From Dehalococcoidales bacterium (GTDB lineage: Bacteria; Chloroflexota; Dehalococcoidia; Dehalococcoidales; RBG-16-60-22), in the NCBI GenBank assembly GCA_016930185.1, contig JAFGHK010000033.1, positions 4,034-68,033 on the forward strand: a DNA stretch of 64,000 nucleotides, in the 5' to 3' direction. A program made the position numbers and the translations under genes. This document shows positions 1 to 64,000 of this stretch, one piece after another. The notes under the pieces are model-generated. The model was not told the DNA's origin and searched no databases. It was given only the letters and a program-made list of their open reading frames with translations. Positions within the stretch are counted from its first letter, which is position 1; each line of letters begins with the position of its first letter.

Positions 1-234
1 GAGGCAATCAAGCTGGCGTCGGTCCTGCACGGGGCGGGCATCAGCGCCGCAACGGCAACGGGGAGTAAAAGCCTGAAAGCACAATTGCGGCAGGCCAACA
101 CGCTGGGGGCAAAGTACGCGGCGATAATCGGGGGGGATGAGGTAAAGGCAAAGACGGTAACTCTACGTAACATGACGGACGGGCAGCAGGAAACAATCGG
201 TGCTGGTGAACTAGCAGGAAAACTTACAGTATAG
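1..234 (+). CDS. hisS: histidine--tRNA ligase, C-terminal fragment (5' end lies outside the window)
   Basis: Frame 1 is open from the window edge to TAG at 232-234. The translation EAIKLASVLHGAGISA..SLKAQLRQANTLGAKYAAIIGGDEVKAKTVTLRNMTDGQQETI fits the class-II aaRS anticodon-binding domain pattern typical of HisRS C-termini. Confidence 0.6.
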   Translation, partial: EAIKLASVLHGAGISAATATGSKSLKAQLRQANTLGAKYAAIIGGDEVKAKTVTLRNMTDGQQETIGAGELAGKLTV

Positions 235-396
235 TATAATGAGAATATAAGCTTTTCTTTATATCCTCACATAAATATTTGGTCGTTTGTTGCCATCTTT
301 TTCGCAAAAAGAACGTTATTACAGGATAGAGGAAGCTGTTTGATAAAAACCCAAATAAATTTCTAGAAAATTACGTCGTTTTGTACGTACGGGGGG

Positions 397-424
397 TTGA
401 CAAAAAGGTTATTTATGCTATAGT
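397..424 (+). promoter_or_regulatory. candidate sigma70-type promoter (TTGACA-N16-TATAGT) upstream of the surface-protein gene
   Basis: TTGACA at 397-402 and TATAGT at 419-424 with a 16-nt spacer. It would give a leader of about 225 nt before the ATG at 650. Confidence 0.3.
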
Positions 425-649
425 TGAATAAAGTGTACCTTGCAAAAGGTGCGCAATACGTTATTTGTATTAAAAGGAGGTGATGCGATATTAAATCCCG
501 CCAAGGGGGACAGAGCTATGACGCTCTGACACTCGCTTCTAAGCTAGAATATCTCTGCAAACAAGATAAACTTAGAGGCATGCCTGTTATGCAGAGATAT
601 GGAATATTTGGAATACAAGGTAAATAACTAAGGAGAAAAATAAAAGTCG

Positions 650-3600
650 ATGAAAAAAATAATCAAAAAGTTCTGGGGAGTAGCGTTTGTAATAGTACTG
701 CTCTCCACGCTGTTGGTAGGAGCTATTCCGCAGGCCGCAGCAGGGAACTTCTTCCTCGGCGATTCGCTTAATACGCCGGGTAATGTAGTTTTCGCGACCA
801 CGGTCACCGCACCTGCTCCCGGCTTCGGCATCCTGGACGTAGCCCAAAGCGGAGCTACCATTTATGCCGTTGGCGATGCGGCCGGCGTTGAATACCTCTA
901 CAAGTCCACTGACGGCGGCAATACCTGGGTCCAAATAGCCACTCCTGCCGCACCCCTGGCCAACACCGCCCTTCTACCGAGCGGTGCCGGTATTACCTGG
1001 GGTCTGGTAGCGGTTGCTCCGGACGACCCGAATGTCGTCGTTGTGGTCAACACAGAGCCGTCGTTTGCTGACGTCGTATATCTGTCAATGAACGGCGGTA
1101 TCACCTTCAACGCCCTGCCTGCCACCGGCATGGACATCAACGCTGTCGATATCTCGATGCCGTTGATATTCCGGTATATAGCCATTGGCGGTAACACTGT
1201 CGCTCCCGCTGTGGCCTCCGGCGGCGGCGCCCTGCTCCACTGGAATATCGGGGCGGTAGCGCCTGCCTGGGCTGCGGTACCCAACTTTGCTAACCTCGGG
1301 GTCGACGATGTTGAGGATGTAGAATACTCCTCACAATTCATGGCCGACCAGTGCTTGCTGGCTATTACTGAAACCGTGGGCACATCGGTAGGCGCAGCAG
1401 GCGTTGACGGCCTTGTCGGTCTCCACGTTTACAGGTACGACCTGCTCGACTGGGACCAGAACGTCGATACCAGCTTCCCAAGATATATCACACGCCTGAC
1501 CAACCGTGAGATGGTGTGCGGCCATGCAAGCATGGTGCTGGATGGCAACTTCTACGTGGGCGATATATCTTCACAGATTGCCTTTATCGCCGCGAACATA
1601 ACCGCTAACACCACGGCTGTTGGGACACAGGTTGGTGGTATATACCGCGTTTACGGTTCGCCGGCAATTGTTACCGGTAACGCCACCGTTGCCCAGATTG
1701 ACACCGGCGGCGTACCCTACAACACCGTGGCCTGGGACGGCACCAACCTTATGGCCTCCCAACTTGGGCAAATGCCTACCGGTCTGGTTGTGCAGCGTTC
1801 CAGCGCTCCCCTGGCGCCATTCGTTACTTTCCTGCCGAACACGGCTGTAAAGACCCCCGGCACAGGCAACGCTACGATAGTCCTCTTCAACACTAGCAGC
1901 GGAAACGGCCTGGCCTTCTCGCAGGGTAACGGCAGCGCAATCTGCCGCACGCCCGATTACGGCAAGTCATGGAACGGTTTTGCGCTGGCGAATACCCGCT
2001 TAGCCCAATTCTTCAATCTCGGCACCTTTACGGATATGTGGTCCACTGCCGATGGTTCGACCAAGTACTTCATGGTCGATGACGCCGTCGACATAGCTGT
2101 CTGGAAACAGTCCGGCTTCACCTGGGAACGCGTGTTCATAAGGGCCGCTGCTACCGGCGAAAACTGGACCATCAACGCAGATGCCGATAACCCGGATTCT
2201 GTATTCATCGCCCGGGTAGGCGCTACAAGCATGTACAAGTCCACCGATGGTGGTAACACCGATTGGAACGTACGTACATCCTCGTTCAATATCTCGGATA
2301 TTGCCGTTCAGGATGCGAACACGGTCTATGTTGCGATCCAGGGCCAACCCTGGGTTCTTAAGGGAACCGGGCCCTTCACAATCTGGACCCTGATGGTCGT
2401 GCCCTTCACAGCCGGCGGCGGCAATTCTTACAGCCTCACCCTGCTTGCCGATGACCAGTTGATTGTCGGCGGAACGGCGGGCGGCGTAGCCTACACCACC
2501 GACGGAGGCACCACCTGGGTCTCCATGCTTAACCTCCTCGTTGCCGGTAATGTCGTGACTGCGGCAACCGGCCTGGCAACCGGAGACAGCGTCTATGCCG
2601 TTTCCAACGGCGGCGGCACTGTTTCACAGTGGACGTTTGGAACCAACCTGTTCATGTGGACGATAACCGGCCCGGCTATCTGGGCTGGCGGCCCTAAAGG
2701 CATCGCCCTCTCCAATGGCGTTCTATGGGTCATGGATAACAGGTCCAACAGGCTACACCGAATGCTGCGACCAGCAGTAGACTTTACCATAACGACTGGT
2801 AACCAGACATTACAGGTTACTGGCAACTACACCCATGGAATCAACACGTTACATGCACAGGAAGTAGGAACAACCTCAACAGTATGGGCAATCGATAATG
2901 CCGGTCTTGATCCTGTCGATAGCATCATTGATTACATACCCGTGCCCAGCACCGTTCCTACGCTGGTTTACCCGCTGGACGGCACCATGATACCGGTCAA
3001 CAGCTTAAACGGCGCGGTGTCAACCTTCATCTTCAAGTGGACATCGCCCCCGGTCGTTGTAATCCCGGTTCAAGCTTACAGCTATAACATCGAGATATAT
3101 CTCGACTCGGCCGGTTTGATACCGGTAGCCGGTTCCGCGGTTAATCCAATACCCGCAGTCGCCTCTGTACTGCCGGATCAGTCTTACGATTCAGCTACTG
3201 CCGGCTTAACAGGTGCAGTCGGCATTGCAGTTCCCGGTGAGACCTACTACTGGAGAGTAAGGGTTGAAATGGGTGCCCCGGTGGAAAGCTACTGGACAGA
3301 AATGCAGAGCTTCACTATCGAACAGCTGGTAGCTATCGTACCGGTCATCGCTTCACCGGTGAACGGTGGGGAAGTCAACACAACGACTCCAGGCTTCTCG
3401 TGGAGCCCGATTTCTGGGGCCACCAGCTATCGCTTCGAACTGGCAACCGACTCTGACTTCACCGATATTGTTTACACAGTTGATCCCTCGACCGCCGGTG
3501 CGCAGCTGCCTTCGACAATAACACTCGAACGCGGCATGCAGTACTTCTGGCGCGTCAAGACACTCACACCTACCGAGGGTGAATGGTCAACAGTTGCCAA

Positions 3601-3835
3601 CTTCGTAGTAGCTGAGCTTCCGCCCGAAACCACTCCAGTTACTATCACCACGGCTCCGCAACCCACAATTACTAATATCATCGAGCAGCCGGCAGCCACC
3701 ACCACGGTTATAACTGTCCCGCCTGTTGAAGAGAAGGTAGTCAATCCTTCTTACATCTGGGCCATTATCGTGGTTGGCGCGGTTCTGGTGATTGCGGTAA
3801 TCATCCTGATTGTCAGAACAAGACGAACAGTCTAA
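650..3835 (+). CDS. BNR/Asp-box repeat cell-surface (S-layer-like) protein with an N-terminal signal/anchor, two C-terminal FN3-like repeats, a Thr/Pro linker and a C-terminal TM anchor
   Basis: AAGGAG lies 13 nt upstream of the ATG. The hydrophobic N-terminus is FWGVAFVIVLLSTLLVGAIPQAAA. Asp-box motifs include YKSTDGGNTW, YKSTDGGNTDW, YTTDGGTTW and TPDYGKSW. The C-terminal repeats contain TPGFSWSPISGATSYRFELATDSDF..YFWRVKT. A PETTPVTITTAPQPT linker is followed by the TM helix IWAIIVVGAVLVIAVIILIV and the tail RTRRTV. Confidence 0.8.
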   Translation: MKKIIKKFWGVAFVIVLLSTLLVGAIPQAAAGNFFLGDSLNTPGNVVFATTVTAPAPGFGILDVAQSGATIYAVGDAAGVEYLYKSTDGGNTWVQIATPAAPLANTALLPSGAGITWGLVAVAPDDPNVVVVVNTEPSFADVVYLSMNGGITFNALPATGMDINAVDISMPLIFRYIAIGGNTVAPAVASGGGALLHWNIGAVAPAWAAVPNFANLGVDDVEDVEYSSQFMADQCLLAITETVGTSVGAAGVDGLVGLHVYRYDLLDWDQNVDTSFPRYITRLTNREMVCGHASMVLDGNFYVGDISSQIAFIAANITANTTAVGTQVGGIYRVYGSPAIVTGNATVAQIDTGGVPYNTVAWDGTNLMASQLGQMPTGLVVQRSSAPLAPFVTFLPNTAVKTPGTGNATIVLFNTSSGNGLAFSQGNGSAICRTPDYGKSWNGFALANTRLAQFFNLGTFTDMWSTADGSTKYFMVDDAVDIAVWKQSGFTWERVFIRAAATGENWTINADADNPDSVFIARVGATSMYKSTDGGNTDWNVRTSSFNISDIAVQDANTVYVAIQGQPWVLKGTGPFTIWTLMVVPFTAGGGNSYSLTLLADDQLIVGGTAGGVAYTTDGGTTWVSMLNLLVAGNVVTAATGLATGDSVYAVSNGGGTVSQWTFGTNLFMWTITGPAIWAGGPKGIALSNGVLWVMDNRSNRLHRMLRPAVDFTITTGNQTLQVTGNYTHGINTLHAQEVGTTSTVWAIDNAGLDPVDSIIDYIPVPSTVPTLVYPLDGTMIPVNSLNGAVSTFIFKWTSPPVVVIPVQAYSYNIEIYLDSAGLIPVAGSAVNPIPAVASVLPDQSYDSATAGLTGAVGIAVPGETYYWRVRVEMGAPVESYWTEMQSFTIEQLVAIVPVIASPVNGGEVNTTTPGFSWSPISGATSYRFELATDSDFTDIVYTVDPSTAGAQLPSTITLERGMQYFWRVKTLTPTEGEWSTVANFVVAELPPETTPVTITTAPQPTITNIIEQPAATTTVITVPPVEEKVVNPSYIWAIIVVGAVLVIAVIILIVRTRRTV

Positions 3836-3872
3836 AGGTCTGACCTGACGGATAGCCTTCTTACGAAGGAAC

Positions 3873-3908
3873 GAGAGCCCCGACGAATGTCGGGGCTCTC
3901 TCTTTTTC
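3873..3908. terminator. bidirectional rho-independent terminator between convergent genes
   Basis: A perfect 12-bp stem, GAGAGCCCCGAC (3873-3884) and GTCGGGGCTCTC (3889-3900), encloses a GAAT loop and is followed by TCTTTTT. It sits between the stop at 3835 (+) and the stop at 3949 (-). Confidence 0.7.
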
Positions 3909-3948
3909 AGGGAACATAGTGAAAGGTTAAAATTATATCAAAATCCGT

Positions 3949-5205
3949 TCAATCAGGGGGAATGAGTACCTGGACAGCTACCACCTCACCGGCCGATAAA
4001 GAGTTAATTCCTTCCGGGACGCAGAGAAGGCCGTTAGCGCTGGCGATTGCCTGCAAACGGCTTCGGTGTTTATAAAGCCGAACATGATAATCGCCTTGAG
4101 CATCGCGCGAGAGTATGGCATCTTTAAATTCCGTCCAGGCGGGGTGGCGGCCCTCAACATTTTCTCCAAGCCTGGCGGTAACGGTGGGGAGGGGATGTTT
4201 AGTATCGCCGCACATGCGGAGTAATCCCGGGAGGGCAAGCTGGATAAAAGCCATCTCATTACTGGCCGGTCCGCCGGGCAGACAGAAAATTGGCTTCCCT
4301 TCCAAAAATCCGAAGGCTATACCCTTGCCGGGACCCAGGCGCACGTGATGGAATATCTCGCGCCAGCCAAGCTCATCCAATACGCCTACAACAAGGTCCC
4401 GTTCGCTGCCCCAGGCTCCACCGCTGGTAAGAATAACATCGGCATCCTTAATATGCCTGGTTAATGCGTTTTTAATAGCGGCCCGATTATCATTGGCAAT
4501 TGAAGCAGTGCTGGATATACCGAAAGAAACCAGCCAGGCTTCCATGGTAACAAGGTTGCTGGCATAGAGCTGGCCGGGGTTAAGGTCGGCGCCGGGGGCA
4601 ACTACTTCATCACCCACACCGATTATCGCGGTAGCAGGCCGACGGTAAACGCCGACTTGATTGATACCAGCGGCCGCCGTCATTCCCAGATAGCCTGGTA
4701 AAAGCCTGCCCCCTTTTTTAACGATGATATGTCCTGCCCGCACTTCCCCTCCGGCAACCAGCACATTGCGTCCTCTGCCGGCATCGGCTTTAACCAGGAC
4801 CTCATCTGGAGAGATTTCCTCACAAAGCTCCTCTGATACTACCGCTTCAGCGCCCGATGGAATCGGCGCACCGGAACACACTTTAACCGTGCTGCCCGGC
4901 ATCACTTTAAGGTTATGACGGCTGCCAGCGTAGACAGAACCGGTAATTTTTAAACGGACAGGATGCCGCACCGAGGCTTTGGCAACGTCCGCAGAAACAA
5001 CGGCATATCCGTCTTTTAAAGTAACATCAGCCGAGGGATAGCTTACTGTGGCGATGACATCCTCGGCAGCGATACGGCCCACGCTTAAAGCCATGGGCAG
5101 TTCCTCTACGCCGACGGTTTTTACATTGTCGCAAATAAGCTTTAGGGCTTCTCCATAACCAACGTAGCCGATGCCTTCATCAATTTCATTGGTTTTTTCT
5201 TCCAT
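3949..5205 (-). CDS. moeA: molybdopterin molybdenumtransferase MoeA
   Basis: The 418-aa protein has the N-terminal pattern ..SVGRIAAEDVIATVSYPSADVTLKDGYAV and a central MoCF-biosynthesis domain (ILTSGGAWGSERDLV). Length and domain order are typical of MoeA. Confidence 0.85.
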   Translation of the reverse strand: MEEKTNEIDEGIGYVGYGEALKLICDNVKTVGVEELPMALSVGRIAAEDVIATVSYPSADVTLKDGYAVVSADVAKASVRHPVRLKITGSVYAGSRHNLKVMPGSTVKVCSGAPIPSGAEAVVSEELCEEISPDEVLVKADAGRGRNVLVAGGEVRAGHIIVKKGGRLLPGYLGMTAAAGINQVGVYRRPATAIIGVGDEVVAPGADLNPGQLYASNLVTMEAWLVSFGISSTASIANDNRAAIKNALTRHIKDADVILTSGGAWGSERDLVVGVLDELGWREIFHHVRLGPGKGIAFGFLEGKPIFCLPGGPASNEMAFIQLALPGLLRMCGDTKHPLPTVTARLGENVEGRHPAWTEFKDAILSRDAQGDYHVRLYKHRSRLQAIASANGLLCVPEGINSLSAGEVVAVQVLIPPD

Positions 5206-5284
5206 ATCCGCCGTGTTCCTCTATTGACTATGATTCATAGTATATACTCCAGAGATAAGCTTGTTCAAATAAACAAGAAAAAAA

Positions 5285-8200
5285 TTGACTTTGTTTTTTT
5301 TAAAGAGTAAAATTCGCCATGTGTCAAATAAACATAACGGCCGATATGTATTTTACACAGTATCCCTCACAACGATTACTATTATCCTATTACTGAACTT
5401 CACCGTTTTTTCACCGCATCCAGTACTTACCGCTACTCCCGAGGTTTTAAGATGGACAAGAGTTGACATCCCTGCCGAAGGGGAGGTGGGGGGTTGGGCA
5501 TTAGCCAGCGGCTCCGATATCAAACACCTGACTGCCGCTGCCGACGGCACCCTCTATGCTTACGGCGAGGGGCTTACATACACCCTGTATAAATCTACGG
5601 ACAGGGGCTTTAAGTGGACCTCCATCGGCAACGTACAGGACACAATAATAGATATCGCCGTTTCACCGTACGATGCCAATATCATCTATTACGCCACCGT
5701 AACAGCAATATACCGATCCGCTGACGGAGGTATGAGCTTTCAACTATTGCCTCCGAGTCCCGGCGGGGCCGGAACCGGCAATATAACCATAACGTCGATA
5801 GCAATAACCCAGCTAAATAATAACATCATCGCGGTTGGTACCAGAGACACCGATAATGGCGAATTCGGCGGGGTATACATATTAAACGAGGGAGATATTG
5901 TACCCAGCTGGACCGACAGCGGCATAGGGAGTTATGACGTATATGAATTAGCATTTTCGCCGAGCTATGTTATCGACCGGCAAATAATAGCCGTGGCAAC
6001 TGATGAAACAGATACATTTATACACAATAAAATAGGCAACGCGGACTGGGACGCTTTTATCGGTCCATCCAGATTGAATAGAGATAATTTCATTCCCCAA
6101 AACGCCGTTGTCGCCGAGGATGCTGTGATTACATTCCCAGCTAATTATTGTGCGGATACTTCTTCCGGAAACAGCTTTTTCTTCGTCGGCATTGATACAG
6201 AAACAGGGAATGGTGACGTATATAAGATAAACTGTGTCGATGCGCCGGGGGAGTCTATAGCTACCGACCTGAATTGCGGGGCAGCTTATGGTGAAACTAA
6301 TACCGATATCACGGGGCTAACGGTATACTACGACGGGCAGCACTCAATCATAATAGCCGGTGCCGCCTCAAGCTGCCATATCTATACTACCATCGACGGC
6401 GGTATATCATGGGAAAAGAGTAAAAAGACACCCACAGGCAATACGGACACAGTAGTAGTAGCGCCTGATTTTGCAACGACTGGCTTGATATATGCCGCTA
6501 CGAGTGGCAACGGGAGCGCTATATCCATTAGTCACGACATAGGGCAAAGCTGGAACCAGATAAGCCTGATTGACACAGCCATTACCAGTATAAACGACTT
6601 TACACCGTCTCCGAACTTAAATATAAGCAGCGATATATTCATGATTACTTTTGGAGGGGAATATAATCTCTGGCGTAGTGAGGATGACGGCTCTACCTGG
6701 GAAAGGATTTTGTCCAGCGATATACCCGGAGTGGACAGCCTGGACATGGTGGGGCTTCCTCCCCAATACGGAAGCAATTGCCAAACGTTATTCGCTGCCG
6801 GCAACAGCAACGGCCAGCCGGCCGTCTGGGAATCTAAAGACAGCGGCCAGAGCTTCCAGTGCCGCTTTACCCACGAACCCGGCACCGGTACAGCTTTTAC
6901 CATCTATGCCTGGGTGATTACCGGAGAGACCGCTTTTTATGCGGGCAGCTACAACGGTTCCCAGGCCAAGATTTACCGGACTATGAATAGTGGATTTTCT
7001 TATTCTGAAGGCGCCAGGGCGGGGACCGATTCATTCAATTCGCTGGTCGCATCTCCCGACTTTGAAGAAGATGGCACGCTGCTGGCGGGAAACGACAATG
7101 GGGGAATATATTATTCCAGTGATAACGGTTACTCATTTCAACCACTCCCGTTTTACACTACCACACCGCCGCTTACCGGTTTTATTTCAGTTGCTTTCGA
7201 CCCGGACTTCAAGACCAACCAAACCGTTTATGCCGCCAGCGATACCCCCGGCAGCGGGCTTTATCGTTTTATCATCGGCCAGAGCGATGAGTGGCAGAGT
7301 ATCGGCGGTAGCCTGCCGGCCGGGGCTGTAGTAAATCGACTAGCTGTTTCCGCTAGCGGCGTTCTTTATGCCGTAAGCTTAAATCCGGACGACGGCATGG
7401 AACGCTGCCTTAATCCCAGGTGGACAACCGGACCGACATTTGAAACGGTGACACTCGGTTTGAGTTCAGGCGCTACGCTGTCCGGCCTGTGGCAAAGCAC
7501 CGGCCGATTATGGTCGATAGATAGTGCAAATGGCAAACTTATGACCTATTACGACACACTGACATCGCCGGCAGTGCAGGTCACCCCGGAAAACGGAACA
7601 ACAGGTATGGGGAGTCTGGTCGACCACACCGTGAGGAATATAACCCTCGACTGGGAAACGATGAACGGGGCCACAAACTACGAATGGCAATGCACTTATA
7701 ATACCGATTTCTCCACCATCCCGGCGGGTCTTAACGGGACGACATCAGCCAGCTCTATTATCATCACAGCCCTCGAACCGGCCACCACCTATCACTGGCG
7801 GGTGCGGGCTCGCGCCCCCGTTTACAGTCCGTGGTCGCCTAAGTGGTCGTTCACGACCTGTATGGATACCGAAGGAGTGAATCTACAGCCGGAGATGCCC
7901 GCGGCCGGGGCCGAAGGAGTATCCGTAAGGCCCGTTTTCCAGTGGTCGGCGGTAATCGGGGCGGAGACATATGAACTGCTGGTAGCCACCGATGCCGATT
8001 TCATGCACCCCGTTATCGCTAAAATGAATGAGTATGCCCTCTCCACTAATGTATGGCAATGCGATGTCAGCCTGGACTACGCAACGCACTATTACTGGAA
8101 AATCAGGGCTACCACCGCCAGCACCAGCAGCGCCTGGAGCTCTGTGAGTGTATTTACCACGGAGTCGGCACCCGCTGCGGATGAAACCCCGCCGACGGAA

Positions 8201-8467
8201 GAGCCGGAAATCACACCGACAACCAACGAACCGGTAATGTCGCTATCTTCGCTAAGCAACATCCAGTCTTTTTCTAACAATCCTTCTTCAGAACAATCAG
8301 CACCGCTGCCTCCTGCATCGTCAACGGCACCAACTCCGACGACGATAATTAATCAGCTGCCCGATATACCTAGCTGGCTGATTTACCTTATCGGGGGGCT
8401 ACTGGGAATAGTCTTCATGGCGCTTCTGATAGTGCTTGTGATTGTGCTGAAAATAAGACGGTATTAA
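5285..8467 (+). CDS. BNR/Asp-box repeat cell-surface protein, architectural paralogue of 650..3835
   Basis: 1060 aa with a non-ATG start (TTG at 5285, so the exact start is uncertain). Signal anchor is VFYTVSLTTITIILLLNFTVFS. Asp-boxes include YKSTDRGFKW, YRSADGGMSF, TIDGGISW, SHDIGQSW, RSEDDGSTW and ESKDSGQSF. Two C-terminal repeats contain LDWETMNGATNYEWQ..YHWRVRA and FQWSAVIGAETYELLVATDADF..YYWKIRA. A Pro/Thr/Ser linker precedes the C-terminal TM helix and the tail KIRRY. Confidence 0.8.
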   Translation: MTLFFLKSKIRHVSNKHNGRYVFYTVSLTTITIILLLNFTVFSPHPVLTATPEVLRWTRVDIPAEGEVGGWALASGSDIKHLTAAADGTLYAYGEGLTYTLYKSTDRGFKWTSIGNVQDTIIDIAVSPYDANIIYYATVTAIYRSADGGMSFQLLPPSPGGAGTGNITITSIAITQLNNNIIAVGTRDTDNGEFGGVYILNEGDIVPSWTDSGIGSYDVYELAFSPSYVIDRQIIAVATDETDTFIHNKIGNADWDAFIGPSRLNRDNFIPQNAVVAEDAVITFPANYCADTSSGNSFFFVGIDTETGNGDVYKINCVDAPGESIATDLNCGAAYGETNTDITGLTVYYDGQHSIIIAGAASSCHIYTTIDGGISWEKSKKTPTGNTDTVVVAPDFATTGLIYAATSGNGSAISISHDIGQSWNQISLIDTAITSINDFTPSPNLNISSDIFMITFGGEYNLWRSEDDGSTWERILSSDIPGVDSLDMVGLPPQYGSNCQTLFAAGNSNGQPAVWESKDSGQSFQCRFTHEPGTGTAFTIYAWVITGETAFYAGSYNGSQAKIYRTMNSGFSYSEGARAGTDSFNSLVASPDFEEDGTLLAGNDNGGIYYSSDNGYSFQPLPFYTTTPPLTGFISVAFDPDFKTNQTVYAASDTPGSGLYRFIIGQSDEWQSIGGSLPAGAVVNRLAVSASGVLYAVSLNPDDGMERCLNPRWTTGPTFETVTLGLSSGATLSGLWQSTGRLWSIDSANGKLMTYYDTLTSPAVQVTPENGTTGMGSLVDHTVRNITLDWETMNGATNYEWQCTYNTDFSTIPAGLNGTTSASSIIITALEPATTYHWRVRARAPVYSPWSPKWSFTTCMDTEGVNLQPEMPAAGAEGVSVRPVFQWSAVIGAETYELLVATDADFMHPVIAKMNEYALSTNVWQCDVSLDYATHYYWKIRATTASTSSAWSSVSVFTTESAPAADETPPTEEPEITPTTNEPVMSLSSLSNIQSFSNNPSSEQSAPLPPASSTAPTPTTIINQLPDIPSWLIYLIGGLLGIVFMALLIVLVIVLKIRRY

Positions 8468-8550
8468 ATAGACCGGCAATTGATATCAGATTTGACGCGC
8501 CATCTATAAAGCATTACACTTTTTCAAAGAACAAAGCAAGGGAGGTCAAC

Positions 8551-8745
8551 ATGCCACTAGTAACGATAAAAATCATCGAAGGCAGGACAAAAGAACAGAA
8601 AAGAGGCTTGGCGAAAGACGTGACCGGGGCGATTGCTAAAAATATCGGTTGCCCGGATAGCGCAGTGACAATCGATATTGTTGAGATGAAACCAGAAAAC
8701 GTATCCCAGGGTGGTATACTTTTTTCCGATAAACCTCCGATGTAG
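8551..8745 (+). CDS. 4-oxalocrotonate tautomerase family protein
   Basis: 64 aa starting MPLVTIKIIEGRTKEQKRGLAKDVTGAI. The Pro-1, beta-alpha-beta signature and size match the tautomerase superfamily. GGAGG lies upstream. Confidence 0.8.
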   Translation: MPLVTIKIIEGRTKEQKRGLAKDVTGAIAKNIGCPDSAVTIDIVEMKPENVSQGGILFSDKPPM

Positions 8746-8795
8746 CCTTAAACCACTAATATTATAGATTCTCCAATGGACAACGGGAGGTAAAT

Positions 8796-9356
8796 ATGAA
8801 AGTCCTGGCTATGATGGCCAGCCCGCGTATCAAGGGCAACTCCGATATACTCCTCGACGAGGCTATAAAAGGGGCGCAGACCGCCGGGGCGGTAGTGGAA
8901 AAAATAGTCCTTGACAAGCTTAGGATTACGCCCTGTAAAGAAATATACCATTGCCTCAAGGACGGTACATGTCCCCTTAGAGACGACATGACCGGGATTT
9001 ACGATAAAATTCTCGCAACCGACGCCATCATCATCGCCACGCCTATTTTCTTCTACACCGTCAGCGCGCAGCTTATGGCATTTATCAGTCGGTGCCAAGC
9101 GTTCTGGTCGAGGAAATACGTATTGAAAAACCTGGACATTCCGTTAAAGAGGGGCGGCTTTATCTGCGTGGGGGCGACAAAGGGTATCAGGCTTTTCGAG
9201 GGACCCAAGCTGACGATGAAGTATTTCTTCCAGGCAATCAACGCCGAATACAAGGAAGAGCTGCTGATAAGAGGCGTCGATAAGAAGGGAGAAATCAACG
9301 ACCACCCCGAATATCTCACCGCCGCCTACGAACTCGGTAAGAAGCTGGTCTCTTAG
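8796..9356 (+). CDS. flavodoxin-like fold FMN reductase / iron-sulfur flavoprotein family protein
   Basis: 186 aa. The N-terminus MKVLAMMASPRIKGNSDILLDEAIKGA and the motif IIIATPIFFYTVSAQLMAFISR are typical of NADPH-dependent FMN reductase and iron-sulfur flavoproteins. Confidence 0.7.
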   Translation: MKVLAMMASPRIKGNSDILLDEAIKGAQTAGAVVEKIVLDKLRITPCKEIYHCLKDGTCPLRDDMTGIYDKILATDAIIIATPIFFYTVSAQLMAFISRCQAFWSRKYVLKNLDIPLKRGGFICVGATKGIRLFEGPKLTMKYFFQAINAEYKEELLIRGVDKKGEINDHPEYLTAAYELGKKLVS

Positions 9357-9588
9357 CCGGACTTCCGCTCGCCCCGGACGCTAATGGTGATATCTTATAG
9401 TTCCGGCTATCATTTAGCGCGTTCTTTTTTCACAACTATCTTAATCGGCCAGGGTTTCATGCACAGTCCGGACATGCTGCATGACTGTACACAGGAAATA
9501 CACCGTCTATTATCGCTTTTTATTTTTCCGGTTGGTTTAATTTTATTTTTACCTGATTTAAAAATCACAGTTCTCTCCCAAAATATAG

Positions 9589-9819
9589 CTATTTTTCTCC
9601 ATGAAGCGCTTTCCAGCGCTCTTCGCCGAGGCACTGTTTGGCGGAAGGACACCACTCTATACAGGAGGGGGTCTGTTCTTTATAAACATATTCGCCGCAC
9701 TTTTTACACTTGATTCTAAGTTCATCGGAGAACATCTCCACCTCGGCACCGCAATTGGGGCATTTATACATAGCGGCGCGTAGATTCCTCATGTCCTGAC
9801 CGGGGCATTTAGCTTCCAT
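9589..9819 (-). CDS. small cysteine-rich zinc-ribbon protein
   Basis: 76 aa with paired CxxC motifs (CPNCG..CKKCG) plus further Cys residues (CIEWCPSAKQC). GGAGGTG lies upstream of the ATG. Confidence 0.5.
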   Translation of the reverse strand: MEAKCPGQDMRNLRAAMYKCPNCGAEVEMFSDELRIKCKKCGEYVYKEQTPSCIEWCPSAKQCLGEERWKALHGEK

Positions 9820-9976
9820 GAGTTACACCTCCCCAAGCTGTAAAAATTATACAGGCAACTTAATTAGTAATCTAGGACATAAGTCACAGTGGATTCAGGT
9901 TTGACTTATCAAGGTTTTTGGTGCTAAATAGAAAGAGCATTTTCCAGAATTTTGTACGACAGCTGGAGGTAATCTT

Positions 9977-11149
9977 ATGAAAATCACCAGGATAGAGTGT
10001 ATACCGGTATCTCTTCCTTTCGTCAAGCCGATAGTAATGTCCGGCGGGCCGGCCAAATGTGCCGATGCCGTCGTACTTAAGATACATACCGACGAGGGCG
10101 TTACGGGGGTGGCGGAAACGGGAGACACCTCGCTGTGGTACATGGGCGAGAGCCAGGACTCCATCTTCTCCAACATCGTCAACGTTTTTGCGCCGCAGAT
10201 ACTGCTTGGAGAGGACCCCTTCAATATCGAGAAAATCGTGGCGAGAATGGACAAAGTCTGTAGGGCTAATAACCAGTCGAAAGCGGTCGTCGATTACGCG
10301 CTGCACGACCTGATGGGCAGGGCACTTGGGGTGCCTCTATACAAGATGCTGGGCGGGCTTTCCAACCCAAAGATAGCGCTGGCCTTCGTGATGTCTTCAG
10401 GCACGGCGGCGGAGGTGGAGGCGGAGGCGAAATCGTTGGTAAAAGCCGGCTTCAAGGGACTGAAACTGAAAGTCGGCGCGCGGACGCCGGACGAGGATAT
10501 CGAGACGGTGGGGGCTTTGAGGCAAGCAGTGGGGAGTGATATCAAGATAATGATAGACGCTAACGGCGGGTGGCTGTACCACCAGGCGCTCTACGTACTG
10601 CAAAGAGTGGCGAAATACGATGTTTACGTGGCGGAGCAGCCGGTGCCGTGGTGGGATATCGACGGTCTGGCAAGACTGCGGCGCAAGGTGGACGTGCCGG
10701 TATTTCCCGATGAGTCCGCTAAAGAACTAAATGACCTGATTAAAATTATCGAAAAGGATGCGGCAGACGGGCTGTTCCTTAAGGTTCCCAAAGCCGGGGG
10801 GATATTAAAATCGCAGAAGTGGGTAGCGATAGCGCAGGCGGCCAACCTACCGGTAATGTGCGGCTGCATGATAGATTCGGGCCTCGGGGCAGCATGCACG
10901 GCGCATTTCCTGGCGGCGACTGAATGGATAGGGAAAATAGAGCAGGAAGCCATCGGGCCGCTTAATCTGTACAACATCCCCGATACGGTCAGCACACCGC
11001 TCAAGGATGACCTGGCGGTGAAAGTGCCTCGCTACGAGAACGGTTTTCTCTACCCGCCGGAGGGGCCGGGCACGGGGGTGGAACTCAATGAAGGAGCAGT
11101 AAAGAAGTTTGCCACGCCGGGTAAAAAACCGATAGTAATTGGGAAATAA
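9977..11149 (+). CDS. enolase-superfamily enzyme (mandelate racemase / muconate lactonizing enzyme family)
   Basis: 390 aa. Capping domain begins MKITRIECIPVSLPF..VVLKIHTDEGVTGVAETG. Barrel motifs are KLKVG, MIDANGGW, AEQP and PDES. Confidence 0.85.
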   Translation: MKITRIECIPVSLPFVKPIVMSGGPAKCADAVVLKIHTDEGVTGVAETGDTSLWYMGESQDSIFSNIVNVFAPQILLGEDPFNIEKIVARMDKVCRANNQSKAVVDYALHDLMGRALGVPLYKMLGGLSNPKIALAFVMSSGTAAEVEAEAKSLVKAGFKGLKLKVGARTPDEDIETVGALRQAVGSDIKIMIDANGGWLYHQALYVLQRVAKYDVYVAEQPVPWWDIDGLARLRRKVDVPVFPDESAKELNDLIKIIEKDAADGLFLKVPKAGGILKSQKWVAIAQAANLPVMCGCMIDSGLGAACTAHFLAATEWIGKIEQEAIGPLNLYNIPDTVSTPLKDDLAVKVPRYENGFLYPPEGPGTGVELNEGAVKKFATPGKKPIVIGK

Positions 11150-11170
11150 GAACTTTTAACGAGCAGGACA

Positions 11171-12550
11171 ATGGAAGCTACCGCAATAGAAAGACTGGCA
11201 GCCAACGCACTGAAAACGCGCTTCGAGAACTTTGACAAAGACACGTTGGAAGCTACGAAATACCGCATCATCGATACGCTGGGATGCCTGATAGGCGGTG
11301 CTCTAGATACGGGCAATCTGGAACTGCTGAAACACCTGATAGAACAGGACGGTAAAAAGGAAGCTACGATTCTGGTGCACGGCGTCAAAGTTCCGGCGAC
11401 CAGCGCGGCTTTCCTGAACTGCATCATGGCACGTTCCTTCGACTTTGAGCCGGTAAGCCCGCTGTATGAAGGCGTAAGCTGCCCGGGGCATGTAAGCGGT
11501 ACTACCATACCTTCAGCATTCACTCTGGCCGAGATGGTCAATGCCAGTGGTAAGGAAATGATAGCCGCCCTGCTCGTGGGAGACGATATTGCCACCAGAA
11601 TACTGGCGGCTTCAGGTTTCGGCTTCACTTTAGGATGGGACGGCGTGGGCACGGTCAATACCTTCGGCGTCACCGCCATCGCCGGATGTCTCCTCGGTCT
11701 GGATGAATTACAGCTTCGGAATGCCTTCGGCATTGCCCTTAATCAGATAGGGACAACTTTCCAGTCTTTCTGGGACGGCACAACAGCGTTTAAGCTGCCA
11801 CAGGGGCTGGCAGCGCGGGCGGGGATACTCTCCGCGCAATTAGCTAAAGCGGGATGGACGGGACCAGAGGACGCGCTATTCGGCAAATTCGGGTACTACA
11901 AAATGTTCACCGAAGGCTGTGAGAAGCCGGAGGCACTGACGGACACCCTGGGGAAGAAATACTATTACGACGGCACCATAAAGCCCTACCCATGCTGCCG
12001 CATCCCTCACGCCGCCATCCAGTGCGCACTGGAGCTGGTGAAAAAGCATAACATCAAGCCAGACGATATAGAGTCGGTCAATCTTGACCTGGCGCAGGGC
12101 GGCATCGACCACGTATGCGGGCACCCGTTCAAAATCGGGGCCTTTCCGCACGGCAACGCCGCTTTCAGCTATGAATACGCGACGGCCACGGCTTTCCTTT
12201 TTGGCAGTGTCAGGCCGGAACACTTTACCGAGAAAGCGATACGCAACCCGCAAGTCACCGATTTTATCAAGAAAATAAAGCTGACACCCGCTAAAGATGT
12301 GGAGTTTGAAAAGGCGAGGATGACGGTGACGCTTAAGGACAGGCGAAAGCTGACGGAAACCTGCACCAGAGTCAAGGGCGACCCGCTGGATAACCCTATG
12401 ACCCATGAGGAAATTATTGAAAAGTTCTGGGTAAACGTTGAATTTTCCAAGAAGATAAGCCGTAAGAAAGCCTCGGAGCTACTGGAGAAGCTACTGAAAC
12501 TGGAAAAAGCGGACAGCGTGAGGAATCTTATTCCTTTACTGGTGGTATGA
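11171..12550 (+). CDS. MmgE/PrpD family protein (2-methylcitrate dehydratase-like)
   Basis: 459 aa. The N-terminus is typical for PrpD-family proteins (..AKYRIIDTLGCLIGGA..) and the size fits. It starts 21 nt after the enolase-family gene. Confidence 0.8.
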   Translation: MEATAIERLAANALKTRFENFDKDTLEATKYRIIDTLGCLIGGALDTGNLELLKHLIEQDGKKEATILVHGVKVPATSAAFLNCIMARSFDFEPVSPLYEGVSCPGHVSGTTIPSAFTLAEMVNASGKEMIAALLVGDDIATRILAASGFGFTLGWDGVGTVNTFGVTAIAGCLLGLDELQLRNAFGIALNQIGTTFQSFWDGTTAFKLPQGLAARAGILSAQLAKAGWTGPEDALFGKFGYYKMFTEGCEKPEALTDTLGKKYYYDGTIKPYPCCRIPHAAIQCALELVKKHNIKPDDIESVNLDLAQGGIDHVCGHPFKIGAFPHGNAAFSYEYATATAFLFGSVRPEHFTEKAIRNPQVTDFIKKIKLTPAKDVEFEKARMTVTLKDRRKLTETCTRVKGDPLDNPMTHEEIIEKFWVNVEFSKKISRKKASELLEKLLKLEKADSVRNLIPLLVV

Positions 12551-12559
12551 AAATAATTA

Positions 12560-13213
12560 CTATTTACTTGCTTTCAAGATGGCACAATTATGATGTTGCC
12601 GGATTTTTACTACTTTATTAAAGCCAGCTTTTTTCAACATACCAATCTGATTCTCTACGGTACACGGTGTATCATAATGATAAAATCCTACTTTTATACC
12701 TTGTTCAGCCCGGATGCGTTTATTTTCGGTGAAATGTAAATCCTCAAACTCCTGTGTAGGCGCGATATAATCTGCCTCAATGTAAAAACCATCTGGCTTT
12801 AAAGCAGAGTTGATTCTTTTATACAGTCCAATCTTTTTTCCATATGAAAAATGATGGAGCGTCTGAACGGATAAAGCAACATCAAATGTATTTTGCCCAA
12901 AATCATAATCAAAATAATTACCTAATACGAGATTAAGCTGGCTTTTTCTAGCAGCATGTTTCTGACCCAACCTTTCCAGTAACTTCTCTGCCATATTAAT
13001 CCCCGTAACCTGCACGGCAGGATTAACTCAAACTATTTCATCAAGCTCCAGTCCCGTCCCGCACCCTAAATCAAGAAGTTTGAGTCCTTTCGTAGGTGGT
13101 ATTAGCTTCGCAACTTCAATATAATCACCAGACCCAGTTAATTCTTTTAACATATGTTCCTCGTATCCATCAACACGAGTATTGAAAAAACTGCTCATTT
13201 CTTCTAAAGGCAT
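12560..13213 (-). pseudogene. class I SAM-dependent methyltransferase interrupted by one in-frame TGA
   Basis: ORFs 13028..13213 (ending ..KLLDLGCGTGLELDEIV) and 12560..13015 are in the same frame. They are separated only by TGA (13028-13030) plus 4 codons, so the read-through sequence is ..LELDEIV*VNPAVQVTGINMAEKLLE. That is a contiguous methyltransferase motif I/II region. The segment is much more AT-rich than its flanks. Confidence 0.7.
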
Positions 13214-13241
13214 GATTTTTTTCCTTTGGTATTATCTGATA

Positions 13242-13640
13242 CTATCCCCGCTCCACCAGCTCGATAAGGACGTTCTCGGCGGCGGAGGGGTGCACGAAAG
13301 CGATTTTAGCATCCGGCATCGATATAGGCTCTTCATTCTGGAGTTTTTTACCCTGCGCTTTCAGATTCTTGAGTTCTTTAACGATATCGTCGGTGGCAAA
13401 GGAGACGTGGTGTAAACCAGCGCCCTTTTCCTCAAAGAATCTGGAGAAGCTGTTGCCTGTTTTTAAGGGCTGGAACAACTCTAGTCTGATATCTCCGCAC
13501 TGCATCATTACAGAAACAAACTCGCCGCCCGGTCCCTCCCGCTTTTCCAACACTTTAAAGTCGAACATATCAGTGTAAGATTTAATAGCTTTATCTATGT
13601 CTTTGACGACGACGGCAATATGGTCGATTTTCTTTAGCAT
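13242..13640 (-). CDS. methylmalonyl-CoA epimerase / VOC (glyoxalase) family protein
   Basis: I use the internal start MLKKIDHIAVVVKDIDKAIKSYTDMFDF, whose ATG at 13638-13640 is preceded by AGGAGGAAAA. The upstream 51-codon extension of the track ORF is Arg/Pro-rich and overlaps the SDR gene. Confidence 0.8.
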   Translation of the reverse strand: MLKKIDHIAVVVKDIDKAIKSYTDMFDFKVLEKREGPGGEFVSVMMQCGDIRLELFQPLKTGNSFSRFFEEKGAGLHHVSFATDDIVKELKNLKAQGKKLQNEEPISMPDAKIAFVHPSAAENVLIELVERG

Positions 13641-13659
13641 TTTTCCTCCTGAATGATTA

Positions 13660-14598
13660 TTAAAACGGGAAAATGGCCGGCAAATCATGGGTCTTGTTCC
13701 TGGTAAGCGTGATGGGTATGGTCTCAACGAGCTCTTCAACCGTCCAGCGGCTTTCCTTCCAAAGCACCTGCTCGATGGGGGGCGGGTCAGCATAGATGCC
13801 GATATGCCCGTGCCAGACCTCGAAGACGCAACCGTTGACGTTATCAGCTTTCTCCGAAGCCAGGTAAACGACCAGTCCGGCGACGTCCTCCGGCTGGTTT
13901 AGCTCCAGCATTTGCTTCAAGCGCTTTTCCGCAAGCTCGGCTCCCCACATCCGGCTCCATGCCTCTTTAAGCCCTTTATCCTTCACCATATCAATAAATC
14001 CGCGCGTGCCGGCGACGGGGCGGATTACATTACAAGTAACGCCATAGCGCTGCATATCCCGCGCCACAGTGCGCGTCAGCCCCACGATGCCCTCCTTGGC
14101 AGCGCTATAATTAGCCTGCCCCATGTTGCCCAGTCCGGCATGGGAGGATGTGCTGATAATACGTCCGTAATTCTGCTGTTTCATCACGCGGCAGGCGGCG
14201 CGGGTGCAATAGAAAGTGCCGCTTAGATTGGTTTTAAGCACCGTTTCCCACTCTTCGTCGGTGGTGTTGTATATCATGCGGTCGCGGTTAAAGCCGGCAT
14301 TGTTCACCAGAATATCTAGTCGACCGAAGCTATCGAGGGCGGTCTTGATGATACTTTCCGCGCCGTCGACCACCGCCACGCTGGCATAGCTGGGAACAGC
14401 CTCGCCTCCAGCCTTCTTTATTGCTACGACTACCTCATCGGCGGGCCCGCGGGAAGTCCCGGAGCCGTCGGTAGCAGTTCCCAAATCGTTGACCACTACG
14501 CTTGCACCTTGGGCTGCCAGCGCGATAGCCTCGGCGCGTCCGAGACCTTTACCGGCCCCCGTGACCACAGCAACCTTGCCCTTCAGCAATTCACCCAT
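13660..14598 (-). CDS. SDR-family oxidoreductase (3-hydroxyacyl-CoA dehydrogenase-like, MFE-2 N-terminal type)
   Basis: 312 aa with the Rossmann motif GKVAVVTGAGKGLGRAEA, NNAG, and the catalytic YSAAK. Confidence 0.8.
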   Translation of the reverse strand: MGELLKGKVAVVTGAGKGLGRAEAIALAAQGASVVVNDLGTATDGSGTSRGPADEVVVAIKKAGGEAVPSYASVAVVDGAESIIKTALDSFGRLDILVNNAGFNRDRMIYNTTDEEWETVLKTNLSGTFYCTRAACRVMKQQNYGRIISTSSHAGLGNMGQANYSAAKEGIVGLTRTVARDMQRYGVTCNVIRPVAGTRGFIDMVKDKGLKEAWSRMWGAELAEKRLKQMLELNQPEDVAGLVVYLASEKADNVNGCVFEVWHGHIGIYADPPPIEQVLWKESRWTVEELVETIPITLTRNKTHDLPAIFPF

Positions 14599-14616
14599 AA
14601 CTGCCCTCCTTGTATA

Positions 14617-15831
14617 TCAAGCAATAACTTCTTTATCTTTTAAATCGGTAATCTCATCCCATGTTAGTCCGAGAACCCCGGTAAGAATCTCCTCCGTGTG
14701 CTGGCTGAACTCCGGGGCGGTGTTTCGTACAGTGGTAGGGGTCTTGCTAAACTGCCAGGGAGGCATGATTACCTTGAGTTTTTTCCCAGCGGGATGGTCG
14801 ATTTCCCTGAAATAGGTATCCGCCCAGGGGGTGGGGTCGATAGCGACCTCGCCGGGGGTCTTGACAACCGTCCAGATGATATTCTCTTTAGCCAGTCTCT
14901 CCGCCCATTCTTTTTGTGTTTTTTTCTTGAAAACTTCATCCAGAATCTTGATAAGCGGCACGTTATTTTCCATGCGTAACTCGTGAGTGGCATACTTCGG
15001 GTCTTGCTCCAGTTTACCTAACTCCAGCGACTTGCAGATGCCCGTCCAGTACCGGTCGCCCTGTATGCAGGCCAGCTGAATCCAGCGTCCGTCGGAGCAC
15101 TCGTAGCTGTTGAAAATTGGATTGCTTTGATTGGTACGCGATACACGCCCGTATTCCAGTCCGGTAGCCAGCACCGAGGAAAGCACGATGCCCATCGACC
15201 ATATGCCCCCGCCGTATAAAGAGACGCAGACCTCCTGGCCTTCGCCGGTACGCTCGCGGTGGAAGAGCGCCATCATGATGGCACAGGCTGCATACATGCC
15301 GGTGGTGTTATCACCGAAGCCCGGCACCTGGAAAGGCAAAGGCGTGCCCGGCTCGCCCAGCGAAGCCATGACACCACTGCGCGCCCAGTAACCGACGAAG
15401 TCGTAAGCGCCGACGTCTTTCTCCGGCCCGTGGAGTCCGTAGCCGGAAAGATGGGTGTAGATAATCTTGGGGTTAAGCTTAGAGATATCCTTATATTCCA
15501 GCTTTAAGTCTTTAAGCGCATGGGGACGGAAGTTGCACACAAAAACGTCCGATTTTTCCACCAGTTTATATAAAATATCCCTGCCCTCTTTCTTCTTCAG
15601 GTCGAGGGTGATGCCCTTTTTGTTGAGGTTATAAAACTCGAGGACGTAGTTGATATCGTAAATCGGCACATCGCCGCTGATCTTCAGGATACCGCGTGTC
15701 TGGTCGCCGCCCTGGGTACGCTCAACCTTGATGACTTCGGCGCCCATATCAGCCAGGATGCGGCAGCAAACGGGAGCCAGTCCCGCCTCGCTGACATCGA
15801 GGACGCGGATGCCTTCTAGAGCCATTTTCAT
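14617..15831 (-). CDS. family III CoA-transferase (CaiB/BaiF family)
   Basis: Start MKMALEGIRVLDVSEAGLAPVCCRILADMGAEVIKVER, with its ATG at 15829-15831 preceded by AGGAGGT. The N-terminus is a canonical CoA-transferase III sequence. Confidence 0.85.
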   Translation of the reverse strand: MKMALEGIRVLDVSEAGLAPVCCRILADMGAEVIKVERTQGGDQTRGILKISGDVPIYDINYVLEFYNLNKKGITLDLKKKEGRDILYKLVEKSDVFVCNFRPHALKDLKLEYKDISKLNPKIIYTHLSGYGLHGPEKDVGAYDFVGYWARSGVMASLGEPGTPLPFQVPGFGDNTTGMYAACAIMMALFHRERTGEGQEVCVSLYGGGIWSMGIVLSSVLATGLEYGRVSRTNQSNPIFNSYECSDGRWIQLACIQGDRYWTGICKSLELGKLEQDPKYATHELRMENNVPLIKILDEVFKKKTQKEWAERLAKENIIWTVVKTPGEVAIDPTPWADTYFREIDHPAGKKLKVIMPPWQFSKTPTTVRNTAPEFSQHTEEILTGVLGLTWDEITDLKDKEVIA

Positions 15832-15854
15832 GTTAAGTACCTCCTGGAAACGGG

Positions 15855-17045
15855 CTATTTTTCGTTGCCGACGATGTTGCAGCTGCAAACACCGGTGCCG
15901 GCATTGCCGCCAAGGTTGTGGGTTAAGCCCAAACGGGGGTTTTTCACCTGCCGCGGCCCGGCCTTGCCCTGGAGCTGCTTATAGACCTCGTACATCATGC
16001 GCAGGCCGCTGGCGCCCAGCGGGTGCCCGAAACACTTAAGTCCTCCGTCGGTATTGACGGGTAACTCACCCTCAAGCGTAAAAGCCCCGACCTCGATATC
16101 CTCCCGGGCGCGACCCCGCTTGCTGAAGCCGAGGTCCTCATAGACAATCATCTCGTGGATGGAAAAGCAGTCGTGCACCTCGGCGATGGATATTTCTTTG
16201 CGGGGGTCTTTCACACCGGCGGCGGCATAAGCCTGGCGTGAGCCGATTATATTCTCCTCGATATGTACGAAATCATAGTCCTGCCGCATGGCGCCCTGCC
16301 GCGCGCCTACGGTTATCTGCATAGCCTTAACGTAAATGGGGTCGGGGCGGAACTTTTTAGCCATGTCGGCACGGGTAACGACAGCTACAGCCGCGCCGTC
16401 ACTAACGCCACAGCAGTCGTAAAGTCCCAGCGGCCAGGCGATTATGGGGGCGTTCATCACCTGGTCGATGGTCAGTTCATTCTGGAAATGCGCCTTGGGA
16501 TTGAGGCTGCCGTTGTGATGGTTCTTGACGGCTATCTGCGCCAGAAGCCTTTTGCCTTCCTCCGGCTTGATATTGTAATCGTGGAAATAGCGGGTAGCGA
16601 GGTAGGCAAAAGAGGCCGGGGCGCTGTAACCGGGGCCTATGCCCGAACTGGCGTCCTGGTTATCGCCGACGATGCTTGGGCCCTTGAGCCCCGTAGCGCC
16701 GGAGTCCTTGAGCTTTTCCACCCCCACCGCCAGGGCAATATCAACGACGCCAGCGGCGACGGCATAACTGGCAGCCCGTAGCGCCTCGGAGCCGGTAGCG
16801 CACATGTTTTCCACACGGGTCATGGGAATATATTGAAGCTGGAGGGGTGATAGGGTAATTGCGGAAATACCGGAAAAAACAGTACCTATCCAGGCCGCCT
16901 GGATGTCCTTGGGTTCGATACCGGCATCTTCGAAAGCCTCGTAGGCGGCTTCGACAATCAGGTCCTCCACTCCCTTATCCCACCGCTCCCCGAACTTGGT
17001 GCAGCCCATGCCCACGATGGCAACTTTATCTTTAATGCTTTCCAT
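15855..17045 (-). CDS. thiolase-fold protein (SCP-x / archaeal acetoacetyl-CoA thiolase type)
   Basis: 396 aa starting KVAIVGMGCTKFGE. The nucleophile motif is VENMCATGSEAL, and GHPLGASG lies near the C-terminus. Confidence 0.85.
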   Translation of the reverse strand: MESIKDKVAIVGMGCTKFGERWDKGVEDLIVEAAYEAFEDAGIEPKDIQAAWIGTVFSGISAITLSPLQLQYIPMTRVENMCATGSEALRAASYAVAAGVVDIALAVGVEKLKDSGATGLKGPSIVGDNQDASSGIGPGYSAPASFAYLATRYFHDYNIKPEEGKRLLAQIAVKNHHNGSLNPKAHFQNELTIDQVMNAPIIAWPLGLYDCCGVSDGAAVAVVTRADMAKKFRPDPIYVKAMQITVGARQGAMRQDYDFVHIEENIIGSRQAYAAAGVKDPRKEISIAEVHDCFSIHEMIVYEDLGFSKRGRAREDIEVGAFTLEGELPVNTDGGLKCFGHPLGASGLRMMYEVYKQLQGKAGPRQVKNPRLGLTHNLGGNAGTGVCSCNIVGNEK

Positions 17046-17075
17046 GGTCTTTCCTCCAGAAGGTAAACTGATTAA

Positions 17076-18497
17076 TTAATCCGCAACAGGCTTTGCTTTC
17101 CAGAAATAGTTATGGATTCCGCGACTATAAAACATCTTGCGGAAGGTCATCTCCAGCGGCATGCCGACCCTAAGTTTATCCACATCGCAGTCGGTAAGCT
17201 CGCAGATAAGCCGACCGCCTTCTTCAAAGTCGATAACGCCGCTGACGCCGGGGGGATTAAGGGTGGGCATAAGCTGGTCGACACTGTATGTGAAGAGTTG
17301 TGCCTTTTTACCGGAAAACTTATAAGGCTCGAACTGGTCTTTAGCCTGGCAGTTGACGCACACACGTGATGTCTGGCCGATTTGAGAAATCTGGAGAGCG
17401 CCGCATTTTTTACATTTAGCCCCGTACAGGGCATAGATGGCTTTTCTTTCCCGCCAGCGACTCTGCAAAGAGATAGGAGAGCGCTCCGGCAGAGTGGAAG
17501 CTTCCACCGGCACGAGACCCCGCCAGGTAAGGTACTGCCCGTAGCTGATGGTGATTTTTCCCGCCAGCTGGTGCGAGATAACCGGTTTTTTCTGGAATTT
17601 CTTGATTTCATCGGTGACACGCAGAATAAAGGCATCAGCGCCGTCGCCGTAACTCAAGAAGAGAATTCTATCTCCCTGCTTTGCCTTTTCCAAGGCGGAC
17701 GCCAGCATCAGGAACGCCGCCGCCGACCCCGTATTGCCGATATCTTTATACAGTGGGTCCTGAACCTGCGATTTATCAAGTTTAAGTCGGCGCGCCAGGG
17801 CAGCGTGTTGGCGGGCATCCGAAGCGTAATATACGACTTTAGCACAATCACCCGGATTGAGCTTGTATTTCTTAAGCAGTCCGTCAATAACCGACTGCAT
17901 CGTAGGTATATAGCCCACCTCGTCGATAAAGCGCCCCTCGGCGGAGCGGGGGAATTTATCTTCCTCGGAGCGCCAGATATCCGTGAAGTCGTTATATACG
18001 GAATAACTGCCTTCGACCTCCGCGATGACTTTTTCCGAGCTGACTGTTATAGCAGCAGCACCGTCGCCGAGGACCTGCTCCAGCGCGCCCTTGGTGGCAC
18101 CCTGTCGGGTATCCGCAGCCGCCACCATCACACTTTTCACCGAGCCGGCCGCAACGGCATCAAGAGCAGCCTTTAGCGCTACTGTCCCCGAACGCAAAGA
18201 GTCGGCAAAATCAGCAACATGGCACCCCTCTTGGAGGTCGGCGGCGCTGGCAACGATAGCCGACGAGAGCTTTTCCCGGTAAGGCGCAGTGGTGGTGGCT
18301 AAAAACAATCCGTCAGCCTCCCCTCCCCCTTTTAAGCAGTCGAGCGCGGCCGCCACTGCCATGGTTATAGTATCCTCGTCATACCCGGCCATGGCTTTAG
18401 TGCCGCCTATACTCCGACCGCCCCACATCCTGCCGATTTCATCGCGGTTTAGCCGGTAGATGGGAACGTAAGCCCCGATTGATGTAATTCCTGCCAT
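17076..18497 (-). CDS. HMG-CoA-synthase-like domain fused to a C-terminal DUF35 (zinc-ribbon plus OB-fold) domain
   Basis: 473 aa. The N-terminal ~340 aa resemble archaeal HMGCS/KAS-III fold proteins (GITSIGAYVPIYRL..DEDTITMAV). The C-terminal ~130 aa carry the zinc ribbon CKKCGALQ..CVNCQ followed by an OB-fold-like segment (GVIDFEEGGRLICELTD), the hallmark of DUF35. Confidence 0.75.
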   Translation of the reverse strand: MAGITSIGAYVPIYRLNRDEIGRMWGGRSIGGTKAMAGYDEDTITMAVAAALDCLKGGGEADGLFLATTTAPYREKLSSAIVASAADLQEGCHVADFADSLRSGTVALKAALDAVAAGSVKSVMVAAADTRQGATKGALEQVLGDGAAAITVSSEKVIAEVEGSYSVYNDFTDIWRSEEDKFPRSAEGRFIDEVGYIPTMQSVIDGLLKKYKLNPGDCAKVVYYASDARQHAALARRLKLDKSQVQDPLYKDIGNTGSAAAFLMLASALEKAKQGDRILFLSYGDGADAFILRVTDEIKKFQKKPVISHQLAGKITISYGQYLTWRGLVPVEASTLPERSPISLQSRWRERKAIYALYGAKCKKCGALQISQIGQTSRVCVNCQAKDQFEPYKFSGKKAQLFTYSVDQLMPTLNPPGVSGVIDFEEGGRLICELTDCDVDKLRVGMPLEMTFRKMFYSRGIHNYFWKAKPVAD

Positions 18498-18839
18498 CTC
18501 CCGTTTTCCCTTTCTTTCAGCGTGACGTAATAATTTACCGGGAATTAATTAAAACATGTGGTTATAAACGTGTTTTCTACTTAAAATATCTTAAGCTGTG
18601 GGATAGGTAGTGTCAAATTAGTATAATGCTGGGACGACTAGATAAACCGCCAGAAAGTTGCCACTTTCTTCCATAGTAGCACTGGCGCGGGGCACTCACC
18701 ATCCTGTTGACCCAAAAGATAGTACTTAAGACTCATTGATTTTGAACGGAATATAGTATATTATATAAACTGTATAATATATAAACTATATAAATTCTAT
18801 ACCAACTCGACTCCATTACGATGAGGAGGAAAATAGAAT

Positions 18840-19298
18840 ATGCATGACGATGTTCAGAGAAGGGTTGCTTTAGATATACTTTCAGTACCGCCGCTGGTCT
18901 TCCGTATGGTACGCCGCAGATTGATAAGTATGACGCTTGCCGATACCAATCTGGATATAAAGCTGCTGCACTTCGAGATAATGCGGGTTCTGAAAGACGA
19001 GGGAACGCTGCACCCAGCTAAAATCGGCGAAAAACTACTCATAGCTAAAGCCCAGATGACCCACCTCATCGATAAACTCGTAGAGCTGGAATTTGTGAAA
19101 AGGGAAATGTGTTCCGACGACCGCCGGACGATTAACATTACCCTTACCGATAAAGGCCGCGAGGTCCTTGAAGAGCAGGACAACCTGGTAATAAACGCCA
19201 TGCAGGAAAATATGTCCTCGTTGACGGATGCAGAGCTGGAAGACTTATCGGGCTCCCTGCGGAAGCTGCGGGATATTTTATTTAAACTGGAGCAATAG
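18840..19298 (+). CDS. MarR family transcriptional regulator
   Basis: 152 aa with a winged-HTH pattern (..LHFEIMRVLKDEGTLHPAKIGEKLLIAKAQMTHLIDKLVELEFVKREMCSDDRRTINITLTDKG). Confidence 0.85.
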   Translation: MHDDVQRRVALDILSVPPLVFRMVRRRLISMTLADTNLDIKLLHFEIMRVLKDEGTLHPAKIGEKLLIAKAQMTHLIDKLVELEFVKREMCSDDRRTINITLTDKGREVLEEQDNLVINAMQENMSSLTDAELEDLSGSLRKLRDILFKLEQ

Positions 19299-19349
19299 AG
19301 GAAAACCTGCTGCATTTTTACCCGCTTAATAGAAAGAGCGATTCAATAA

Positions 19350-20774
19350 ATGGCAAAACAGGTCCATAATCCAAACGTACTTGATACCGAACATATCGCC
19401 CGACTGCTGGTCAAGCTGACGACGCCGGCGTTTTTCGGAATGTTCGTTCATACGCTCTACAATGTAATTAATACCATTTTTATCGGTCATTACGTCGGGT
19501 CTTTGGGTATCGCCGGTCTTTCCATTGTCTTCCCGCTTCAAATGCTGACATTCGGCATCGGGATGATGGTGGGCATGGGCGGTTCGTCACTAATATCAAG
19601 GGCGATAGGCTCCGGCCGAACCGAGGAAGCCGAACGTACTGTCGGCAATGGAGTCAGCTTAAGCATTTTCGTCACCATCGTCTTTATGATCATCGTGCTG
19701 CCTTTCACCGAGTTTTGGCTGCGACTGATAGGCGCCTCGGATGCAGTGATGCCTTACGCCAGCACTTACCTGATTATAATTATCAGCGGCACCATTTTTA
19801 ATGTTCTGACGATGACTTTGTTGAACTTCGCCCGGGCGGAAGGTAATGCCAGGGTGGGCATGGTTGCCATGATAATCGGGGCGGTGCTTAATATTATCCT
19901 CGATGCCATATTTATCATAGTTCTGGAAATGGGTGTGACGGGTGCAGGCCTGGCAACGATTATAGCGCAATTCACATCGATGATTTATCTACTCAGCTAC
20001 TATTATTCCGGTAACAGCTACCTGAAAATACGCTGGAATAACCTTCGTCCGGATTTTTCAATATTAAAACAGATGCTGGCTATAGGCGTAGGCTCCTTTG
20101 TACAGACTATGGCAGGCAGTATATCGGCAATGCTGCTGATAAATATGGTGGTCAAATACGGCGGCGATATTGCGCTAGGCGCCTTCGGAATAGTACAGCG
20201 GGTGATGATGTTTTCCAACATGCCGGCAATGGTCCTCGGGCAGGGTATGCAGCCGATACTGGGCTACAATTATGGCGCTAAGCGTTATAATCTATCCATT
20301 AAGGCGGTAAAGATAACCATCATGGTAGCAACTTCATTGAGTCTGCTGGCTTTCGCCGTTCTCTATCTCATACCCGGTCCTATCGTTGGGATATTCACCG
20401 ACGACGCAGCACTGATTGATACGGGCGTTCATATTTCCAAACTTATCTTTTTATCTTTACCGTTTATGGGTCTGGTAATGGTGGGGCAGATGATTTTCCA
20501 GTCAATCGGCAAAGCACTACAGACCTTTATACTCGCCAGCGTCAGGCCAGTAGCGTTTTTAATCCCGCTGGTGTTTTTGTTATCACATTACTGGCAGCTA
20601 GACGGTGTTTTCCTGGCGTTTCCCATATCTGATATCCTGACCTTGCTACTGACTTTCATACTCGTGGTACCGATATACCGTCAGTTCCGCACCGCCATTA
20701 CAGAACAAAAAGCAGAATCTACTATAAAAAATCGATCAGCCAAGTCGGTAGAAAGCCACAGCACGATAAAATAG
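19350..20774 (+). CDS. MATE family efflux transporter
   Basis: 474 aa and about 12 TM helices. The N-terminus LLVKLTTPAFFGMFVHTLYNVINTIFIGH is typical of MATE proteins. It lies directly downstream of marR. Confidence 0.85.
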   Translation: MAKQVHNPNVLDTEHIARLLVKLTTPAFFGMFVHTLYNVINTIFIGHYVGSLGIAGLSIVFPLQMLTFGIGMMVGMGGSSLISRAIGSGRTEEAERTVGNGVSLSIFVTIVFMIIVLPFTEFWLRLIGASDAVMPYASTYLIIIISGTIFNVLTMTLLNFARAEGNARVGMVAMIIGAVLNIILDAIFIIVLEMGVTGAGLATIIAQFTSMIYLLSYYYSGNSYLKIRWNNLRPDFSILKQMLAIGVGSFVQTMAGSISAMLLINMVVKYGGDIALGAFGIVQRVMMFSNMPAMVLGQGMQPILGYNYGAKRYNLSIKAVKITIMVATSLSLLAFAVLYLIPGPIVGIFTDDAALIDTGVHISKLIFLSLPFMGLVMVGQMIFQSIGKALQTFILASVRPVAFLIPLVFLLSHYWQLDGVFLAFPISDILTLLLTFILVVPIYRQFRTAITEQKAESTIKNRSAKSVESHSTIK

Positions 20775-20819
20775 TGATTAGGATTAAGGATATTCCACCA
20801 CAAGTGAAATGATTCGTTG

Positions 20820-21041
20820 CTAACCAGTGACCCTTAGCGACACTATCGATAAGACAATGAAAATAACAACCAGGACGATGGTAAGCTGAAAGAGGGTCTT
20901 TTCCACGCCCCGCTTGGTGCGGTAAACGGTATCCGCCTGGCCGAAGATGCCACCAAGCCCGCCGCCCCTTACCTGTAACAGAGCCAGTAATATCAAAACA
21001 ACAGCAACGACTATCTGCGCAATATATAAATAAGTTTCCAT
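20820..21041 (-). CDS. secG: preprotein translocase subunit SecG
   Basis: 73 aa with two TM helices and the Gly-rich loop LLQVRGGGLGGIFG typical of SecG. Confidence 0.75.
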   Translation of the reverse strand: METYLYIAQIVVAVVLILLALLQVRGGGLGGIFGQADTVYRTKRGVEKTLFQLTIVLVVIFIVLSIVSLRVTG

Positions 21042-21066
21042 TTATAACTTCCCAACCAATTACCGG

Positions 21067-22518
21067 CTACCCTTCAGCCAGTTTCTTTTTCAGTACTTCA
21101 TTGACGAGTTGCGGATTAGCCTGCCCCTTACTTGCCCTCATCACCTGCCCGACCAGGAACTTGAGCGCCGTTTCCTTCCCGGCCTTGTAATCGGCCACAG
21201 GCTGCACATTTGATTTTATCACTTCCGCGACCATTTTCTCAAGCTCGCCCGTATCGCTTATCTGACTTAGGCCGCGTTTCTGGATGATTTCAGCGGCGCT
21301 CTGGCCAGAACTAAACATCTCTTCAAGGACCGACTTAGCGGTGGCAGTGTTTATCGTGCCGTGTGAGTTTGAGATGAGAGAAGACAGCATATCGGGGCTT
21401 ACTTTCTTGCGGAATTTTTCAATATCGATACCGCCGGCGTTGATGATGCGGCTTACTTCGCCCAGCAGCCAGTTGGCGACCTCTTTGGGGGAGGCTTCTT
21501 TACTTGCTTTAACGCCCTCTTCAAAATAATCGGCCATGGCCTTGGAGCCGGTCAGTAAATCGGCGTCGTATTTCGTCAGGCTGTATTCCGCCATGAATCT
21601 ATCGCGTCGGGCTTCCGGCATCTCGGGAAGTTTCTTTCTGACTGCTTCCACCCAGTCGCGACTAATCGTCACCGGCGGGAGGTCGGGCTCGGGGAAATAT
21701 CTGTAGTCGTGGGCATATTCCTTACTGCGCTGCGAGACGGTCTTGCCCCCGTCTTCCACCCATCCCCGTGTTTCCTGCACGAGTTTTTTCCCGTCATTGA
21801 CGGCTTTACGCTGTCGTTTCGCCTCGTACTCCATGGCAAGGAACACGGCTTTAAAGCTATTAAGATTCTTTACTTCCACCTTAGACCCAAGTTCTTTACT
21901 GCCAACAGGCCGTATGCTGATATTGGCATCGCACCGAAAGGCGCCCTCCTCCATGTTGCCGGTGGAAATGCCCAGGTATTGCAATATGCTGTGCAGCTTG
22001 ATGAGGTACTGGCGCGCTTCCTCCGCCGAGCGCAGATCCGGCTCGCTGACGATTTCCATCAGCGGTACGCCGGAGCGGTTGATATCCACCAGACTGCAGT
22101 CTTCTCCGCCGACGCTGCGGTGCAGAAGTTTGGCGACATCCTCCTCCAAGTGTATGTGGTTTATGCCGATGCGCCTTGTAGTATCATCAACTTCAATATT
22201 AATATATCCCTTTTTGCTGATGGGAGCGTAGGCCTGTGATATCTGGTAGCCTTTCACGAGGTCGGGATAAGGGTAGTTCTTGCGGTCGAACCTTGTGTAA
22301 TCGGCTACCGGGCAGTTTAAAGCGATGGCGGTCATTATAGTGTATTCCACGGCCTGTTTATTGATGACCGGCAGCACACCAGGCATACCCAGGCACACCG
22401 GGCAAACGTGGGTATTCGGCTCCGCGCTGGCGTAATCCGCACTACAGGAGCAGTACATCTTACTTTTGGTCAGTAGCTGGGCGTGGACTTCCAGCCCGAT
22501 AACAGTTTCGTATTCCAT
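21067..22518 (-). CDS. gatB: Asp-tRNA(Asn)/Glu-tRNA(Gln) amidotransferase subunit B
   Basis: I use the start MEYETVIGLEVHAQLLTKSKMYCSC (ATG 22516-22518), the canonical GatB N-terminus. The C-terminal GatB/YqeY domain reads ..ALKFLVGQVMRASKGQANPQLV. The 16 extra upstream codons in the track ORF are rejected. Confidence 0.9.
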   Translation of the reverse strand: MEYETVIGLEVHAQLLTKSKMYCSCSADYASAEPNTHVCPVCLGMPGVLPVINKQAVEYTIMTAIALNCPVADYTRFDRKNYPYPDLVKGYQISQAYAPISKKGYINIEVDDTTRRIGINHIHLEEDVAKLLHRSVGGEDCSLVDINRSGVPLMEIVSEPDLRSAEEARQYLIKLHSILQYLGISTGNMEEGAFRCDANISIRPVGSKELGSKVEVKNLNSFKAVFLAMEYEAKRQRKAVNDGKKLVQETRGWVEDGGKTVSQRSKEYAHDYRYFPEPDLPPVTISRDWVEAVRKKLPEMPEARRDRFMAEYSLTKYDADLLTGSKAMADYFEEGVKASKEASPKEVANWLLGEVSRIINAGGIDIEKFRKKVSPDMLSSLISNSHGTINTATAKSVLEEMFSSGQSAAEIIQKRGLSQISDTGELEKMVAEVIKSNVQPVADYKAGKETALKFLVGQVMRASKGQANPQLVNEVLKKKLAEG

Positions 22519-22613
22519 AGCTAAAAAAGACATATAAAGTATAGCAACAATGTGTGAGGGTAGCAAGGAATATGGAGAGGGGTAAAAAGTATGTTATAAT
22601 TTTTCTGTAGCAC

Positions 22614-22689
22614 GGGGCCGTAGTTCAATTGGGAGAACGCCTGCTTTGCACGCAGGAGGTAGGGGGTTCGAATCCCCCCGGCTCCACCA
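22614..22689 (+). tRNA. tRNA-Ala (anticodon UGC), with encoded CCA
   Basis: GGGGCCGTAGTTCAATTGGGAGAACGCCTGCTTTGCACGCAGGAGGTAGGGGGTTCGAATCCCCCCGGCTCCACCA. It folds as a cloverleaf with anticodon stem CCTGC/GCAGG, loop TTTGCAC, the G3:U70 alanine identity pair and T-loop GGTTCGAATCC. Confidence 0.95.
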
Positions 22690-22728
22690 GATTATCCACA
22701 GGAATAAATATCCACCGGAGGTAAAGAA

Positions 22729-23544
22729 ATGGCTGACAAGGGGATATTCGACCTTTCCGGCAAGGTAGCCTTGATTACCGGCGCCAGCCGGGGCCTGGGA
22801 CGTGCTTTCGCCGAGGCGATGGCAGAATTCGGCGCTGACGTAGCCTGTGTAGGCCGCGATACCACCAAGCTTGACGAAACCTTAAAGATAATCGGGAAAC
22901 ACGGCCACCGAAACATCGCTATCAAAGCGGACGTCACGCAGGAAGAGGAAGTCAAGCGCATGGTCGATGAGACGGTCCGCCAGCTTGGGAAAATAGAAAT
23001 CTTTTTCAATAACGCCGGTATCGCCAGACCGCCGCGAAAGATTCATGAGACCCCCACCGAGGAATGGGATGTCATCATCAATACCAATTTGCGCGGCGCG
23101 TTCCTCGCTTTGAAACACGTTCTCGCGGAAATGGTCAAGCATAAAAAAGGCTCCATTATCAACATTTCATCGATTGCCGGCCTCCGTGCCGAGGTACCGG
23201 AGGTAGGCCCCGCCGCTTACGGCGCCTCCAAGGCAGGTCTTATTCTCCTCACCCAAATTGCCGCCATGGAATATGCCAGGGACGGCATCCGCGTTAACAG
23301 TATCGCTCCGGGGATGCATAAGTCAGAGCTGGGGCAGAACAATCCCGGCCCCAAGCCCGACCCAGCGATGATGAAGACGATGGAAAAGATGATGGCGAAG
23401 TATTTCGACGAGGAAATCCCCATGGGGCGCATGGCGGAGGCGAGCGAGCTTAAAGGACTGGCAGTACTTCTGGCTTCGGATGCCTCCAGCTATATCACCG
23501 GCCAGGTTTTCGTCGAGGACGGCGGACAGTCCGCCCGGTTATAA
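22729..23544 (+). CDS. SDR-family oxidoreductase
   Basis: 271 aa with GKVALITGASRGLGRAFA, NNAG and YGASKAG motifs. Confidence 0.85.
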   Translation: MADKGIFDLSGKVALITGASRGLGRAFAEAMAEFGADVACVGRDTTKLDETLKIIGKHGHRNIAIKADVTQEEEVKRMVDETVRQLGKIEIFFNNAGIARPPRKIHETPTEEWDVIINTNLRGAFLALKHVLAEMVKHKKGSIINISSIAGLRAEVPEVGPAAYGASKAGLILLTQIAAMEYARDGIRVNSIAPGMHKSELGQNNPGPKPDPAMMKTMEKMMAKYFDEEIPMGRMAEASELKGLAVLLASDASSYITGQVFVEDGGQSARL

Positions 23545-23725
23545 TTTTGAACTTGAACTCCTAACGGTTTTGAATGTCGTCTTCCTTTCTCCACTCCCGG
23601 TCCGCGCTTATTCCTGCTTCCCATATGTCAGAAAACAAATAACGCTAAAATCCACCCGGCACACGTAACCTTTTTACACTAGTTACGTTTAAATATATGA
23701 AAACGGTTAATCAGAAAGGGAGATT

Positions 23726-25024
23726 ATGAAGAAATCGAGCTTCTTCTTAGCTTTTATTACTGTAACGATACTTCTGGTAACATCATGCAGCGCGCCTGCC
23801 GGTGAGACCACACCTGCACATACATCGCCCCCGCCGACTACTCCCGGAGACGATATCTCAATACTGGTTGACGGCAATACCGAATTTACGTTCGACCTTT
23901 ACCGCGAATTGAAGGATTCGGAAGGTAATTTCTTTTTCTCTCCCTACAGTATCTCCACCGCTCTGGCGATGACCTATGCTGGCGCCCGTGGTGAAACGGA
24001 GCAGCAGATGGCGGACACCCTGTACTTTACACTTCCTCAAGAACGACTGCATGCCGCTTTCAGCGCACTGGAGAACTCGATAAAAGAACGGGGGAGAGCA
24101 ATTACGACCGTTCTCTCACCGGAGGGGGAGACTATTCAGGAAGAGGTGGACGGCTTCCGCCTGAACATCGCCAATGCCCTCTGGGGACAAAAAGACTACA
24201 GCTTTTTACAGGATTTTCTGGACTTGCTGCAGGCATATTACGGCAGCGGACTTAGCGCGCTCGACTTCATCAATGAGCCCGAAGAGTCACGCCTGGCTAT
24301 CAACCAATGGGCCAGCGAGCAAACCGAAGGCCGCATTGAAGATATCATTCCACCCGGAGTTATCGATGCTTTTACGAGGCTTGTCCTGGCGAATGCTATC
24401 TACTTCAACGCCCACTGGCAGCACCAGTTTTCTGAAAGCGCCACCCACGACGGTGTTTTCCACCTGCTTGATGGCGACAATGTTAACGTACCGATGATGC
24501 ACCAGGAAGAACAATTTGATTATGCCGAAGGTGACAACTATCAGGCTATAAGACTACCCTACCTCGGCAATGAATTCGCTATGACCGTACTTTTGCCAGT
24601 AGAAGGGCAATTTGAAGATTTTGATAATTCACTTGATGCTCAAATATTGAACGACATCACCAGTAAATTCGAATCACAACGGGTTGCTTTGACGCTGCCC
24701 CGGTTCCAATTCGAGTCCAGCTTCCAGTTAAACCAGGCTTTATCAGATATGGGTATGCCGAACGCTTTTTCAGGCGGAGCCGATTTCTCCGGCATGACCG
24801 GCAATACGGACCTCTTCATCGGGTCGGTACTGCATAAGTCATTTGTGGCTGTTGATGAGGAGGGTACGGAAGCAGCGGCAGTCACTGCAGTAATCATGGT
24901 GTTATCCGCACCACCTCCCGCCACCTTTAACTTTACGGCTGACCGGCCATTCATCTTTCTGATTCAGGATATAGAAACAGAGTCGATTTTATTCATGGGA
25001 CGTGTCCTGAACCCAGCCGCCTGA
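23726..25024 (+). CDS. serpin-family protease inhibitor, predicted lipoprotein
   Basis: 432 aa. The lipobox is LLVTSC. The serpin core motif is FFFSPYSISTALAMTYAGARGETEQQM. Hinge and reactive-centre loop read EEGTEAAAVTAVIMVLSAPPPATFNFTADRPFIFLI. Confidence 0.85.
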   Translation: MKKSSFFLAFITVTILLVTSCSAPAGETTPAHTSPPPTTPGDDISILVDGNTEFTFDLYRELKDSEGNFFFSPYSISTALAMTYAGARGETEQQMADTLYFTLPQERLHAAFSALENSIKERGRAITTVLSPEGETIQEEVDGFRLNIANALWGQKDYSFLQDFLDLLQAYYGSGLSALDFINEPEESRLAINQWASEQTEGRIEDIIPPGVIDAFTRLVLANAIYFNAHWQHQFSESATHDGVFHLLDGDNVNVPMMHQEEQFDYAEGDNYQAIRLPYLGNEFAMTVLLPVEGQFEDFDNSLDAQILNDITSKFESQRVALTLPRFQFESSFQLNQALSDMGMPNAFSGGADFSGMTGNTDLFIGSVLHKSFVAVDEEGTEAAAVTAVIMVLSAPPPATFNFTADRPFIFLIQDIETESILFMGRVLNPAA

Positions 25025-25166
25025 GTCGGAAAAAACCAATAGAAATCGCGTTTCCCTGATGTTGCATGGCCACATTAAGACCCGCTAACACCCCTTATCC
25101 ACCCTTATTATACGGATAGAGCCCCCACGTTATCGTCCTTAGTTTCCTTCAAGTTGCATCCCGTAC

Positions 25167-26636
25167 GTGATAGGTTTAAAATGTGAACCGATAATGAGAG
25201 ACAAAGCCGGGGGCAAAAGCCCGCTTTTTATTAATAAACTTGGCAGGTGGCTGAATCTATTCTCTCCCGAACCGTCGCCGCGCAAACTGCTGTTTTTCCT
25301 GGCCATACTGCTTCAGCTTGTTGCCCTGGCGGTCTCCGGCACCGGCTACGCTACCGGCGATGCTGTTTACTGGGTGTCGGGAATAGTTCTCTGGCTGCTC
25401 TGGTTCTTTATCATGTTCCTTATCGTTACACCCCGTACGGATATTCTTCTGCAGCGCTCGCGGTCGTGGTTGAGGCCCTTATCCAAAACTTTTTTTTACT
25501 TTCTGTTGATTGTGGGCGTTGCCGAAGGAGCGCTTTTAGGCGTCTTCGTGCCCGGTTATTTAAGCAGCGGCGCGGATAACGATTTCGCGCAGGCGCTTAA
25601 AGAACTGGAATACGGATTCCAGTATAACGACGGTGCGGCGCTAATCCATCAGGCGGCAGATAACCTCCTCGACGGCAAGAACCCTTACGGCAACGGTAAT
25701 ATCATCGAAGCTTTTCTTGAGTTCGATGGCTCTTACGAACGCACGACACCGCTGCAGGTGGGCAGGTTTGCCGATGTGTTCCCCTATCCTACGAAGGAGC
25801 AGTTCAAGCAAATATGGGAATCTGCCGTACAAAATCCCTCGCCACCTCCCCCGGAAATGGTGTCCGACGTCTGCTACCCAGCCGGTTCTTTCCTCCTTGT
25901 AACCCCGTTCATCGCGGCCGGCATCAAGGACATCAGGTTTATCTATCTTATCTTTGTCATCGGTGGCTTGCTTTACACGACGTGGCAGATACCCGGGAGA
26001 AGACGCCTGCTTTTCATTGGTGTCGCTCTCATCAGCCTTGAGCTATGGAACGGGATTGCCATCGGTGAGACAGGCAGCCTGATCTTTCCTTTCCTGCTAA
26101 TCGCCTGGGTTGCCCTAGGTGAGAAGAACTGGCTTTCGGCTATATTCATGGGGCTGGCGGTAGCCACCAAGCAGACGGCCTGGTTCTTCCTGCCTTTTTA
26201 CCTGATACTGCTGTGGCGGACAACACAGCCCAAGACCGTCGCTGCCACGATAGGAATTATTGCCGCGGTATTCGTTGCTTTTAATGCCTACTTCATCGTC
26301 AGCGACCCTTCACTGTGGCTGCAGTCAATCGCCTCGCCAATGACGGAGCCCATGTTCCCGCTGGGTGTAGGATTCATCTCCCTGGCAACAAGCGGGTTAA
26401 TCAACATCCAGACATCACTGCCCTTCACGATAATGGAATTGGTGGTTTTGATAGTAGGGGCTATCTGGTATTTCCGCAACTGCAGGCGCTACCCGGAGGC
26501 GGGGCTTCTGCTATCGGTCTTGCCGCTCTTTTTCGCCTGGCGCAGCCTCTGGACTTACTTTTTCTACGTGACGATTATCATTCTGGCCAGAATCCTTATC
26601 AAAGAGCCAGACAATTATTACGAATCGCTGGAATAA
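25167..26636 (+). CDS. polytopic membrane protein, possibly a GT-C-fold glycosyltransferase (DUF2029-like)
   Basis: 489 aa (start uncertain) with at least 10 predicted TM helices. One large loop contains ..HQAADNLLDGKNPYG.., which is reminiscent of GT-C first-loop motifs. The function is not established. Confidence 0.4.
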   Translation: MIGLKCEPIMRDKAGGKSPLFINKLGRWLNLFSPEPSPRKLLFFLAILLQLVALAVSGTGYATGDAVYWVSGIVLWLLWFFIMFLIVTPRTDILLQRSRSWLRPLSKTFFYFLLIVGVAEGALLGVFVPGYLSSGADNDFAQALKELEYGFQYNDGAALIHQAADNLLDGKNPYGNGNIIEAFLEFDGSYERTTPLQVGRFADVFPYPTKEQFKQIWESAVQNPSPPPPEMVSDVCYPAGSFLLVTPFIAAGIKDIRFIYLIFVIGGLLYTTWQIPGRRRLLFIGVALISLELWNGIAIGETGSLIFPFLLIAWVALGEKNWLSAIFMGLAVATKQTAWFFLPFYLILLWRTTQPKTVAATIGIIAAVFVAFNAYFIVSDPSLWLQSIASPMTEPMFPLGVGFISLATSGLINIQTSLPFTIMELVVLIVGAIWYFRNCRRYPEAGLLLSVLPLFFAWRSLWTYFFYVTIIILARILIKEPDNYYESLE

Positions 26637-26666
26637 AGCGTAATATACACTGGCAGGAAAACTTGA

Positions 26667-27752
26667 TTATTTAACCGGTACTGTAACCATAAGAGCGGTG
26701 CCCTTGCCCGGTCCCGTATCTATTTCCAGCAACCCTTTTAAAAGCCACACTCTCTCTCTTATCCCCATCAATCCGAGCATGCCGCTGCGGGGGAGGCTAT
26801 CCATACTCTTGGGTAAATTAAAGCCTCTACCGTTATCAATTACATTAAGTTGAATCCCATCTCCGTGAAATTCGGCCGATACGCGGACTTCAGAGGCTTG
26901 GGCGTGCTTTTTTACGTTATTAAGCGCCTCCTGGACGATACGGAAGAGAGATAATTCTAGTTCACCATCGAGACGTTTTTGTTCACCCGTGGCGGTAAAT
27001 TCGGTAATTATGCCGTCCGTTTCCTCAAGACTGTTTGTCAGCGACCGTAAAGCAGGCACCAGGCCGAGGTCGTCCAGCAGGGAGGGCCGCAGGTTCTTAA
27101 TGAAGCGCTGCACTGATTTCAATCCGTCATTAAGGTGAAGCTGCACATCATTCAAATCTTCTATAATAGCCGATTCGAGACTCTGGTTCTGACGCAGCGT
27201 GTTATCCAGCTTCCGTGAAAGCGAGCCCATTATCTGCGCTATATCGTCGTGGAGTTCACGTGCGATAAATTTCCGTTCTTCCTCGTGAGCCCGTGTGGTT
27301 TGCTGTAAAAAGTAGCGCAGGTCGTTTTCCAGCTCCTTGCGCTCGGTGATATCCAGAAGCGTCTCTATTGCGCCTATCATCTCTCCATTATCATCTATAA
27401 GCGGACTTGCGGTGAAATGCAGCCATTTACCGGTGTTGTTAAGCTCCGGGAAATAGTCCTCGGCTTCATACGCCCCCTCGATTAGCGGAGATGTGCGGTA
27501 TTTGTCCTGATAGTGCTTCTCAATCTCTTCGGGAGAAGACCGGCTGACAATCAAATCGGCCATGGTGGGCCTTTTATAGCCGTAAAATACCTCGGAGCAG
27601 CCCTCTTTACCGACCATTTGCTCCCTTCTTATACCGCAAAGGTTCTCCATGGCGGTATTCCAGTGAGTAACTACATGGTCCTGATTGAGAACAAAAGAGG
27701 CTACGGCTGAACCATCGATTATTTTTGCTAGTAACTTTGAACTTAACGGCAT
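26667..27752 (-). CDS. PAS-domain sensor histidine kinase (HisKA_3 / NarL-partner type), soluble
   Basis: 361 aa. An N-terminal PAS-like region is followed by the H-box ARELHDDIAQIMGSL and a HATPase_c domain (NVKKHA..DNGRGF..GLMGIRERV). Confidence 0.85.
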   Translation of the reverse strand: MPLSSKLLAKIIDGSAVASFVLNQDHVVTHWNTAMENLCGIRREQMVGKEGCSEVFYGYKRPTMADLIVSRSSPEEIEKHYQDKYRTSPLIEGAYEAEDYFPELNNTGKWLHFTASPLIDDNGEMIGAIETLLDITERKELENDLRYFLQQTTRAHEEERKFIARELHDDIAQIMGSLSRKLDNTLRQNQSLESAIIEDLNDVQLHLNDGLKSVQRFIKNLRPSLLDDLGLVPALRSLTNSLEETDGIITEFTATGEQKRLDGELELSLFRIVQEALNNVKKHAQASEVRVSAEFHGDGIQLNVIDNGRGFNLPKSMDSLPRSGMLGLMGIRERVWLLKGLLEIDTGPGKGTALMVTVPVK

Positions 27753-27787
27753 ATTCTTTTAGTAATAAAAAGATCCAAATATCCCAG

Positions 27788-28453
27788 CTAGACCAGTTCT
27801 TCCAGTGTAAACCAGCCCATCCTAAGGCCCTGTAATACCGCCTCTGTGCGCGACCCTACCCCGAGTTTATTGAAAATATCCCTCAAGTGACCTTCAACGG
27901 TGCGGTAACTCAAGTGCAGGTTTTCCGCGATATCTTTATTCGTCAGGCCCTTTGCAGCCAGCCTGATAATGCTTAACTCCCTTTCGCTCAATTTGGCGGC
28001 ATCATCTGCTGTTGGTATCTTGTTCTCACCTAAGCGAAAATAATTAACTACCTTCTTAGCCACCACAGGATTAAGCACGGGTTCGCCTTTGTGGACGGCT
28101 TTGATGGCTCTTACCAGTTCGCTGCCGCTGACATTCTTAAGTAAATATCCATTGGCGCCGGCCTTTAATAATGCAAAAACATACTCATCGTCATCATACG
28201 CGCTAAGTATCAGGATATTCGTTTTGGGGCTGATTATCTTGATTTGACGCGTTGCATCTATGCCGTTTAACTTGGGCATAGCTATATCCATCAGAATAAC
28301 ATCCGGTTTGATTTCATTGACCAGCTGTATTACTTCTTCACCATTGCTGGCTTCACCAACAACTTCCAGCCCCTTTTCATCCTCAAGCAGGCGGCGGATA
28401 CCCTGGCGGGTAATCAAGTGGTCTTCACAGAGAACAACCCGAATATCAGTCAT
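27788..28453 (-). CDS. NarL/LuxR-family response regulator
   Basis: 221 aa. The receiver domain has VILMDIAMPKLNG. The C-terminal LuxR HTH reads LSERELSIIRLAAKGLTNKDIAENLHLSYRTVEGHL. Confidence 0.9.
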   Translation of the reverse strand: MTDIRVVLCEDHLITRQGIRRLLEDEKGLEVVGEASNGEEVIQLVNEIKPDVILMDIAMPKLNGIDATRQIKIISPKTNILILSAYDDDEYVFALLKAGANGYLLKNVSGSELVRAIKAVHKGEPVLNPVVAKKVVNYFRLGENKIPTADDAAKLSERELSIIRLAAKGLTNKDIAENLHLSYRTVEGHLRDIFNKLGVGSRTEAVLQGLRMGWFTLEELV

Positions 28454-28675
28454 ATATCTTAATTATCAGCTACAAATTCCAATGGTACATCGTACCATAG
28501 GTCTATATCTTTGCGCATTACACCTGTTTTAACAGGTGTATTTACGCTTATTATCTGCGGAATAAACTGGACAATACAGGTGCTTTACGTACCATAGATA
28601 GGTGTATTAACAGTGGGCAGGAAATCCTGTAAGACTTAGGCTTAAATAAGGGAGACTGAAAAGGGAGGTACCATA

Positions 28676-29173
28676 GTGGATAATACACTTGATTTAGCTG
28701 CAATCCAGACAGCTTTAGAGAAAAGCTCTGCAAAGGTCGAAGCCCTTATCAATAGCTATGTTGATAAAAAAGAGCAGCTGATATCTTTATTGCAGGATAT
28801 CCAGGCAGAGTTCGATTACCTCCCACAGGAAACCCTGGTGAAAATCAGCCGGACACTGGATATACCCTTGAGCCAGGTTTTCAGCGTAGCCACATTTTTC
28901 CAGTCGTTCAGCTTAAAACCAAGGGGCCGCCACACGATTACCGTTTGCCTGGGCACTGCCTGTCATGTCAAGGGCGGGCAAAGACTCGTCGATAAAATCT
29001 CTAGGGATTATAAAATAGGCCCCGGTGAAACAACCCAGGACGAGAGATTCACGCTGGAAACAGCCAACTGCTTGGGCTGCTGTGCTCTCGGGCCGGTGGT
29101 AGTCGTTGACGGCAAATACGAGGGCCACATGACACCAGATAAGCTGGACAAAATTCTTAAGAAATACGAATAA
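28676..29173 (+). CDS. NuoE/HoxE/HydC-like [2Fe-2S] thioredoxin-fold subunit
   Basis: GTG start preceded by GGGAGG. The 165-aa protein has the motifs CLGTACHVKG and CLGCCALGPVVVVDG. Confidence 0.85.
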   Translation: MDNTLDLAAIQTALEKSSAKVEALINSYVDKKEQLISLLQDIQAEFDYLPQETLVKISRTLDIPLSQVFSVATFFQSFSLKPRGRHTITVCLGTACHVKGGQRLVDKISRDYKIGPGETTQDERFTLETANCLGCCALGPVVVVDGKYEGHMTPDKLDKILKKYE

Positions 29174-29191
29174 ACGGCAGAAAGGCAAAAA

Positions 29192-31072
29192 ATGGTCGAA
29201 CAAGTTAGGAAACTGTTAGACAGGAAGCTAAAGAATGTTCAGGAACTGGAGCAGTTCCAGCAGACGATATTGAAAGATAAAGACTCAAGTCAAGTGACTG
29301 TTTCCGTATGCGGCGGCACCGGCTGCCGCGCTTCTGGCGCTCAAGACGTCGTCGATGCCTTTTCCGAAGAAATAGAGAAACGGGAACTACAGGTCAAGAT
29401 AGATTTCAAGGAAACGGGCTGCCACGGCTTCTGCGAAAGAGGCCCGGTGGTAGTCATCGGCCCTAAAAAAATATTCTACCAGCACGTTAAGCCGGAAGAC
29501 GTACCGGAAATTATTTCCGAAACCGTTTTAAACGGTAAGGTTGTCCCGCGCCTGCTATATACAGACCCTGCCACCGAAAAACAAATCACTCACGAATCGG
29601 ATGTTCCTTTCTACGCCAGGCAGATGCGCCTGATCATGGGCACCAACGGAGAGATAGATCCCACGGAAATCGCGCAGTACATTGCTGCTGGAGGCTACTC
29701 CGCACTCGCTAAAGTCTTCCAGCAAATGAACCCGGACAAGATAATCAATGAAATCACTAAGTCCGGCCTGCGGGGAAGAGGCGGCGGAGGTTTCCCTACC
29801 GGCCGCAAATGGCAATCCTGCCGCACCGCCGAGGGAGATACTAAATATGTTATCTGCAATGCCGATGAAGGCGATCCCGGCGCCTACCCGGACCGCAGCA
29901 TCCTGGAAGGAAACCCCCACAGCATCATCGAAGGGATGATTATCGGCGCCTACGCTATCGGCGCGCACCAGGGTATTATCTACGTGCGTAATGAATATCC
30001 TCTGGCGGTTGAGCATGCCAGGACAGCTATCGACCAGGCAACCGATTACGGACTTCTCGGTGAGAATATATTAGGCTCCGGCTTCGATTTCAGGATAACG
30101 ATAAATAAAGGGGGCGGGGCTTTCGTCTGCGGCGAGTCAAGCGCCTTGATAGCATCGCTGGAGGGTAAAGTTGGCGAGCCCAAGGCTAAATACACGCACA
30201 TGTCGGAAAGAGGCCTCTGGGATGAGCCCAGCCTTCTTAATAACGTCAAGACCTGGGCCAACGTGCCCCTGATAATCAATAAGGGCGCTGACTGGTATTC
30301 AAAAATCGGCACCGCCGGCAGCAAGGGAACGATGATATTTTCGCTGGTTGGCAAGATTAATAACTCCGGCCTGGTGGAAGTCCCCATGGGCATTACCTTG
30401 CGGGAGATGATATACGATATCGGTGGAGGCATCCCGGGCGGCAAGAAGTTTAAAGCCGTCCAAACAGGCGGGCCTTCAGGCGGGTGCATCCCGGAAGATT
30501 ACCTTGATACCCCGGTGGACTTCGACGAATTAACTAAACTGGGGTCAATGATGGGTTCCGGCGGCATGATTGTGATGGACGAAGATACCTGCATGGTGGA
30601 TGTCGCCCGTTATTTCATCGATTTCCTCAAGGGGGAATCCTGCGGTAAGTGCACGCCCTGTCGTGAAGGGCTTGCCACGCTTAGCGAGATTTTAAACAGG
30701 ATTACCCACGGCGAGGGCAAAATGGAAGACCTCCAGACTATGGAGGACATCGGGGAAATACTGAAAATAGGCGCTTTATGCGCCCTGGGTCGTACCGCCA
30801 CCAACCCTGTTTCAAGCACACTTAAATATTTCAAAGACGAATATGTAGCGCATATCAAAGACAAGAAATGTCCTGCCGGCGTATGCCGCGAGCTTATCGA
30901 ATATGAAATCGATACTGATAAATGCACCGGCTGCGGTGTCTGCGCGCGGGCCTGCTCCACCGGCGCCATTACCGGAGAAAAGCGCGAGCCTCACGTGATA
31001 AATAAAGGGCTGTGCATAAAATGCGGAGCCTGTTTCGATGTCTGTAAATTCGACGCAGTGGTAAAGCACTAG
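29192..31072 (+). CDS. NuoF/HydB-like NAD(P)H-binding FMN/FeS flavoprotein subunit
   Basis: 626 aa. It has an N-terminal extra 2Fe-2S domain ([15 protein letters not shown]), an FMN/NADH site ([16 protein letters not shown]), the N3 cluster motif [12 protein letters not shown], and a C-terminal 2x[4Fe-4S] region ([22 protein letters not shown]). Confidence 0.9.
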
Positions 31073-31092
31073 AAAACTAAAGGAGAAGTAAA

Positions 31093-31809
31093 ATGACCAA
31101 GTACTGGATAAACGGCGAAACTGCTATTGAAATGAACGATGCGGAAGATGTAAATACAGTGCACTTCACCGTCGATGATAAAGACGTCCTGGTATCCGCC
31201 GGGCAGACTATCTATGAATCCCTGCGGCACATGGACGGCATCGGGGTAATTCCGGCTCTCTGTTACCATCCCGCCGTCCGACCTTACGGAGCGTGCCGCT
31301 TATGTACCGTGGAGGTCAGCGAGGACCAGGGTAAATCCTTCAAGTTCGTAGCTTCCTGTTTATACCCGGCGAAGAACGGCCAGATTATCAAGACCAACAC
31401 CGAGAAGATAAGAAAACTCCGCAAGGGAATCATTGAGTTTCTGCTGGCAAGATGTCCTGACGTCAAAGTCATCCAGGAACTGGCTAAGGAATACGGCGTG
31501 GAAAAGCCCAGATTTTCACTTGGCAATAATGAGTGTATTCTATGCGGTTTGTGTGTGAGAATATGTCAGGAAAATATGGGAAAATCAGCTATCAGCCTAG
31601 TTAACCGTGGTATTTATAAAGAAGTCGCCGCTCCTTTTTATGCTTATGAGCTGGGTTCCGAATGCATCGGCTGTGGTGACTGTGCCTTCGTTTGCCCCAC
31701 TGGCGCCATTACCATTGGACCGGACGGCAAGCCGATTTTGCCCAAGGTGAAAATCCCTCAAGCTGAAGTGGAAGCTATGATGTCTGAAGAGAAGCTCTCC
31801 AAGTCCTGA
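31093..31809 (+). CDS. 2Fe-2S plus 2x[4Fe-4S] ferredoxin-like subunit (N-terminal NuoG/HydA-like module without a catalytic domain)
   Basis: 238 aa with CYHP..CRLC (plant-type 2Fe-2S), CILCGLCVRIC and CIGCGDCAFVCP. There is no H-cluster or molybdopterin domain. Confidence 0.8.
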   Translation: MTKYWINGETAIEMNDAEDVNTVHFTVDDKDVLVSAGQTIYESLRHMDGIGVIPALCYHPAVRPYGACRLCTVEVSEDQGKSFKFVASCLYPAKNGQIIKTNTEKIRKLRKGIIEFLLARCPDVKVIQELAKEYGVEKPRFSLGNNECILCGLCVRICQENMGKSAISLVNRGIYKEVAAPFYAYELGSECIGCGDCAFVCPTGAITIGPDGKPILPKVKIPQAEVEAMMSEEKLSKS

Positions 31810-32084
31810 CGATACAGCTGTTAAATTTACACTTGAATTTATCATGGCTTGCACACATAGAGTACCCAACCGCTAATCTATTTGATTATCCGGTCTGTTA
31901 TATCCGCTTGAATTTTATGGTTCTCCCACAATAGGCCCTGTCATGAGCCATTTCCTTATCGCTTTGTCCTTTTAATCCTATGTTACTCATAATATTGTAA
32001 TTTTCCTTCGTTTGACTTACAAATTTATATTGGGTTATCATGAAACACACCGGAGAACAGGAAAAAGTGTTTAAGGGATAATTC

Positions 32085-33257
32085 ATGTTGAAATCATTAA
32101 AATGGTTCGCCCTACTCTTAGTATTGCTTCTTTTCGTAACGTCGTGCGGAGGAGCCGTCAATGAATCAACTACGCAGGCAACGCCCACACAGACAACACC
32201 TCCACAAACACCAACAACATCAACGGCAGTCACACCAACAAATGGTGTTGGAGATGAACCTACTGAAGAACCATCTGATTCAGAACCGCTAATTACGTTT
32301 AAGGCGGCGGGGGTTGGGTCACACAACTATTTTACCTTCGAGATTGTAAATAACAGATTGTTATATCAGGCAATCAGGTACGATTACTACCCATTGGACA
32401 GCGACTCTATCAATAATATCAGGCCGGGTAACTATATCGCTTATGTCGGTCAGCTCTTTAATACGAGTAACGACTGCTTCATGGTTTATGTTTCCAACGG
32501 CAAGCTTTACTATAAGGTAATCGACCCCTATGCCATTCCTGGACCCGAGCCGGTAGACAGCATGGGCGCAGTCCACGAGGGAATACTCGAAGGCTATGCG
32601 ACGTCTATTACCATGAACTACGTAAGGTTCACCGACCGGGAGGAATATGGTGTACGGGTGAACTGGACGGATAATTACGGAAAAGGCCATTATGCGGTAA
32701 TCGACCAGTGGGAAGGGATTACCGAACAGGGCTCCTCGGTAGCCGACGACCGACCCCAGTTAGTTGACCCTATCGCTCAAGGCCGGGTAGTGCGCCCAGC
32801 CGAATACCTAGAAGACTGGAAACAAACACAAGAGTCGGCAGCGCCGGGCGTTGTCGTTAACTGGGTAAAGGAAGACGAAAATCATCTCGAGCTGAAGTTT
32901 GATAGCGATGGAGGTACTGTTACCGGTTCGTACTGGTGGCGACATTCTATGGACTTCATGTACCCATATGCAGAAGCCGGCTGGCCTACCACGACTATTA
33001 TCATGACTCAAATTGGCGACTTAACCGGTACTTACTCAGGAGGCGAAACAGGCCACTTCGAAGGTTACGTCACTGGGACCAGAACCGGAGCCTTTAATGG
33101 CGTCATCACCGAAAAAGCCAACGGTATTATTGAGGGCACCTGGACGGCGGAGATGGATGCCGCTGGGCATATTACAGGAGTGATGCACTACATGGTTATC
33201 TGTACCGAAGAAACCTATGAAGATTGGCTGGATTTCGAGGCCACACTGTTAGAATAA
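32085..33257 (+). CDS. hypothetical lipoprotein with a Thr/Pro-rich linker
   Basis: 390 aa with the lipobox LLFVTSCGG followed by TQATPTQTTPPQTPTTSTAVTPT. I recognise no domain. Confidence 0.5.
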   Translation: MLKSLKWFALLLVLLLFVTSCGGAVNESTTQATPTQTTPPQTPTTSTAVTPTNGVGDEPTEEPSDSEPLITFKAAGVGSHNYFTFEIVNNRLLYQAIRYDYYPLDSDSINNIRPGNYIAYVGQLFNTSNDCFMVYVSNGKLYYKVIDPYAIPGPEPVDSMGAVHEGILEGYATSITMNYVRFTDREEYGVRVNWTDNYGKGHYAVIDQWEGITEQGSSVADDRPQLVDPIAQGRVVRPAEYLEDWKQTQESAAPGVVVNWVKEDENHLELKFDSDGGTVTGSYWWRHSMDFMYPYAEAGWPTTTIIMTQIGDLTGTYSGGETGHFEGYVTGTRTGAFNGVITEKANGIIEGTWTAEMDAAGHITGVMHYMVICTEETYEDWLDFEATLLE

Positions 33258-33585
33258 TAATTTCCAAAGTATTTAGTGCATTGCGTATATCTATACGACA
33301 TTCCTGTTCTTTTTTACAACTTTTCAGGGAACAACCAGCATAATGCGCACCTCTGTTTGACACTTTTACGCTTTTCTGGTATTTTATAGACTAGAGATTT
33401 GTTTATATAACAATATTAATATTTATATAAATCATTATGCGAGTTTAACTTTGTTCTTTCTTTCAAGAGTCGTATGCGGTAAGTCCTTCACCTTAACTAA
33501 AAACTCTTTGTATGAATCAGTAAGGCTCGCGGCCGATTCTTCCACTTACCGGACATGGGAAAGGGCATAAGAAGGAGTTTTTAAG

Positions 33586-34347
33586 ATGAGATGGGGTATG
33601 GTCATCAACCTGAAAAAATGCACTCGCTGCCACGCATGCATCGCTGCTTGCCGAATTGAACACTTTCTACCTATGGGCATGAACTGGCCACGCCTGATTG
33701 CCTGGGAAACCGATGTCCCCGGCGAAGAACTCACGACCATCCCCGTTCGCTGCAATCAATGCAAGGATGCCCCCTGTGTCGAGGTGTGCCCTGCCGAGGC
33801 TACCAAGAAACGCGAGGACGGCATTGTGTATGTCGATAATGATATTTGTGTCGGCTGCCGCTACTGTATTATCGCCTGCCCTTACCAGAACCGCACCTTC
33901 TTATCCCGCGATAAAGACCCCGGTTACTTCCCGGGTTATGAGCGGACGCGCTTTGAGAAGGCCGGCCGTAAGATTTATCCGCATGTTGTCGGGACGACCG
34001 AAAAATGTGATTTCTGCATGGAAAGAATCGATGCCGGTCTGGCAAAAGGGTTGGTCCCGGGCAAGGACCGTGAGGCTACACCGGCCTGCGTAAACACCTG
34101 CCAGTCGAGGGCACTAACCTTCGGCGATCTTGACGACCCGGAATCGGAAGTGTCAAAACTGATTAAAGAGCAAAACGCTTTTCAGCTTCATCCCGAGTAC
34201 GGCACCGACCCCGCCGTATATTATATCGATGGTAAAATAGGCAATGCGCCTTCTAATATCGCCCCCCGGGAGGAACAGACCGCTTCGCACATACAACACC
34301 TAAGCACAATGGAGGAACGGGCGAAACAGATCTTCGGTAAAAAATAA
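33586..34347 (+). CDS. 4Fe-4S ferredoxin-type electron-transfer subunit (DmsB/PsrB-like) of a complex iron-sulfur molybdoenzyme
   Basis: 253 aa with four Cys clusters (CTRCHACIAAC, CNQCKDAPCVEVCP, CVGCRYCIIACP, CDFC..CVNTC). No signal peptide is present. Confidence 0.85.
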   Translation: MRWGMVINLKKCTRCHACIAACRIEHFLPMGMNWPRLIAWETDVPGEELTTIPVRCNQCKDAPCVEVCPAEATKKREDGIVYVDNDICVGCRYCIIACPYQNRTFLSRDKDPGYFPGYERTRFEKAGRKIYPHVVGTTEKCDFCMERIDAGLAKGLVPGKDREATPACVNTCQSRALTFGDLDDPESEVSKLIKEQNAFQLHPEYGTDPAVYYIDGKIGNAPSNIAPREEQTASHIQHLSTMEERAKQIFGKK

Positions 34348-34359
34348 GGAGGGCTTACA

Positions 34360-35304
34360 ATGTCCCAAATGGCAACTCGCCAGTGGATGACCACCCATGA
34401 GTGGATGGTAAAACCCATGCACCAGAGAGAGTGGATTGAAAGACGCGGTATCATGATATGGATTGCCGAGACCTTTACCAGCTTGGGCGCAGGTTTATAC
34501 CTTGTCTCGCTGTTTATCAACAGCTGGTGGGGCCTACTCGTGGGGTGGTTGATTATCATGTTCCTTAAACTCCCCCTCCATATTGCCTACTTCGGCAAGC
34601 CCTTGCGGTTCTATCGCACGTTACCGCCTTTTTCAAATGCCTGGAAAACATCCTGGTTCGCCCGGGGCATCCTGTTTTCCGTCTTTTTCGGCACTTTCGG
34701 CTTTGTTCAACTTGTCTTTGGCCAGCCTGACCTCGCCAATCTAATCGGGAATTCGATAGCTAATCCCATTTATTATACCTTCGGTGTGCTGGCCGGTATT
34801 AGCGCCGTAGGCGTAGGCATCTATGGCGGATTCATCATGAACTATGTTAAAGGGATTCCGTTCTGGAACCAGGGACTTCTGCCTGTAGTGTTCATACTAG
34901 CCGGAGTTGCCGACGGATTCGGCCTGGCGATGGCTGTCGGCTTGGCAGGCGGCGATGCTAGCGTGTCGTGGGCAGAAACTGGCAGCAGCTATCTGCTGAT
35001 TATCAATGTGCTATTGATAATAGTCTATCTTATCAGTGCCCGATATACCTCTGAAGTGGCTAAAATATCAGTTAAAGAGCTTCTCACCGGCCCGTCAGCC
35101 TTTATGTTCTGGGGGGGACTGGTAACGCTCGGGATGGTTGTACCTGCGGCGATTTCAGTGGTTAGTCTTTTCAGCGGAGAGATCCCCACCGTGCTGCTGA
35201 TAATCGCCATCGTTGCGCATACATTGGGAGCCTTTGCCCTTAAATACTGCCTTTTGAAAGAAGGAATTTACCGGCCTCTATTACCGAGAGTTGCCGCATA
35301 TTAA
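34360..35304 (+). CDS. NrfD/PsrC-like polytopic membrane anchor subunit
   Basis: 314 aa and about 8 TM helices. It sits between the FeS and molybdopterin subunit genes, and its size and hydropathy are typical of the NrfD family. Confidence 0.7.
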   Translation: MSQMATRQWMTTHEWMVKPMHQREWIERRGIMIWIAETFTSLGAGLYLVSLFINSWWGLLVGWLIIMFLKLPLHIAYFGKPLRFYRTLPPFSNAWKTSWFARGILFSVFFGTFGFVQLVFGQPDLANLIGNSIANPIYYTFGVLAGISAVGVGIYGGFIMNYVKGIPFWNQGLLPVVFILAGVADGFGLAMAVGLAGGDASVSWAETGSSYLLIINVLLIIVYLISARYTSEVAKISVKELLTGPSAFMFWGGLVTLGMVVPAAISVVSLFSGEIPTVLLIIAIVAHTLGAFALKYCLLKEGIYRPLLPRVAAY

Positions 35305-35363
35305 GACCATTAACGTTAATAAAAATATAGGTATCATATTTGATATGCAGTCTGGAGTTATAA

Positions 35364-37562
35364 ATGGCTGAAAAGAAAATTATAAAAACCACCTGTAAGA
35401 GTTGCCACGGTGGCTGCGGGGTTTTGGTTGAAGTCACCGACGGTGTAATCACACACATAGAAGGGAACCCGGAATCCGCCACCCGCGGCACGATGTGCGC
35501 TAAGGGCTTGTCCAGTATCCAGCACATCGATAACCCCTACCGTATTACCCACCCTTACAAGAGGACCGGCGAGAAGGGCGAAGGTAAGTGGAAACAGATA
35601 AGCTGGGACGAAGCGCTGGACACGATTGCCGCTAAAATCAAAGAGGCCTCCGAAAAATACGGCCCCTGGACGGTAGCTACCTCACAGGGGACTGGCCGGG
35701 GCTATAACCGCTATGTCCACCGCTTTTCCCGCTCGATGGGCTCCGCCAATGTTATTTCACCGGGCTACATTTGCCACAGTCCCCGCATAGGCCTTTATGG
35801 CCTGATTACCGGCTACGGTCGGCTTTACTGCGATTATCATGGGTGGGGCGGTGTATTCCCCAAAACGCAGATATCCTGGGCCAAGCAGCTTGAAATCAGC
35901 AGCGCAGACTCCGAGATGGCCTACTGGTATACAAAATCGCTGGACTACTGTAAAAATCTTATAATAGTAGACCCACGAGCGACCGCATTTACGTCACGAG
36001 CTACACTTTGGCTACAAATCCGTCCCGGCACGGATGCCGCTCTCGCCCTGGGCATGATTAACATCATAATTCAGGAAGGCCTTTGGGATAAAGAATTCGT
36101 AGAAAATTGGACCTACGGTTTTGAGGAACTTAAAAACCGTGCGGCGGAGTACCCGGTTGATAAAGTCTCGGAAATAACCTGGATACCCAAGGAAAAAATA
36201 ATTCAGGCAGCTCGCCTGTTCGCCCAGGACACCCCGGGTGTTATTCAAATCGGCAGCTCTTTAGAGCGGCAGGCTAACTGCGGCCAAACCATACGCGCTA
36301 TTATCAACCTGCTCGGCATCACCGGCAATATAGAAAGACCCGGCAGTATGATAAGCTGGGTACTGCCAGAGACCGGCCTGATTGAAGATGTTTTCAATGA
36401 AATCCCCCTTACCGATGAAATGAGGTCGCACATCTACGGCGGCGATAAATTTAAAATGGGTGCGGCGCGTACCTGTAATCCAGACACCATTATCAGAGAG
36501 TTAAATAAGGGAGAAAAGCCTATCCGCGTCTGGATAAGCGTCGGCGGCCAGCAGATTGTACACCTGGCCAGCACCCAGCAAGTCGTAGAAGGTCTAAAAA
36601 ATCTAGATTTTCTGGTGCAGGTCGACCAGTTCTGGGGCCCGATGGCTGAAATGGCGGATATAGTCCTGCCTTCCGCACACTGGCTGGAGTTAGACGATAT
36701 TTACGATATGCACCCTCGTTTCATGATAGAAGCGCATAATAAGTGCGTAGAACCGCCGGGCGAAGCCATGTCCGACGCCTGGATTTTTAATGAAATCGGG
36801 CGGCGCGTTGTACCCGAATACTGGTTTAAAGACGTCGAGACCTTGCTCGATCATGAGCTAAGAAAAGCGCCTATCACCTGGAAGAAGTTCAGTGAGCGAA
36901 CCGTTTCCGGCTGCTTTGGCCCGGACCAGAAATATTATAAATATAAGACCGACTACTGGCGCAAGGGGGGAGGCTTCCCCACGCCCACCGGCAAGATGGA
37001 GCTTTATTCGACAGTGCTGGAAAACCTGGGCTATGACCCGCTGCCTTTCTTTAAAGAGCCTGGCGAGAGTCCCTATTCAACACCGGAACTAGCCAAGGAA
37101 TACCCATTGGTGCTGACCACCGGGTTCCGTTCACCGTTCTATTTCCTAGCACAATACCGCAACATCCCCTGGCTGCGTACCTTTATGGAATATCCCACGA
37201 TGCAGATTAATCCTAAAACCGCCAAAGAGCTGGGTATTGAAGACGGCGATTTCGTATGGTTAGAGTCTCCGCGCGGTAAAATTATACAGAAAGCCAGGCT
37301 GTTCCCGGGTATCGACCCGCGAGTCGTGGCGGCCACTGCCAACTGGTTCTATCCTGAAGCGCCGGCACAGGGTTACCGCGGCGTGTTTATTTCCAACCCC
37401 AATATTCTTACTAATGCCAATTACCAGGACCCCATGTACGGTTCACCGGACCTGACGTGCCTGATATGCAAGGTATATAAATGCAAACCGGAGGAACTGA
37501 AAGACCCGAAATATTCGGATATCTTCATCAAGGAACATGGGGGCAAGCCGTGGGCATGGTAG
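35364..37562 (+). CDS. molybdopterin (bis-MGD) oxidoreductase catalytic subunit, no Tat signal
   Basis: 732 aa. The N-terminal [4Fe-4S] motif is CKSCHGGCGVLVEV..GTMCAKG. The molybdopterin oxidoreductase body and the C-terminal MopB_CT-like barrel (..VWLESPRGKIIQKARLFPGIDPRVV) are present. There is no RR-motif leader. Confidence 0.85.
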   Translation: MAEKKIIKTTCKSCHGGCGVLVEVTDGVITHIEGNPESATRGTMCAKGLSSIQHIDNPYRITHPYKRTGEKGEGKWKQISWDEALDTIAAKIKEASEKYGPWTVATSQGTGRGYNRYVHRFSRSMGSANVISPGYICHSPRIGLYGLITGYGRLYCDYHGWGGVFPKTQISWAKQLEISSADSEMAYWYTKSLDYCKNLIIVDPRATAFTSRATLWLQIRPGTDAALALGMINIIIQEGLWDKEFVENWTYGFEELKNRAAEYPVDKVSEITWIPKEKIIQAARLFAQDTPGVIQIGSSLERQANCGQTIRAIINLLGITGNIERPGSMISWVLPETGLIEDVFNEIPLTDEMRSHIYGGDKFKMGAARTCNPDTIIRELNKGEKPIRVWISVGGQQIVHLASTQQVVEGLKNLDFLVQVDQFWGPMAEMADIVLPSAHWLELDDIYDMHPRFMIEAHNKCVEPPGEAMSDAWIFNEIGRRVVPEYWFKDVETLLDHELRKAPITWKKFSERTVSGCFGPDQKYYKYKTDYWRKGGGFPTPTGKMELYSTVLENLGYDPLPFFKEPGESPYSTPELAKEYPLVLTTGFRSPFYFLAQYRNIPWLRTFMEYPTMQINPKTAKELGIEDGDFVWLESPRGKIIQKARLFPGIDPRVVAATANWFYPEAPAQGYRGVFISNPNILTNANYQDPMYGSPDLTCLICKVYKCKPEELKDPKYSDIFIKEHGGKPWAW

Positions 37563-38671
37563 ACAATTCCGAAATCATCTTCGATAGCACGAAGATGAAA
37601 AATATAGGCGGGCCTAAGAAAAAAGCCTTGCCCCGCTACTACTTTCCGCTCATAATCGGCATCATTATCGCCGAAGCGGTTATCCTGGGTTTTGTACTCT
37701 TCGACATTTTTCCACTCACGCATGATTTTGTAGTTCATTCCTATTCACAGCACGCTTCTTATGTTGAGGCTTCCGATGTCACACAAATATCGGTAACTAT
37801 CACCAGGTGGTTTTTCTTCCTGCTGACCGCAGGCGTCCTCATCCCCACGACCCTGATTATTATCATGGAGGTTACCCGCCGTGTAATAATAGCCCGCAAA
37901 GGTAAAGCCAGCGCCTGGGACGATGAATACTCCTGGCTGGATAAACTCGACCGTACACCAAAGACTCCAGCTGATGCAAAAACCCGCGTGGAAGGCGACT
38001 ACATCCGGCGCTTCGATACCCACCAGCGTATCCAGCATTTCGCTTTGATGGTCTCATTTATCGTACTGGCGATAACCGGTTTCTTAAGGGGCTTTCCGGA
38101 CTGGCCGACTTTTCAGTGGTTTACCAGCATCTTCGGCGGCACCGAGGTATTGCGTCTCATCCATGATATCGCCGCCTTTGTCATGATTGCCGACGGTATC
38201 TATCACCTCGGGTATATAGCCTATGGGTATTTCGTGAAACATAAGTCTCCGGTAGCAATGTTCCCAAGCTGGAAAGACCTCAAAGATATCATCCATACTT
38301 TTCTCTGGATATTAGGCATGCACCGGCACGAACCGCAGTACGACCGTTTCCAATACGGCCAGAAGATAGATTACTGGGCGATATTCTGGGGCATGCCGGT
38401 AATGGTAATAACGGGCATAATCATGATGTTCCCCTCCGTTTTCGGCCAGATGGACGGCCAGTGGTTCGCCGTGGTTGCCGCCGCCCACCGCGATGAAGCG
38501 GTCCTCGCCGTTGGATTTATTCTCATCGTGCATATGTATTACGGCCACCTGCAAAAGAGCGCCTTTCCCTTTAATACGGTCATATTCACCGGCAGGATGC
38601 TGAAATCAAAATATAAAGAATGGTTTGGTCGGGAATACGCGCAGATAACTGGCGAAAAAGACCGGGAATAA
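37556..38671 (+). CDS. membrane di-haem cytochrome b-like subunit (FdnI/PhsC-like) with an N-terminal TM extension
   Basis: I prefer the ATG at 37556, which overlaps the upstream TAG (ATGGTAG). The C-terminal ~220 aa read THQRIQHFALMVSFIVLAITGF..IHDIAAFVMIADGIYHLGY..VGFILIVHMYYGHL and carry conserved His in TM helices as in cytochrome b subunits. Confidence 0.65.
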   Translation: MVDNSEIIFDSTKMKNIGGPKKKALPRYYFPLIIGIIIAEAVILGFVLFDIFPLTHDFVVHSYSQHASYVEASDVTQISVTITRWFFFLLTAGVLIPTTLIIIMEVTRRVIIARKGKASAWDDEYSWLDKLDRTPKTPADAKTRVEGDYIRRFDTHQRIQHFALMVSFIVLAITGFLRGFPDWPTFQWFTSIFGGTEVLRLIHDIAAFVMIADGIYHLGYIAYGYFVKHKSPVAMFPSWKDLKDIIHTFLWILGMHRHEPQYDRFQYGQKIDYWAIFWGMPVMVITGIIMMFPSVFGQMDGQWFAVVAAAHRDEAVLAVGFILIVHMYYGHLQKSAFPFNTVIFTGRMLKSKYKEWFGREYAQITGEKDRE

Positions 38672-38704
38672 CTATACTTAATTCATATAACAAGGCAGGT
38701 AAAA

Positions 38705-39640
38705 ATGGCTGGCATCATGCAGCGCTGGATGGGGCAGGGGAACGAGGTGAAATCAAGCTATACCGCCGGCGACCGGCTGGCTGGAGCGCTCGATATTACC
38801 CGGCCTGTCCTTTCGGGGATGGGAGCGCTTGGCGTTGCCGGCGCCGCTGCCCTCGCTAACGGGGGATTTCCTTCCTGGAGTCAGGCGGTTCCAGGTGTTA
38901 TCACCGCCCTGCTGGCTTTTGCCGGCATTCATGCCTTTAACGACTTCGTGGACCAGCGCCGTGACGTGGTCTGCTGGCCTGGCCGGCCGATACCGAGCCA
39001 GCGATTGGCACCGCGCCAGGCTTTACTGCTGACTCTCGCGTCTTTTGCTGCTGCTCTGGTTATCGTGTGGTTCGTTTTTAATCCCACCTGCTTTGTTGTC
39101 TCGGTAGTTGCCATCGCCTTAAGCTGTCTCTATTCAGGTTATCTAAGGGACAGGGTCGGCTATCTTATCCTCCCCCCTATTGAGGCGATGCTCTGGCTCT
39201 GCGGCTGGACGGCCTTCTCGCCGAATACACTGTTTACCTCCTGGGAACCGTGGGCATTGTGGCTGTTCTCGGTAACCTGGCAGGCCGGGCACATCATGGT
39301 TTATTCTCCTCTGCACCCCATACAGCACGTCAAGGGTGCAAAACTAACTCAAGTGCCGGCTTTCATTAAAAGGACGTCTCCGAAAGCGGCAACCGTTTTG
39401 GGTTTTATCTTTTTATGTATGGCTGCCGGGGTAGGCATCTACCTGGGCTTCCTGTTCAACCTGGGTCTGCTTTACCTGATACCGACGGGCATGATGGCTT
39501 TGCTTGCGCTGGTAATCAGCTTTAACTTTATGCAGGACTCCGAGAATTTCAACAAGGGGATTAAAGCTTTTTCTTTCGCAACCTATTTCATGCTTGTTGC
39601 CCGTATTTTAATCCTGCTAAGCGTTTTCTTATTATATTAG
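38705..39640 (+). CDS. UbiA-family aromatic prenyltransferase
   Basis: 311 aa and about 8-9 TM helices, with the first Asp-rich motif HAFNDFVDQRRD (NDxxDxxxD). Confidence 0.8.
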   Translation: MAGIMQRWMGQGNEVKSSYTAGDRLAGALDITRPVLSGMGALGVAGAAALANGGFPSWSQAVPGVITALLAFAGIHAFNDFVDQRRDVVCWPGRPIPSQRLAPRQALLLTLASFAAALVIVWFVFNPTCFVVSVVAIALSCLYSGYLRDRVGYLILPPIEAMLWLCGWTAFSPNTLFTSWEPWALWLFSVTWQAGHIMVYSPLHPIQHVKGAKLTQVPAFIKRTSPKAATVLGFIFLCMAAGVGIYLGFLFNLGLLYLIPTGMMALLALVISFNFMQDSENFNKGIKAFSFATYFMLVARILILLSVFLLY

Positions 39641-39649
39641 GAGATTTTT

Positions 39650-40849
39650 TTGGCAAACTCCAAGCCCGGAAGACGGGTAAAGTCACTCTATAATCCTCCT
39701 TCGCTGCTATTCAAACAGGCCTTTTCTATTGCATACCATGGATGGATTAGCGGATGGGCCGGACTCCCCGGCTGGATGCTTAAGGGCAAAAAAGTCCTCG
39801 CCACATCCGCCGGCGCCACCGCCATCGGCTGTACCGGTTATCCCACTCATGTAGTCTGGGAGGTGACCACACGCTGTAATCTTAACTGCATCCACTGCTA
39901 CGCGAGTTCGGTGGACTCAATACAGGCGGAGCTAACGACCGCCGAGGGTAAAAAGCTACTGGATCAAATAGCCATAGTCGAAGATATACGCATGATTGTC
40001 ATCACTGGCGGCGAGCCTCTCTTAAGAGAGGACATCTTTGAGCTCATGGAGCATGCCGGGAAGTTAGGTTTTCATATCGTCTTCAGCACCAACGGGACAC
40101 TGCTGACACCGGATATGGCTAAAGACCTGGCACGGCTGGGCGTAGCCAATTTTTCTATCAGTCTGGACGGTTTTACCAGCGATTGTCACGAGTCGATACG
40201 ACGCAAGGAGGGCTGTTTTCAGGGCGCACTGGATGGCATCAAGGCCGCCGCACAGACCGGCGTCTGCCTGCAGGTCAATTTCACGGCGATGAAACAGAAC
40301 CTGGCCGAGTTGCCCGGTGTAATCGACCTTGCCGAATCACTGAAAGCGGATATCATCATGATTTTTCAGGCTATCCCTCCTCAAAAAGAAGGAGTGTCTC
40401 TTGAACTGGATGCGGAAGAACAAATGCACCTCATCAGGACAATCGCGGAAAAACAGAAAAAGACCCGCGCCCTGATAATGCCGGTCTGCTGCCCCGAGTA
40501 CTGGCCCTGGCTAGTGGAACAAAAGCGGTTTTCGCTAGGTAAGAGTATCCGGGAGAAAGCACTCGCCGGCTGCGGTGCCGGCCGCGGCTTTAGCTACATC
40601 AGGTTCGACGGCGAAGTATGGCCGTGCAATTTTATCCCCCTTTCAGCGGGTAACGTACGCCTGACGCCGTTCCAGGATATCTGGAACAACTCTCCGCTGC
40701 TGCAGGAGTTCCGCGGACAAACGCGGCGGTTGAAAGATACCTGCGGAGAATGCAGACATCAGAGTATCTGCGGCGGCTGCCGCGGTCGGGCCTTTGCCCA
40801 CACGTCAGACCCCTTTGCAGCCGACTCCGCCTGCCTGTTGGATCACTGA
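39650..40849 (+). CDS. radical SAM protein with a C-terminal SPASM domain
   Basis: 399 aa. The radical-SAM motif is CNLNCIHCY. The auxiliary-cluster region reads CGAGRGFSYIRFDGEVWPCNF..CGECRHQSICGGCRGRAF. Confidence 0.85.
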   Translation: MANSKPGRRVKSLYNPPSLLFKQAFSIAYHGWISGWAGLPGWMLKGKKVLATSAGATAIGCTGYPTHVVWEVTTRCNLNCIHCYASSVDSIQAELTTAEGKKLLDQIAIVEDIRMIVITGGEPLLREDIFELMEHAGKLGFHIVFSTNGTLLTPDMAKDLARLGVANFSISLDGFTSDCHESIRRKEGCFQGALDGIKAAAQTGVCLQVNFTAMKQNLAELPGVIDLAESLKADIIMIFQAIPPQKEGVSLELDAEEQMHLIRTIAEKQKKTRALIMPVCCPEYWPWLVEQKRFSLGKSIREKALAGCGAGRGFSYIRFDGEVWPCNFIPLSAGNVRLTPFQDIWNNSPLLQEFRGQTRRLKDTCGECRHQSICGGCRGRAFAHTSDPFAADSACLLDH

Positions 40850-40864
40850 AAACGGATTTAGTGT

Positions 40865-41554
40865 ATGATAAGGTTTATTCAAGGTGAACGCATCCCCTTA
40901 AGCGAAGACTCCTTTATCAACACCAGCACTGCGCAATTTTACGATGAACACGCCCGGCGCTTCATGGGGTCGGTCTATCGCCGGTTTGCCGTAAAGGCCG
41001 CGGGTATTAAAACTCCTGGAAAGCGGGTTCTGGACCTCGGCACCGGCAGCGGCCGTTTGGCAATCGAGCTGGCAAAAGCCCGCCCCGACTGGTTTATTAC
41101 AGGCAGCGATATCTCGGAAGAAATGCTGAAAATCGCCCGAACGAATGCCTCCCAAGCCGCTTTAACTGATAGAATCGATTTTCACCAGACCCCTGCGGAA
41201 TCGCTTCTCTTCACCGACGGCTGTTTCGACCTGGTGGTTAGCAACTCATCTCTCCATCTCTGGTCAGACCCCATCAAAGTATTTAACGAAATCGCCAGAG
41301 TAACCATGCCGGGCAGGTATTGCTTAATCTGGGATAATATGAGGTGTAACATACTTAATCCGTTCTTAAACCTGCTTGGATATGCAATGGGCATGAGTTC
41401 ATCGCAGCGCCGACTTTGGTTGCAGGCCATCCGTTCGTCTTACACTATCGGGGAGGTGAAGGCGCTCTTAAGAGAATCGGACCTCAAAGATGCCCGCGCG
41501 AAAATAGAACCCAGGTTTCTTGAGATTAGCATACAATGGAAAAAGCCCGTGTAA
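40865..41554 (+). CDS. class I SAM-dependent methyltransferase
   Basis: 229 aa with motif I VLDLGTGSGRLAIELA and a post-I acidic residue in GSDISEEML. Confidence 0.8.
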   Translation: MIRFIQGERIPLSEDSFINTSTAQFYDEHARRFMGSVYRRFAVKAAGIKTPGKRVLDLGTGSGRLAIELAKARPDWFITGSDISEEMLKIARTNASQAALTDRIDFHQTPAESLLFTDGCFDLVVSNSSLHLWSDPIKVFNEIARVTMPGRYCLIWDNMRCNILNPFLNLLGYAMGMSSSQRRLWLQAIRSSYTIGEVKALLRESDLKDARAKIEPRFLEISIQWKKPV

Positions 41555-41650
41555 TAATCATCCAGATATCTTTTCACTTAAAGCCTCCAAAATAAGTGAC
41601 AACTGGGCACTTTTTACCAATCTTTGTAAATGGCAACGTTCATGCAGGTG

Positions 41651-41680
41651 TTGACAATAATAAGCACTCTATTTTATAAT
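41651..41680 (+). promoter_or_regulatory. candidate promoter of the fur/zur-family gene (TTGACA-N18-TATAAT)
   Basis: TTGACA at 41651-41656 and TATAAT at 41675-41680. It is followed immediately by the repeat element at 41681-41699. Confidence 0.45.
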
Positions 41681-41699
41681 TGCAACCAGGTGCAATAAC
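41681..41699 (+). promoter_or_regulatory. candidate Fur/Zur operator copy 1 (TGCAA-N5-TGCAATAAC)
   Basis: TGCAAccaggTGCAATAAC lies directly downstream of the -10 box. The same architecture recurs at 42132-42150 upstream of the metal ABC importer. Confidence 0.45.
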
Positions 41700-41700
41700 A

Positions 41701-42114
41701 ATGAGTTGTGTTTCAACACTAAAGGCAAAAGGACTAAAACTGACTCCGCAAAGGATGATGATTGTTGATATCATCCACGACGCTAAGGAGCATCTAACCG
41801 CTGATGAGATAATTAGGCATATCCAGGCGAATATGCCCGGGGTCAATAAATCAACTGTCTATCGTACTCTATCACTTCTGGAACAATACGGCTGTGTATA
41901 TAAAAGTGAACTCAGTGAAGAATTGATATATCACCATGATGAAGTAGGCCACCATCATCACCTGATGTGCAGTCGGTGCGGAAATATAATCAAATGTGAT
42001 GAAGACCTGTTTATACCTTTAAAAAATCTGCTTATGGAGAAATATGGGTTCGACGCGAATTTCAAGCACATAGTAATGAGCGGATTTTGCGAAAAATGTA
42101 AAAATAATAATTAA
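41701..42114 (+). CDS. Fur-family metal-responsive repressor (Zur-like)
   Basis: The ATG at 41701 gives MSCVSTLKAKGLKLTPQRMMIVDIIHD..LTADEI..VNKSTVYRTL. The C-terminal region has HHHH..CSRCG..CEKC metal sites. Confidence 0.85.
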   Translation: MSCVSTLKAKGLKLTPQRMMIVDIIHDAKEHLTADEIIRHIQANMPGVNKSTVYRTLSLLEQYGCVYKSELSEELIYHHDEVGHHHHLMCSRCGNIIKCDEDLFIPLKNLLMEKYGFDANFKHIVMSGFCEKCKNNN

Positions 42115-42131
42115 ATTTTTTTCCTTATTAC

Positions 42132-42150
42132 TGCAATTTGTTGCAATAAC
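42132..42150 (+). promoter_or_regulatory. candidate Fur/Zur operator copy 2 (TGCAA-N5-TGCAATAAC)
   Basis: TGCAAtttgtTGCAATAAC lies 76 nt upstream of the substrate-binding protein ATG. The inner TGCAATTTGTTGCA is also an inverted repeat, and TATGAT follows at 42151-42156. Confidence 0.45.
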
Positions 42151-42225
42151 TATGATATGCAAATTTCCCTGGAGGCATATCAGGATAAAGCAAGTACTAA
42201 GTAAAGTTTGAGAGGAGAAAAAGGT

Positions 42226-43071
42226 ATGAAGAAATTAGGGTTTATTTTTGCCGTTATTCTGGTTTTAAGTCTGTCAGTGGGTATTTTCTTTAGCGGATGC
42301 GCCGCAGAAGACTCCGCAAAATTAAAGGTGGTAACCAGCACATCCCTGATTGCCCAGATAGCTGAACGTATCGGTGGCGATATGGTCAGCGTAACTAATG
42401 TAGTTCCTCCGGCGCAATGTCCCGGTCATTTTGATATCAAGCCGGGTGATGTTCAGATGCTGGCTAACGCACAGCTTTTCATTATCCATAACTGGCAGGG
42501 AGAAAAGTTCTCCGATGAATTGATTGCCTCGGCTAATAACGAAGACCTTGTTAAGGTTATGATTGAAGTGCCGGGCAACTGGATGACACCTCAGGTACAG
42601 CGTGAAGCCGCTGACAAAATCGCCGAAGCTCTTATTCAAATAGACCCCGATAACAGTACTTACTATCAAAATTCCGCTGATGAATATAAGGCCGAGGTAA
42701 CGGCCAAAGAATCGGAAATAAATTCAAGGCTAAGCCAGGTAAATTTATCAGCAATCAATGTCCTGTGCGATGAGCAGCAGACAGGTTTCGTTACGTGGAC
42801 AGGTCTTAATATAATCGCCACCTACGGCAGACCGGAGACATTCACTCCACAGGTGATCATAGACCTGGTTGACCAGGGTAGAGAAGGCAATGTTACCCTG
42901 ATTATCGACAACATGCAGTCGGGTGGAGAATCAGGCAAGTCCCTGGCAGAAGAACTCGGGGTAGCGCACATCGTACTTTCAAATTTCCCCGGTGGCTATG
43001 AGAATACCGATACATGGGAACAGGCTATCGATTTCAACATCGATTTGATTTTAAATGCAATCAATGATTAG
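42226..43071 (+). CDS. metal (Zn/Mn-type) ABC transporter substrate-binding lipoprotein, ZnuA/TroA family
   Basis: The ATG at 42226 gives MKKLGFIFAVILVLSLSVGIFFSGC, which contains a lipobox. The core motif VVTSTSLIAQIAERIGGD..CPGHFDIKPGD is typical of cluster A-I binding proteins. Confidence 0.75.
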   Translation: MKKLGFIFAVILVLSLSVGIFFSGCAAEDSAKLKVVTSTSLIAQIAERIGGDMVSVTNVVPPAQCPGHFDIKPGDVQMLANAQLFIIHNWQGEKFSDELIASANNEDLVKVMIEVPGNWMTPQVQREAADKIAEALIQIDPDNSTYYQNSADEYKAEVTAKESEINSRLSQVNLSAINVLCDEQQTGFVTWTGLNIIATYGRPETFTPQVIIDLVDQGREGNVTLIIDNMQSGGESGKSLAEELGVAHIVLSNFPGGYENTDTWEQAIDFNIDLILNAIND

Positions 43072-43080
43072 GATGCAATT

Positions 43081-43875
43081 ATGTTAGACACAAATAACAC
43101 AAACAGCTACTCCATAGACATCAATAACGCCGTAGTCTCTTTCCGAGAGGATATTGCGTTAAGAGGTGTTTCTCTCAAAGTAAAACATGGTGAATTCATT
43201 GGAGTCGTCGGTCCCAACGGAGCCGGCAAGACCACGTTACTTACTATCGTTAATGGGATGGGCAAGTTGCTCCACGGTCAGGTGATTGTACTCGGCCAAA
43301 ATCTGACTTCTGGTAACGGTCATTCACTGCGGAAAAAGGTCGGCTATGTAGCGCAGGTGGAGAGCATAGACCCCAGAATGCCGATGATTGTTCGCGAGGT
43401 AGCGATGATAGGTCGCTACGGCCGCCTTGGTTTGTTCAAGAGGCCGGGGAAAACCGATTGGGAAATTGTGGACAAGGCTCTAGAGTTGGTAGGCATGACG
43501 CATCTGGCAAGGCGTCCCATCGGGCATTTGTCCGGAGGAGAACAGCAGCGAGTCGCCATTGCACGCTGTCTGGTGCAGGAGCCTGAAATTTTCCTGCTTG
43601 ACGAGCCTACGGCCGCGCTGGATTGGAAAGCGAAAACCGACATCATGGAATTAGTCAAGCGTATACACGACTTGAGGGGACTGACCACTCTGTTTGTGAC
43701 TCATGATTTAAGCGCTCTGCCCATTGCCTGCGACCGTGTCATTCTGATGAAAGACGGCCTTATCTGGAACGAAGGTCCGCCCAAGGGTTTGCTGACCGAT
43801 GAAAAACTCGGGCAGCTTTATGATTTACCCGTTTCCGAGGTGGAAAAAAGGCGCCGAGAAGCTGTAATAATCTAG
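43081..43875 (+). CDS. metal ABC transporter ATP-binding protein (ZnuC-like)
   Basis: Walker A GPNGAGKTT, signature LSGGEQQRVAIARCL, Walker B FLLDEP. Confidence 0.85.
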   Translation: MLDTNNTNSYSIDINNAVVSFREDIALRGVSLKVKHGEFIGVVGPNGAGKTTLLTIVNGMGKLLHGQVIVLGQNLTSGNGHSLRKKVGYVAQVESIDPRMPMIVREVAMIGRYGRLGLFKRPGKTDWEIVDKALELVGMTHLARRPIGHLSGGEQQRVAIARCLVQEPEIFLLDEPTAALDWKAKTDIMELVKRIHDLRGLTTLFVTHDLSALPIACDRVILMKDGLIWNEGPPKGLLTDEKLGQLYDLPVSEVEKRRREAVII

Positions 43876-43894
43876 TATTATAAGGTCTGAATTT

Positions 43895-44743
43895 ATGGAT
43901 TTATCTATTTTTACTTACCCATTTATGCAGAACGCTATTCTTTCCGCCTTTCTCGGAGGCATCGCCTGCTCCGTTATCGGCGTTTTCGTAGTCCTGCTGC
44001 ATATGCCATTTATCGGTGTCTGCATGTCCCATGCCGCTTTCGCCGGGGCGCTCCTGGGTCTATGGCTGGGCTTTAATCCAATGATAGGGGCTTTTGTCTT
44101 TAGTCTCGGCGCCGCCGCTATCGTCGGTCCTCTTGCCGACCGCGGCGAACTGAATCCGGAGACATCGGTCGGGGTTATTTTTTCTCTCATGCTTGGCCTT
44201 GCCTTCCTCTTCATGGGGCTGATGTCCGGCCCTAAATCCGCGGCACTTGAGCTCCTTTGGGGCAGCATCCTTACTAACACACGCGGCGATATCGTGGTCC
44301 TGGCAATAGTAGCTGTACTGGTGGTAGGCATTATATTCGTATTTTATAAAGAGATTCAGGCAACGGTGTTTCAGCGTGACATGGCGCGCGCCGTAGGCAT
44401 ACCGGCAACGGTGATGCTTTACAGTATCCTTTTTCTGATGGGCGCTACCATCACCGCTTCGTTCAGTTCTATCGGCGGACTGCTTATCTTTAGCCTGATT
44501 CTCAATCCTGCCGCGGCGGCATACCAGCTTACTTACAGCATGAAAAAGATGTTTATCCTTTCCGCGGTATTCGGTGTTTTATCAGGCTGGATCGGGCTGC
44601 TTATTTCCTATTTTTTTAATATTCCCAGCGGCGCTACCATCGTGGTGACTTCATCGGTAATATTCTTACTCGCGGTAGTCTTCTCGCCCAAGCGTAAGGT
44701 GAAACGCTGGCAGACGAAACCTTTGGGAGATAATACACCTTGA
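43895..44743 (+). CDS. metal ABC transporter permease (ABC-3 / ZnuB-like)
   Basis: 282 aa and about 8 TM helices, with a typical ABC-3 family N-terminus (PFMQNAILSAFLGGIACSVIGVFVVL). Confidence 0.85.
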   Translation: MDLSIFTYPFMQNAILSAFLGGIACSVIGVFVVLLHMPFIGVCMSHAAFAGALLGLWLGFNPMIGAFVFSLGAAAIVGPLADRGELNPETSVGVIFSLMLGLAFLFMGLMSGPKSAALELLWGSILTNTRGDIVVLAIVAVLVVGIIFVFYKEIQATVFQRDMARAVGIPATVMLYSILFLMGATITASFSSIGGLLIFSLILNPAAAAYQLTYSMKKMFILSAVFGVLSGWIGLLISYFFNIPSGATIVVTSSVIFLLAVVFSPKRKVKRWQTKPLGDNTP

Positions 44744-45339
44744 GCAGGGATTTCTTTAATTCGAGAGCCGCTACCTGGGATGACGAAGTAGCGGAAAAAG
44801 ATGCATCCAGGTTGGAGGCCATGGCAGAACGCCTCGATATTAGGCTCGGAGCTTCCGTACTGGATATCGGCACAGGCACGGGAGTATTCGTGCCTTTTCT
44901 CCTCAACAAGATAGGCAGCGAGGGTAAGCTCGTTTGCCTCGACTTTGCCGAAGAGATGCTCAAGATAGCTAAGACAAAAGGCTTCAAGGGTAAAATCAGT
45001 TATTTATGTACCGACATCGAAAACAACCGCCTGGCCGACAATTCCTTTGATGCCGTTGTTTGCTATTCCGTCTTCCCGCACTTTAACGACAAAGTGAAAG
45101 CTTTCAAAGAAATCTACCGCTTACTTAAAAAAGGCGGTAACCTATTTATCTGCCATACTTCCAGTCGGCAGGCCATAAATGAAGTTCATCAAAGCATACC
45201 GGAGGTATGCAACCATCTCTTTCCAGAGAACGAAGATACGCGACGGATGTTATCCGAGGTTGGATTTGAAGACATCATTATTAACGACGGCAAAGATAAT
45301 TATATGGTCATTGCCCGAAAATTAGTAGTCGTTGTGTGA
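44740..45339 (+). CDS. class I SAM-dependent methyltransferase
   Basis: The TTG start overlaps the znuB-like stop (cTTGAg). The 199-aa protein has motif I VLDIGTGTGVF and the N-terminus FFNSRAATWD. Confidence 0.7.
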   Translation: MSRDFFNSRAATWDDEVAEKDASRLEAMAERLDIRLGASVLDIGTGTGVFVPFLLNKIGSEGKLVCLDFAEEMLKIAKTKGFKGKISYLCTDIENNRLADNSFDAVVCYSVFPHFNDKVKAFKEIYRLLKKGGNLFICHTSSRQAINEVHQSIPEVCNHLFPENEDTRRMLSEVGFEDIIINDGKDNYMVIARKLVVVV

Positions 45340-45629
45340 TATTCCCTACTCTGGTAGACTTACTTCAGAAATTCCCAGGTTACCGGTGAGTTGATATAGT
45401 GACTCATTTTTCCAACTTGACACCTATAATAAATGGGAGAGAGGTACGCATAATGAAGGCGATGGTTCTGAAGGAGATTTGTGAAATCAAGCTCGAAGGA
45501 AGAAGACGGCAAAGAGAAGACCTACCGCTGAAAGCAGAGCCTCTCGATTTTACCGGATTCTGTAGCCACAACAGGATTGTTTCTTTCACCCATAGGACTC
45601 TCCTTCTAGTAGGTTTTAATAAGTAAAAA

Positions 45630-46601
45630 TTAACTGTGTAAAGCCCGTTTTAGTGCCCGGTGTATATCAGAGACAAACCGTTTGGTAATATCAGCATTAG
45701 GCACGAGTATATCAAACGCATGGCAGCCGCCGGGATAGACATGGAGTTCAGTGGGGACGCCGGCGGTAATCAGTCTCCGCGCGTAATCAACGTCTTCCTC
45801 GGCAAACAGGTCGATATCTCCAACCGCGATATATGCCGGGGGAAGCCCTTCCAGACTTTCCGCTCTAAAAGCCGCCGCATAGCAGGCAATTCCAGCGCTA
45901 CCCGGCTCACAGCCGAGATAGGAACGCCATCCCTGCAGGCTATTTTCACGGGTCCAGAAGAGCGTATCCGGCAGGGCATCGCTGGCAGGAGTAACATTAC
46001 AGTCGTTAATCATGGGATAAATCAGCAATTGAAATGTTATTTGTAGTTCAGCCCGTTCACGTGCCAGAAGAGCCAGCCCGGCCGCAAGCCCACCACCCGC
46101 GCTAGCACCACCGACAGCAATGTGGGATGGGTCAAACTTTAGTTCGCGGGTATGAGCTGCCATCCATTTAAGGGCAGCGTAACAGTCTTCCAGAGGGGCG
46201 GGATAGGGGTTTTCCGGTGCCAGCCGGTATTCTACGGAGACGACTATGCAATCACCAGTTAAAGAGAATTGTTTAGCGGTAAAATCCTCCTGGTCGATTT
46301 CACCCAGCATATAACCACCGCCGTGAATCCAGAGCAGGGCAGGGAGCAGTCCCGATTGTTTTTCCGGCCAGTAGATTCTAACGGTAACGTCAGGTGCGCC
46401 TTTGGGGCCTGGAATAATTTTATCTTCTATAGTGACTCCCGGGATGACCGGTAATTGTGATTTCATTGCCGCCATCATTTGCTTAGAAGCAGCACGCGCG
46501 GCCGGTATATCATTAAAATCCGTTGGCGGCATCTGGCTTAACATCATCTTGATAGGGCCTTTGAGTTCCGGGTCTAATAGCTCGGTCAAATCACGCACCA
46601 C
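45630..46601 (-). CDS. alpha/beta hydrolase, hormone-sensitive-lipase-type esterase
   Basis: 323 aa with the oxyanion motif WIHGGGY, the nucleophile elbow GGASAGG and a C-terminal His (GGCHAF). Confidence 0.85.
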   Translation of the reverse strand: MVRDLTELLDPELKGPIKMMLSQMPPTDFNDIPAARAASKQMMAAMKSQLPVIPGVTIEDKIIPGPKGAPDVTVRIYWPEKQSGLLPALLWIHGGGYMLGEIDQEDFTAKQFSLTGDCIVVSVEYRLAPENPYPAPLEDCYAALKWMAAHTRELKFDPSHIAVGGASAGGGLAAGLALLARERAELQITFQLLIYPMINDCNVTPASDALPDTLFWTRENSLQGWRSYLGCEPGSAGIACYAAAFRAESLEGLPPAYIAVGDIDLFAEEDVDYARRLITAGVPTELHVYPGGCHAFDILVPNADITKRFVSDIHRALKRALHS

Positions 46602-46634
46602 ATATTCACTCCTGTTTCTATTAATAAGATATTC

Positions 46635-46812
46635 CTAACAACCCTGTGTGCTTCTGTATATGATGTCGTCCTGGATTTCCGGGGAAAGCATAACAAAGTA
46701 GGCGCTGAAGCCTCCCACCCTGACCACTAGGTCGCGGTGTTTCTCCGGATGGACTTTAGCATCGAGCAATTCTTCAGTATCCACCATATTGTACTGAATG
46801 TGCTGTCCGCCC
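46635..46812 (-). pseudogene. C-terminal remnant of a glycyl-radical enzyme (PFL-family Gly-radical domain only)
   Basis: The minus-strand translation is GGQHIQYNMVDTEELLDAKVHPEKHRDLVVRVGGFSAYFVMLSPEIQDDIIYRSTQGC*. It carries the glycyl-radical fingerprint RVxG[FY]SA.F. The frame is closed by TAG immediately upstream, at the point where the att-like repeat begins. Confidence 0.7.
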
Positions 46813-46822
46813 TATTTTCAAA

Positions 46823-46883
46823 GTATCAGAAGGTCGTCAATAGATTCGACCACTCGTGGCACTATTAAGGTATCAGAAGGTCG
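46823..46883 (+). repeat. two direct copies of GTATCAGAAGGTCG (46823-36 and 46870-83), related to the tRNA fragment
   Basis: The two 14-bp copies are exact and 47 bp apart. An 11-bp inverted match (CGACCTTCTGA, 46932-46942) lies inside the adjacent tRNA 3' fragment. Confidence 0.6.
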
Positions 46884-46907
46884 CGACCAAAAATTTCATA
46901 GCTAAAG

Positions 46908-46945
46908 TCGGGGCGGGCGGATTCGAACCGCCGACCTTCTGAACC
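46908..46945 (-). pseudogene. 3' fragment of a tRNA gene (tRNA-Pro-like T-arm and acceptor 3' strand); the 5' half is missing
   Basis: The minus strand reads ..TTCAGAAGGTCGGCGGTTCGAATCCGCCCGCCCCGA. This gives variable loop GGTC, T-arm GGCGG-TTCGAAT-CCGCC and acceptor 3' strand CGCCCCG plus A. No complementary CGGGGCG 5' strand or anticodon arm lies upstream. Confidence 0.65.
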
Positions 46946-47172
46946 CCATGTGTGCCCTGAAAAAGGCAGAGGCCGCTTGCCTCCTTTTCAAAGGAAATTA
47001 TAGACAGAATATTATCCTCAAGTCAATATCTCCAGTACATTTTATATTACATCTTAGTAGTTCCATATTCTTTTGGAGGATAATATATTCATTCTATCAG
47101 CGAACCTCTCGAAGATATGTTTTTCTCTTAGCTACAATCTGGGGAAAAAACTGATAATGTGACAAATTTATA

Positions 47173-47201
47173 TTGACAAACTGATTAAAAAATTATAGAA
47201 T
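47173..47201 (+). promoter_or_regulatory. candidate promoter of the Rhs toxin gene (TTGACA-N17-TAGAAT)
   Basis: TTGACA at 47173-47178 and TAGAAT at 47196-47201 with a 17-nt spacer, about 160 nt upstream of the ATG at 47362. Confidence 0.45.
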
Positions 47202-47361
47202 GCCCAATTAGTTACAGATTTAATCTTTTATACCAATTCCTCATTTTCTTCATTTCGTACTAATCCCCACCTTCAGACACTAAACCCGACACAGGCAGTA
47301 AGCCAATACCAGAGTAAATATTTGATTTTCTCGTTAAGTTTCCTGCTGTTAGGGGGAGTAT

Positions 47362-50300
47362 ATGAACGGTCGTATCAAGTTTTCACAAGGTTTAGGAATT
47401 TGTCTCTTTAATGTGGCACTAGCAATCATTTTAACATGTCTTCTCTTGCCTTATGGAGCTCCGAGTGTATTAGGGGCGCAAGACGAAAGAATCCCAAAGA
47501 AACCAACAATAATTGAAACACAAAATGCAATAGTTACTCCTGAAAACGAAACAGAACTCTCAACATCTGATAAAAAAATAAAGATAAAAATACCAAAGGG
47601 TACGGTAGATGAAACCGTAGACTTTCAACTCAACAAGAACTTAACGCCAGGCTCAACCGGTATGAAAATGGTCAACTTCTTCGAGCTTAACGTAAAAGAG
47701 CATAATAGCGAAAATAAAGTCCACCAATTTAAAAAAAATATAGAAATAACTATCCAGCACACACAGGAAGAACTAGCCGGATTGGATATTGATTCATTAT
47801 ATCTTTATTATTTGGATGAAGATAAAGGTGAGTGGATACCCATACCTTGTGAGTTTGACCGGAAGACACTAACCCTTACCGCAAAATTTAAACATTTCAG
47901 TTACTTCGGAGAGCAGGCTAATCCCTTACAAAGCGGGCCAGGCAAAGTAACGACCGCGCAGGTAGGGCTTCATTCCGGCACGGCAACCTATAGCTATCCA
48001 CTTGAGCTTCCTCCTGGTCCTGGTGGCTTCACACCATCTGTATCGTTGAATTATAACAGCGGCTCTGTCGATGGGATGAAGAACAAGCGGGACGTGGGCT
48101 CCTGGGTGGGGATCGGGTGGAGCTTGAATCTCGGTAGAATCAGCTACAACGCTGCCAGTGGCAATTATAACATTGACTTAAACGGTGTGTCCCACAAAAT
48201 CGTCCCGAATAGCGATAGTATTTTTTACACTCAACCGGAAGAATATCTTAAGATTACCAAAGATGGTAACACGTGGAGCGTATATGATAAGAGCGGTAAT
48301 TACTACCGTTTTGGTGGGACAACCGATTCGGAACAATATACGGATACTTCTGATTACTACCGCTGGGACTTAAGCTACTGGAAGGATACTAACGGTAACG
48401 AGGCTACGGTAACATACGTTCAAGATATCTGGAACAACTCGGTCCGCTCCGCGTATCCAGAGTATCTGCGTTATAACAATAACCTCGTCGAAGTACATTT
48501 CCTGTCCAGCTACTACGAAAACGGAGACTATGGTCCAGTAAGAAAAGACAACCCTATATCTTACGGTACTAACCCTGTACCTAAAAACATGGAGAACCGC
48601 CAGCTAGACTCTATTGAGATAAAGGTCAGCGGTAATCTTATCAGGAAATATAATTTTTCGTATATCACGACAGACCGTGTTTATTCTTCCGACTACGACG
48701 GTATTTACTATTCAGGAAAACACATGCTAATGTCAATAACCCAAATTGGGACGGACGGCGAGTCAAGTCTGTCGCCAACGAGTTTCGTCTACCAGTATCG
48801 GGAGGTTTTTCGATATGCAAATGAGACAGAGTACACAGGTAATCCCGGCAACCCGGCTTCAATCACCTGGCCATTCTTATCGGCTATCGACAGCGGTTAT
48901 GGAGGTAGTATCAGCTTTACCTATACCCAGATTCCGGATACCTCTGTCTTAAATACCTGGACACGTCAGGCTGTTACCCAAAAGATAATCAACGGTGGAA
49001 TGGGGACCACAGAAATATATAGTTACGCCTATACCCACAATCCACAATATAAAGGAGTAGACTGGGACCAGGAGTTCCGCGGCTGGAATGAGGTAATAGA
49101 GACCGATGCTGATGGTAACTACTTAAAACATTATTTTTATACCACTGGCACCATAAGCGGCAAGGATGCCGAGAAACTGACCGGAAAGGAATATCAAACA
49201 ATATGGTACGATAGCGCCAACACATTATTGAAAACTAAAAATTATGACTGGAACCGGATAGATACAAGCCAGAATTTTACAGGTTCAATGACATTCTATC
49301 CCGATGCCAGCCCGGAATCGTCTAGCGTGGATGGTATAGTAGGAGAGACTACAAAACAGTCGTTCGCTTCATTAGTTGCCGATGTTGGGGATGGTAGTAA
49401 TGACAGTATTGAAAGTTACTACATTTGCTCGCTCGCAGCTGATACTGTCAGCAACATCTGGTACAATATATTTCGGGGTATTTTTCTCTTTGATACATCT
49501 GGTTTGCCTGATAATGCTTCCATTACAGGTGCAACTCTTTCTATATATGGGTATTCTAAATTTGATACAGTAGGCTGGCTGCCAGATATTAACATCTATT
49601 CTTCAAATCCTGCGAGTAACACAACACTAGTAAACGGCGATTACGATTCTCTTGGCACGGTAGCCTTTGCTACAGCAATTGGATATAATGACTGGAATAC
49701 GTCTGGTTATAATGATTTTGCTTTCAATTCTGATGGACTAAATGCAATCAGTAAAACAGGTATATCAAAGTTCGGAACTCGCAATGCTAATTACGAGGTT
49801 GCAGGGTCTCCTCCAACTTGGGCTAGTGGTCAATATTACGCAATGATGGGGCGCTTCGCAGAGTCAGGTGAAGGCTACAAGCCCAAACTAGTTGTTACAT
49901 ATAATATGTCTTCTCTCTATAAAGTCTATCTATCTAATATAGAAGAAACTATCGGCACCAAGACCACCCGTACCGAATACGTTTATGATGACTACGGTAA
50001 TGTCATTACGGAAAAACGCCATGGAGATATCTCCACAACAGATGATGATTCAACTATACACCGAGTTTATTACGCCAATAACTCTACTGCTTATATAGTA
50101 AATAAACCCGCCAGAGAGCGAGTCTATGCTACCATCACCGAAGACGTCGGCGGAGCTAACCTTAAGAAAGAAACTTTCTATTACTACGATGGGAATAATG
50201 CCTTATTTACTACGCCTCCCACCAAAGGCAATCTTACCCGCCTGGAACAGAAGAAAGACGCCTCCAATTCGATAAGCAGCTACAGTACCTATGATACCTA

Positions 50301-53300
50301 CGGCAACCTACTCACCAGTCAGGATCCCAACGGCAATACAACCACCTGGGCATTCGATACCACCTATCATGTTTATCCACTCACTAAGACTATGCCTTTA
50401 ATCGGCTCTGAAAGTTACACTTACGCCCCAGGCACTACCAACCTGCTATCAATGACAGATGTTAATGGGCAGACGACCACCTATGAATATGATACATTCC
50501 AGCGCCTGACTAAAGTCATTAAACCAGGAGATTCTTCCGCCAGTCCGTCGGTGGAATACCAGTACAACAACTGGGGCACCATCAACTACCAGAACATTAA
50601 AACGATAACCAAGGTAGATGCTACCACCTTCCTCTGGCAGACCCAGTACTTTGACGGGCTGGGGCGGGTAGTTCAAGTACATACCAACGGCGAGAGCGGC
50701 AATACCATTATTGCCAGTACCACAACCTTTAACAACCGGGGCATGGTGGACAGGCAATATGTGAGTCAAGATATCGCATCTATTCTTACCAGTTATCAAT
50801 CACCTGACGCCAGTTGGAAATATTCCACCTCAACATATGATGCTCTGGGGAGAGTAGTAACGCAGACCGGTGCCGACGGTACATCAATCAGCCATGATCA
50901 CAGCGTTGCCTGGCAGGATACGGTGACCAACCAGCGCGGCTTCAAGACGAGGTTCCTCTACGATGCTTTCCAACGTCTCGTTAAGGTAGAGGAGCTAAAC
51001 GCCAGCCACCAACTGTACGCCACTACGACCTATTACTACGACATTCTCGGCAATCTCATAGAGGTTTACGATAACAACAATAACACTACAGTCATGTTGT
51101 ACGACTGGCTTTCCCGCAAGACCGCTATGTCCGACCCCGATATGGGCGTCTGGTCTTACGGGTACGATAACAATGGCAACCTCGTTACCCAGACTGATGC
51201 TAAGAGCCAGACAATCACTATGACTTACGACGCCCTGAACCGGCTCGTGAGTAAAGTCTATCCTGTCGGTTCTAATATGACTAACGTTTACTACGTCTAC
51301 GATAGCACCGCAGGCGGTAACTACGGCAAAGGCCTACGTACCTCCATGACCGACGCTTCTGGAAATACGACCTATGTGTACGATAATCGCGGGCGACTGG
51401 TACAGGAAACCCGCGTTATAGATTCGATTGCTTATATCACTTCATTCACTTATGACGGCGCCAACCGGCCCGTCACCATCACCTACCCCACCGGTGAAGT
51501 AGTCACACAGACATATAACGGGCAAGGCCTCCCCTATTCCCTCTCCGGTAGCGCGGCAGGGAATCTCGTTACCGGCACATATTACAATAATCTGGGGTCT
51601 TTAACAGAAATCGACTTCGGCAACGGACTCAAGACAACTTACGGATATTATGATATGAACGGTATCAACGATACTACCGGCGGCTATTACGGCAAGCTCT
51701 GGGAAATCAAGACCCTGCCGCAGGTCGGCGGGGATGCCTTACAGGACGTCCAGCATACATGGGATGCTGCCGGCAATCTGGTAACGAGAGAGGATAAGTT
51801 AAATTCCATTACCGAAAATTTTGAATATGATTTCCTTGATAGATTAGTCAGCGGCTACACAGGGGAAAAGGATAACTGGCTTACCGGCTGGGCAAACAGG
51901 GTAAAGATTACCATCGCCTCTTCACAATTAGAAGGAGACCCAATAAACATCCCGGTCCTTATCCACATTAGCGCTAGCTGTGGCCAGGGTGGCCAAGACC
52001 TTACCGCTATCTTCGATGAATTAGGTGCTAACTATAAAAAATTGGCTGTCACCACCGATGATGGGCAAACCCAGCTCTACGTGGTAGTGGAAAAATGGGA
52101 TGCCGTTAACGAAGATGCCTTGCTGCGAGTCAGTAAAGAGGGCTGGCAAATCTCCAGTTCCGAGGATACAATCATCTATCTCTACTTCGATAACACCCAT
52201 GAAGATAACTCGAGTTATGTAATAGGCGAGTACTTCATTAACTTTTCAGTAATTGAATCACGGTTAAGAGAAGATATCACGATATTCAGCTTTTCGGAAA
52301 TAGAATCGCGTCCAAAAGCAAATGTGCGTGCTATCCTGGATAAAAAAATCACGGGTCCCACTCTCATAACCGGTGTTATGATAGGTCTTGTTTTTGGTAT
52401 TACACGTGACGGAGGCTCGGCTTCCGGCAACTATACGGAGTCCTATACCTATAACGAAATCGGCAATATAATGTCAAGGAACGGCGTCACTTACACCTAC
52501 GGGACTAAGCCCCATGCCGTCACATCCGTCGGCTCGATGACTTACAGCTACGACGCTAACGGCAACATGATTACCCGCGGCGAACAGACCTTAACCTGGG
52601 ATGCGGAAAACCGCCTCATAGCCGTCTCTGGTAACGGCACTACAGCCTTCTTTATTTGCGACAGCGACGGCAACCGCGTGAAGAAGCTAGAAAACGGTGA
52701 GACCACCATCTACGTTAACAAATACTATGAGAAGAACCTCACCACCGGCAATGTCACAACCAGCTACTATCTAGGGGGCAGGCTGGTGGCAACTAAAGAA
52801 AACGAGGTCTTAAGGTATGTCCACCAGGACCACCTGACCGGCACCTCTTTAATGACAGATAACACCGGCGCGCAAATAGGCGAGACGATGAAATACCTGC
52901 CCTTTGGAGAAACCCTCTCCGGCGCCTTGCCCACCGATAAAAAGTTTACCGGCCAGAGGCTTGACGCTACCGGGCTTTACTGTTACGGCGCAAGATACTA
53001 TGACGCCACCATAGGGAGGTTTACAAGCGCAGATACAGTAGTACAGAGCTATATCAATCCGCAAAGTCTTAATAGGTATTCATATACTTTCAATAATCCT
53101 CTTAGGTATATAGACCCTAGTGGAAATATAGTTGAAATTGGGGGGGTAGATGTCAGGGTTACTGAAACTGTAATGTCAGAAGGGGCTGCCGGTTGTTTTA
53201 TACCACCAGATCTAGCGAGTTCAATAGTCGACGCAGCCGAATCACCACTTTATCAGGCGTATGAGACTCTTTCCGCAGTAGAACCGCAATTAACAGATTA

Positions 53301-53841
53301 TCTTGAAACGTCTGATCTGATAACTTCGATAGGCATTGACACTGATACGCGGTTTAATGGTGTTTGTAAGCAACCCGAAGCAGGGGCATCTGGTGATATA
53401 GCTGTTGGTATAAGACCCGAAATGCTTGGAGATAGCGATTTCTTGGTCACTTTGTTAGGTCATGAGTTATTTCACGCTGCTATCGCTGATGATATGATCC
53501 ATATGGGATTTACTGATGACTGGTGGCTAAGAACTCCTTCAATAGCAAATGAACTGCTTGCGTATTCGTTTCAAAATAGAATTGGTAACGAAATTGGATA
53601 TGTGTGGGATGAGAATAATCCATTACACAAAGCGGTAATTGCTTTCGGTGGTGTTACACCTGTTAATATTTATAGTAGATTTGAAAGCCTTACCCAATCT
53701 TATATGGATATGTTTGGGACATCCAATCTTTGGCCTAATTACGGACACTATATAGGAGGCGGTATGAGTTGTAACGGTCCAAAACCCGATAATAATATGA
53801 ACAGCGTATTTTTTACACTGGCTGCCTGTAAAGTATGGTAA
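47362..53841 (+). CDS. secreted SpvB-N / YD-repeat / Rhs-core polymorphic toxin with a C-terminal HExxH domain
   Basis: 2159 aa. GGGGGAG lies upstream and a signal peptide is present (..LLPYGAPSVLGAQD). The SpvB-like motif is GLHSGTATYSYPLELPPGPGGFTPSVSLNYNSGSVDG..GIGWSL. There are dozens of YD repeats (YxYDxxGNL). The Rhs core reads YVHQDHLTGTS..KYLPFGE..FTGQRLDATGLYCYGARYYDATIGRFTSAD..NRYSYTFNNPLRYIDPSG, followed by a ~237-aa unrelated tail. Confidence 0.9.
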   Translation: MNGRIKFSQGLGICLFNVALAIILTCLLLPYGAPSVLGAQDERIPKKPTIIETQNAIVTPENETELSTSDKKIKIKIPKGTVDETVDFQLNKNLTPGSTGMKMVNFFELNVKEHNSENKVHQFKKNIEITIQHTQEELAGLDIDSLYLYYLDEDKGEWIPIPCEFDRKTLTLTAKFKHFSYFGEQANPLQSGPGKVTTAQVGLHSGTATYSYPLELPPGPGGFTPSVSLNYNSGSVDGMKNKRDVGSWVGIGWSLNLGRISYNAASGNYNIDLNGVSHKIVPNSDSIFYTQPEEYLKITKDGNTWSVYDKSGNYYRFGGTTDSEQYTDTSDYYRWDLSYWKDTNGNEATVTYVQDIWNNSVRSAYPEYLRYNNNLVEVHFLSSYYENGDYGPVRKDNPISYGTNPVPKNMENRQLDSIEIKVSGNLIRKYNFSYITTDRVYSSDYDGIYYSGKHMLMSITQIGTDGESSLSPTSFVYQYREVFRYANETEYTGNPGNPASITWPFLSAIDSGYGGSISFTYTQIPDTSVLNTWTRQAVTQKIINGGMGTTEIYSYAYTHNPQYKGVDWDQEFRGWNEVIETDADGNYLKHYFYTTGTISGKDAEKLTGKEYQTIWYDSANTLLKTKNYDWNRIDTSQNFTGSMTFYPDASPESSSVDGIVGETTKQSFASLVADVGDGSNDSIESYYICSLAADTVSNIWYNIFRGIFLFDTSGLPDNASITGATLSIYGYSKFDTVGWLPDINIYSSNPASNTTLVNGDYDSLGTVAFATAIGYNDWNTSGYNDFAFNSDGLNAISKTGISKFGTRNANYEVAGSPPTWASGQYYAMMGRFAESGEGYKPKLVVTYNMSSLYKVYLSNIEETIGTKTTRTEYVYDDYGNVITEKRHGDISTTDDDSTIHRVYYANNSTAYIVNKPARERVYATITEDVGGANLKKETFYYYDGNNALFTTPPTKGNLTRLEQKKDASNSISSYSTYDTYGNLLTSQDPNGNTTTWAFDTTYHVYPLTKTMPLIGSESYTYAPGTTNLLSMTDVNGQTTTYEYDTFQRLTKVIKPGDSSASPSVEYQYNNWGTINYQNIKTITKVDATTFLWQTQYFDGLGRVVQVHTNGESGNTIIASTTTFNNRGMVDRQYVSQDIASILTSYQSPDASWKYSTSTYDALGRVVTQTGADGTSISHDHSVAWQDTVTNQRGFKTRFLYDAFQRLVKVEELNASHQLYATTTYYYDILGNLIEVYDNNNNTTVMLYDWLSRKTAMSDPDMGVWSYGYDNNGNLVTQTDAKSQTITMTYDALNRLVSKVYPVGSNMTNVYYVYDSTAGGNYGKGLRTSMTDASGNTTYVYDNRGRLVQETRVIDSIAYITSFTYDGANRPVTITYPTGEVVTQTYNGQGLPYSLSGSAAGNLVTGTYYNNLGSLTEIDFGNGLKTTYGYYDMNGINDTTGGYYGKLWEIKTLPQVGGDALQDVQHTWDAAGNLVTREDKLNSITENFEYDFLDRLVSGYTGEKDNWLTGWANRVKITIASSQLEGDPINIPVLIHISASCGQGGQDLTAIFDELGANYKKLAVTTDDGQTQLYVVVEKWDAVNEDALLRVSKEGWQISSSEDTIIYLYFDNTHEDNSSYVIGEYFINFSVIESRLREDITIFSFSEIESRPKANVRAILDKKITGPTLITGVMIGLVFGITRDGGSASGNYTESYTYNEIGNIMSRNGVTYTYGTKPHAVTSVGSMTYSYDANGNMITRGEQTLTWDAENRLIAVSGNGTTAFFICDSDGNRVKKLENGETTIYVNKYYEKNLTTGNVTTSYYLGGRLVATKENEVLRYVHQDHLTGTSLMTDNTGAQIGETMKYLPFGETLSGALPTDKKFTGQRLDATGLYCYGARYYDATIGRFTSADTVVQSYINPQSLNRYSYTFNNPLRYIDPSGNIVEIGGVDVRVTETVMSEGAAGCFIPPDLASSIVDAAESPLYQAYETLSAVEPQLTDYLETSDLITSIGIDTDTRFNGVCKQPEAGASGDIAVGIRPEMLGDSDFLVTLLGHELFHAAIADDMIHMGFTDDWWLRTPSIANELLAYSFQNRIGNEIGYVWDENNPLHKAVIAFGGVTPVNIYSRFESLTQSYMDMFGTSNLWPNYGHYIGGGMSCNGPKPDNNMNSVFFTLAACKVW
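53125..53838 (+). other. variable C-terminal toxin domain of the Rhs protein (putative zinc metallopeptidase)
   Basis: It begins right after the DPSG core boundary (GAC CCT AGT GGA at 53113-53124). It contains LLGHELFHAA (HExxH) with a downstream ANELLAY that could supply a third ligand. Confidence 0.55.
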
Positions 53842-53880
53842 TATATAAAATAATGTTCCGGGGGTTGAGGGCTATAAAAG

Positions 53881-54465
53881 ATGACAAGTATCAAAAGAGC
53901 CTCGTTTTTACACTCAATTTCAATATTTCTTATTATGGCTTTCTTCCTCGGTATTATCATGACCGGGTGCAGTGGATATAAAGAAGTCACCTTAACCAGA
54001 AAAGGAATTCAGTTTTCTTTCGAATACCCTTCATCATACGAAGAGTTCTGTTATAGCTTCCAAAGTGAAGATTTTTACGTAGGACTCGTGCGGTATTCAG
54101 TTGATAGCCAGGAAAGGTTAGTAGATAGAAAAATTGATATATATATTTTTAAGACAGATATAGGGCGCCCTGATGCGACCTCATCCTTAAATTCATTTCT
54201 TGAAAACAGAGTCTTCGACTATGAAGAATTCCAGCTGCTTGAAAGGTCTTCAGTGAAAGTCTCCGGTATTGATGGGGAATTGATAATTTATTCTGGATAT
54301 TACGATATTGGATATTTTATTTCAGAGCATTTAAAGGTTTGGGCAGTATACCTTGATTATAAAGACATTATATGGATTTTAATTATTTCCTCCGCCATCG
54401 ATACTTCAGATGGAGCTGAAGCTGAATTTCAGCACTTTATTGATACTTTTAGATTTCTAAATTAA
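53881..54465 (+). CDS. hypothetical lipoprotein; positional candidate for the Rhs immunity protein
   Basis: 194 aa, starting 40 nt after the toxin stop on the same strand. The lipobox is GIIMTGCSG. It is AT-rich with no recognisable domain. Confidence 0.45.
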   Translation: MTSIKRASFLHSISIFLIMAFFLGIIMTGCSGYKEVTLTRKGIQFSFEYPSSYEEFCYSFQSEDFYVGLVRYSVDSQERLVDRKIDIYIFKTDIGRPDATSSLNSFLENRVFDYEEFQLLERSSVKVSGIDGELIIYSGYYDIGYFISEHLKVWAVYLDYKDIIWILIISSAIDTSDGAEAEFQHFIDTFRFLN

Positions 54466-54625
54466 CTTATTTCAGCACTTATTAACCAAAAGTCCCCCTC
54501 TCTTCCCTCAGGGCCTTTCTTTGTTTCTGATGGATACGTGGGAGAGTAGAATTCCCCGTCCAGAAAAAGCTGTCTTGGACATCCTACAAGCTTAGTCAGC
54601 TTTCTAAAAAGGCGATTATCGGTCG

Positions 54626-55333
54626 CTAATTTTCTGATTTACCTGAACTATCTTCAAACCTATACTCTGGTGCCATTCCCATTTTCGCTTGAGCTATAGC
54701 ACTCTGGCTAAACTTTTTCAGTAACTTTAAATTTTCCTTGTTGGTTTCCGCCCTTTTAGCTATCCATTGAATTATCCGTTCCTCTGGGATACCGATTTCC
54801 TGGGCAACTTCAATGGTCCGTGATGTTACTATAGTCGAGCGTTTGTCAGTCAAGTCAAGCTTAACCTCTATACCGCTGGCGATAGCATCCAACTCATTTA
54901 GTTCCTTTTCTTTATAGCTAATACCAGTTCGTTTATTGATATTGGTCTTTGGGAATGGTTCTTTTTTCTTCTCTAACGCTGCGCTTATTCTTGAATTAAG
55001 CATATCAAGACTGAAAGGTTTGACTATATAATCCAAAGCCCCTAGCTTCATAGATTCAACAGCAGTATTGACATCATCAATAGCGGTTATCATTATTATA
55101 ATTATAGACGAATCATATTTAGACTTTATCTCTTTTAGGACATCAATTCCCGATATCTCCGGCAATCTTATATCCAACAATGCAATATCAAATATGTCCT
55201 TTTCCATCTTGCGCAAGGCACTGTTCCCGTCAGAAGCGACTTCACAAAAGTACCCCAGATCATTCAAGTCCTCGGAGATAAGATCACATATAACTGGTTC
55301 ATCATCAACGATAAGAACACGGGGTTTATTCAT
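54626..55333 (-). CDS. response regulator (receiver domain) with an uncharacterised C-terminal domain
   Basis: 235 aa. The receiver reads RVLIVDDEPVICDLI..DIALLDIRLPEISG..DYIVKP. The C-terminal ~100 aa have no LuxR, OmpR or other HTH that I can recognise. Confidence 0.8.
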   Translation of the reverse strand: MNKPRVLIVDDEPVICDLISEDLNDLGYFCEVASDGNSALRKMEKDIFDIALLDIRLPEISGIDVLKEIKSKYDSSIIIIMITAIDDVNTAVESMKLGALDYIVKPFSLDMLNSRISAALEKKKEPFPKTNINKRTGISYKEKELNELDAIASGIEVKLDLTDKRSTIVTSRTIEVAQEIGIPEERIIQWIAKRAETNKENLKLLKKFSQSAIAQAKMGMAPEYRFEDSSGKSEN

Positions 55334-55500
55334 AATTTATCACTCTTTATTTCGTATTATTCCAGAGTCTATCAGAGTACTTCTCCTATGTCAATAACTA
55401 AATAATGAGTCAATTTGAGTGACAAGTAGTGTCATCAAATGCATGGTAGTCCTCTAATAGATTACGCCTTTTTACATTATATATACTTGACTTTTGCCAT

Positions 55501-55929
55501 TTGTCTATGTATATTGTTTCCATAATGATACGCACCGGCAATAATTTAGGTAAACTAATCAAACAAAAGAGGGTTTCAGTTCCATTAACTTTATGTGAGT
55601 TGGGTAGCAGTTCGGGCGTTTCTCCATCCCATCTCGGTAGAATTGAGCGGGGTGAGCGTCTCCCTTCAGCACGAGTCCTGCGAAAGATTGCTAAGCCTTT
55701 GGGTTTTAAAGAAGAAGAATTATTTATGATAGCCGGATTTTTATCTAGTCCATCCAGCGATCAGAAAAATCCTTCTGGTAGCTATCATTATTCTTCTAAA
55801 CTTGACCCATTTGTTGCCAATGTATTATCTCAAGAACCTGCAGAAGTTCAACGTGCAGTAATAGGTATTCTCAGTATGCTTAAAGTCATTTCGAAAACCA
55901 ATAAAAATAAAGCCAAGCCAAATAATTGA
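55501..55929 (+). CDS. XRE-family helix-turn-helix transcriptional regulator
   Basis: The HTH reads LGKLIKQKRVSVPLTLCELGSSSGVSPSHLGRIERGERLPSARVLRKIAKPLG. The start codon is uncertain (TTG at 55501 or an internal ATG). Confidence 0.75.
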   Translation: MSMYIVSIMIRTGNNLGKLIKQKRVSVPLTLCELGSSSGVSPSHLGRIERGERLPSARVLRKIAKPLGFKEEELFMIAGFLSSPSSDQKNPSGSYHYSSKLDPFVANVLSQEPAEVQRAVIGILSMLKVISKTNKNKAKPNN

Positions 55930-55952
55930 ATTTATTAGGAGGTAGGCTACAC

Positions 55953-56171
55953 ATGAAATCCAAAGCACTAAAGCAGTTGGTCAGGGAAATCTTCAGTGAT
56001 GAAAAAACCAAACAGCAATTCTTATCAAATCCAGATAGTGTTATCTCGCAATACCCTTTAACTAAACAGGAGAAACAAGCAATATTAAATACACACGCTA
56101 AACTCGGATTAGCAACCTCCAATTCAGGGCAACTGGAAGCAGTCATTGGCCCTATGGGTACTTGGTCATAA
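55953..56171 (+). CDS. small ComX-like pheromone/RiPP precursor candidate (72 aa, single Trp at position -2)
   Basis: AGGAGG lies 8-10 nt upstream of the ATG at 55953. The product is MKSKALKQLVREIFSDEKTKQQFLSNPDSVISQYPLTKQEKQAILNTHAKLGLATSNSGQLEAVIGPMGTWS. It has a helical, charged leader-like N-terminus and a Gly/Ser/Thr-rich C-terminus ending in the only Trp. It lies 22 nt upstream of the ComQ-like gene. Confidence 0.55.
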   Translation: MKSKALKQLVREIFSDEKTKQQFLSNPDSVISQYPLTKQEKQAILNTHAKLGLATSNSGQLEAVIGPMGTWS

Positions 56172-56193
56172 TGTCGCGCCATCATCTTACTAA

Positions 56194-57153
56194 ATGTGGC
56201 AAGATAGGCAATCAAGGCTTCTCTCGGAAGAAATAATTACGATTTTATCGTCCTCAATTGACGAGGCTGATCTATACCATTTGGTTAAGGAATCCTTAAC
56301 TCAAACTGGGCGAGGATTTGCTATCAAATCCAAAACTCAAAATTATAAACCGTGGCCACTTTTAGTTCTAGTAGCATGCGAGGCTATTTCCGGAAAATAT
56401 GAACATGCACTACCGGCTGCTGCTGCTTTGCAACTACATATGGCCGCTGGTGATATCTTCGATGATATCGAAGATGCAGATTCGAAAGATTCAATACCAG
56501 CAAGATACGGTATTACCATAGCTACCAATATTGCTACTACTATTTTAACTTTAGCAGAGAAAGCGATCACGCAACTCAAGAAAAAAGGTATTGATGACCA
56601 CGTAATAGTCAGTATTATAGATATAGTAAATTCTCTTTGTATTACATCATGCGTCGGTCAACATTTAGATTTGTCTTTAGCCTCAAATATTACTCTTTCA
56701 GAAGACATGTATTTCAGAATTATAGGCATGAAATCGGCCTCGCAAATAGAATGTGCTTGTCATGTCGGGGCATTGTTGACTACTACAGATCAAGACTTAG
56801 TAGATACTTTCGCCAAATTCGGTCATAATCTCGGAATGGCATCTCAAATTGCGAATGACATCCAGGGTATTACTACTGGAATTGACCTTTTTAAAAAAAG
56901 AATGACTTTACCTGTAATATATGCTTTAAATCAGGCAAATAAAGAGGATCGCTATCAGCTAAAATTCATATTCAGCAGACAGTCTGGACCCATAACCGAT
57001 TTAGAAAAATTAAGAAATATGATAACCAATAATGGCGCTATCTATTATTCGATAATAAAGATGGAACTCTTCAAACAACAGGCTCTTGATATTCTCACCA
57101 AAATAAAGGAGAAAGGTATTAATATAGAACGAATGAAGTTATTTCTTGAATAA
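56194..57153 (+). CDS. divergent polyprenyl-synthetase-fold protein, ComQ-like (candidate peptide Trp prenyltransferase)
   Basis: 319 aa. The first Asp-rich motif is AAGDIFDDIEDADS, with no following RRG. GQHLDL is present. The second Asp-rich motif is degenerate (QIANDIQG instead of DDxxD). KKRMTLPVIYAL is also present. Confidence 0.6.
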   Translation: MWQDRQSRLLSEEIITILSSSIDEADLYHLVKESLTQTGRGFAIKSKTQNYKPWPLLVLVACEAISGKYEHALPAAAALQLHMAAGDIFDDIEDADSKDSIPARYGITIATNIATTILTLAEKAITQLKKKGIDDHVIVSIIDIVNSLCITSCVGQHLDLSLASNITLSEDMYFRIIGMKSASQIECACHVGALLTTTDQDLVDTFAKFGHNLGMASQIANDIQGITTGIDLFKKRMTLPVIYALNQANKEDRYQLKFIFSRQSGPITDLEKLRNMITNNGAIYYSIIKMELFKQQALDILTKIKEKGINIERMKLFLE

Positions 57154-57168
57154 ACAACCGAGGTATAT

Positions 57169-59580
57169 ATGAGTCGAGTCCATTATTTCTTCAATAAACT
57201 GTCCGCAGACCGTGGTTTGTTTAGAGGAGTACTAATTTCTTTATTCGCGTTCTGTATTTTAGTTATATCTCTGACATTCTTTGCTTTAAGTATTCCTGAA
57301 CCTTATATGGGTGCTATGCTCTCAAAAAGTACTCAAGGCTGGGTTGTCGAAAGCGTAGATACAAGTGGTCTAGCAAGCGAAGCTGGGATACAGGTAGGAG
57401 ATAAACCGACTATAATCAACGGTCAACCAGCCCAAGCATTCTTAGAAAAATATGAGAATGCCGAAGTGGTTTTTGGAAGATTAATTAATGAGTTAGCCGT
57501 GATTGATAACGATGGTCAAGTGAAATCGGTAACGCTTGAGAACGCTTCACCTCCTGCTAGGACTTTAGTTGAAATATTAACATGGTTTATTGTCTGTTTC
57601 GTGTGTTGGGCAACCGGATTCTATGTATTTTTTAAAAGACCAGGTAATCTTACAGCATTATTGTTGTGCTTTTGTGGGTTAGCTTTCGGATTGGCTCTTA
57701 GTGCGAACATGGCAGTAGAAAGGAGCATTCCTTCTGCACTTTGGTTTGAGATTACTGCATCTGTCATTGGACCTTGGTTGCTGCTACATTTTTTCCTAGT
57801 TATACCTGAAGAAAGAGCTTGGCCTCGCCACAATCCCCTCGTATATCTTATTTATATCCCTGCACTAATAACACTAATACTTTTTCCTATCATCGGTTAT
57901 GCAAATGGCCAACCTTTGCCAGGTTTTCGTATTTTCAGGCTTTTTGAATACTGCGCTGGATTTGTTTTGGTAGCTGGTGTAGCAGTAATTAATTACATAT
58001 ACTCTATCTCACCCAGAACACGACAACAAATGAAGATAGTTTTAATAAGCTGTCTAATAGCTCTGATTCCATTTCTAGTTTTTAATATTCTACCGTGGAC
58101 AATATCGGGACAAACTATCATAACACCGGGATTTAGTATGCTATTTCTTGCCTTCATACCATTAGGTATGGGATATGCTGTGATAACTCAAAAATTAATG
58201 GATATTGATATCGTCATTAGAAGAGGTATGATTTATGGTCTAATTACACTAATCATGGCAGCTATTGTATCCGCAGCTATCTTCTTGGTCGTAAATTTTA
58301 ATACATCAATTGGAACCCCAATACAAATTCTTGCGGCTCTGATAGTGGGAGGGCTAGCTGCGGTTCTCTTTGGACCCATAAAAAAGAGGATAGAAATTCT
58401 GATAGACAAGCTATTTTACAAAGACAGATATGATTATCGTCAGGTAATCCAAAGTCTAAGTAACGCTCTCAACTCCGCAAATAATCTGACCGGAATATCA
58501 CGTCTAATAGTCGGGACTACGGTAAATACTCTGAATTTATCAGGAGGCTGCCTATTCATCAAGAAACACCCGGACTCTTATAAGATCGCTGCTTCCCAAG
58601 GAATATTTATGGATGTTGTAAGGCAAGAATATCTGCGAAAATTGATATCTGATACATCTAGTACAAATAGCCTAGTTGAATTTCCTAATTTGGCAACAAC
58701 CATTGACTCGAATACTGCATTTATAGTTCGCCTAGCAATGGGTGGAAAAGAAATCGGTATCCTTTTACTTTCTCATAAAATATCTAAGCAACAATTTTCA
58801 TCCGATGACCTGTACCTAATACAAGGAATATCTTCTATTTCTTCTATAGCGTTATATAGTAATATGCTTATTCACGATGTTAGCATTAGAGATACTTTCG
58901 TCTCCATCGCATCTCATGAACTACGCACGCCGCTGACTGCTATAACTGGTTATGCCGAACTCCTATTACGACGAAATCCTCCTGAAGGTACTAGAAAGAA
59001 ATGGCTTGAGAATATCCTTGATAACGGGCAAAACATAAGTAGAATGGCCAATGATTTACTCAATGTCACTCGTATTCAATCAGGTAAGCTCGCTCTAAAG
59101 TTACAGCGTTTAAATGTATCCAAGATTTTAGATGAACGACTAAATTTAGCGCGAGAAAATTCTAATATACATAAGTTTTCTATTCAAATAGAACCCGATC
59201 TCCCTGATGTGGTGGTTGATCGGGATAAATTTGGTCAGATCATAACGAATCTTCTAAACAATGCTATAAAATATAGCCCTAAAGGTGGTCGGATTACTTT
59301 GTCAGCAAATTATAACTCATTAAATTTTTGCCTAGTCATAAGTGTTGCCGACGAAGGTATTGGTATTAGCCCGGATGATACAAAGTCTCTTTTCACAACT
59401 TTCCACCGGATACAAAGGTCGGAGACACAAAGTATTAGAGGAAGCGGTCTTGGACTTTTTATAGCCAAAGAATGGACTGAGGCTATGGCTGGTAAAATTT
59501 GGGTAGAAAGTGAGTTGAACAAAGGGTCAACATTCTTTGTTTCAATTCCGGTAGAAATGACCAATCCTTATATCTTATAA
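57169..59580 (+). CDS. polytopic membrane sensor histidine kinase with an extracytoplasmic PDZ-like domain (ComP-like position)
   Basis: 803 aa. An N-terminal TM helix is followed by a PDZ-like segment (GWVVESVDTSGLASEAGIQVGDKPTIINGQP) and about 9 further TM helices. A GAF-like linker precedes the H-box SHELRTPLTAITGY and a HATPase_c domain (NNAIKYSP..DEGIGI..GSGLGL). Confidence 0.85.
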   Translation: MSRVHYFFNKLSADRGLFRGVLISLFAFCILVISLTFFALSIPEPYMGAMLSKSTQGWVVESVDTSGLASEAGIQVGDKPTIINGQPAQAFLEKYENAEVVFGRLINELAVIDNDGQVKSVTLENASPPARTLVEILTWFIVCFVCWATGFYVFFKRPGNLTALLLCFCGLAFGLALSANMAVERSIPSALWFEITASVIGPWLLLHFFLVIPEERAWPRHNPLVYLIYIPALITLILFPIIGYANGQPLPGFRIFRLFEYCAGFVLVAGVAVINYIYSISPRTRQQMKIVLISCLIALIPFLVFNILPWTISGQTIITPGFSMLFLAFIPLGMGYAVITQKLMDIDIVIRRGMIYGLITLIMAAIVSAAIFLVVNFNTSIGTPIQILAALIVGGLAAVLFGPIKKRIEILIDKLFYKDRYDYRQVIQSLSNALNSANNLTGISRLIVGTTVNTLNLSGGCLFIKKHPDSYKIAASQGIFMDVVRQEYLRKLISDTSSTNSLVEFPNLATTIDSNTAFIVRLAMGGKEIGILLLSHKISKQQFSSDDLYLIQGISSISSIALYSNMLIHDVSIRDTFVSIASHELRTPLTAITGYAELLLRRNPPEGTRKKWLENILDNGQNISRMANDLLNVTRIQSGKLALKLQRLNVSKILDERLNLARENSNIHKFSIQIEPDLPDVVVDRDKFGQIITNLLNNAIKYSPKGGRITLSANYNSLNFCLVISVADEGIGISPDDTKSLFTTFHRIQRSETQSIRGSGLGLFIAKEWTEAMAGKIWVESELNKGSTFFVSIPVEMTNPYIL

Positions 59581-59901
59581 AGTTGCATATAAAAATTGTT
59601 TATTACCCAACACTGCCACGCTTAGCCATAACAAGATCAGTTTTTGATATGGCGAATATCGGTATTAACAGTCAATATAAAGTCAACCACCGCATAAACA
59701 ACATACTTATCCTTCTATCACCGGATTAGAAGGTTAGAAAATCAATCATTTAACAGGCCTCTAAAAGGGTGGGTGCTTGTCCACATTTAGTGACAGGTGT
59801 ATAATTAGCCATGCCAAAAAGACTTCTTTTATTGGAAAGGTTAAACTTTAACAGGTAAATTTAATCTATTATGAAAAGTACTTTTACATTGTGAGGTTTA
59901 A

Positions 59902-60384
59902 GTGAAACCATTAATATTGTTAATAGGAGGCATCAATTCTGGTAAGTCTACTATCATTTCCAGTTTAACAGGTTGTCCATCTCATAATTTCAGAGAATTA
60001 GTCAGAGATAGATCTACTGGGCGACAAATCTACGTCATTTCAAGTTCTCCACAAGAAGATAGTCTTTCCCAAGGAGAGCTTGACCAAATTTTAGAAACAG
60101 TCCATCGGCGACGAAGAGTTATCGGTCTGGTAATAAGCATCCAGCCAACATACCCCCGGACCCGTCTTTCTCTTGAGAATATTATCCAAACCGTACAAGT
60201 AAATAGTCACTTCACGATCTTCGCATTCATTCTTGATCCGCCGTATTCAAGTGATGGTTCGATTGACTTAACTGATACCATTAATAGGTTGGCTTCTTTT
60301 GGAGTTGTTTCCCGTTATCTTGATGGGCGTCGTTTCGCTTACCTAAATGCTTCAGACATAAGACAAATAGTAGGTGTACCATAA
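59902..60384 (+). CDS. hypothetical P-loop NTPase
   Basis: GTG start, 160 aa, Walker A LIGGINSGKST. No further assignment is possible. Confidence 0.45.
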   Translation: MKPLILLIGGINSGKSTIISSLTGCPSHNFRELVRDRSTGRQIYVISSSPQEDSLSQGELDQILETVHRRRRVIGLVISIQPTYPRTRLSLENIIQTVQVNSHFTIFAFILDPPYSSDGSIDLTDTINRLASFGVVSRYLDGRRFAYLNASDIRQIVGVP

Positions 60385-60433
60385 GTTTTCTCTTGTTTTT
60401 TATAGAAAGGCTATATATACTTTGTCTATCGAT

Positions 60434-60502
60434 AGATTTAATGAAAAAGTTGATTTTATATGGAGTGTAGCTAATTTATTGCGCGGTCCCTACAAACCAG
60501 CC
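60434..60502 (+). pseudogene. short N-terminal remnant of a type I restriction-modification methylase (hsdM-like)
   Basis: The translation RFNEKVDFIWSVANLLRGPYKPA matches the HsdM N-terminal signature (..FIWs.AdlLRG.yk..). The similarity stops abruptly about 50 nt before the convergent TetR gene. Confidence 0.4.
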
Positions 60503-60555
60503 CTTTTAAGTTATGAACCTGATATTTTTGAAATGAGGCATCAGAGGCATCAAAC

Positions 60556-61074
60556 TTATAAACTTAAACTTTTTATCAGAATATCCGTCCGTTTTTCTAA
60601 TATTTCGATTGAGGGTTTATCATCCAGTATTCCTTTGTAAGAGAATACGATAACCTCGGCCAAATCAAAACCGATTAATGGGACGAGTGATTTTATAAAG
60701 TCCCCCCTTAATAATTGTTCACTTGTCTGGATACTTTTAACAGGTTTAAGCCAGATATTTGGCAAGGGGGATTTATAAATGATCCGGTGAGGGTCTATTA
60801 TCCATATGTCGATTATCTTGCGTAATTTTTGCTTAGCCGGCAGATCAGAATCAAGTACTTCTTGAGATTGGCGCAGATAATTTTTATGTTTCTCGTCCAT
60901 CATGGCAAAGAAAAATTCCTGCTTGCTTTTGAAATAGGTATATATCAGGGCTCTTGATATCCCCGCTTTTTGGGCCACATCATCGAAGGTCGTCTTATCA
61001 TAACCGTACTCTGCAAAACAGGCAGATGCTGCATCGATAATTTGGCTTCGTGTGATGCTTCTTTTATCTTTCAT
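60556..61074 (-). CDS. TetR/AcrR family transcriptional regulator
   Basis: 172 aa with the N-terminal HTH TRSQIIDAASACFAEYGYDKTTFDDVAQKAGISRALIYTYFKSKQEFF. Confidence 0.85.
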   Translation of the reverse strand: MKDKRSITRSQIIDAASACFAEYGYDKTTFDDVAQKAGISRALIYTYFKSKQEFFFAMMDEKHKNYLRQSQEVLDSDLPAKQKLRKIIDIWIIDPHRIIYKSPLPNIWLKPVKSIQTSEQLLRGDFIKSLVPLIGFDLAEVIVFSYKGILDDKPSIEILEKRTDILIKSLSL

Positions 61075-61272
61075 CAGCAGGCCCCACTTTCGCGCGTTAG
61101 GTTTCTATATAATAATTAGACATATTGACAATATTTGTCTAATATGTAAACATAAATCAACATTCCCTTAATACTTAACAGTAGTTAAGACAGATTGTCA
61201 ATCCATTCATCAACTTATCCTAACAAAAAAGAAAAAACGGAAATTATACAAAGATAAAATAGGAGGGACGCG

Positions 61273-62058
61273 ATGAAACACCAGGAAGCTTTTTTTAAAG
61301 GATACAAGGATTATAATATTTACCATCAATCCTGGCTCCCTGAAAAGAAACCAACCGCTATTTTGCTTGTTGCCCACGGTTTTGGCGAGCATAGCGGCCG
61401 GTACCTTAATGTGGTGAACCATTTCGTGCCAAAAGGTTTTGCTGTTTACGCTTTGGACCACCGCGGTCACGGGCGGTCAGACGGCGAGCGTGTAAATGTA
61501 GATAGTTTCCAGGATTATGTTAAAGACCTCAAGACCTATTTTAATATGGTAAGGAAAGAAAACCCCAAAGAAAAAATATTCCTCATCGGGCACAGTATGG
61601 GGTCAGTTATTTCATTACTTTATACCATCGAATACCAAAAAGAGCTAAATGGATTGGTCACTTCCGGCGGCGGCCTCACAAAACCCACCGATCCTCCTAT
61701 GTCACTACCCAAACCCGGCGAAGGCCTATCCACAGCTATGCTTAGCCGGGATCCGGCAGTCATTAGTGCTTATGAAAACGACCCTCTGGTCTACCATGGG
61801 CCGGTACCTACCGGATTTGCCATGTTCAAAGAAATATCAACATTATATGACACGGTACCACAAATAAAGCTACCGATATTGGTCATGGCCGGCAACGGCG
61901 GCCCGGATGGTGCGCGGAGCCGTGTCTTGCATGAGCGTATTACCTCAAAAGACAAGACTCTCAAACTTTATGAAGGTCTGCTCCATGAAATTTTCAACGA
62001 ACCGGAATACCCGCAGGTCATGGCTGATATGGAGAAATGGCTAACCGCACATATTTAG
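61273..62058 (+). CDS. alpha/beta hydrolase (monoacylglycerol lipase / lysophospholipase type)
   Basis: 261 aa with HGFGEHSGRY, the nucleophile elbow GHSMGS and a C-terminal His (GLLHEI). Confidence 0.8.
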   Translation: MKHQEAFFKGYKDYNIYHQSWLPEKKPTAILLVAHGFGEHSGRYLNVVNHFVPKGFAVYALDHRGHGRSDGERVNVDSFQDYVKDLKTYFNMVRKENPKEKIFLIGHSMGSVISLLYTIEYQKELNGLVTSGGGLTKPTDPPMSLPKPGEGLSTAMLSRDPAVISAYENDPLVYHGPVPTGFAMFKEISTLYDTVPQIKLPILVMAGNGGPDGARSRVLHERITSKDKTLKLYEGLLHEIFNEPEYPQVMADMEKWLTAHI

Positions 62059-62068
62059 AAAGGACCCT

Positions 62069-63676
62069 GTGAAAAGAAATCTTAATGCCATTGGCAACCA
62101 GCTTTTTGACCTGATAATTATTGGTGGCGGAATAATTGGGGCGGGGGTTGCCCGGGATGCTGCGCTGCGCGGGCTAAGTGTTTTACTCCTTGAAAAAGAG
62201 GATTTTGCCTGCGGTACGACATCAAGTTCTACCCGCCTTATCCATGGCGGTTTACGCTACCTGCGCATGCTTGATTTCAAGCTGGTAAAACAAGATCTCA
62301 ATGAACGTGAAATCCTGCTCAAAATAGCACCCCACCTTGTCCGCCGCCTCGAGTTTGTTATCCCCTTGCTGAAAAGTGCACTTTTCTACCGGCTATCATT
62401 ACCTCCGGGTTTATGGCTCTATAACCGGTTTTCCCACGGTGCGAGTTTGCCTCACAGTTATCATCTTTCCGCTAAGGAAACAGTAACTCTAGAACCGTCA
62501 CTGGAAAATACAGATGGCCTCGTCGGCGCGTATCTGTATTACGACGCCCAGGTGGCTTATGCAGAGAGATTGTGTATTGAAAACCTTACGGACGCTGCCG
62601 CCAGGGGCGCTATAATTGTAAACCATGCACCGGTAACCGGGCTCGTCTCTAAAGATAATATCGTAAGCGGTGTCCGCGTCAAAGACGAATTATACGGAGA
62701 AGAATTCCAAGCCAGGGGGCACATCGTTTTAAATGCAACCGGACCCTGGACAGATACGATTCTTTACAAGTTTGAAGCCGGCCGTGGTTACATTATACGA
62801 AAAACCAAGGGCGTGCATCTGCTAACAGATAAAATCAGTAATAATGCTCTGGTGCTCTTCGCTAAAAGCGATGGAAGGCTTTTCTTTATTATTCCCTGGC
62901 TGGAACACTCGCTCATCGGTACCACTGATACCGATTATACTGCCGATATCGATAAAGTCTATGCGGATAAATCTGACGTAGATTACCTAGTTTCAGAACT
63001 CGGCCATTATTTCCCGGATTTCAAACGTAAAAATATCCATTTCACCTATGCCAGCTTGAGGCCGCTTGTCCCGAAAAATAATAAATCAGCATCCGATAAC
63101 TCGCGGGCGCACCGGCTCGTTGACCATGAACAACAGGATGGGATTAGAGGATTACTATCCATACTTGGCGGCAAAAACACCGCCTACCGCGGTATCGCCG
63201 AAGAAGCTGTCAACTTAATTACAAAAAAACTCGGTAAGAACGAGGCATGCATCACAGCCCATACGTTATTGCCGGGCGCACCGGGTGTAATCCCTGAAGA
63301 ACAGGAAAAGACAGCGCAAGCCAGCGGTCTTCCTATTACGACCGTCACTCACCTGGCATCTATCTACGGTTCAAGAATGGAAAAAGTGCTAAAATACGTC
63401 AATGAAGATAAAAGGCTGGGCAACCCCATTTCCGGTGGCGGGTGGGATATCCTGGCGCAGATAAAACACGCCGTCCGCGAAGAAGAAGCTTTGAGCGTAA
63501 ACGATTTTATGATGCGCCGGAGTTTAATCGGACTGCGCCCGGACCAGGGTCTAGATGCCGTAGACACCGTGGCCCGTGAAATGGCTGCCTTGCTAGGTTG
63601 GAACTCTACGGAAATACAAAAACAGATCGCTACCTTTCATACCGCGATGGCTCTCGGGCAGTTATACAAGCAATAG
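62069..63676 (+). CDS. glpD: FAD-dependent glycerol-3-phosphate dehydrogenase
   Basis: GTG start, 535 aa. The dinucleotide fold is FDLIIIGGGIIGAGVARDAALRG, followed by GTTSSSTRLIHGGLRYL. It lies next to glpK. Confidence 0.85.
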   Translation: MKRNLNAIGNQLFDLIIIGGGIIGAGVARDAALRGLSVLLLEKEDFACGTTSSSTRLIHGGLRYLRMLDFKLVKQDLNEREILLKIAPHLVRRLEFVIPLLKSALFYRLSLPPGLWLYNRFSHGASLPHSYHLSAKETVTLEPSLENTDGLVGAYLYYDAQVAYAERLCIENLTDAAARGAIIVNHAPVTGLVSKDNIVSGVRVKDELYGEEFQARGHIVLNATGPWTDTILYKFEAGRGYIIRKTKGVHLLTDKISNNALVLFAKSDGRLFFIIPWLEHSLIGTTDTDYTADIDKVYADKSDVDYLVSELGHYFPDFKRKNIHFTYASLRPLVPKNNKSASDNSRAHRLVDHEQQDGIRGLLSILGGKNTAYRGIAEEAVNLITKKLGKNEACITAHTLLPGAPGVIPEEQEKTAQASGLPITTVTHLASIYGSRMEKVLKYVNEDKRLGNPISGGGWDILAQIKHAVREEEALSVNDFMMRRSLIGLRPDQGLDAVDTVAREMAALLGWNSTEIQKQIATFHTAMALGQLYKQ

Positions 63677-63685
63677 GAGCGGCCT

Positions 63686-64000
63686 ATGCCTGTAAAAGGT
63701 TATATCTTAGCAATCGATGAAGGTACTACCGGAAGTACTGCATTGTTAATAGATAGAGAAGGTCAGGTAACCGGCCGCGCCTACCGTGAACTCCACCAAA
63801 TTTTTCCACAGCCCGGATGGGTTGAGCATGACCCTGGTGAAATATTGCGTAACTGTATCGCCATAATGCATGAAGTTGTGCAAAAAGCCTGCATTTCTTT
63901 CACGGACATTAAAGGTATCGGCATCACCAACCAACGTGAGACTACGGTTGTCTGGGAACGCGCAACAGGTAAACCCGTTTATAACGCCATCGTTTGGCAA
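63686..64000 (+). CDS. glpK: glycerol kinase, N-terminal fragment (continues beyond the window)
   Basis: The ATG at 63686 follows GGAG. The product [66 protein letters not shown] is the canonical FGGY/GlpK N-terminus. The frame is open to the window end, so it is absent from the ORF track. Confidence 0.9.

What the first reader, a model, noticed from the sequence alone, without database searches (positions are those of the whole stretch)
56194..57153. Polyprenyl-synthase fold with an intact first Asp-rich motif but a degenerate second one (NDIQG) and no RRG
Trans-prenyl diphosphate synthases normally carry DDxx(xx)D..RRG and a second DDxxD that binds the allylic and IPP diphosphates. Here the first motif is DIFDDIEDADS followed by IPARYG, with no RRG. 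The second site reads QIANDIQG. Loss of the IPP-handling elements is what one expects if the acceptor is not IPP, for example a peptide Trp. From memory, B. subtilis ComQ has a very similar first motif (..DIMDDLEDED..) and a non-canonical second motif. I cannot verify this here.
Basis: partly seen in the sequence, partly recalled or inferred. Interest (0 to 1): 0.65.

Follow-up and report, generated by a model that had tools for sequence, protein, structure and literature searches.

The report
ComQ-like peptide tryptophan prenyltransferase locus
This gene most likely encodes an enzyme that attaches a lipid (prenyl) tail to a tryptophan near the end of a small peptide encoded just upstream, and the peptide is probably sensed by the membrane kinase encoded just downstream, so this is a Bacillus-style cell-to-cell signalling cassette in uncultured Dehalococcoidia-like bacteria.

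Summary
ORF 56194-57153 (319 aa) has a polyprenyl-synthase fold. Its first Asp-rich motif (FDDIEDAD) is invariant. RRG is removed by a 4-residue deletion, and the second motif reads QIANDIQG.

I also found that the GKxxR motif is lost (Arg replaced by a conserved Trp) and that 9 residues carrying the post-SARM Lys are deleted. Real Bacillus ComQ sequences share both deletions and the loss of the first SARM Asp.

The context settles the interpretation. In 92 of 97 related loci (the other five lack room or are distant), a 72-97 aa peptide gene sits directly upstream. It has a conserved NHLP-like leader and a hypervariable tail around one invariant Trp (window: ...GPMGTWS). An ~800 aa histidine kinase sits directly downstream. 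Its sensor (TM1, PDZ loop, nine more TM helices) is homologous to Bacillus ComP. A response regulator with a conserved, unnamed C-terminal domain lies nearby.

This is a Dehalococcoidia relative of ComQXPA, PalPXQ and StheQ/StheX. The enzyme is a new member of a known kind. The locus is a variant: a non-ComX precursor, a HisKA rather than HisKA_3 transmitter, a non-GerE regulator and X-Q-P gene order. No activity has been tested.

The parts
54626..55333 (-). Response regulator (235 aa): REC domain plus a ~110 aa conserved C-terminal domain with no family name. It is the likely output partner, the functional counterpart of ComA.
   Evidence: Pfam Response_reg E 8.6e-28, residues 6-116 only. Full-length homologues, including the C-terminal part, occur in 42 related loci (alignment A6). 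The C-terminal part gives only weak HTH or homeodomain-like hits, E 0.02-0.1.
55501..55929 (+). XRE-type HTH protein (142 aa), just upstream of X on the same strand.
   Evidence: Pfam HTH_3 E 3.5e-10. It is present in the same position in the closest loci L004/L005, L031, L064, L012 and L019.
55953..56171 (+). X: precursor peptide gene, 72 aa (MKSKALKQLV...QLEAVIGPMGTWS). It has a conserved ~60 aa NHLP-like leader and a short variable core.
   Evidence: GGAGG lies 9 nt upstream of ATG 55953. A homologous leader is found in 92 of 97 loci. Matches to NHLP-clan models are sub-threshold but consistent, 10 of 10 peptides.
56163..56165 (+). TGG codon for Trp71 of X, the predicted prenyl acceptor, second residue from the C-terminus.
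   Evidence: Among 78 distinct X peptides there is no Trp in the first 58 residues and at least one in every tail. Trp is in register in 73 of 75 peptides and is flanked by the most variable positions, 3.2-3.6 bits. [quoted passage not shown]
56194..57153 (+). Q: trans-IPPS-fold enzyme (319 aa), predicted peptide tryptophan prenyltransferase.
   Evidence: PF00348; structure model and Foldseek matches; motif conservation; profile match to Bacillus ComQ, prob 99.1%, E 6e-19.
56452..56484 (+). FARM region DIFDDIEDADS (aa 87-97), the predicted Mg2+ and prenyl-diphosphate site. It is followed by a 4-residue deletion where canonical enzymes have RRG.
   Evidence: F89, D90, D91, E93, D94 and D96 are invariant. 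The deletion is shared with ComQ. In StheQ the single Mg2+ and the FSPP diphosphate bind here.
56845..56868 (+). Pseudo-SARM QIANDIQG (aa 218-225), the predicted indole-positioning site.
   Evidence: Q218, N221, D222 and G225 are invariant. This matches the ComQ rule NDxxx and the StheQ residues Q212, N215 and D216; StheQ N215D loses 98% of activity.
57169..59580 (+). P: sensor histidine kinase (803 aa), starting 16 nt after the Q stop codon.
   Evidence: HisKA E 1.6e-17 and HATPase_c E 4.4e-26. An ~800 aa ORF sits in the same position in all loci with room. Profile comparison with Bacillus ComP over the full length: prob 97.5%, E 7e-12, 680 colinear columns.
57286..57573 (+). Extracytoplasmic loop of P (aa 40-135) between TM1 and TM2, with a PDZ-like fold. 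It is the candidate pheromone-binding domain.
   Evidence: All 10 homologous loops tested hit Pfam PDZ families, and 5 exceed the gathering score. ComP has a PDZ-fold loop at the same place (PMC9620489).
57574..58377 (+). Nine further predicted transmembrane helices of P (aa 136-403).
   Evidence: Hydropathy scan. Sensor-only hhalign against ComP: prob 95.2%, E 2.7e-8, 311 columns. Reversed and block-shuffled controls reach at most 5.9%.
58888..59556 (+). Transmitter of P: HisKA (aa 574-639) and HATPase_c (aa 684-796).
   Evidence: ComP and the L102 kinase carry HisKA_3 instead.

Best explanation
The ORF encodes a ComQ-type (trans-IPPS-like) peptide prenyltransferase, and it is part of a four-gene peptide-signalling cassette.

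Proposed sequence of events:
1. X (55953-56171) is translated as a 72-aa precursor with an NHLP-like helical leader. The leader probably docks on Q.
2. Q binds an allylic prenyl diphosphate through its intact FARM and Mg2+. The chain length is unknown; farnesyl is the best guess by analogy with StheQ.
3. Q has lost the IPP site (GKxxR, RRG, first SARM Asp, post-SARM Lys). It therefore transfers the prenyl cation to C3 of the indole of Trp71 in the disordered tail ...GPMGTWS. N221 and D222 of the pseudo-SARM position the indole.
4. Unidentified functions cleave off the leader, probably after the conserved QLEA(A/V)(I/L) segment, and export the short lipopeptide.
5. The lipopeptide is sensed by P, a ComP-type kinase (TM1, extracytoplasmic PDZ loop, nine more TM helices).
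6. P phosphorylates the neighbouring response regulator.

Shown by sequence analysis: fold, motif pattern, family-wide conservation, fixed X-Q-P synteny, the invariant Trp, and homology of the sensor to ComP.

Inferred: the reaction, the acceptor, the donor length, processing, and the signalling role.
For: - **Fold and motifs:**
- **Derived characters shared with real Bacillus ComQ:** the RRG deletion, the post-SARM deletion, loss of GKxxR, and first SARM Asp changed to N/G/S. hhalign of the family against ComQ gives prob 99.1%.
- **Published rules:** ComQ needs NDxxx or GDxxx. In StheQ from Chloroflexi, Q212, N215 and D216 line up with Q218, N221 and D222 here, at a constant offset of +5/+6 from the FARM to the pseudo-SARM (D85->D90, K174->K180, Q212->Q218). 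[quoted passage not shown]
- **Synteny:** X, Q and an ~800-aa kinase occur together in essentially all of 97 loci. The same holds at 44% identity and 28% identity.
- **X anatomy:** conserved leader, invariant Trp flanked by hypervariable positions, and one 3-core precursor.
- **Kinase:** ComP architecture and homology, with negative controls. The L102 kinase links the two families: 99.6% to the window family and 99.3% to ComP.
- **Response regulator:** conserved in 42 loci.
Against: - No biochemical data exist for this family.
- By profile score, Q is closer to canonical IPPS (424.8) than to Bacillus ComQ (134.9). NCBIfam's best hit is the IdsA short-chain synthase, well below its cut-off. Convergent loss of the IPP site therefore cannot be excluded.
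- X has no detectable similarity to Bacillus ComX (hhalign prob 0.8%; no PF05952 hit).
- The transmitter is HisKA rather than HisKA_3, and the regulator is not REC+GerE.
- No protease or exporter gene is conserved next to the cassette.
- The NHLP assignment of the leader is below the curated thresholds.
- I could not obtain the StheQ or PalQ sequences for a direct alignment.
Confidence: 0.72

Rival explanations
1. X and Q make a prenylated RiPP whose main role is not quorum sensing, for example a membrane-active antimicrobial or surfactant. The kinase and regulator then serve only for autoinduction or immunity regulation, as in lantibiotic systems.
For: The NHLP-type leader is typical of RiPP natural products. 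The PalPXQ cluster was found as a RiPP cluster, and prenylated Trp peptides gain membrane activity. The biological role of StheX is unknown.
Against: The kinase sensor is homologous to ComP, whose known ligand is the prenylated peptide itself. The predicted core is very short, about 7-12 residues. No immunity, transporter or further tailoring genes are conserved in the loci. The hypervariable residues around the Trp resemble pheromone-specificity diversification.
Confidence: 0.15
2. Q prenylates a small-molecule indole or free tryptophan, as Ord1 does, and the neighbouring peptide gene is unrelated to its chemistry.
For: The Q model matches Ord1 as well as it matches GGPP synthases (TM 0.75-0.79). 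ComQ-type enzymes also accept Fmoc-Trp in vitro.
Against: X co-occurs with Q in 92 of 97 loci; the other five lack room or are distant. X has an invariant Trp at a fixed distance from a conserved leader. That pattern is hard to explain if X is not the substrate.
Confidence: 0.05
3. Q is an ordinary chain-elongating GGPP or polyprenyl diphosphate synthase, as JGI annotation says. The missing residues are supplied from shifted positions.
For: Source annotations read 'geranylgeranyl pyrophosphate synthase'. The best NCBIfam and PDB sequence matches are IPPS enzymes. FARM, GQxxD and the KS/KT Lys are retained.
Against: All NCBIfam scores are far below the equivalog cut-offs (113.7 against 468). 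GKxxR, RRG, the first SARM Asp and the post-SARM Lys are all absent, and two of these are lost through deletions, so no shifted residues are available. An Asn at the first SARM position is invariant.
Confidence: 0.03
4. Q is a non-catalytic scaffold or regulatory subunit, like the small subunits of heteromeric prenyl synthases.
For: Heteromeric IPPS partners also lose Asp-rich motifs (general knowledge of GPPS and HexPPS small subunits). Related heterodimers appear among the structural matches (3aqb, 9kp1).
Against: The FARM is intact and invariant, together with K180 and GQHLD. No second IPPS gene is present in the window or in the related loci.
Confidence: 0.03

Closest known systems
StheQ/StheX of Sphaerobacter thermophilus (Chloroflexi); bioRxiv 10.64898/2026.08.29.745113
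   Same: Same phylum. IPPS fold, FARM plus a pseudo-SARM with Q-x-x-N-D. Residue numbering runs parallel to the window enzyme at +5/+6 from the FARM to the pseudo-SARM. The neighbouring ~70-aa peptide has an ordered leader and a disordered tail, and the acceptor Trp is second from the C-terminus.
   Different: stheX lies downstream of stheQ, whereas X is upstream here. The StheQ FARM is D-E-x-x-D and its pseudo-SARM ends in Asp (NDxxD), against DDIED and NDIQG here. The paper describes no linked sensor kinase. I could not obtain the sequence, so identity is unknown.
ComQ-ComX-ComP-ComA of Bacillus subtilis and relatives
   Same: The enzyme keeps the FARM, and the first SARM Asp is replaced. 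It shares the deletions that remove RRG and the post-SARM GK. The peptide has a Trp near the C-terminus. The kinase has TM1, a PDZ loop, nine more TM helices and a cytoplasmic transmitter, and is homologous over 680 columns.
   Different: Identity to ComQ is only ~20-23%. X is not a ComX-family peptide. Gene order is X-Q-P instead of Q-X-P-A. The transmitter is HisKA instead of HisKA_3. The regulator has a different output domain from GerE.
PalP-PalX-PalQ of Paenibacillus alvei (PMC10853753)
   Same: A three-gene unit of histidine kinase, NHLP-type precursor with a conserved terminal-region Trp, and trans-IPPS-like Trp prenyltransferase. A Gln three residues before the SARM position is proposed to contact the indole.
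   Different: PalQ requires Trp as the very last residue, whereas here Trp is followed by 1 or 5 residues. PalQ keeps Asp at the first SARM position (D200) where this family has Asn. The FARM-to-Gln spacing is 108 residues in PalQ and 128 here.
Ord1, all-alpha indole prenyltransferase (PDB 9V4G-J)
   Same: Same fold. It is among the best structural matches (TM 0.75-0.79). The donor binds at the FARM, and Gln and Asp near the SARM act on the indole.
   Different: Ord1 acts on free tryptophan or indole, not on a peptide, and has no precursor peptide or kinase partner.
Canonical trans-IPPS (E. coli IspA; archaeal and bacterial GGPPS)
   Same: Fold, FARM, the GQxxD motif, and the Lys of the KT/KS motif.
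   Different: This family lacks GKxxR, RRG, the first SARM Asp and the post-SARM Lys.

Membership tests
ComQ-type (trans-IPPS-like) peptide tryptophan prenyltransferases | All-alpha trans-IPPS fold | tested here: met
   PF00348 E 2.9e-25. AF2 model pLDDT 83.8. Foldseek TM 0.75-0.82 to GGPPS and Ord1.
ComQ-type (trans-IPPS-like) peptide tryptophan prenyltransferases | First Asp-rich motif DDxxD retained | tested here: met
   D90, D91 and D94 are invariant in 32 sequences and aligned to the FARM of ComQ, IspA and GGPPS.
ComQ-type (trans-IPPS-like) peptide tryptophan prenyltransferases | Pseudo-SARM: first Asp replaced by Asn or Gly, second Asp kept (NDxxx or GDxxx; PMC5331326) | tested here: met
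   NDIQG, with N221 and D222 invariant. ComQ sequences read GDY, NDY or SDY in the same columns. The rule is quoted.
ComQ-type (trans-IPPS-like) peptide tryptophan prenyltransferases | Loss of IPP-binding elements (GKxxR, RRG) | tested here: met
   The alignment with IspA and canonical relatives shows GKRxRP replaced by xxxWP and RRG deleted. Bacillus ComQ shows the same.
ComQ-type (trans-IPPS-like) peptide tryptophan prenyltransferases | Adjacent gene for a short precursor with Trp near the C-terminus | tested here: met
   X is at 55953-56171 and ends in TWS. The leader is found in 92 of 97 loci, and Trp is present in all 78 distinct tails.
ComQ-type (trans-IPPS-like) peptide tryptophan prenyltransferases | Common descent with Bacillus ComQ rather than convergence | tested here: inconclusive
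   Two shared deletions and co-inheritance with a ComP-type sensor favour one origin. Against that, the profile score to canonical IPPS (424.8) exceeds the score to ComQ (134.9). A Firmicute-like group is intermediate, scoring 312.8 to the window family and 216.9 to ComQ.
ComQ-type (trans-IPPS-like) peptide tryptophan prenyltransferases | Mg2+-dependent C3 prenylation of a peptide Trp | not testable with these tools
   This needs an enzyme assay with LC-MS/MS.
ComQXPA quorum-sensing locus (Bacillus type) | ComP-type sensor kinase next to Q (TM1, PDZ loop, multi-TM bundle) | tested here: met
   Topology. PDZ hits in 10 of 10 loops. ComP architecture. hhalign sensor prob 95.2% against controls of at most 5.9%.
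ComQXPA quorum-sensing locus (Bacillus type) | Precursor belongs to the ComX family (PF05952) | tested here: not met
   No PF05952 hit. hhalign of X against ComX gives prob 0.8%.
ComQXPA quorum-sensing locus (Bacillus type) | HisKA_3 transmitter paired with a REC+GerE regulator (ComA) | tested here: not met
   The window kinase has HisKA PF00512, and the regulator is REC plus an unnamed domain. The Bacillus and L102 loci have HisKA_3 and GerE.
ComQXPA quorum-sensing locus (Bacillus type) | Gene order comQ-comX-comP-comA | tested here: not met
   The order here is regulator (minus strand), HTH, X, Q, P. X-Q-P is also the order in L102.
PalPXQ-type cluster | NHLP-type leader on the precursor | tested here: inconclusive
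   TIGR03793, NF038399 and TIGR04509 give hits in 10 of 10 X peptides, aligned from the N-terminus, but at E 1e-4 to 0.03 and below the curated cut-offs.
PalPXQ-type cluster | Acceptor Trp is the C-terminal residue | tested here: not met
   The last Trp is followed by 1 residue in 27 of 78 peptides, by 5 residues in 42 of 78, and by other lengths in the rest. It is never terminal.
PalPXQ-type cluster | Enzyme belongs to the PalQ sequence cluster | not tested
The published residues (D200 and D204 kept, FARM-to-Gln spacing of 108) differ from this family.
Canonical chain-elongating trans-IPPS (GGPPS/FPPS) | Second Asp-rich motif DDxxD, the RRG motif and the GKxxR motif | tested here: not met
   NCBIfam equivalog scores are far below the cut-offs.

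The most novel reading that the evidence does not exclude
Uncultured Dehalococcoidia use prenylated-tryptophan lipopeptides as diversifying quorum-sensing pheromones. The enzyme-plus-sensor module (Q with a ComP-type PDZ/10-TM sensor) is an old unit shared between Chloroflexota and Firmicutes. It has been re-plugged onto a different transmitter class and a new regulator output domain.

In this reading the kinase's PDZ loop reads the free C-terminus next to the lipidated Trp. The two tail classes (W+1 and W-x-A/S-P-x-P) and the multi-core precursors act as specificity and dosage variants.
Probability: 0.45. Interest if true: 0.65.

Novelty: new member of a known kind. Interest (0 to 1): 0.5.

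Why it matters
Peptide tryptophan prenylation by IPPS-fold enzymes was long thought to be a Bacillus peculiarity. It was extended to Paenibacillus in 2023 and to one Chloroflexi isolate only in an August 2026 preprint, whose authors state that the biological role is unknown.

This window and about 100 related metagenomic loci show a complete and tightly conserved cassette in Dehalococcoidia: precursor, enzyme, ComP-homologous sensor and regulator. These bacteria are abundant, mostly uncultured, and relevant to subsurface carbon and organohalide cycling, and I know of no reported cell-cell signalling in them.

The loci provide a ready set of 78 natural substrate variants for one enzyme family. 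They suggest a testable ligand-receptor pair: the prenylated C-terminal peptide and the PDZ loop. They also correct a widespread mis-annotation of these genes as 'geranylgeranyl pyrophosphate synthase'.

Tried and rejected
- **Q-X complex prediction.** The tool also returns no coordinates.
- **StheQ and PalQ sequences.** No supplement text is held for the preprint. None of the 150 cluster representatives has the StheQ signature DExxD plus NDxxD. Cluster names gave only 'Dehalococcoidia bacterium' or JGI 'ComQ'. A tblastn against plasmids found only ordinary polyprenyl synthases.
- **L016.** This 34%-identity relative from a high-GC Chloroflexota MAG has FDDLVDQD and QIFNDLES, but I could not recognise an X or a kinase among the many spurious ORFs. 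I left it aside.
- **X as a diverged ComX.** A by-eye resemblance of the leaders was not supported by hhalign (prob 0.8%). Rejected.
- **Pherotype-like hypervariability in the kinase sensor.** Column conservation is about 0.6-0.85 along the whole kinase, with no clear contrast between sensor and transmitter. These are different species, not strains, so the test is weak.
- **Promoter and terminator scan.** The counts did not exceed the shuffled expectation.
- **Second IPPS gene in the window.** None was found.
Full report
**1. The observation**

ORF 56194-57153 (+) encodes 319 aa that match Pfam polyprenyl_synt (E 2.9e-25).

HMMER alignments to solved prenyl synthases put DDIED on the first Asp-rich motif and NDIQG on the second, and they leave the RRG position in a gap. 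An AlphaFold2 model built from 32 family sequences is confident (mean pLDDT 83.8, pTM 0.84). Its best structural matches are GGPP and polyprenyl synthases and the indole prenyltransferase Ord1 (TM 0.75-0.82).

**2. The pattern is a family trait**

A homologue search returned more than 550 proteins. The best 120 are 54-85% identical, about 317 aa long, almost all from metagenomes, and mostly annotated 'geranylgeranyl pyrophosphate synthase'.

In an alignment of 32 of them, F89, D90, D91, E93, D94, D96, G155, Q156, D159, K180, Q218, N221, D222 and G225 are invariant, and none has RRG.

A profile search of 1.84 billion cluster representatives gave 240 hits at E <= 1e-30. I tabulated the motif columns of the best 150, and they fall into two classes:
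- A Q-type class has W instead of the Arg of GKxxRP, no RRG, and Q-x-x-N-D.
- A canonical class has GKRxRP, RRxxP and QIxDDIxG.

The alignment with E. coli IspA and the canonical class shows that four donor- or IPP-handling elements are missing in the window family:
- GKxxR is absent.
- RRG is removed by a 4-residue deletion.
- The first SARM Asp is Asn.
- The Lys of the post-SARM GK is removed by a 9-residue deletion.

The FARM, GQxxD and the Lys of the KT/KS motif are kept.

**3. Direct comparison with real ComQ**

It matched P0272 at 100% identity over 100% of its length. The other hits are Bacillus proteins that their sources name ComQ or isoprenyl transferase, so the sequence is verified.

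In a joint alignment, the Bacillus ComQs share several characters with the window family. Both have the 4-residue deletion after the FARM (DDLEDEDNH----HALW against DDIEDADSK----DSIP). Both have a 7-9-residue deletion after the SARM. Both lack GKxxR. Both have a non-Asp first SARM residue, with ComQ reading QISGDY, QIENDY or QIYSDY.

Profile-profile comparison of the two families gives prob 99.1%, E 6e-19, over 235 columns at 23% identity.

One caveat applies. By score, the window family is closer to canonical IPPS (424.8) than to ComQ (134.9). A Firmicute-like Q group is intermediate, scoring 312.8 to the window family and 216.9 to ComQ, while ComQ scores 139.2 to the canonical class. Similarity alone therefore does not settle whether there was a single origin.

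**4. What the literature says these motifs mean**

ComQ keeps the FARM and has a pseudo-SARM that must read NDxxx or GDxxx. Changing that Asn to Asp nearly abolishes tryptophan geranylation (PMC5331326).

An August 2026 preprint characterises StheQ and StheX from Sphaerobacter thermophilus, a member of the Chloroflexi. StheQ has 19% identity to ComQ. Its FARM residues are D85, E86 and D89. Its pseudo-SARM residues are N215, D216 and D219, with Q212 one helical turn before. K174 contacts the diphosphate. A single Mg2+ binds at the FARM and none at the pseudo-SARM. The N215D mutant loses 98% of activity. [quoted passage not shown]

The window enzyme's D90, D91, D94, K180, Q218, N221 and D222 match those positions at a constant offset of +5/+6.

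PalQ of Paenibacillus alvei is a third example. It sits in a three-gene cluster with a histidine kinase and an NHLP-type precursor that has a conserved C-terminal Trp. A 2026 review groups these enzymes as 'trans-IDS-like' prenyltransferases and notes that all characterised members target Trp.

**5. The neighbourhood**

Look-ups of three homologues on long contigs showed the same triad each time: a small ORF, then Q, then an ~800-aa kinase, with response regulators nearby.

A genome scan placed the family in Dehalococcoidia and Dehalococcoidales MAGs. A metagenome scan added 80 loci. Across the 97 loci, a tblastn with the peptide leader finds X in 92. Of the five without a leader hit, three have no room upstream, one is truncated but still has the core, and one is a distant relative.

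The ORF immediately downstream of Q starts between -17 and +48 nt of the Q stop codon. It is about 800 aa wherever the contig allows. The same arrangement holds for a 44%-identical representative.

**6. The precursor X**

In the window, the real start is ATG 55953, with GGAGG 9 nt upstream. This gives 72 aa: MKSKALKQLVREIFSDEKTKQQFLSNPDSVISQYPLTKQEKQAILNTHAKLGLATSNSGQLEAVIGPMGTWS.

Among 78 distinct X peptides, none has Trp in the first 58 residues and all have it in the tail. Anchored on the leader, conservation is high up to ...QQLEAA. A conserved Pro follows, then two positions at 3.6 bits of entropy. Next comes Trp, present in register in 73 of 75 peptides, then a position at 3.2 bits. After that comes either the stop codon (27 peptides) or A/S-P-x-P (42 peptides).

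One relative carries three tandem cores, (EATLE)GPWSAP.

All ten leaders I tested hit NHLP-clan RiPP leader models. The alignments run position for position from the N-terminus, but the scores are below the curated cut-offs. X shows no similarity to Bacillus ComX.

**7. The kinase P**

The window kinase has TM1 at aa 21-39, a ~95-aa loop, nine further hydrophobic segments up to aa 403, a cytoplasmic linker, then HisKA and HATPase_c.

The loop is PDZ-like. All 10 homologous loops hit Pfam PDZ families, and five exceed the gathering score.

Published modelling of B. amyloliquefaciens ComP describes the same plan: ten TM helices, a first extracellular loop (residues 27-111) with a PDZ fold proposed to bind ComX, then a cytoplasmic part and the transmitter (PMC9620489).

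I extracted real ComP, ComX and ComA from three Bacillus loci. The window-family kinase profile aligns colinearly with ComP over 680 columns (prob 97.5%, E 7e-12). The sensor alone gives prob 95.2%, E 2.7e-8, over 311 columns. A reversed ComP gives 0.3%, and ten block-shuffled versions give at most 5.9%.

Locus L102 links the two families. It lies next to a Spo0E-like gene, so it is probably from a Firmicute. It has an X-like 66-aa peptide ending in SFWG, a Q at 28% identity with QIRNDLND, and a 781-aa kinase. That kinase matches the window family at 99.6% and ComP at 99.3%. A REC+GerE regulator follows.

The transmitter class differs between the systems. It is HisKA (PF00512) in the window and HisKA_3 in ComP and L102.

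**8. The regulator**

The divergently transcribed gene 54626-55333 encodes a REC domain plus a ~110-aa C-terminal domain. Full-length homologues, including the C-terminal part, lie beside the cassette in 42 loci. They are either divergent and accompanied by an XRE HTH gene, as here, or co-directional.

The C-terminal domain has a conserved core, AIAxGVxxxVDxxDxxSxxVTxxTxxxAxxLGLPxxEIxxW. It gives only weak helix-turn-helix or homeodomain-like hits (E 0.02-0.1). Its function is inferred, not shown.

**9. Most likely mechanism**

*Shown:* an IPPS-fold enzyme has an intact donor site and a dismantled IPP site. It is genetically locked to a Trp-tailed peptide and to a ComP-type sensor.

*Inferred:*
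- Q binds the leader of X.
- Q ionises a prenyl diphosphate at the FARM-Mg2+ site.
- Q alkylates indole C3 of Trp71, with N221 and D222 positioning the ring as in StheQ and ComQ.
- The peptide is trimmed, possibly after QLEA(A/V)(I/L). The repeat unit of the three-core precursor suggests that this segment is a spacer.
- The trimmed peptide is exported.
- The lipopeptide is sensed by the PDZ and membrane domain of P.
- P signals to the regulator.

The small residues at FARM positions -4 and -5 (G86, A85) are compatible with a long donor, but the chain length is unknown. No protease or exporter gene is conserved in the loci. In Bacillus too, the protease that trims ComX is unknown.

**10. Novelty and verdict**

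The enzyme passes every sequence-testable criterion of the ComQ-type family, so it is a new member of a known kind.

The locus is a variant of ComQXPA rather than a member. It fails on precursor family, transmitter class, regulator type and gene order. It combines a PalX-like leader with a ComQ/StheQ-like enzyme and a ComP-like sensor.

My literature searches found no description of this Dehalococcoidia family. The nearest report is the StheQ preprint, which mentions neither a kinase nor a function. Interest is moderate. The chemistry is expected, but a complete peptide-signalling cassette that is widespread in uncultured Dehalococcoidia is new and directly testable.

Noticed in passing
window 54000-61500: The cassette lies in a low-GC island. 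X-Q-P is 37.8% GC against 49.7% for the rest of the window. In 19 related loci the module differs from its flanks by only -0.07 to +0.065, mean -0.006. This suggests recent horizontal acquisition in this genome.
   Followed up: partly
L006:5680-5973 (also L007:3-191): One relative's precursor carries three tandem copies of the core...MDGPWSAP MEATLEGPWSAP LEATLEGPWSAP EP. It is a multi-core precursor, which implies cleavage on both sides of a ~6-residue Trp peptide.
   Followed up: partly
window 54626-54973 (C-terminal part of the response regulator): A conserved ~110-aa output domain has no Pfam family. Its core motif is AIAxGVxxxVDxxDxxSxxVTxxTxxxAxxLGLPxxEIxxW. It gives only weak HTH or homeodomain-like hits, and it is present in 42 related loci.
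   Followed up: partly
L102:3794-8034: A probably Firmicute locus (a Spo0E-like gene is next door) has the order X-Q-P-A. Its kinase matches both the Dehalococcoidia kinases and Bacillus ComP, and it carries a ComA-type REC+GerE regulator. It links the two systems.
   Followed up: yes
window 47362-53841 and 53881-54465: A giant 2159-aa RHS-repeat protein has an SpvB-like N-terminal part and a C-terminal region containing an HELFH (HExxH-like) motif. A 194-aa ORF with no family hit follows it. The layout is typical of a polymorphic toxin with a downstream immunity gene.
   Followed up: no
window 56172-56193 versus 55934-55952: X has a perfect GGAGG Shine-Dalgarno sequence, whereas Q has no recognisable one in its 22-nt spacer. 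This fits much higher translation of the substrate peptide than of the enzyme.
   Followed up: no
L099:7175-9501: In the B. mojavensis record used as reference, comP is split into two ORFs of 309 aa and 461 aa, separated by 11 nt. The kinase may be disrupted in that strain.
   Followed up: no
related loci, X tails (e.g. L094, L086, L081, L058): 18 of the 78 distinct X peptides have two or more Trp in the tail, as WW or WxW. StheX likewise has WW, and only its second Trp is modified.
   Followed up: no
window 650-3835 and 5285-8467: Two paralogous ~1060-aa proteins have BNR/sortilin-like beta-propeller and Ig-like domains. They appear unrelated to the finding.
   Followed up: no
window 56194-57153 versus public call P0001: The public gene call for this ORF is 290 aa (91% coverage). 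It starts downstream of the family-conserved N-terminus MWQxRQ, so the deposited model is probably N-terminally truncated.
   Followed up: partly
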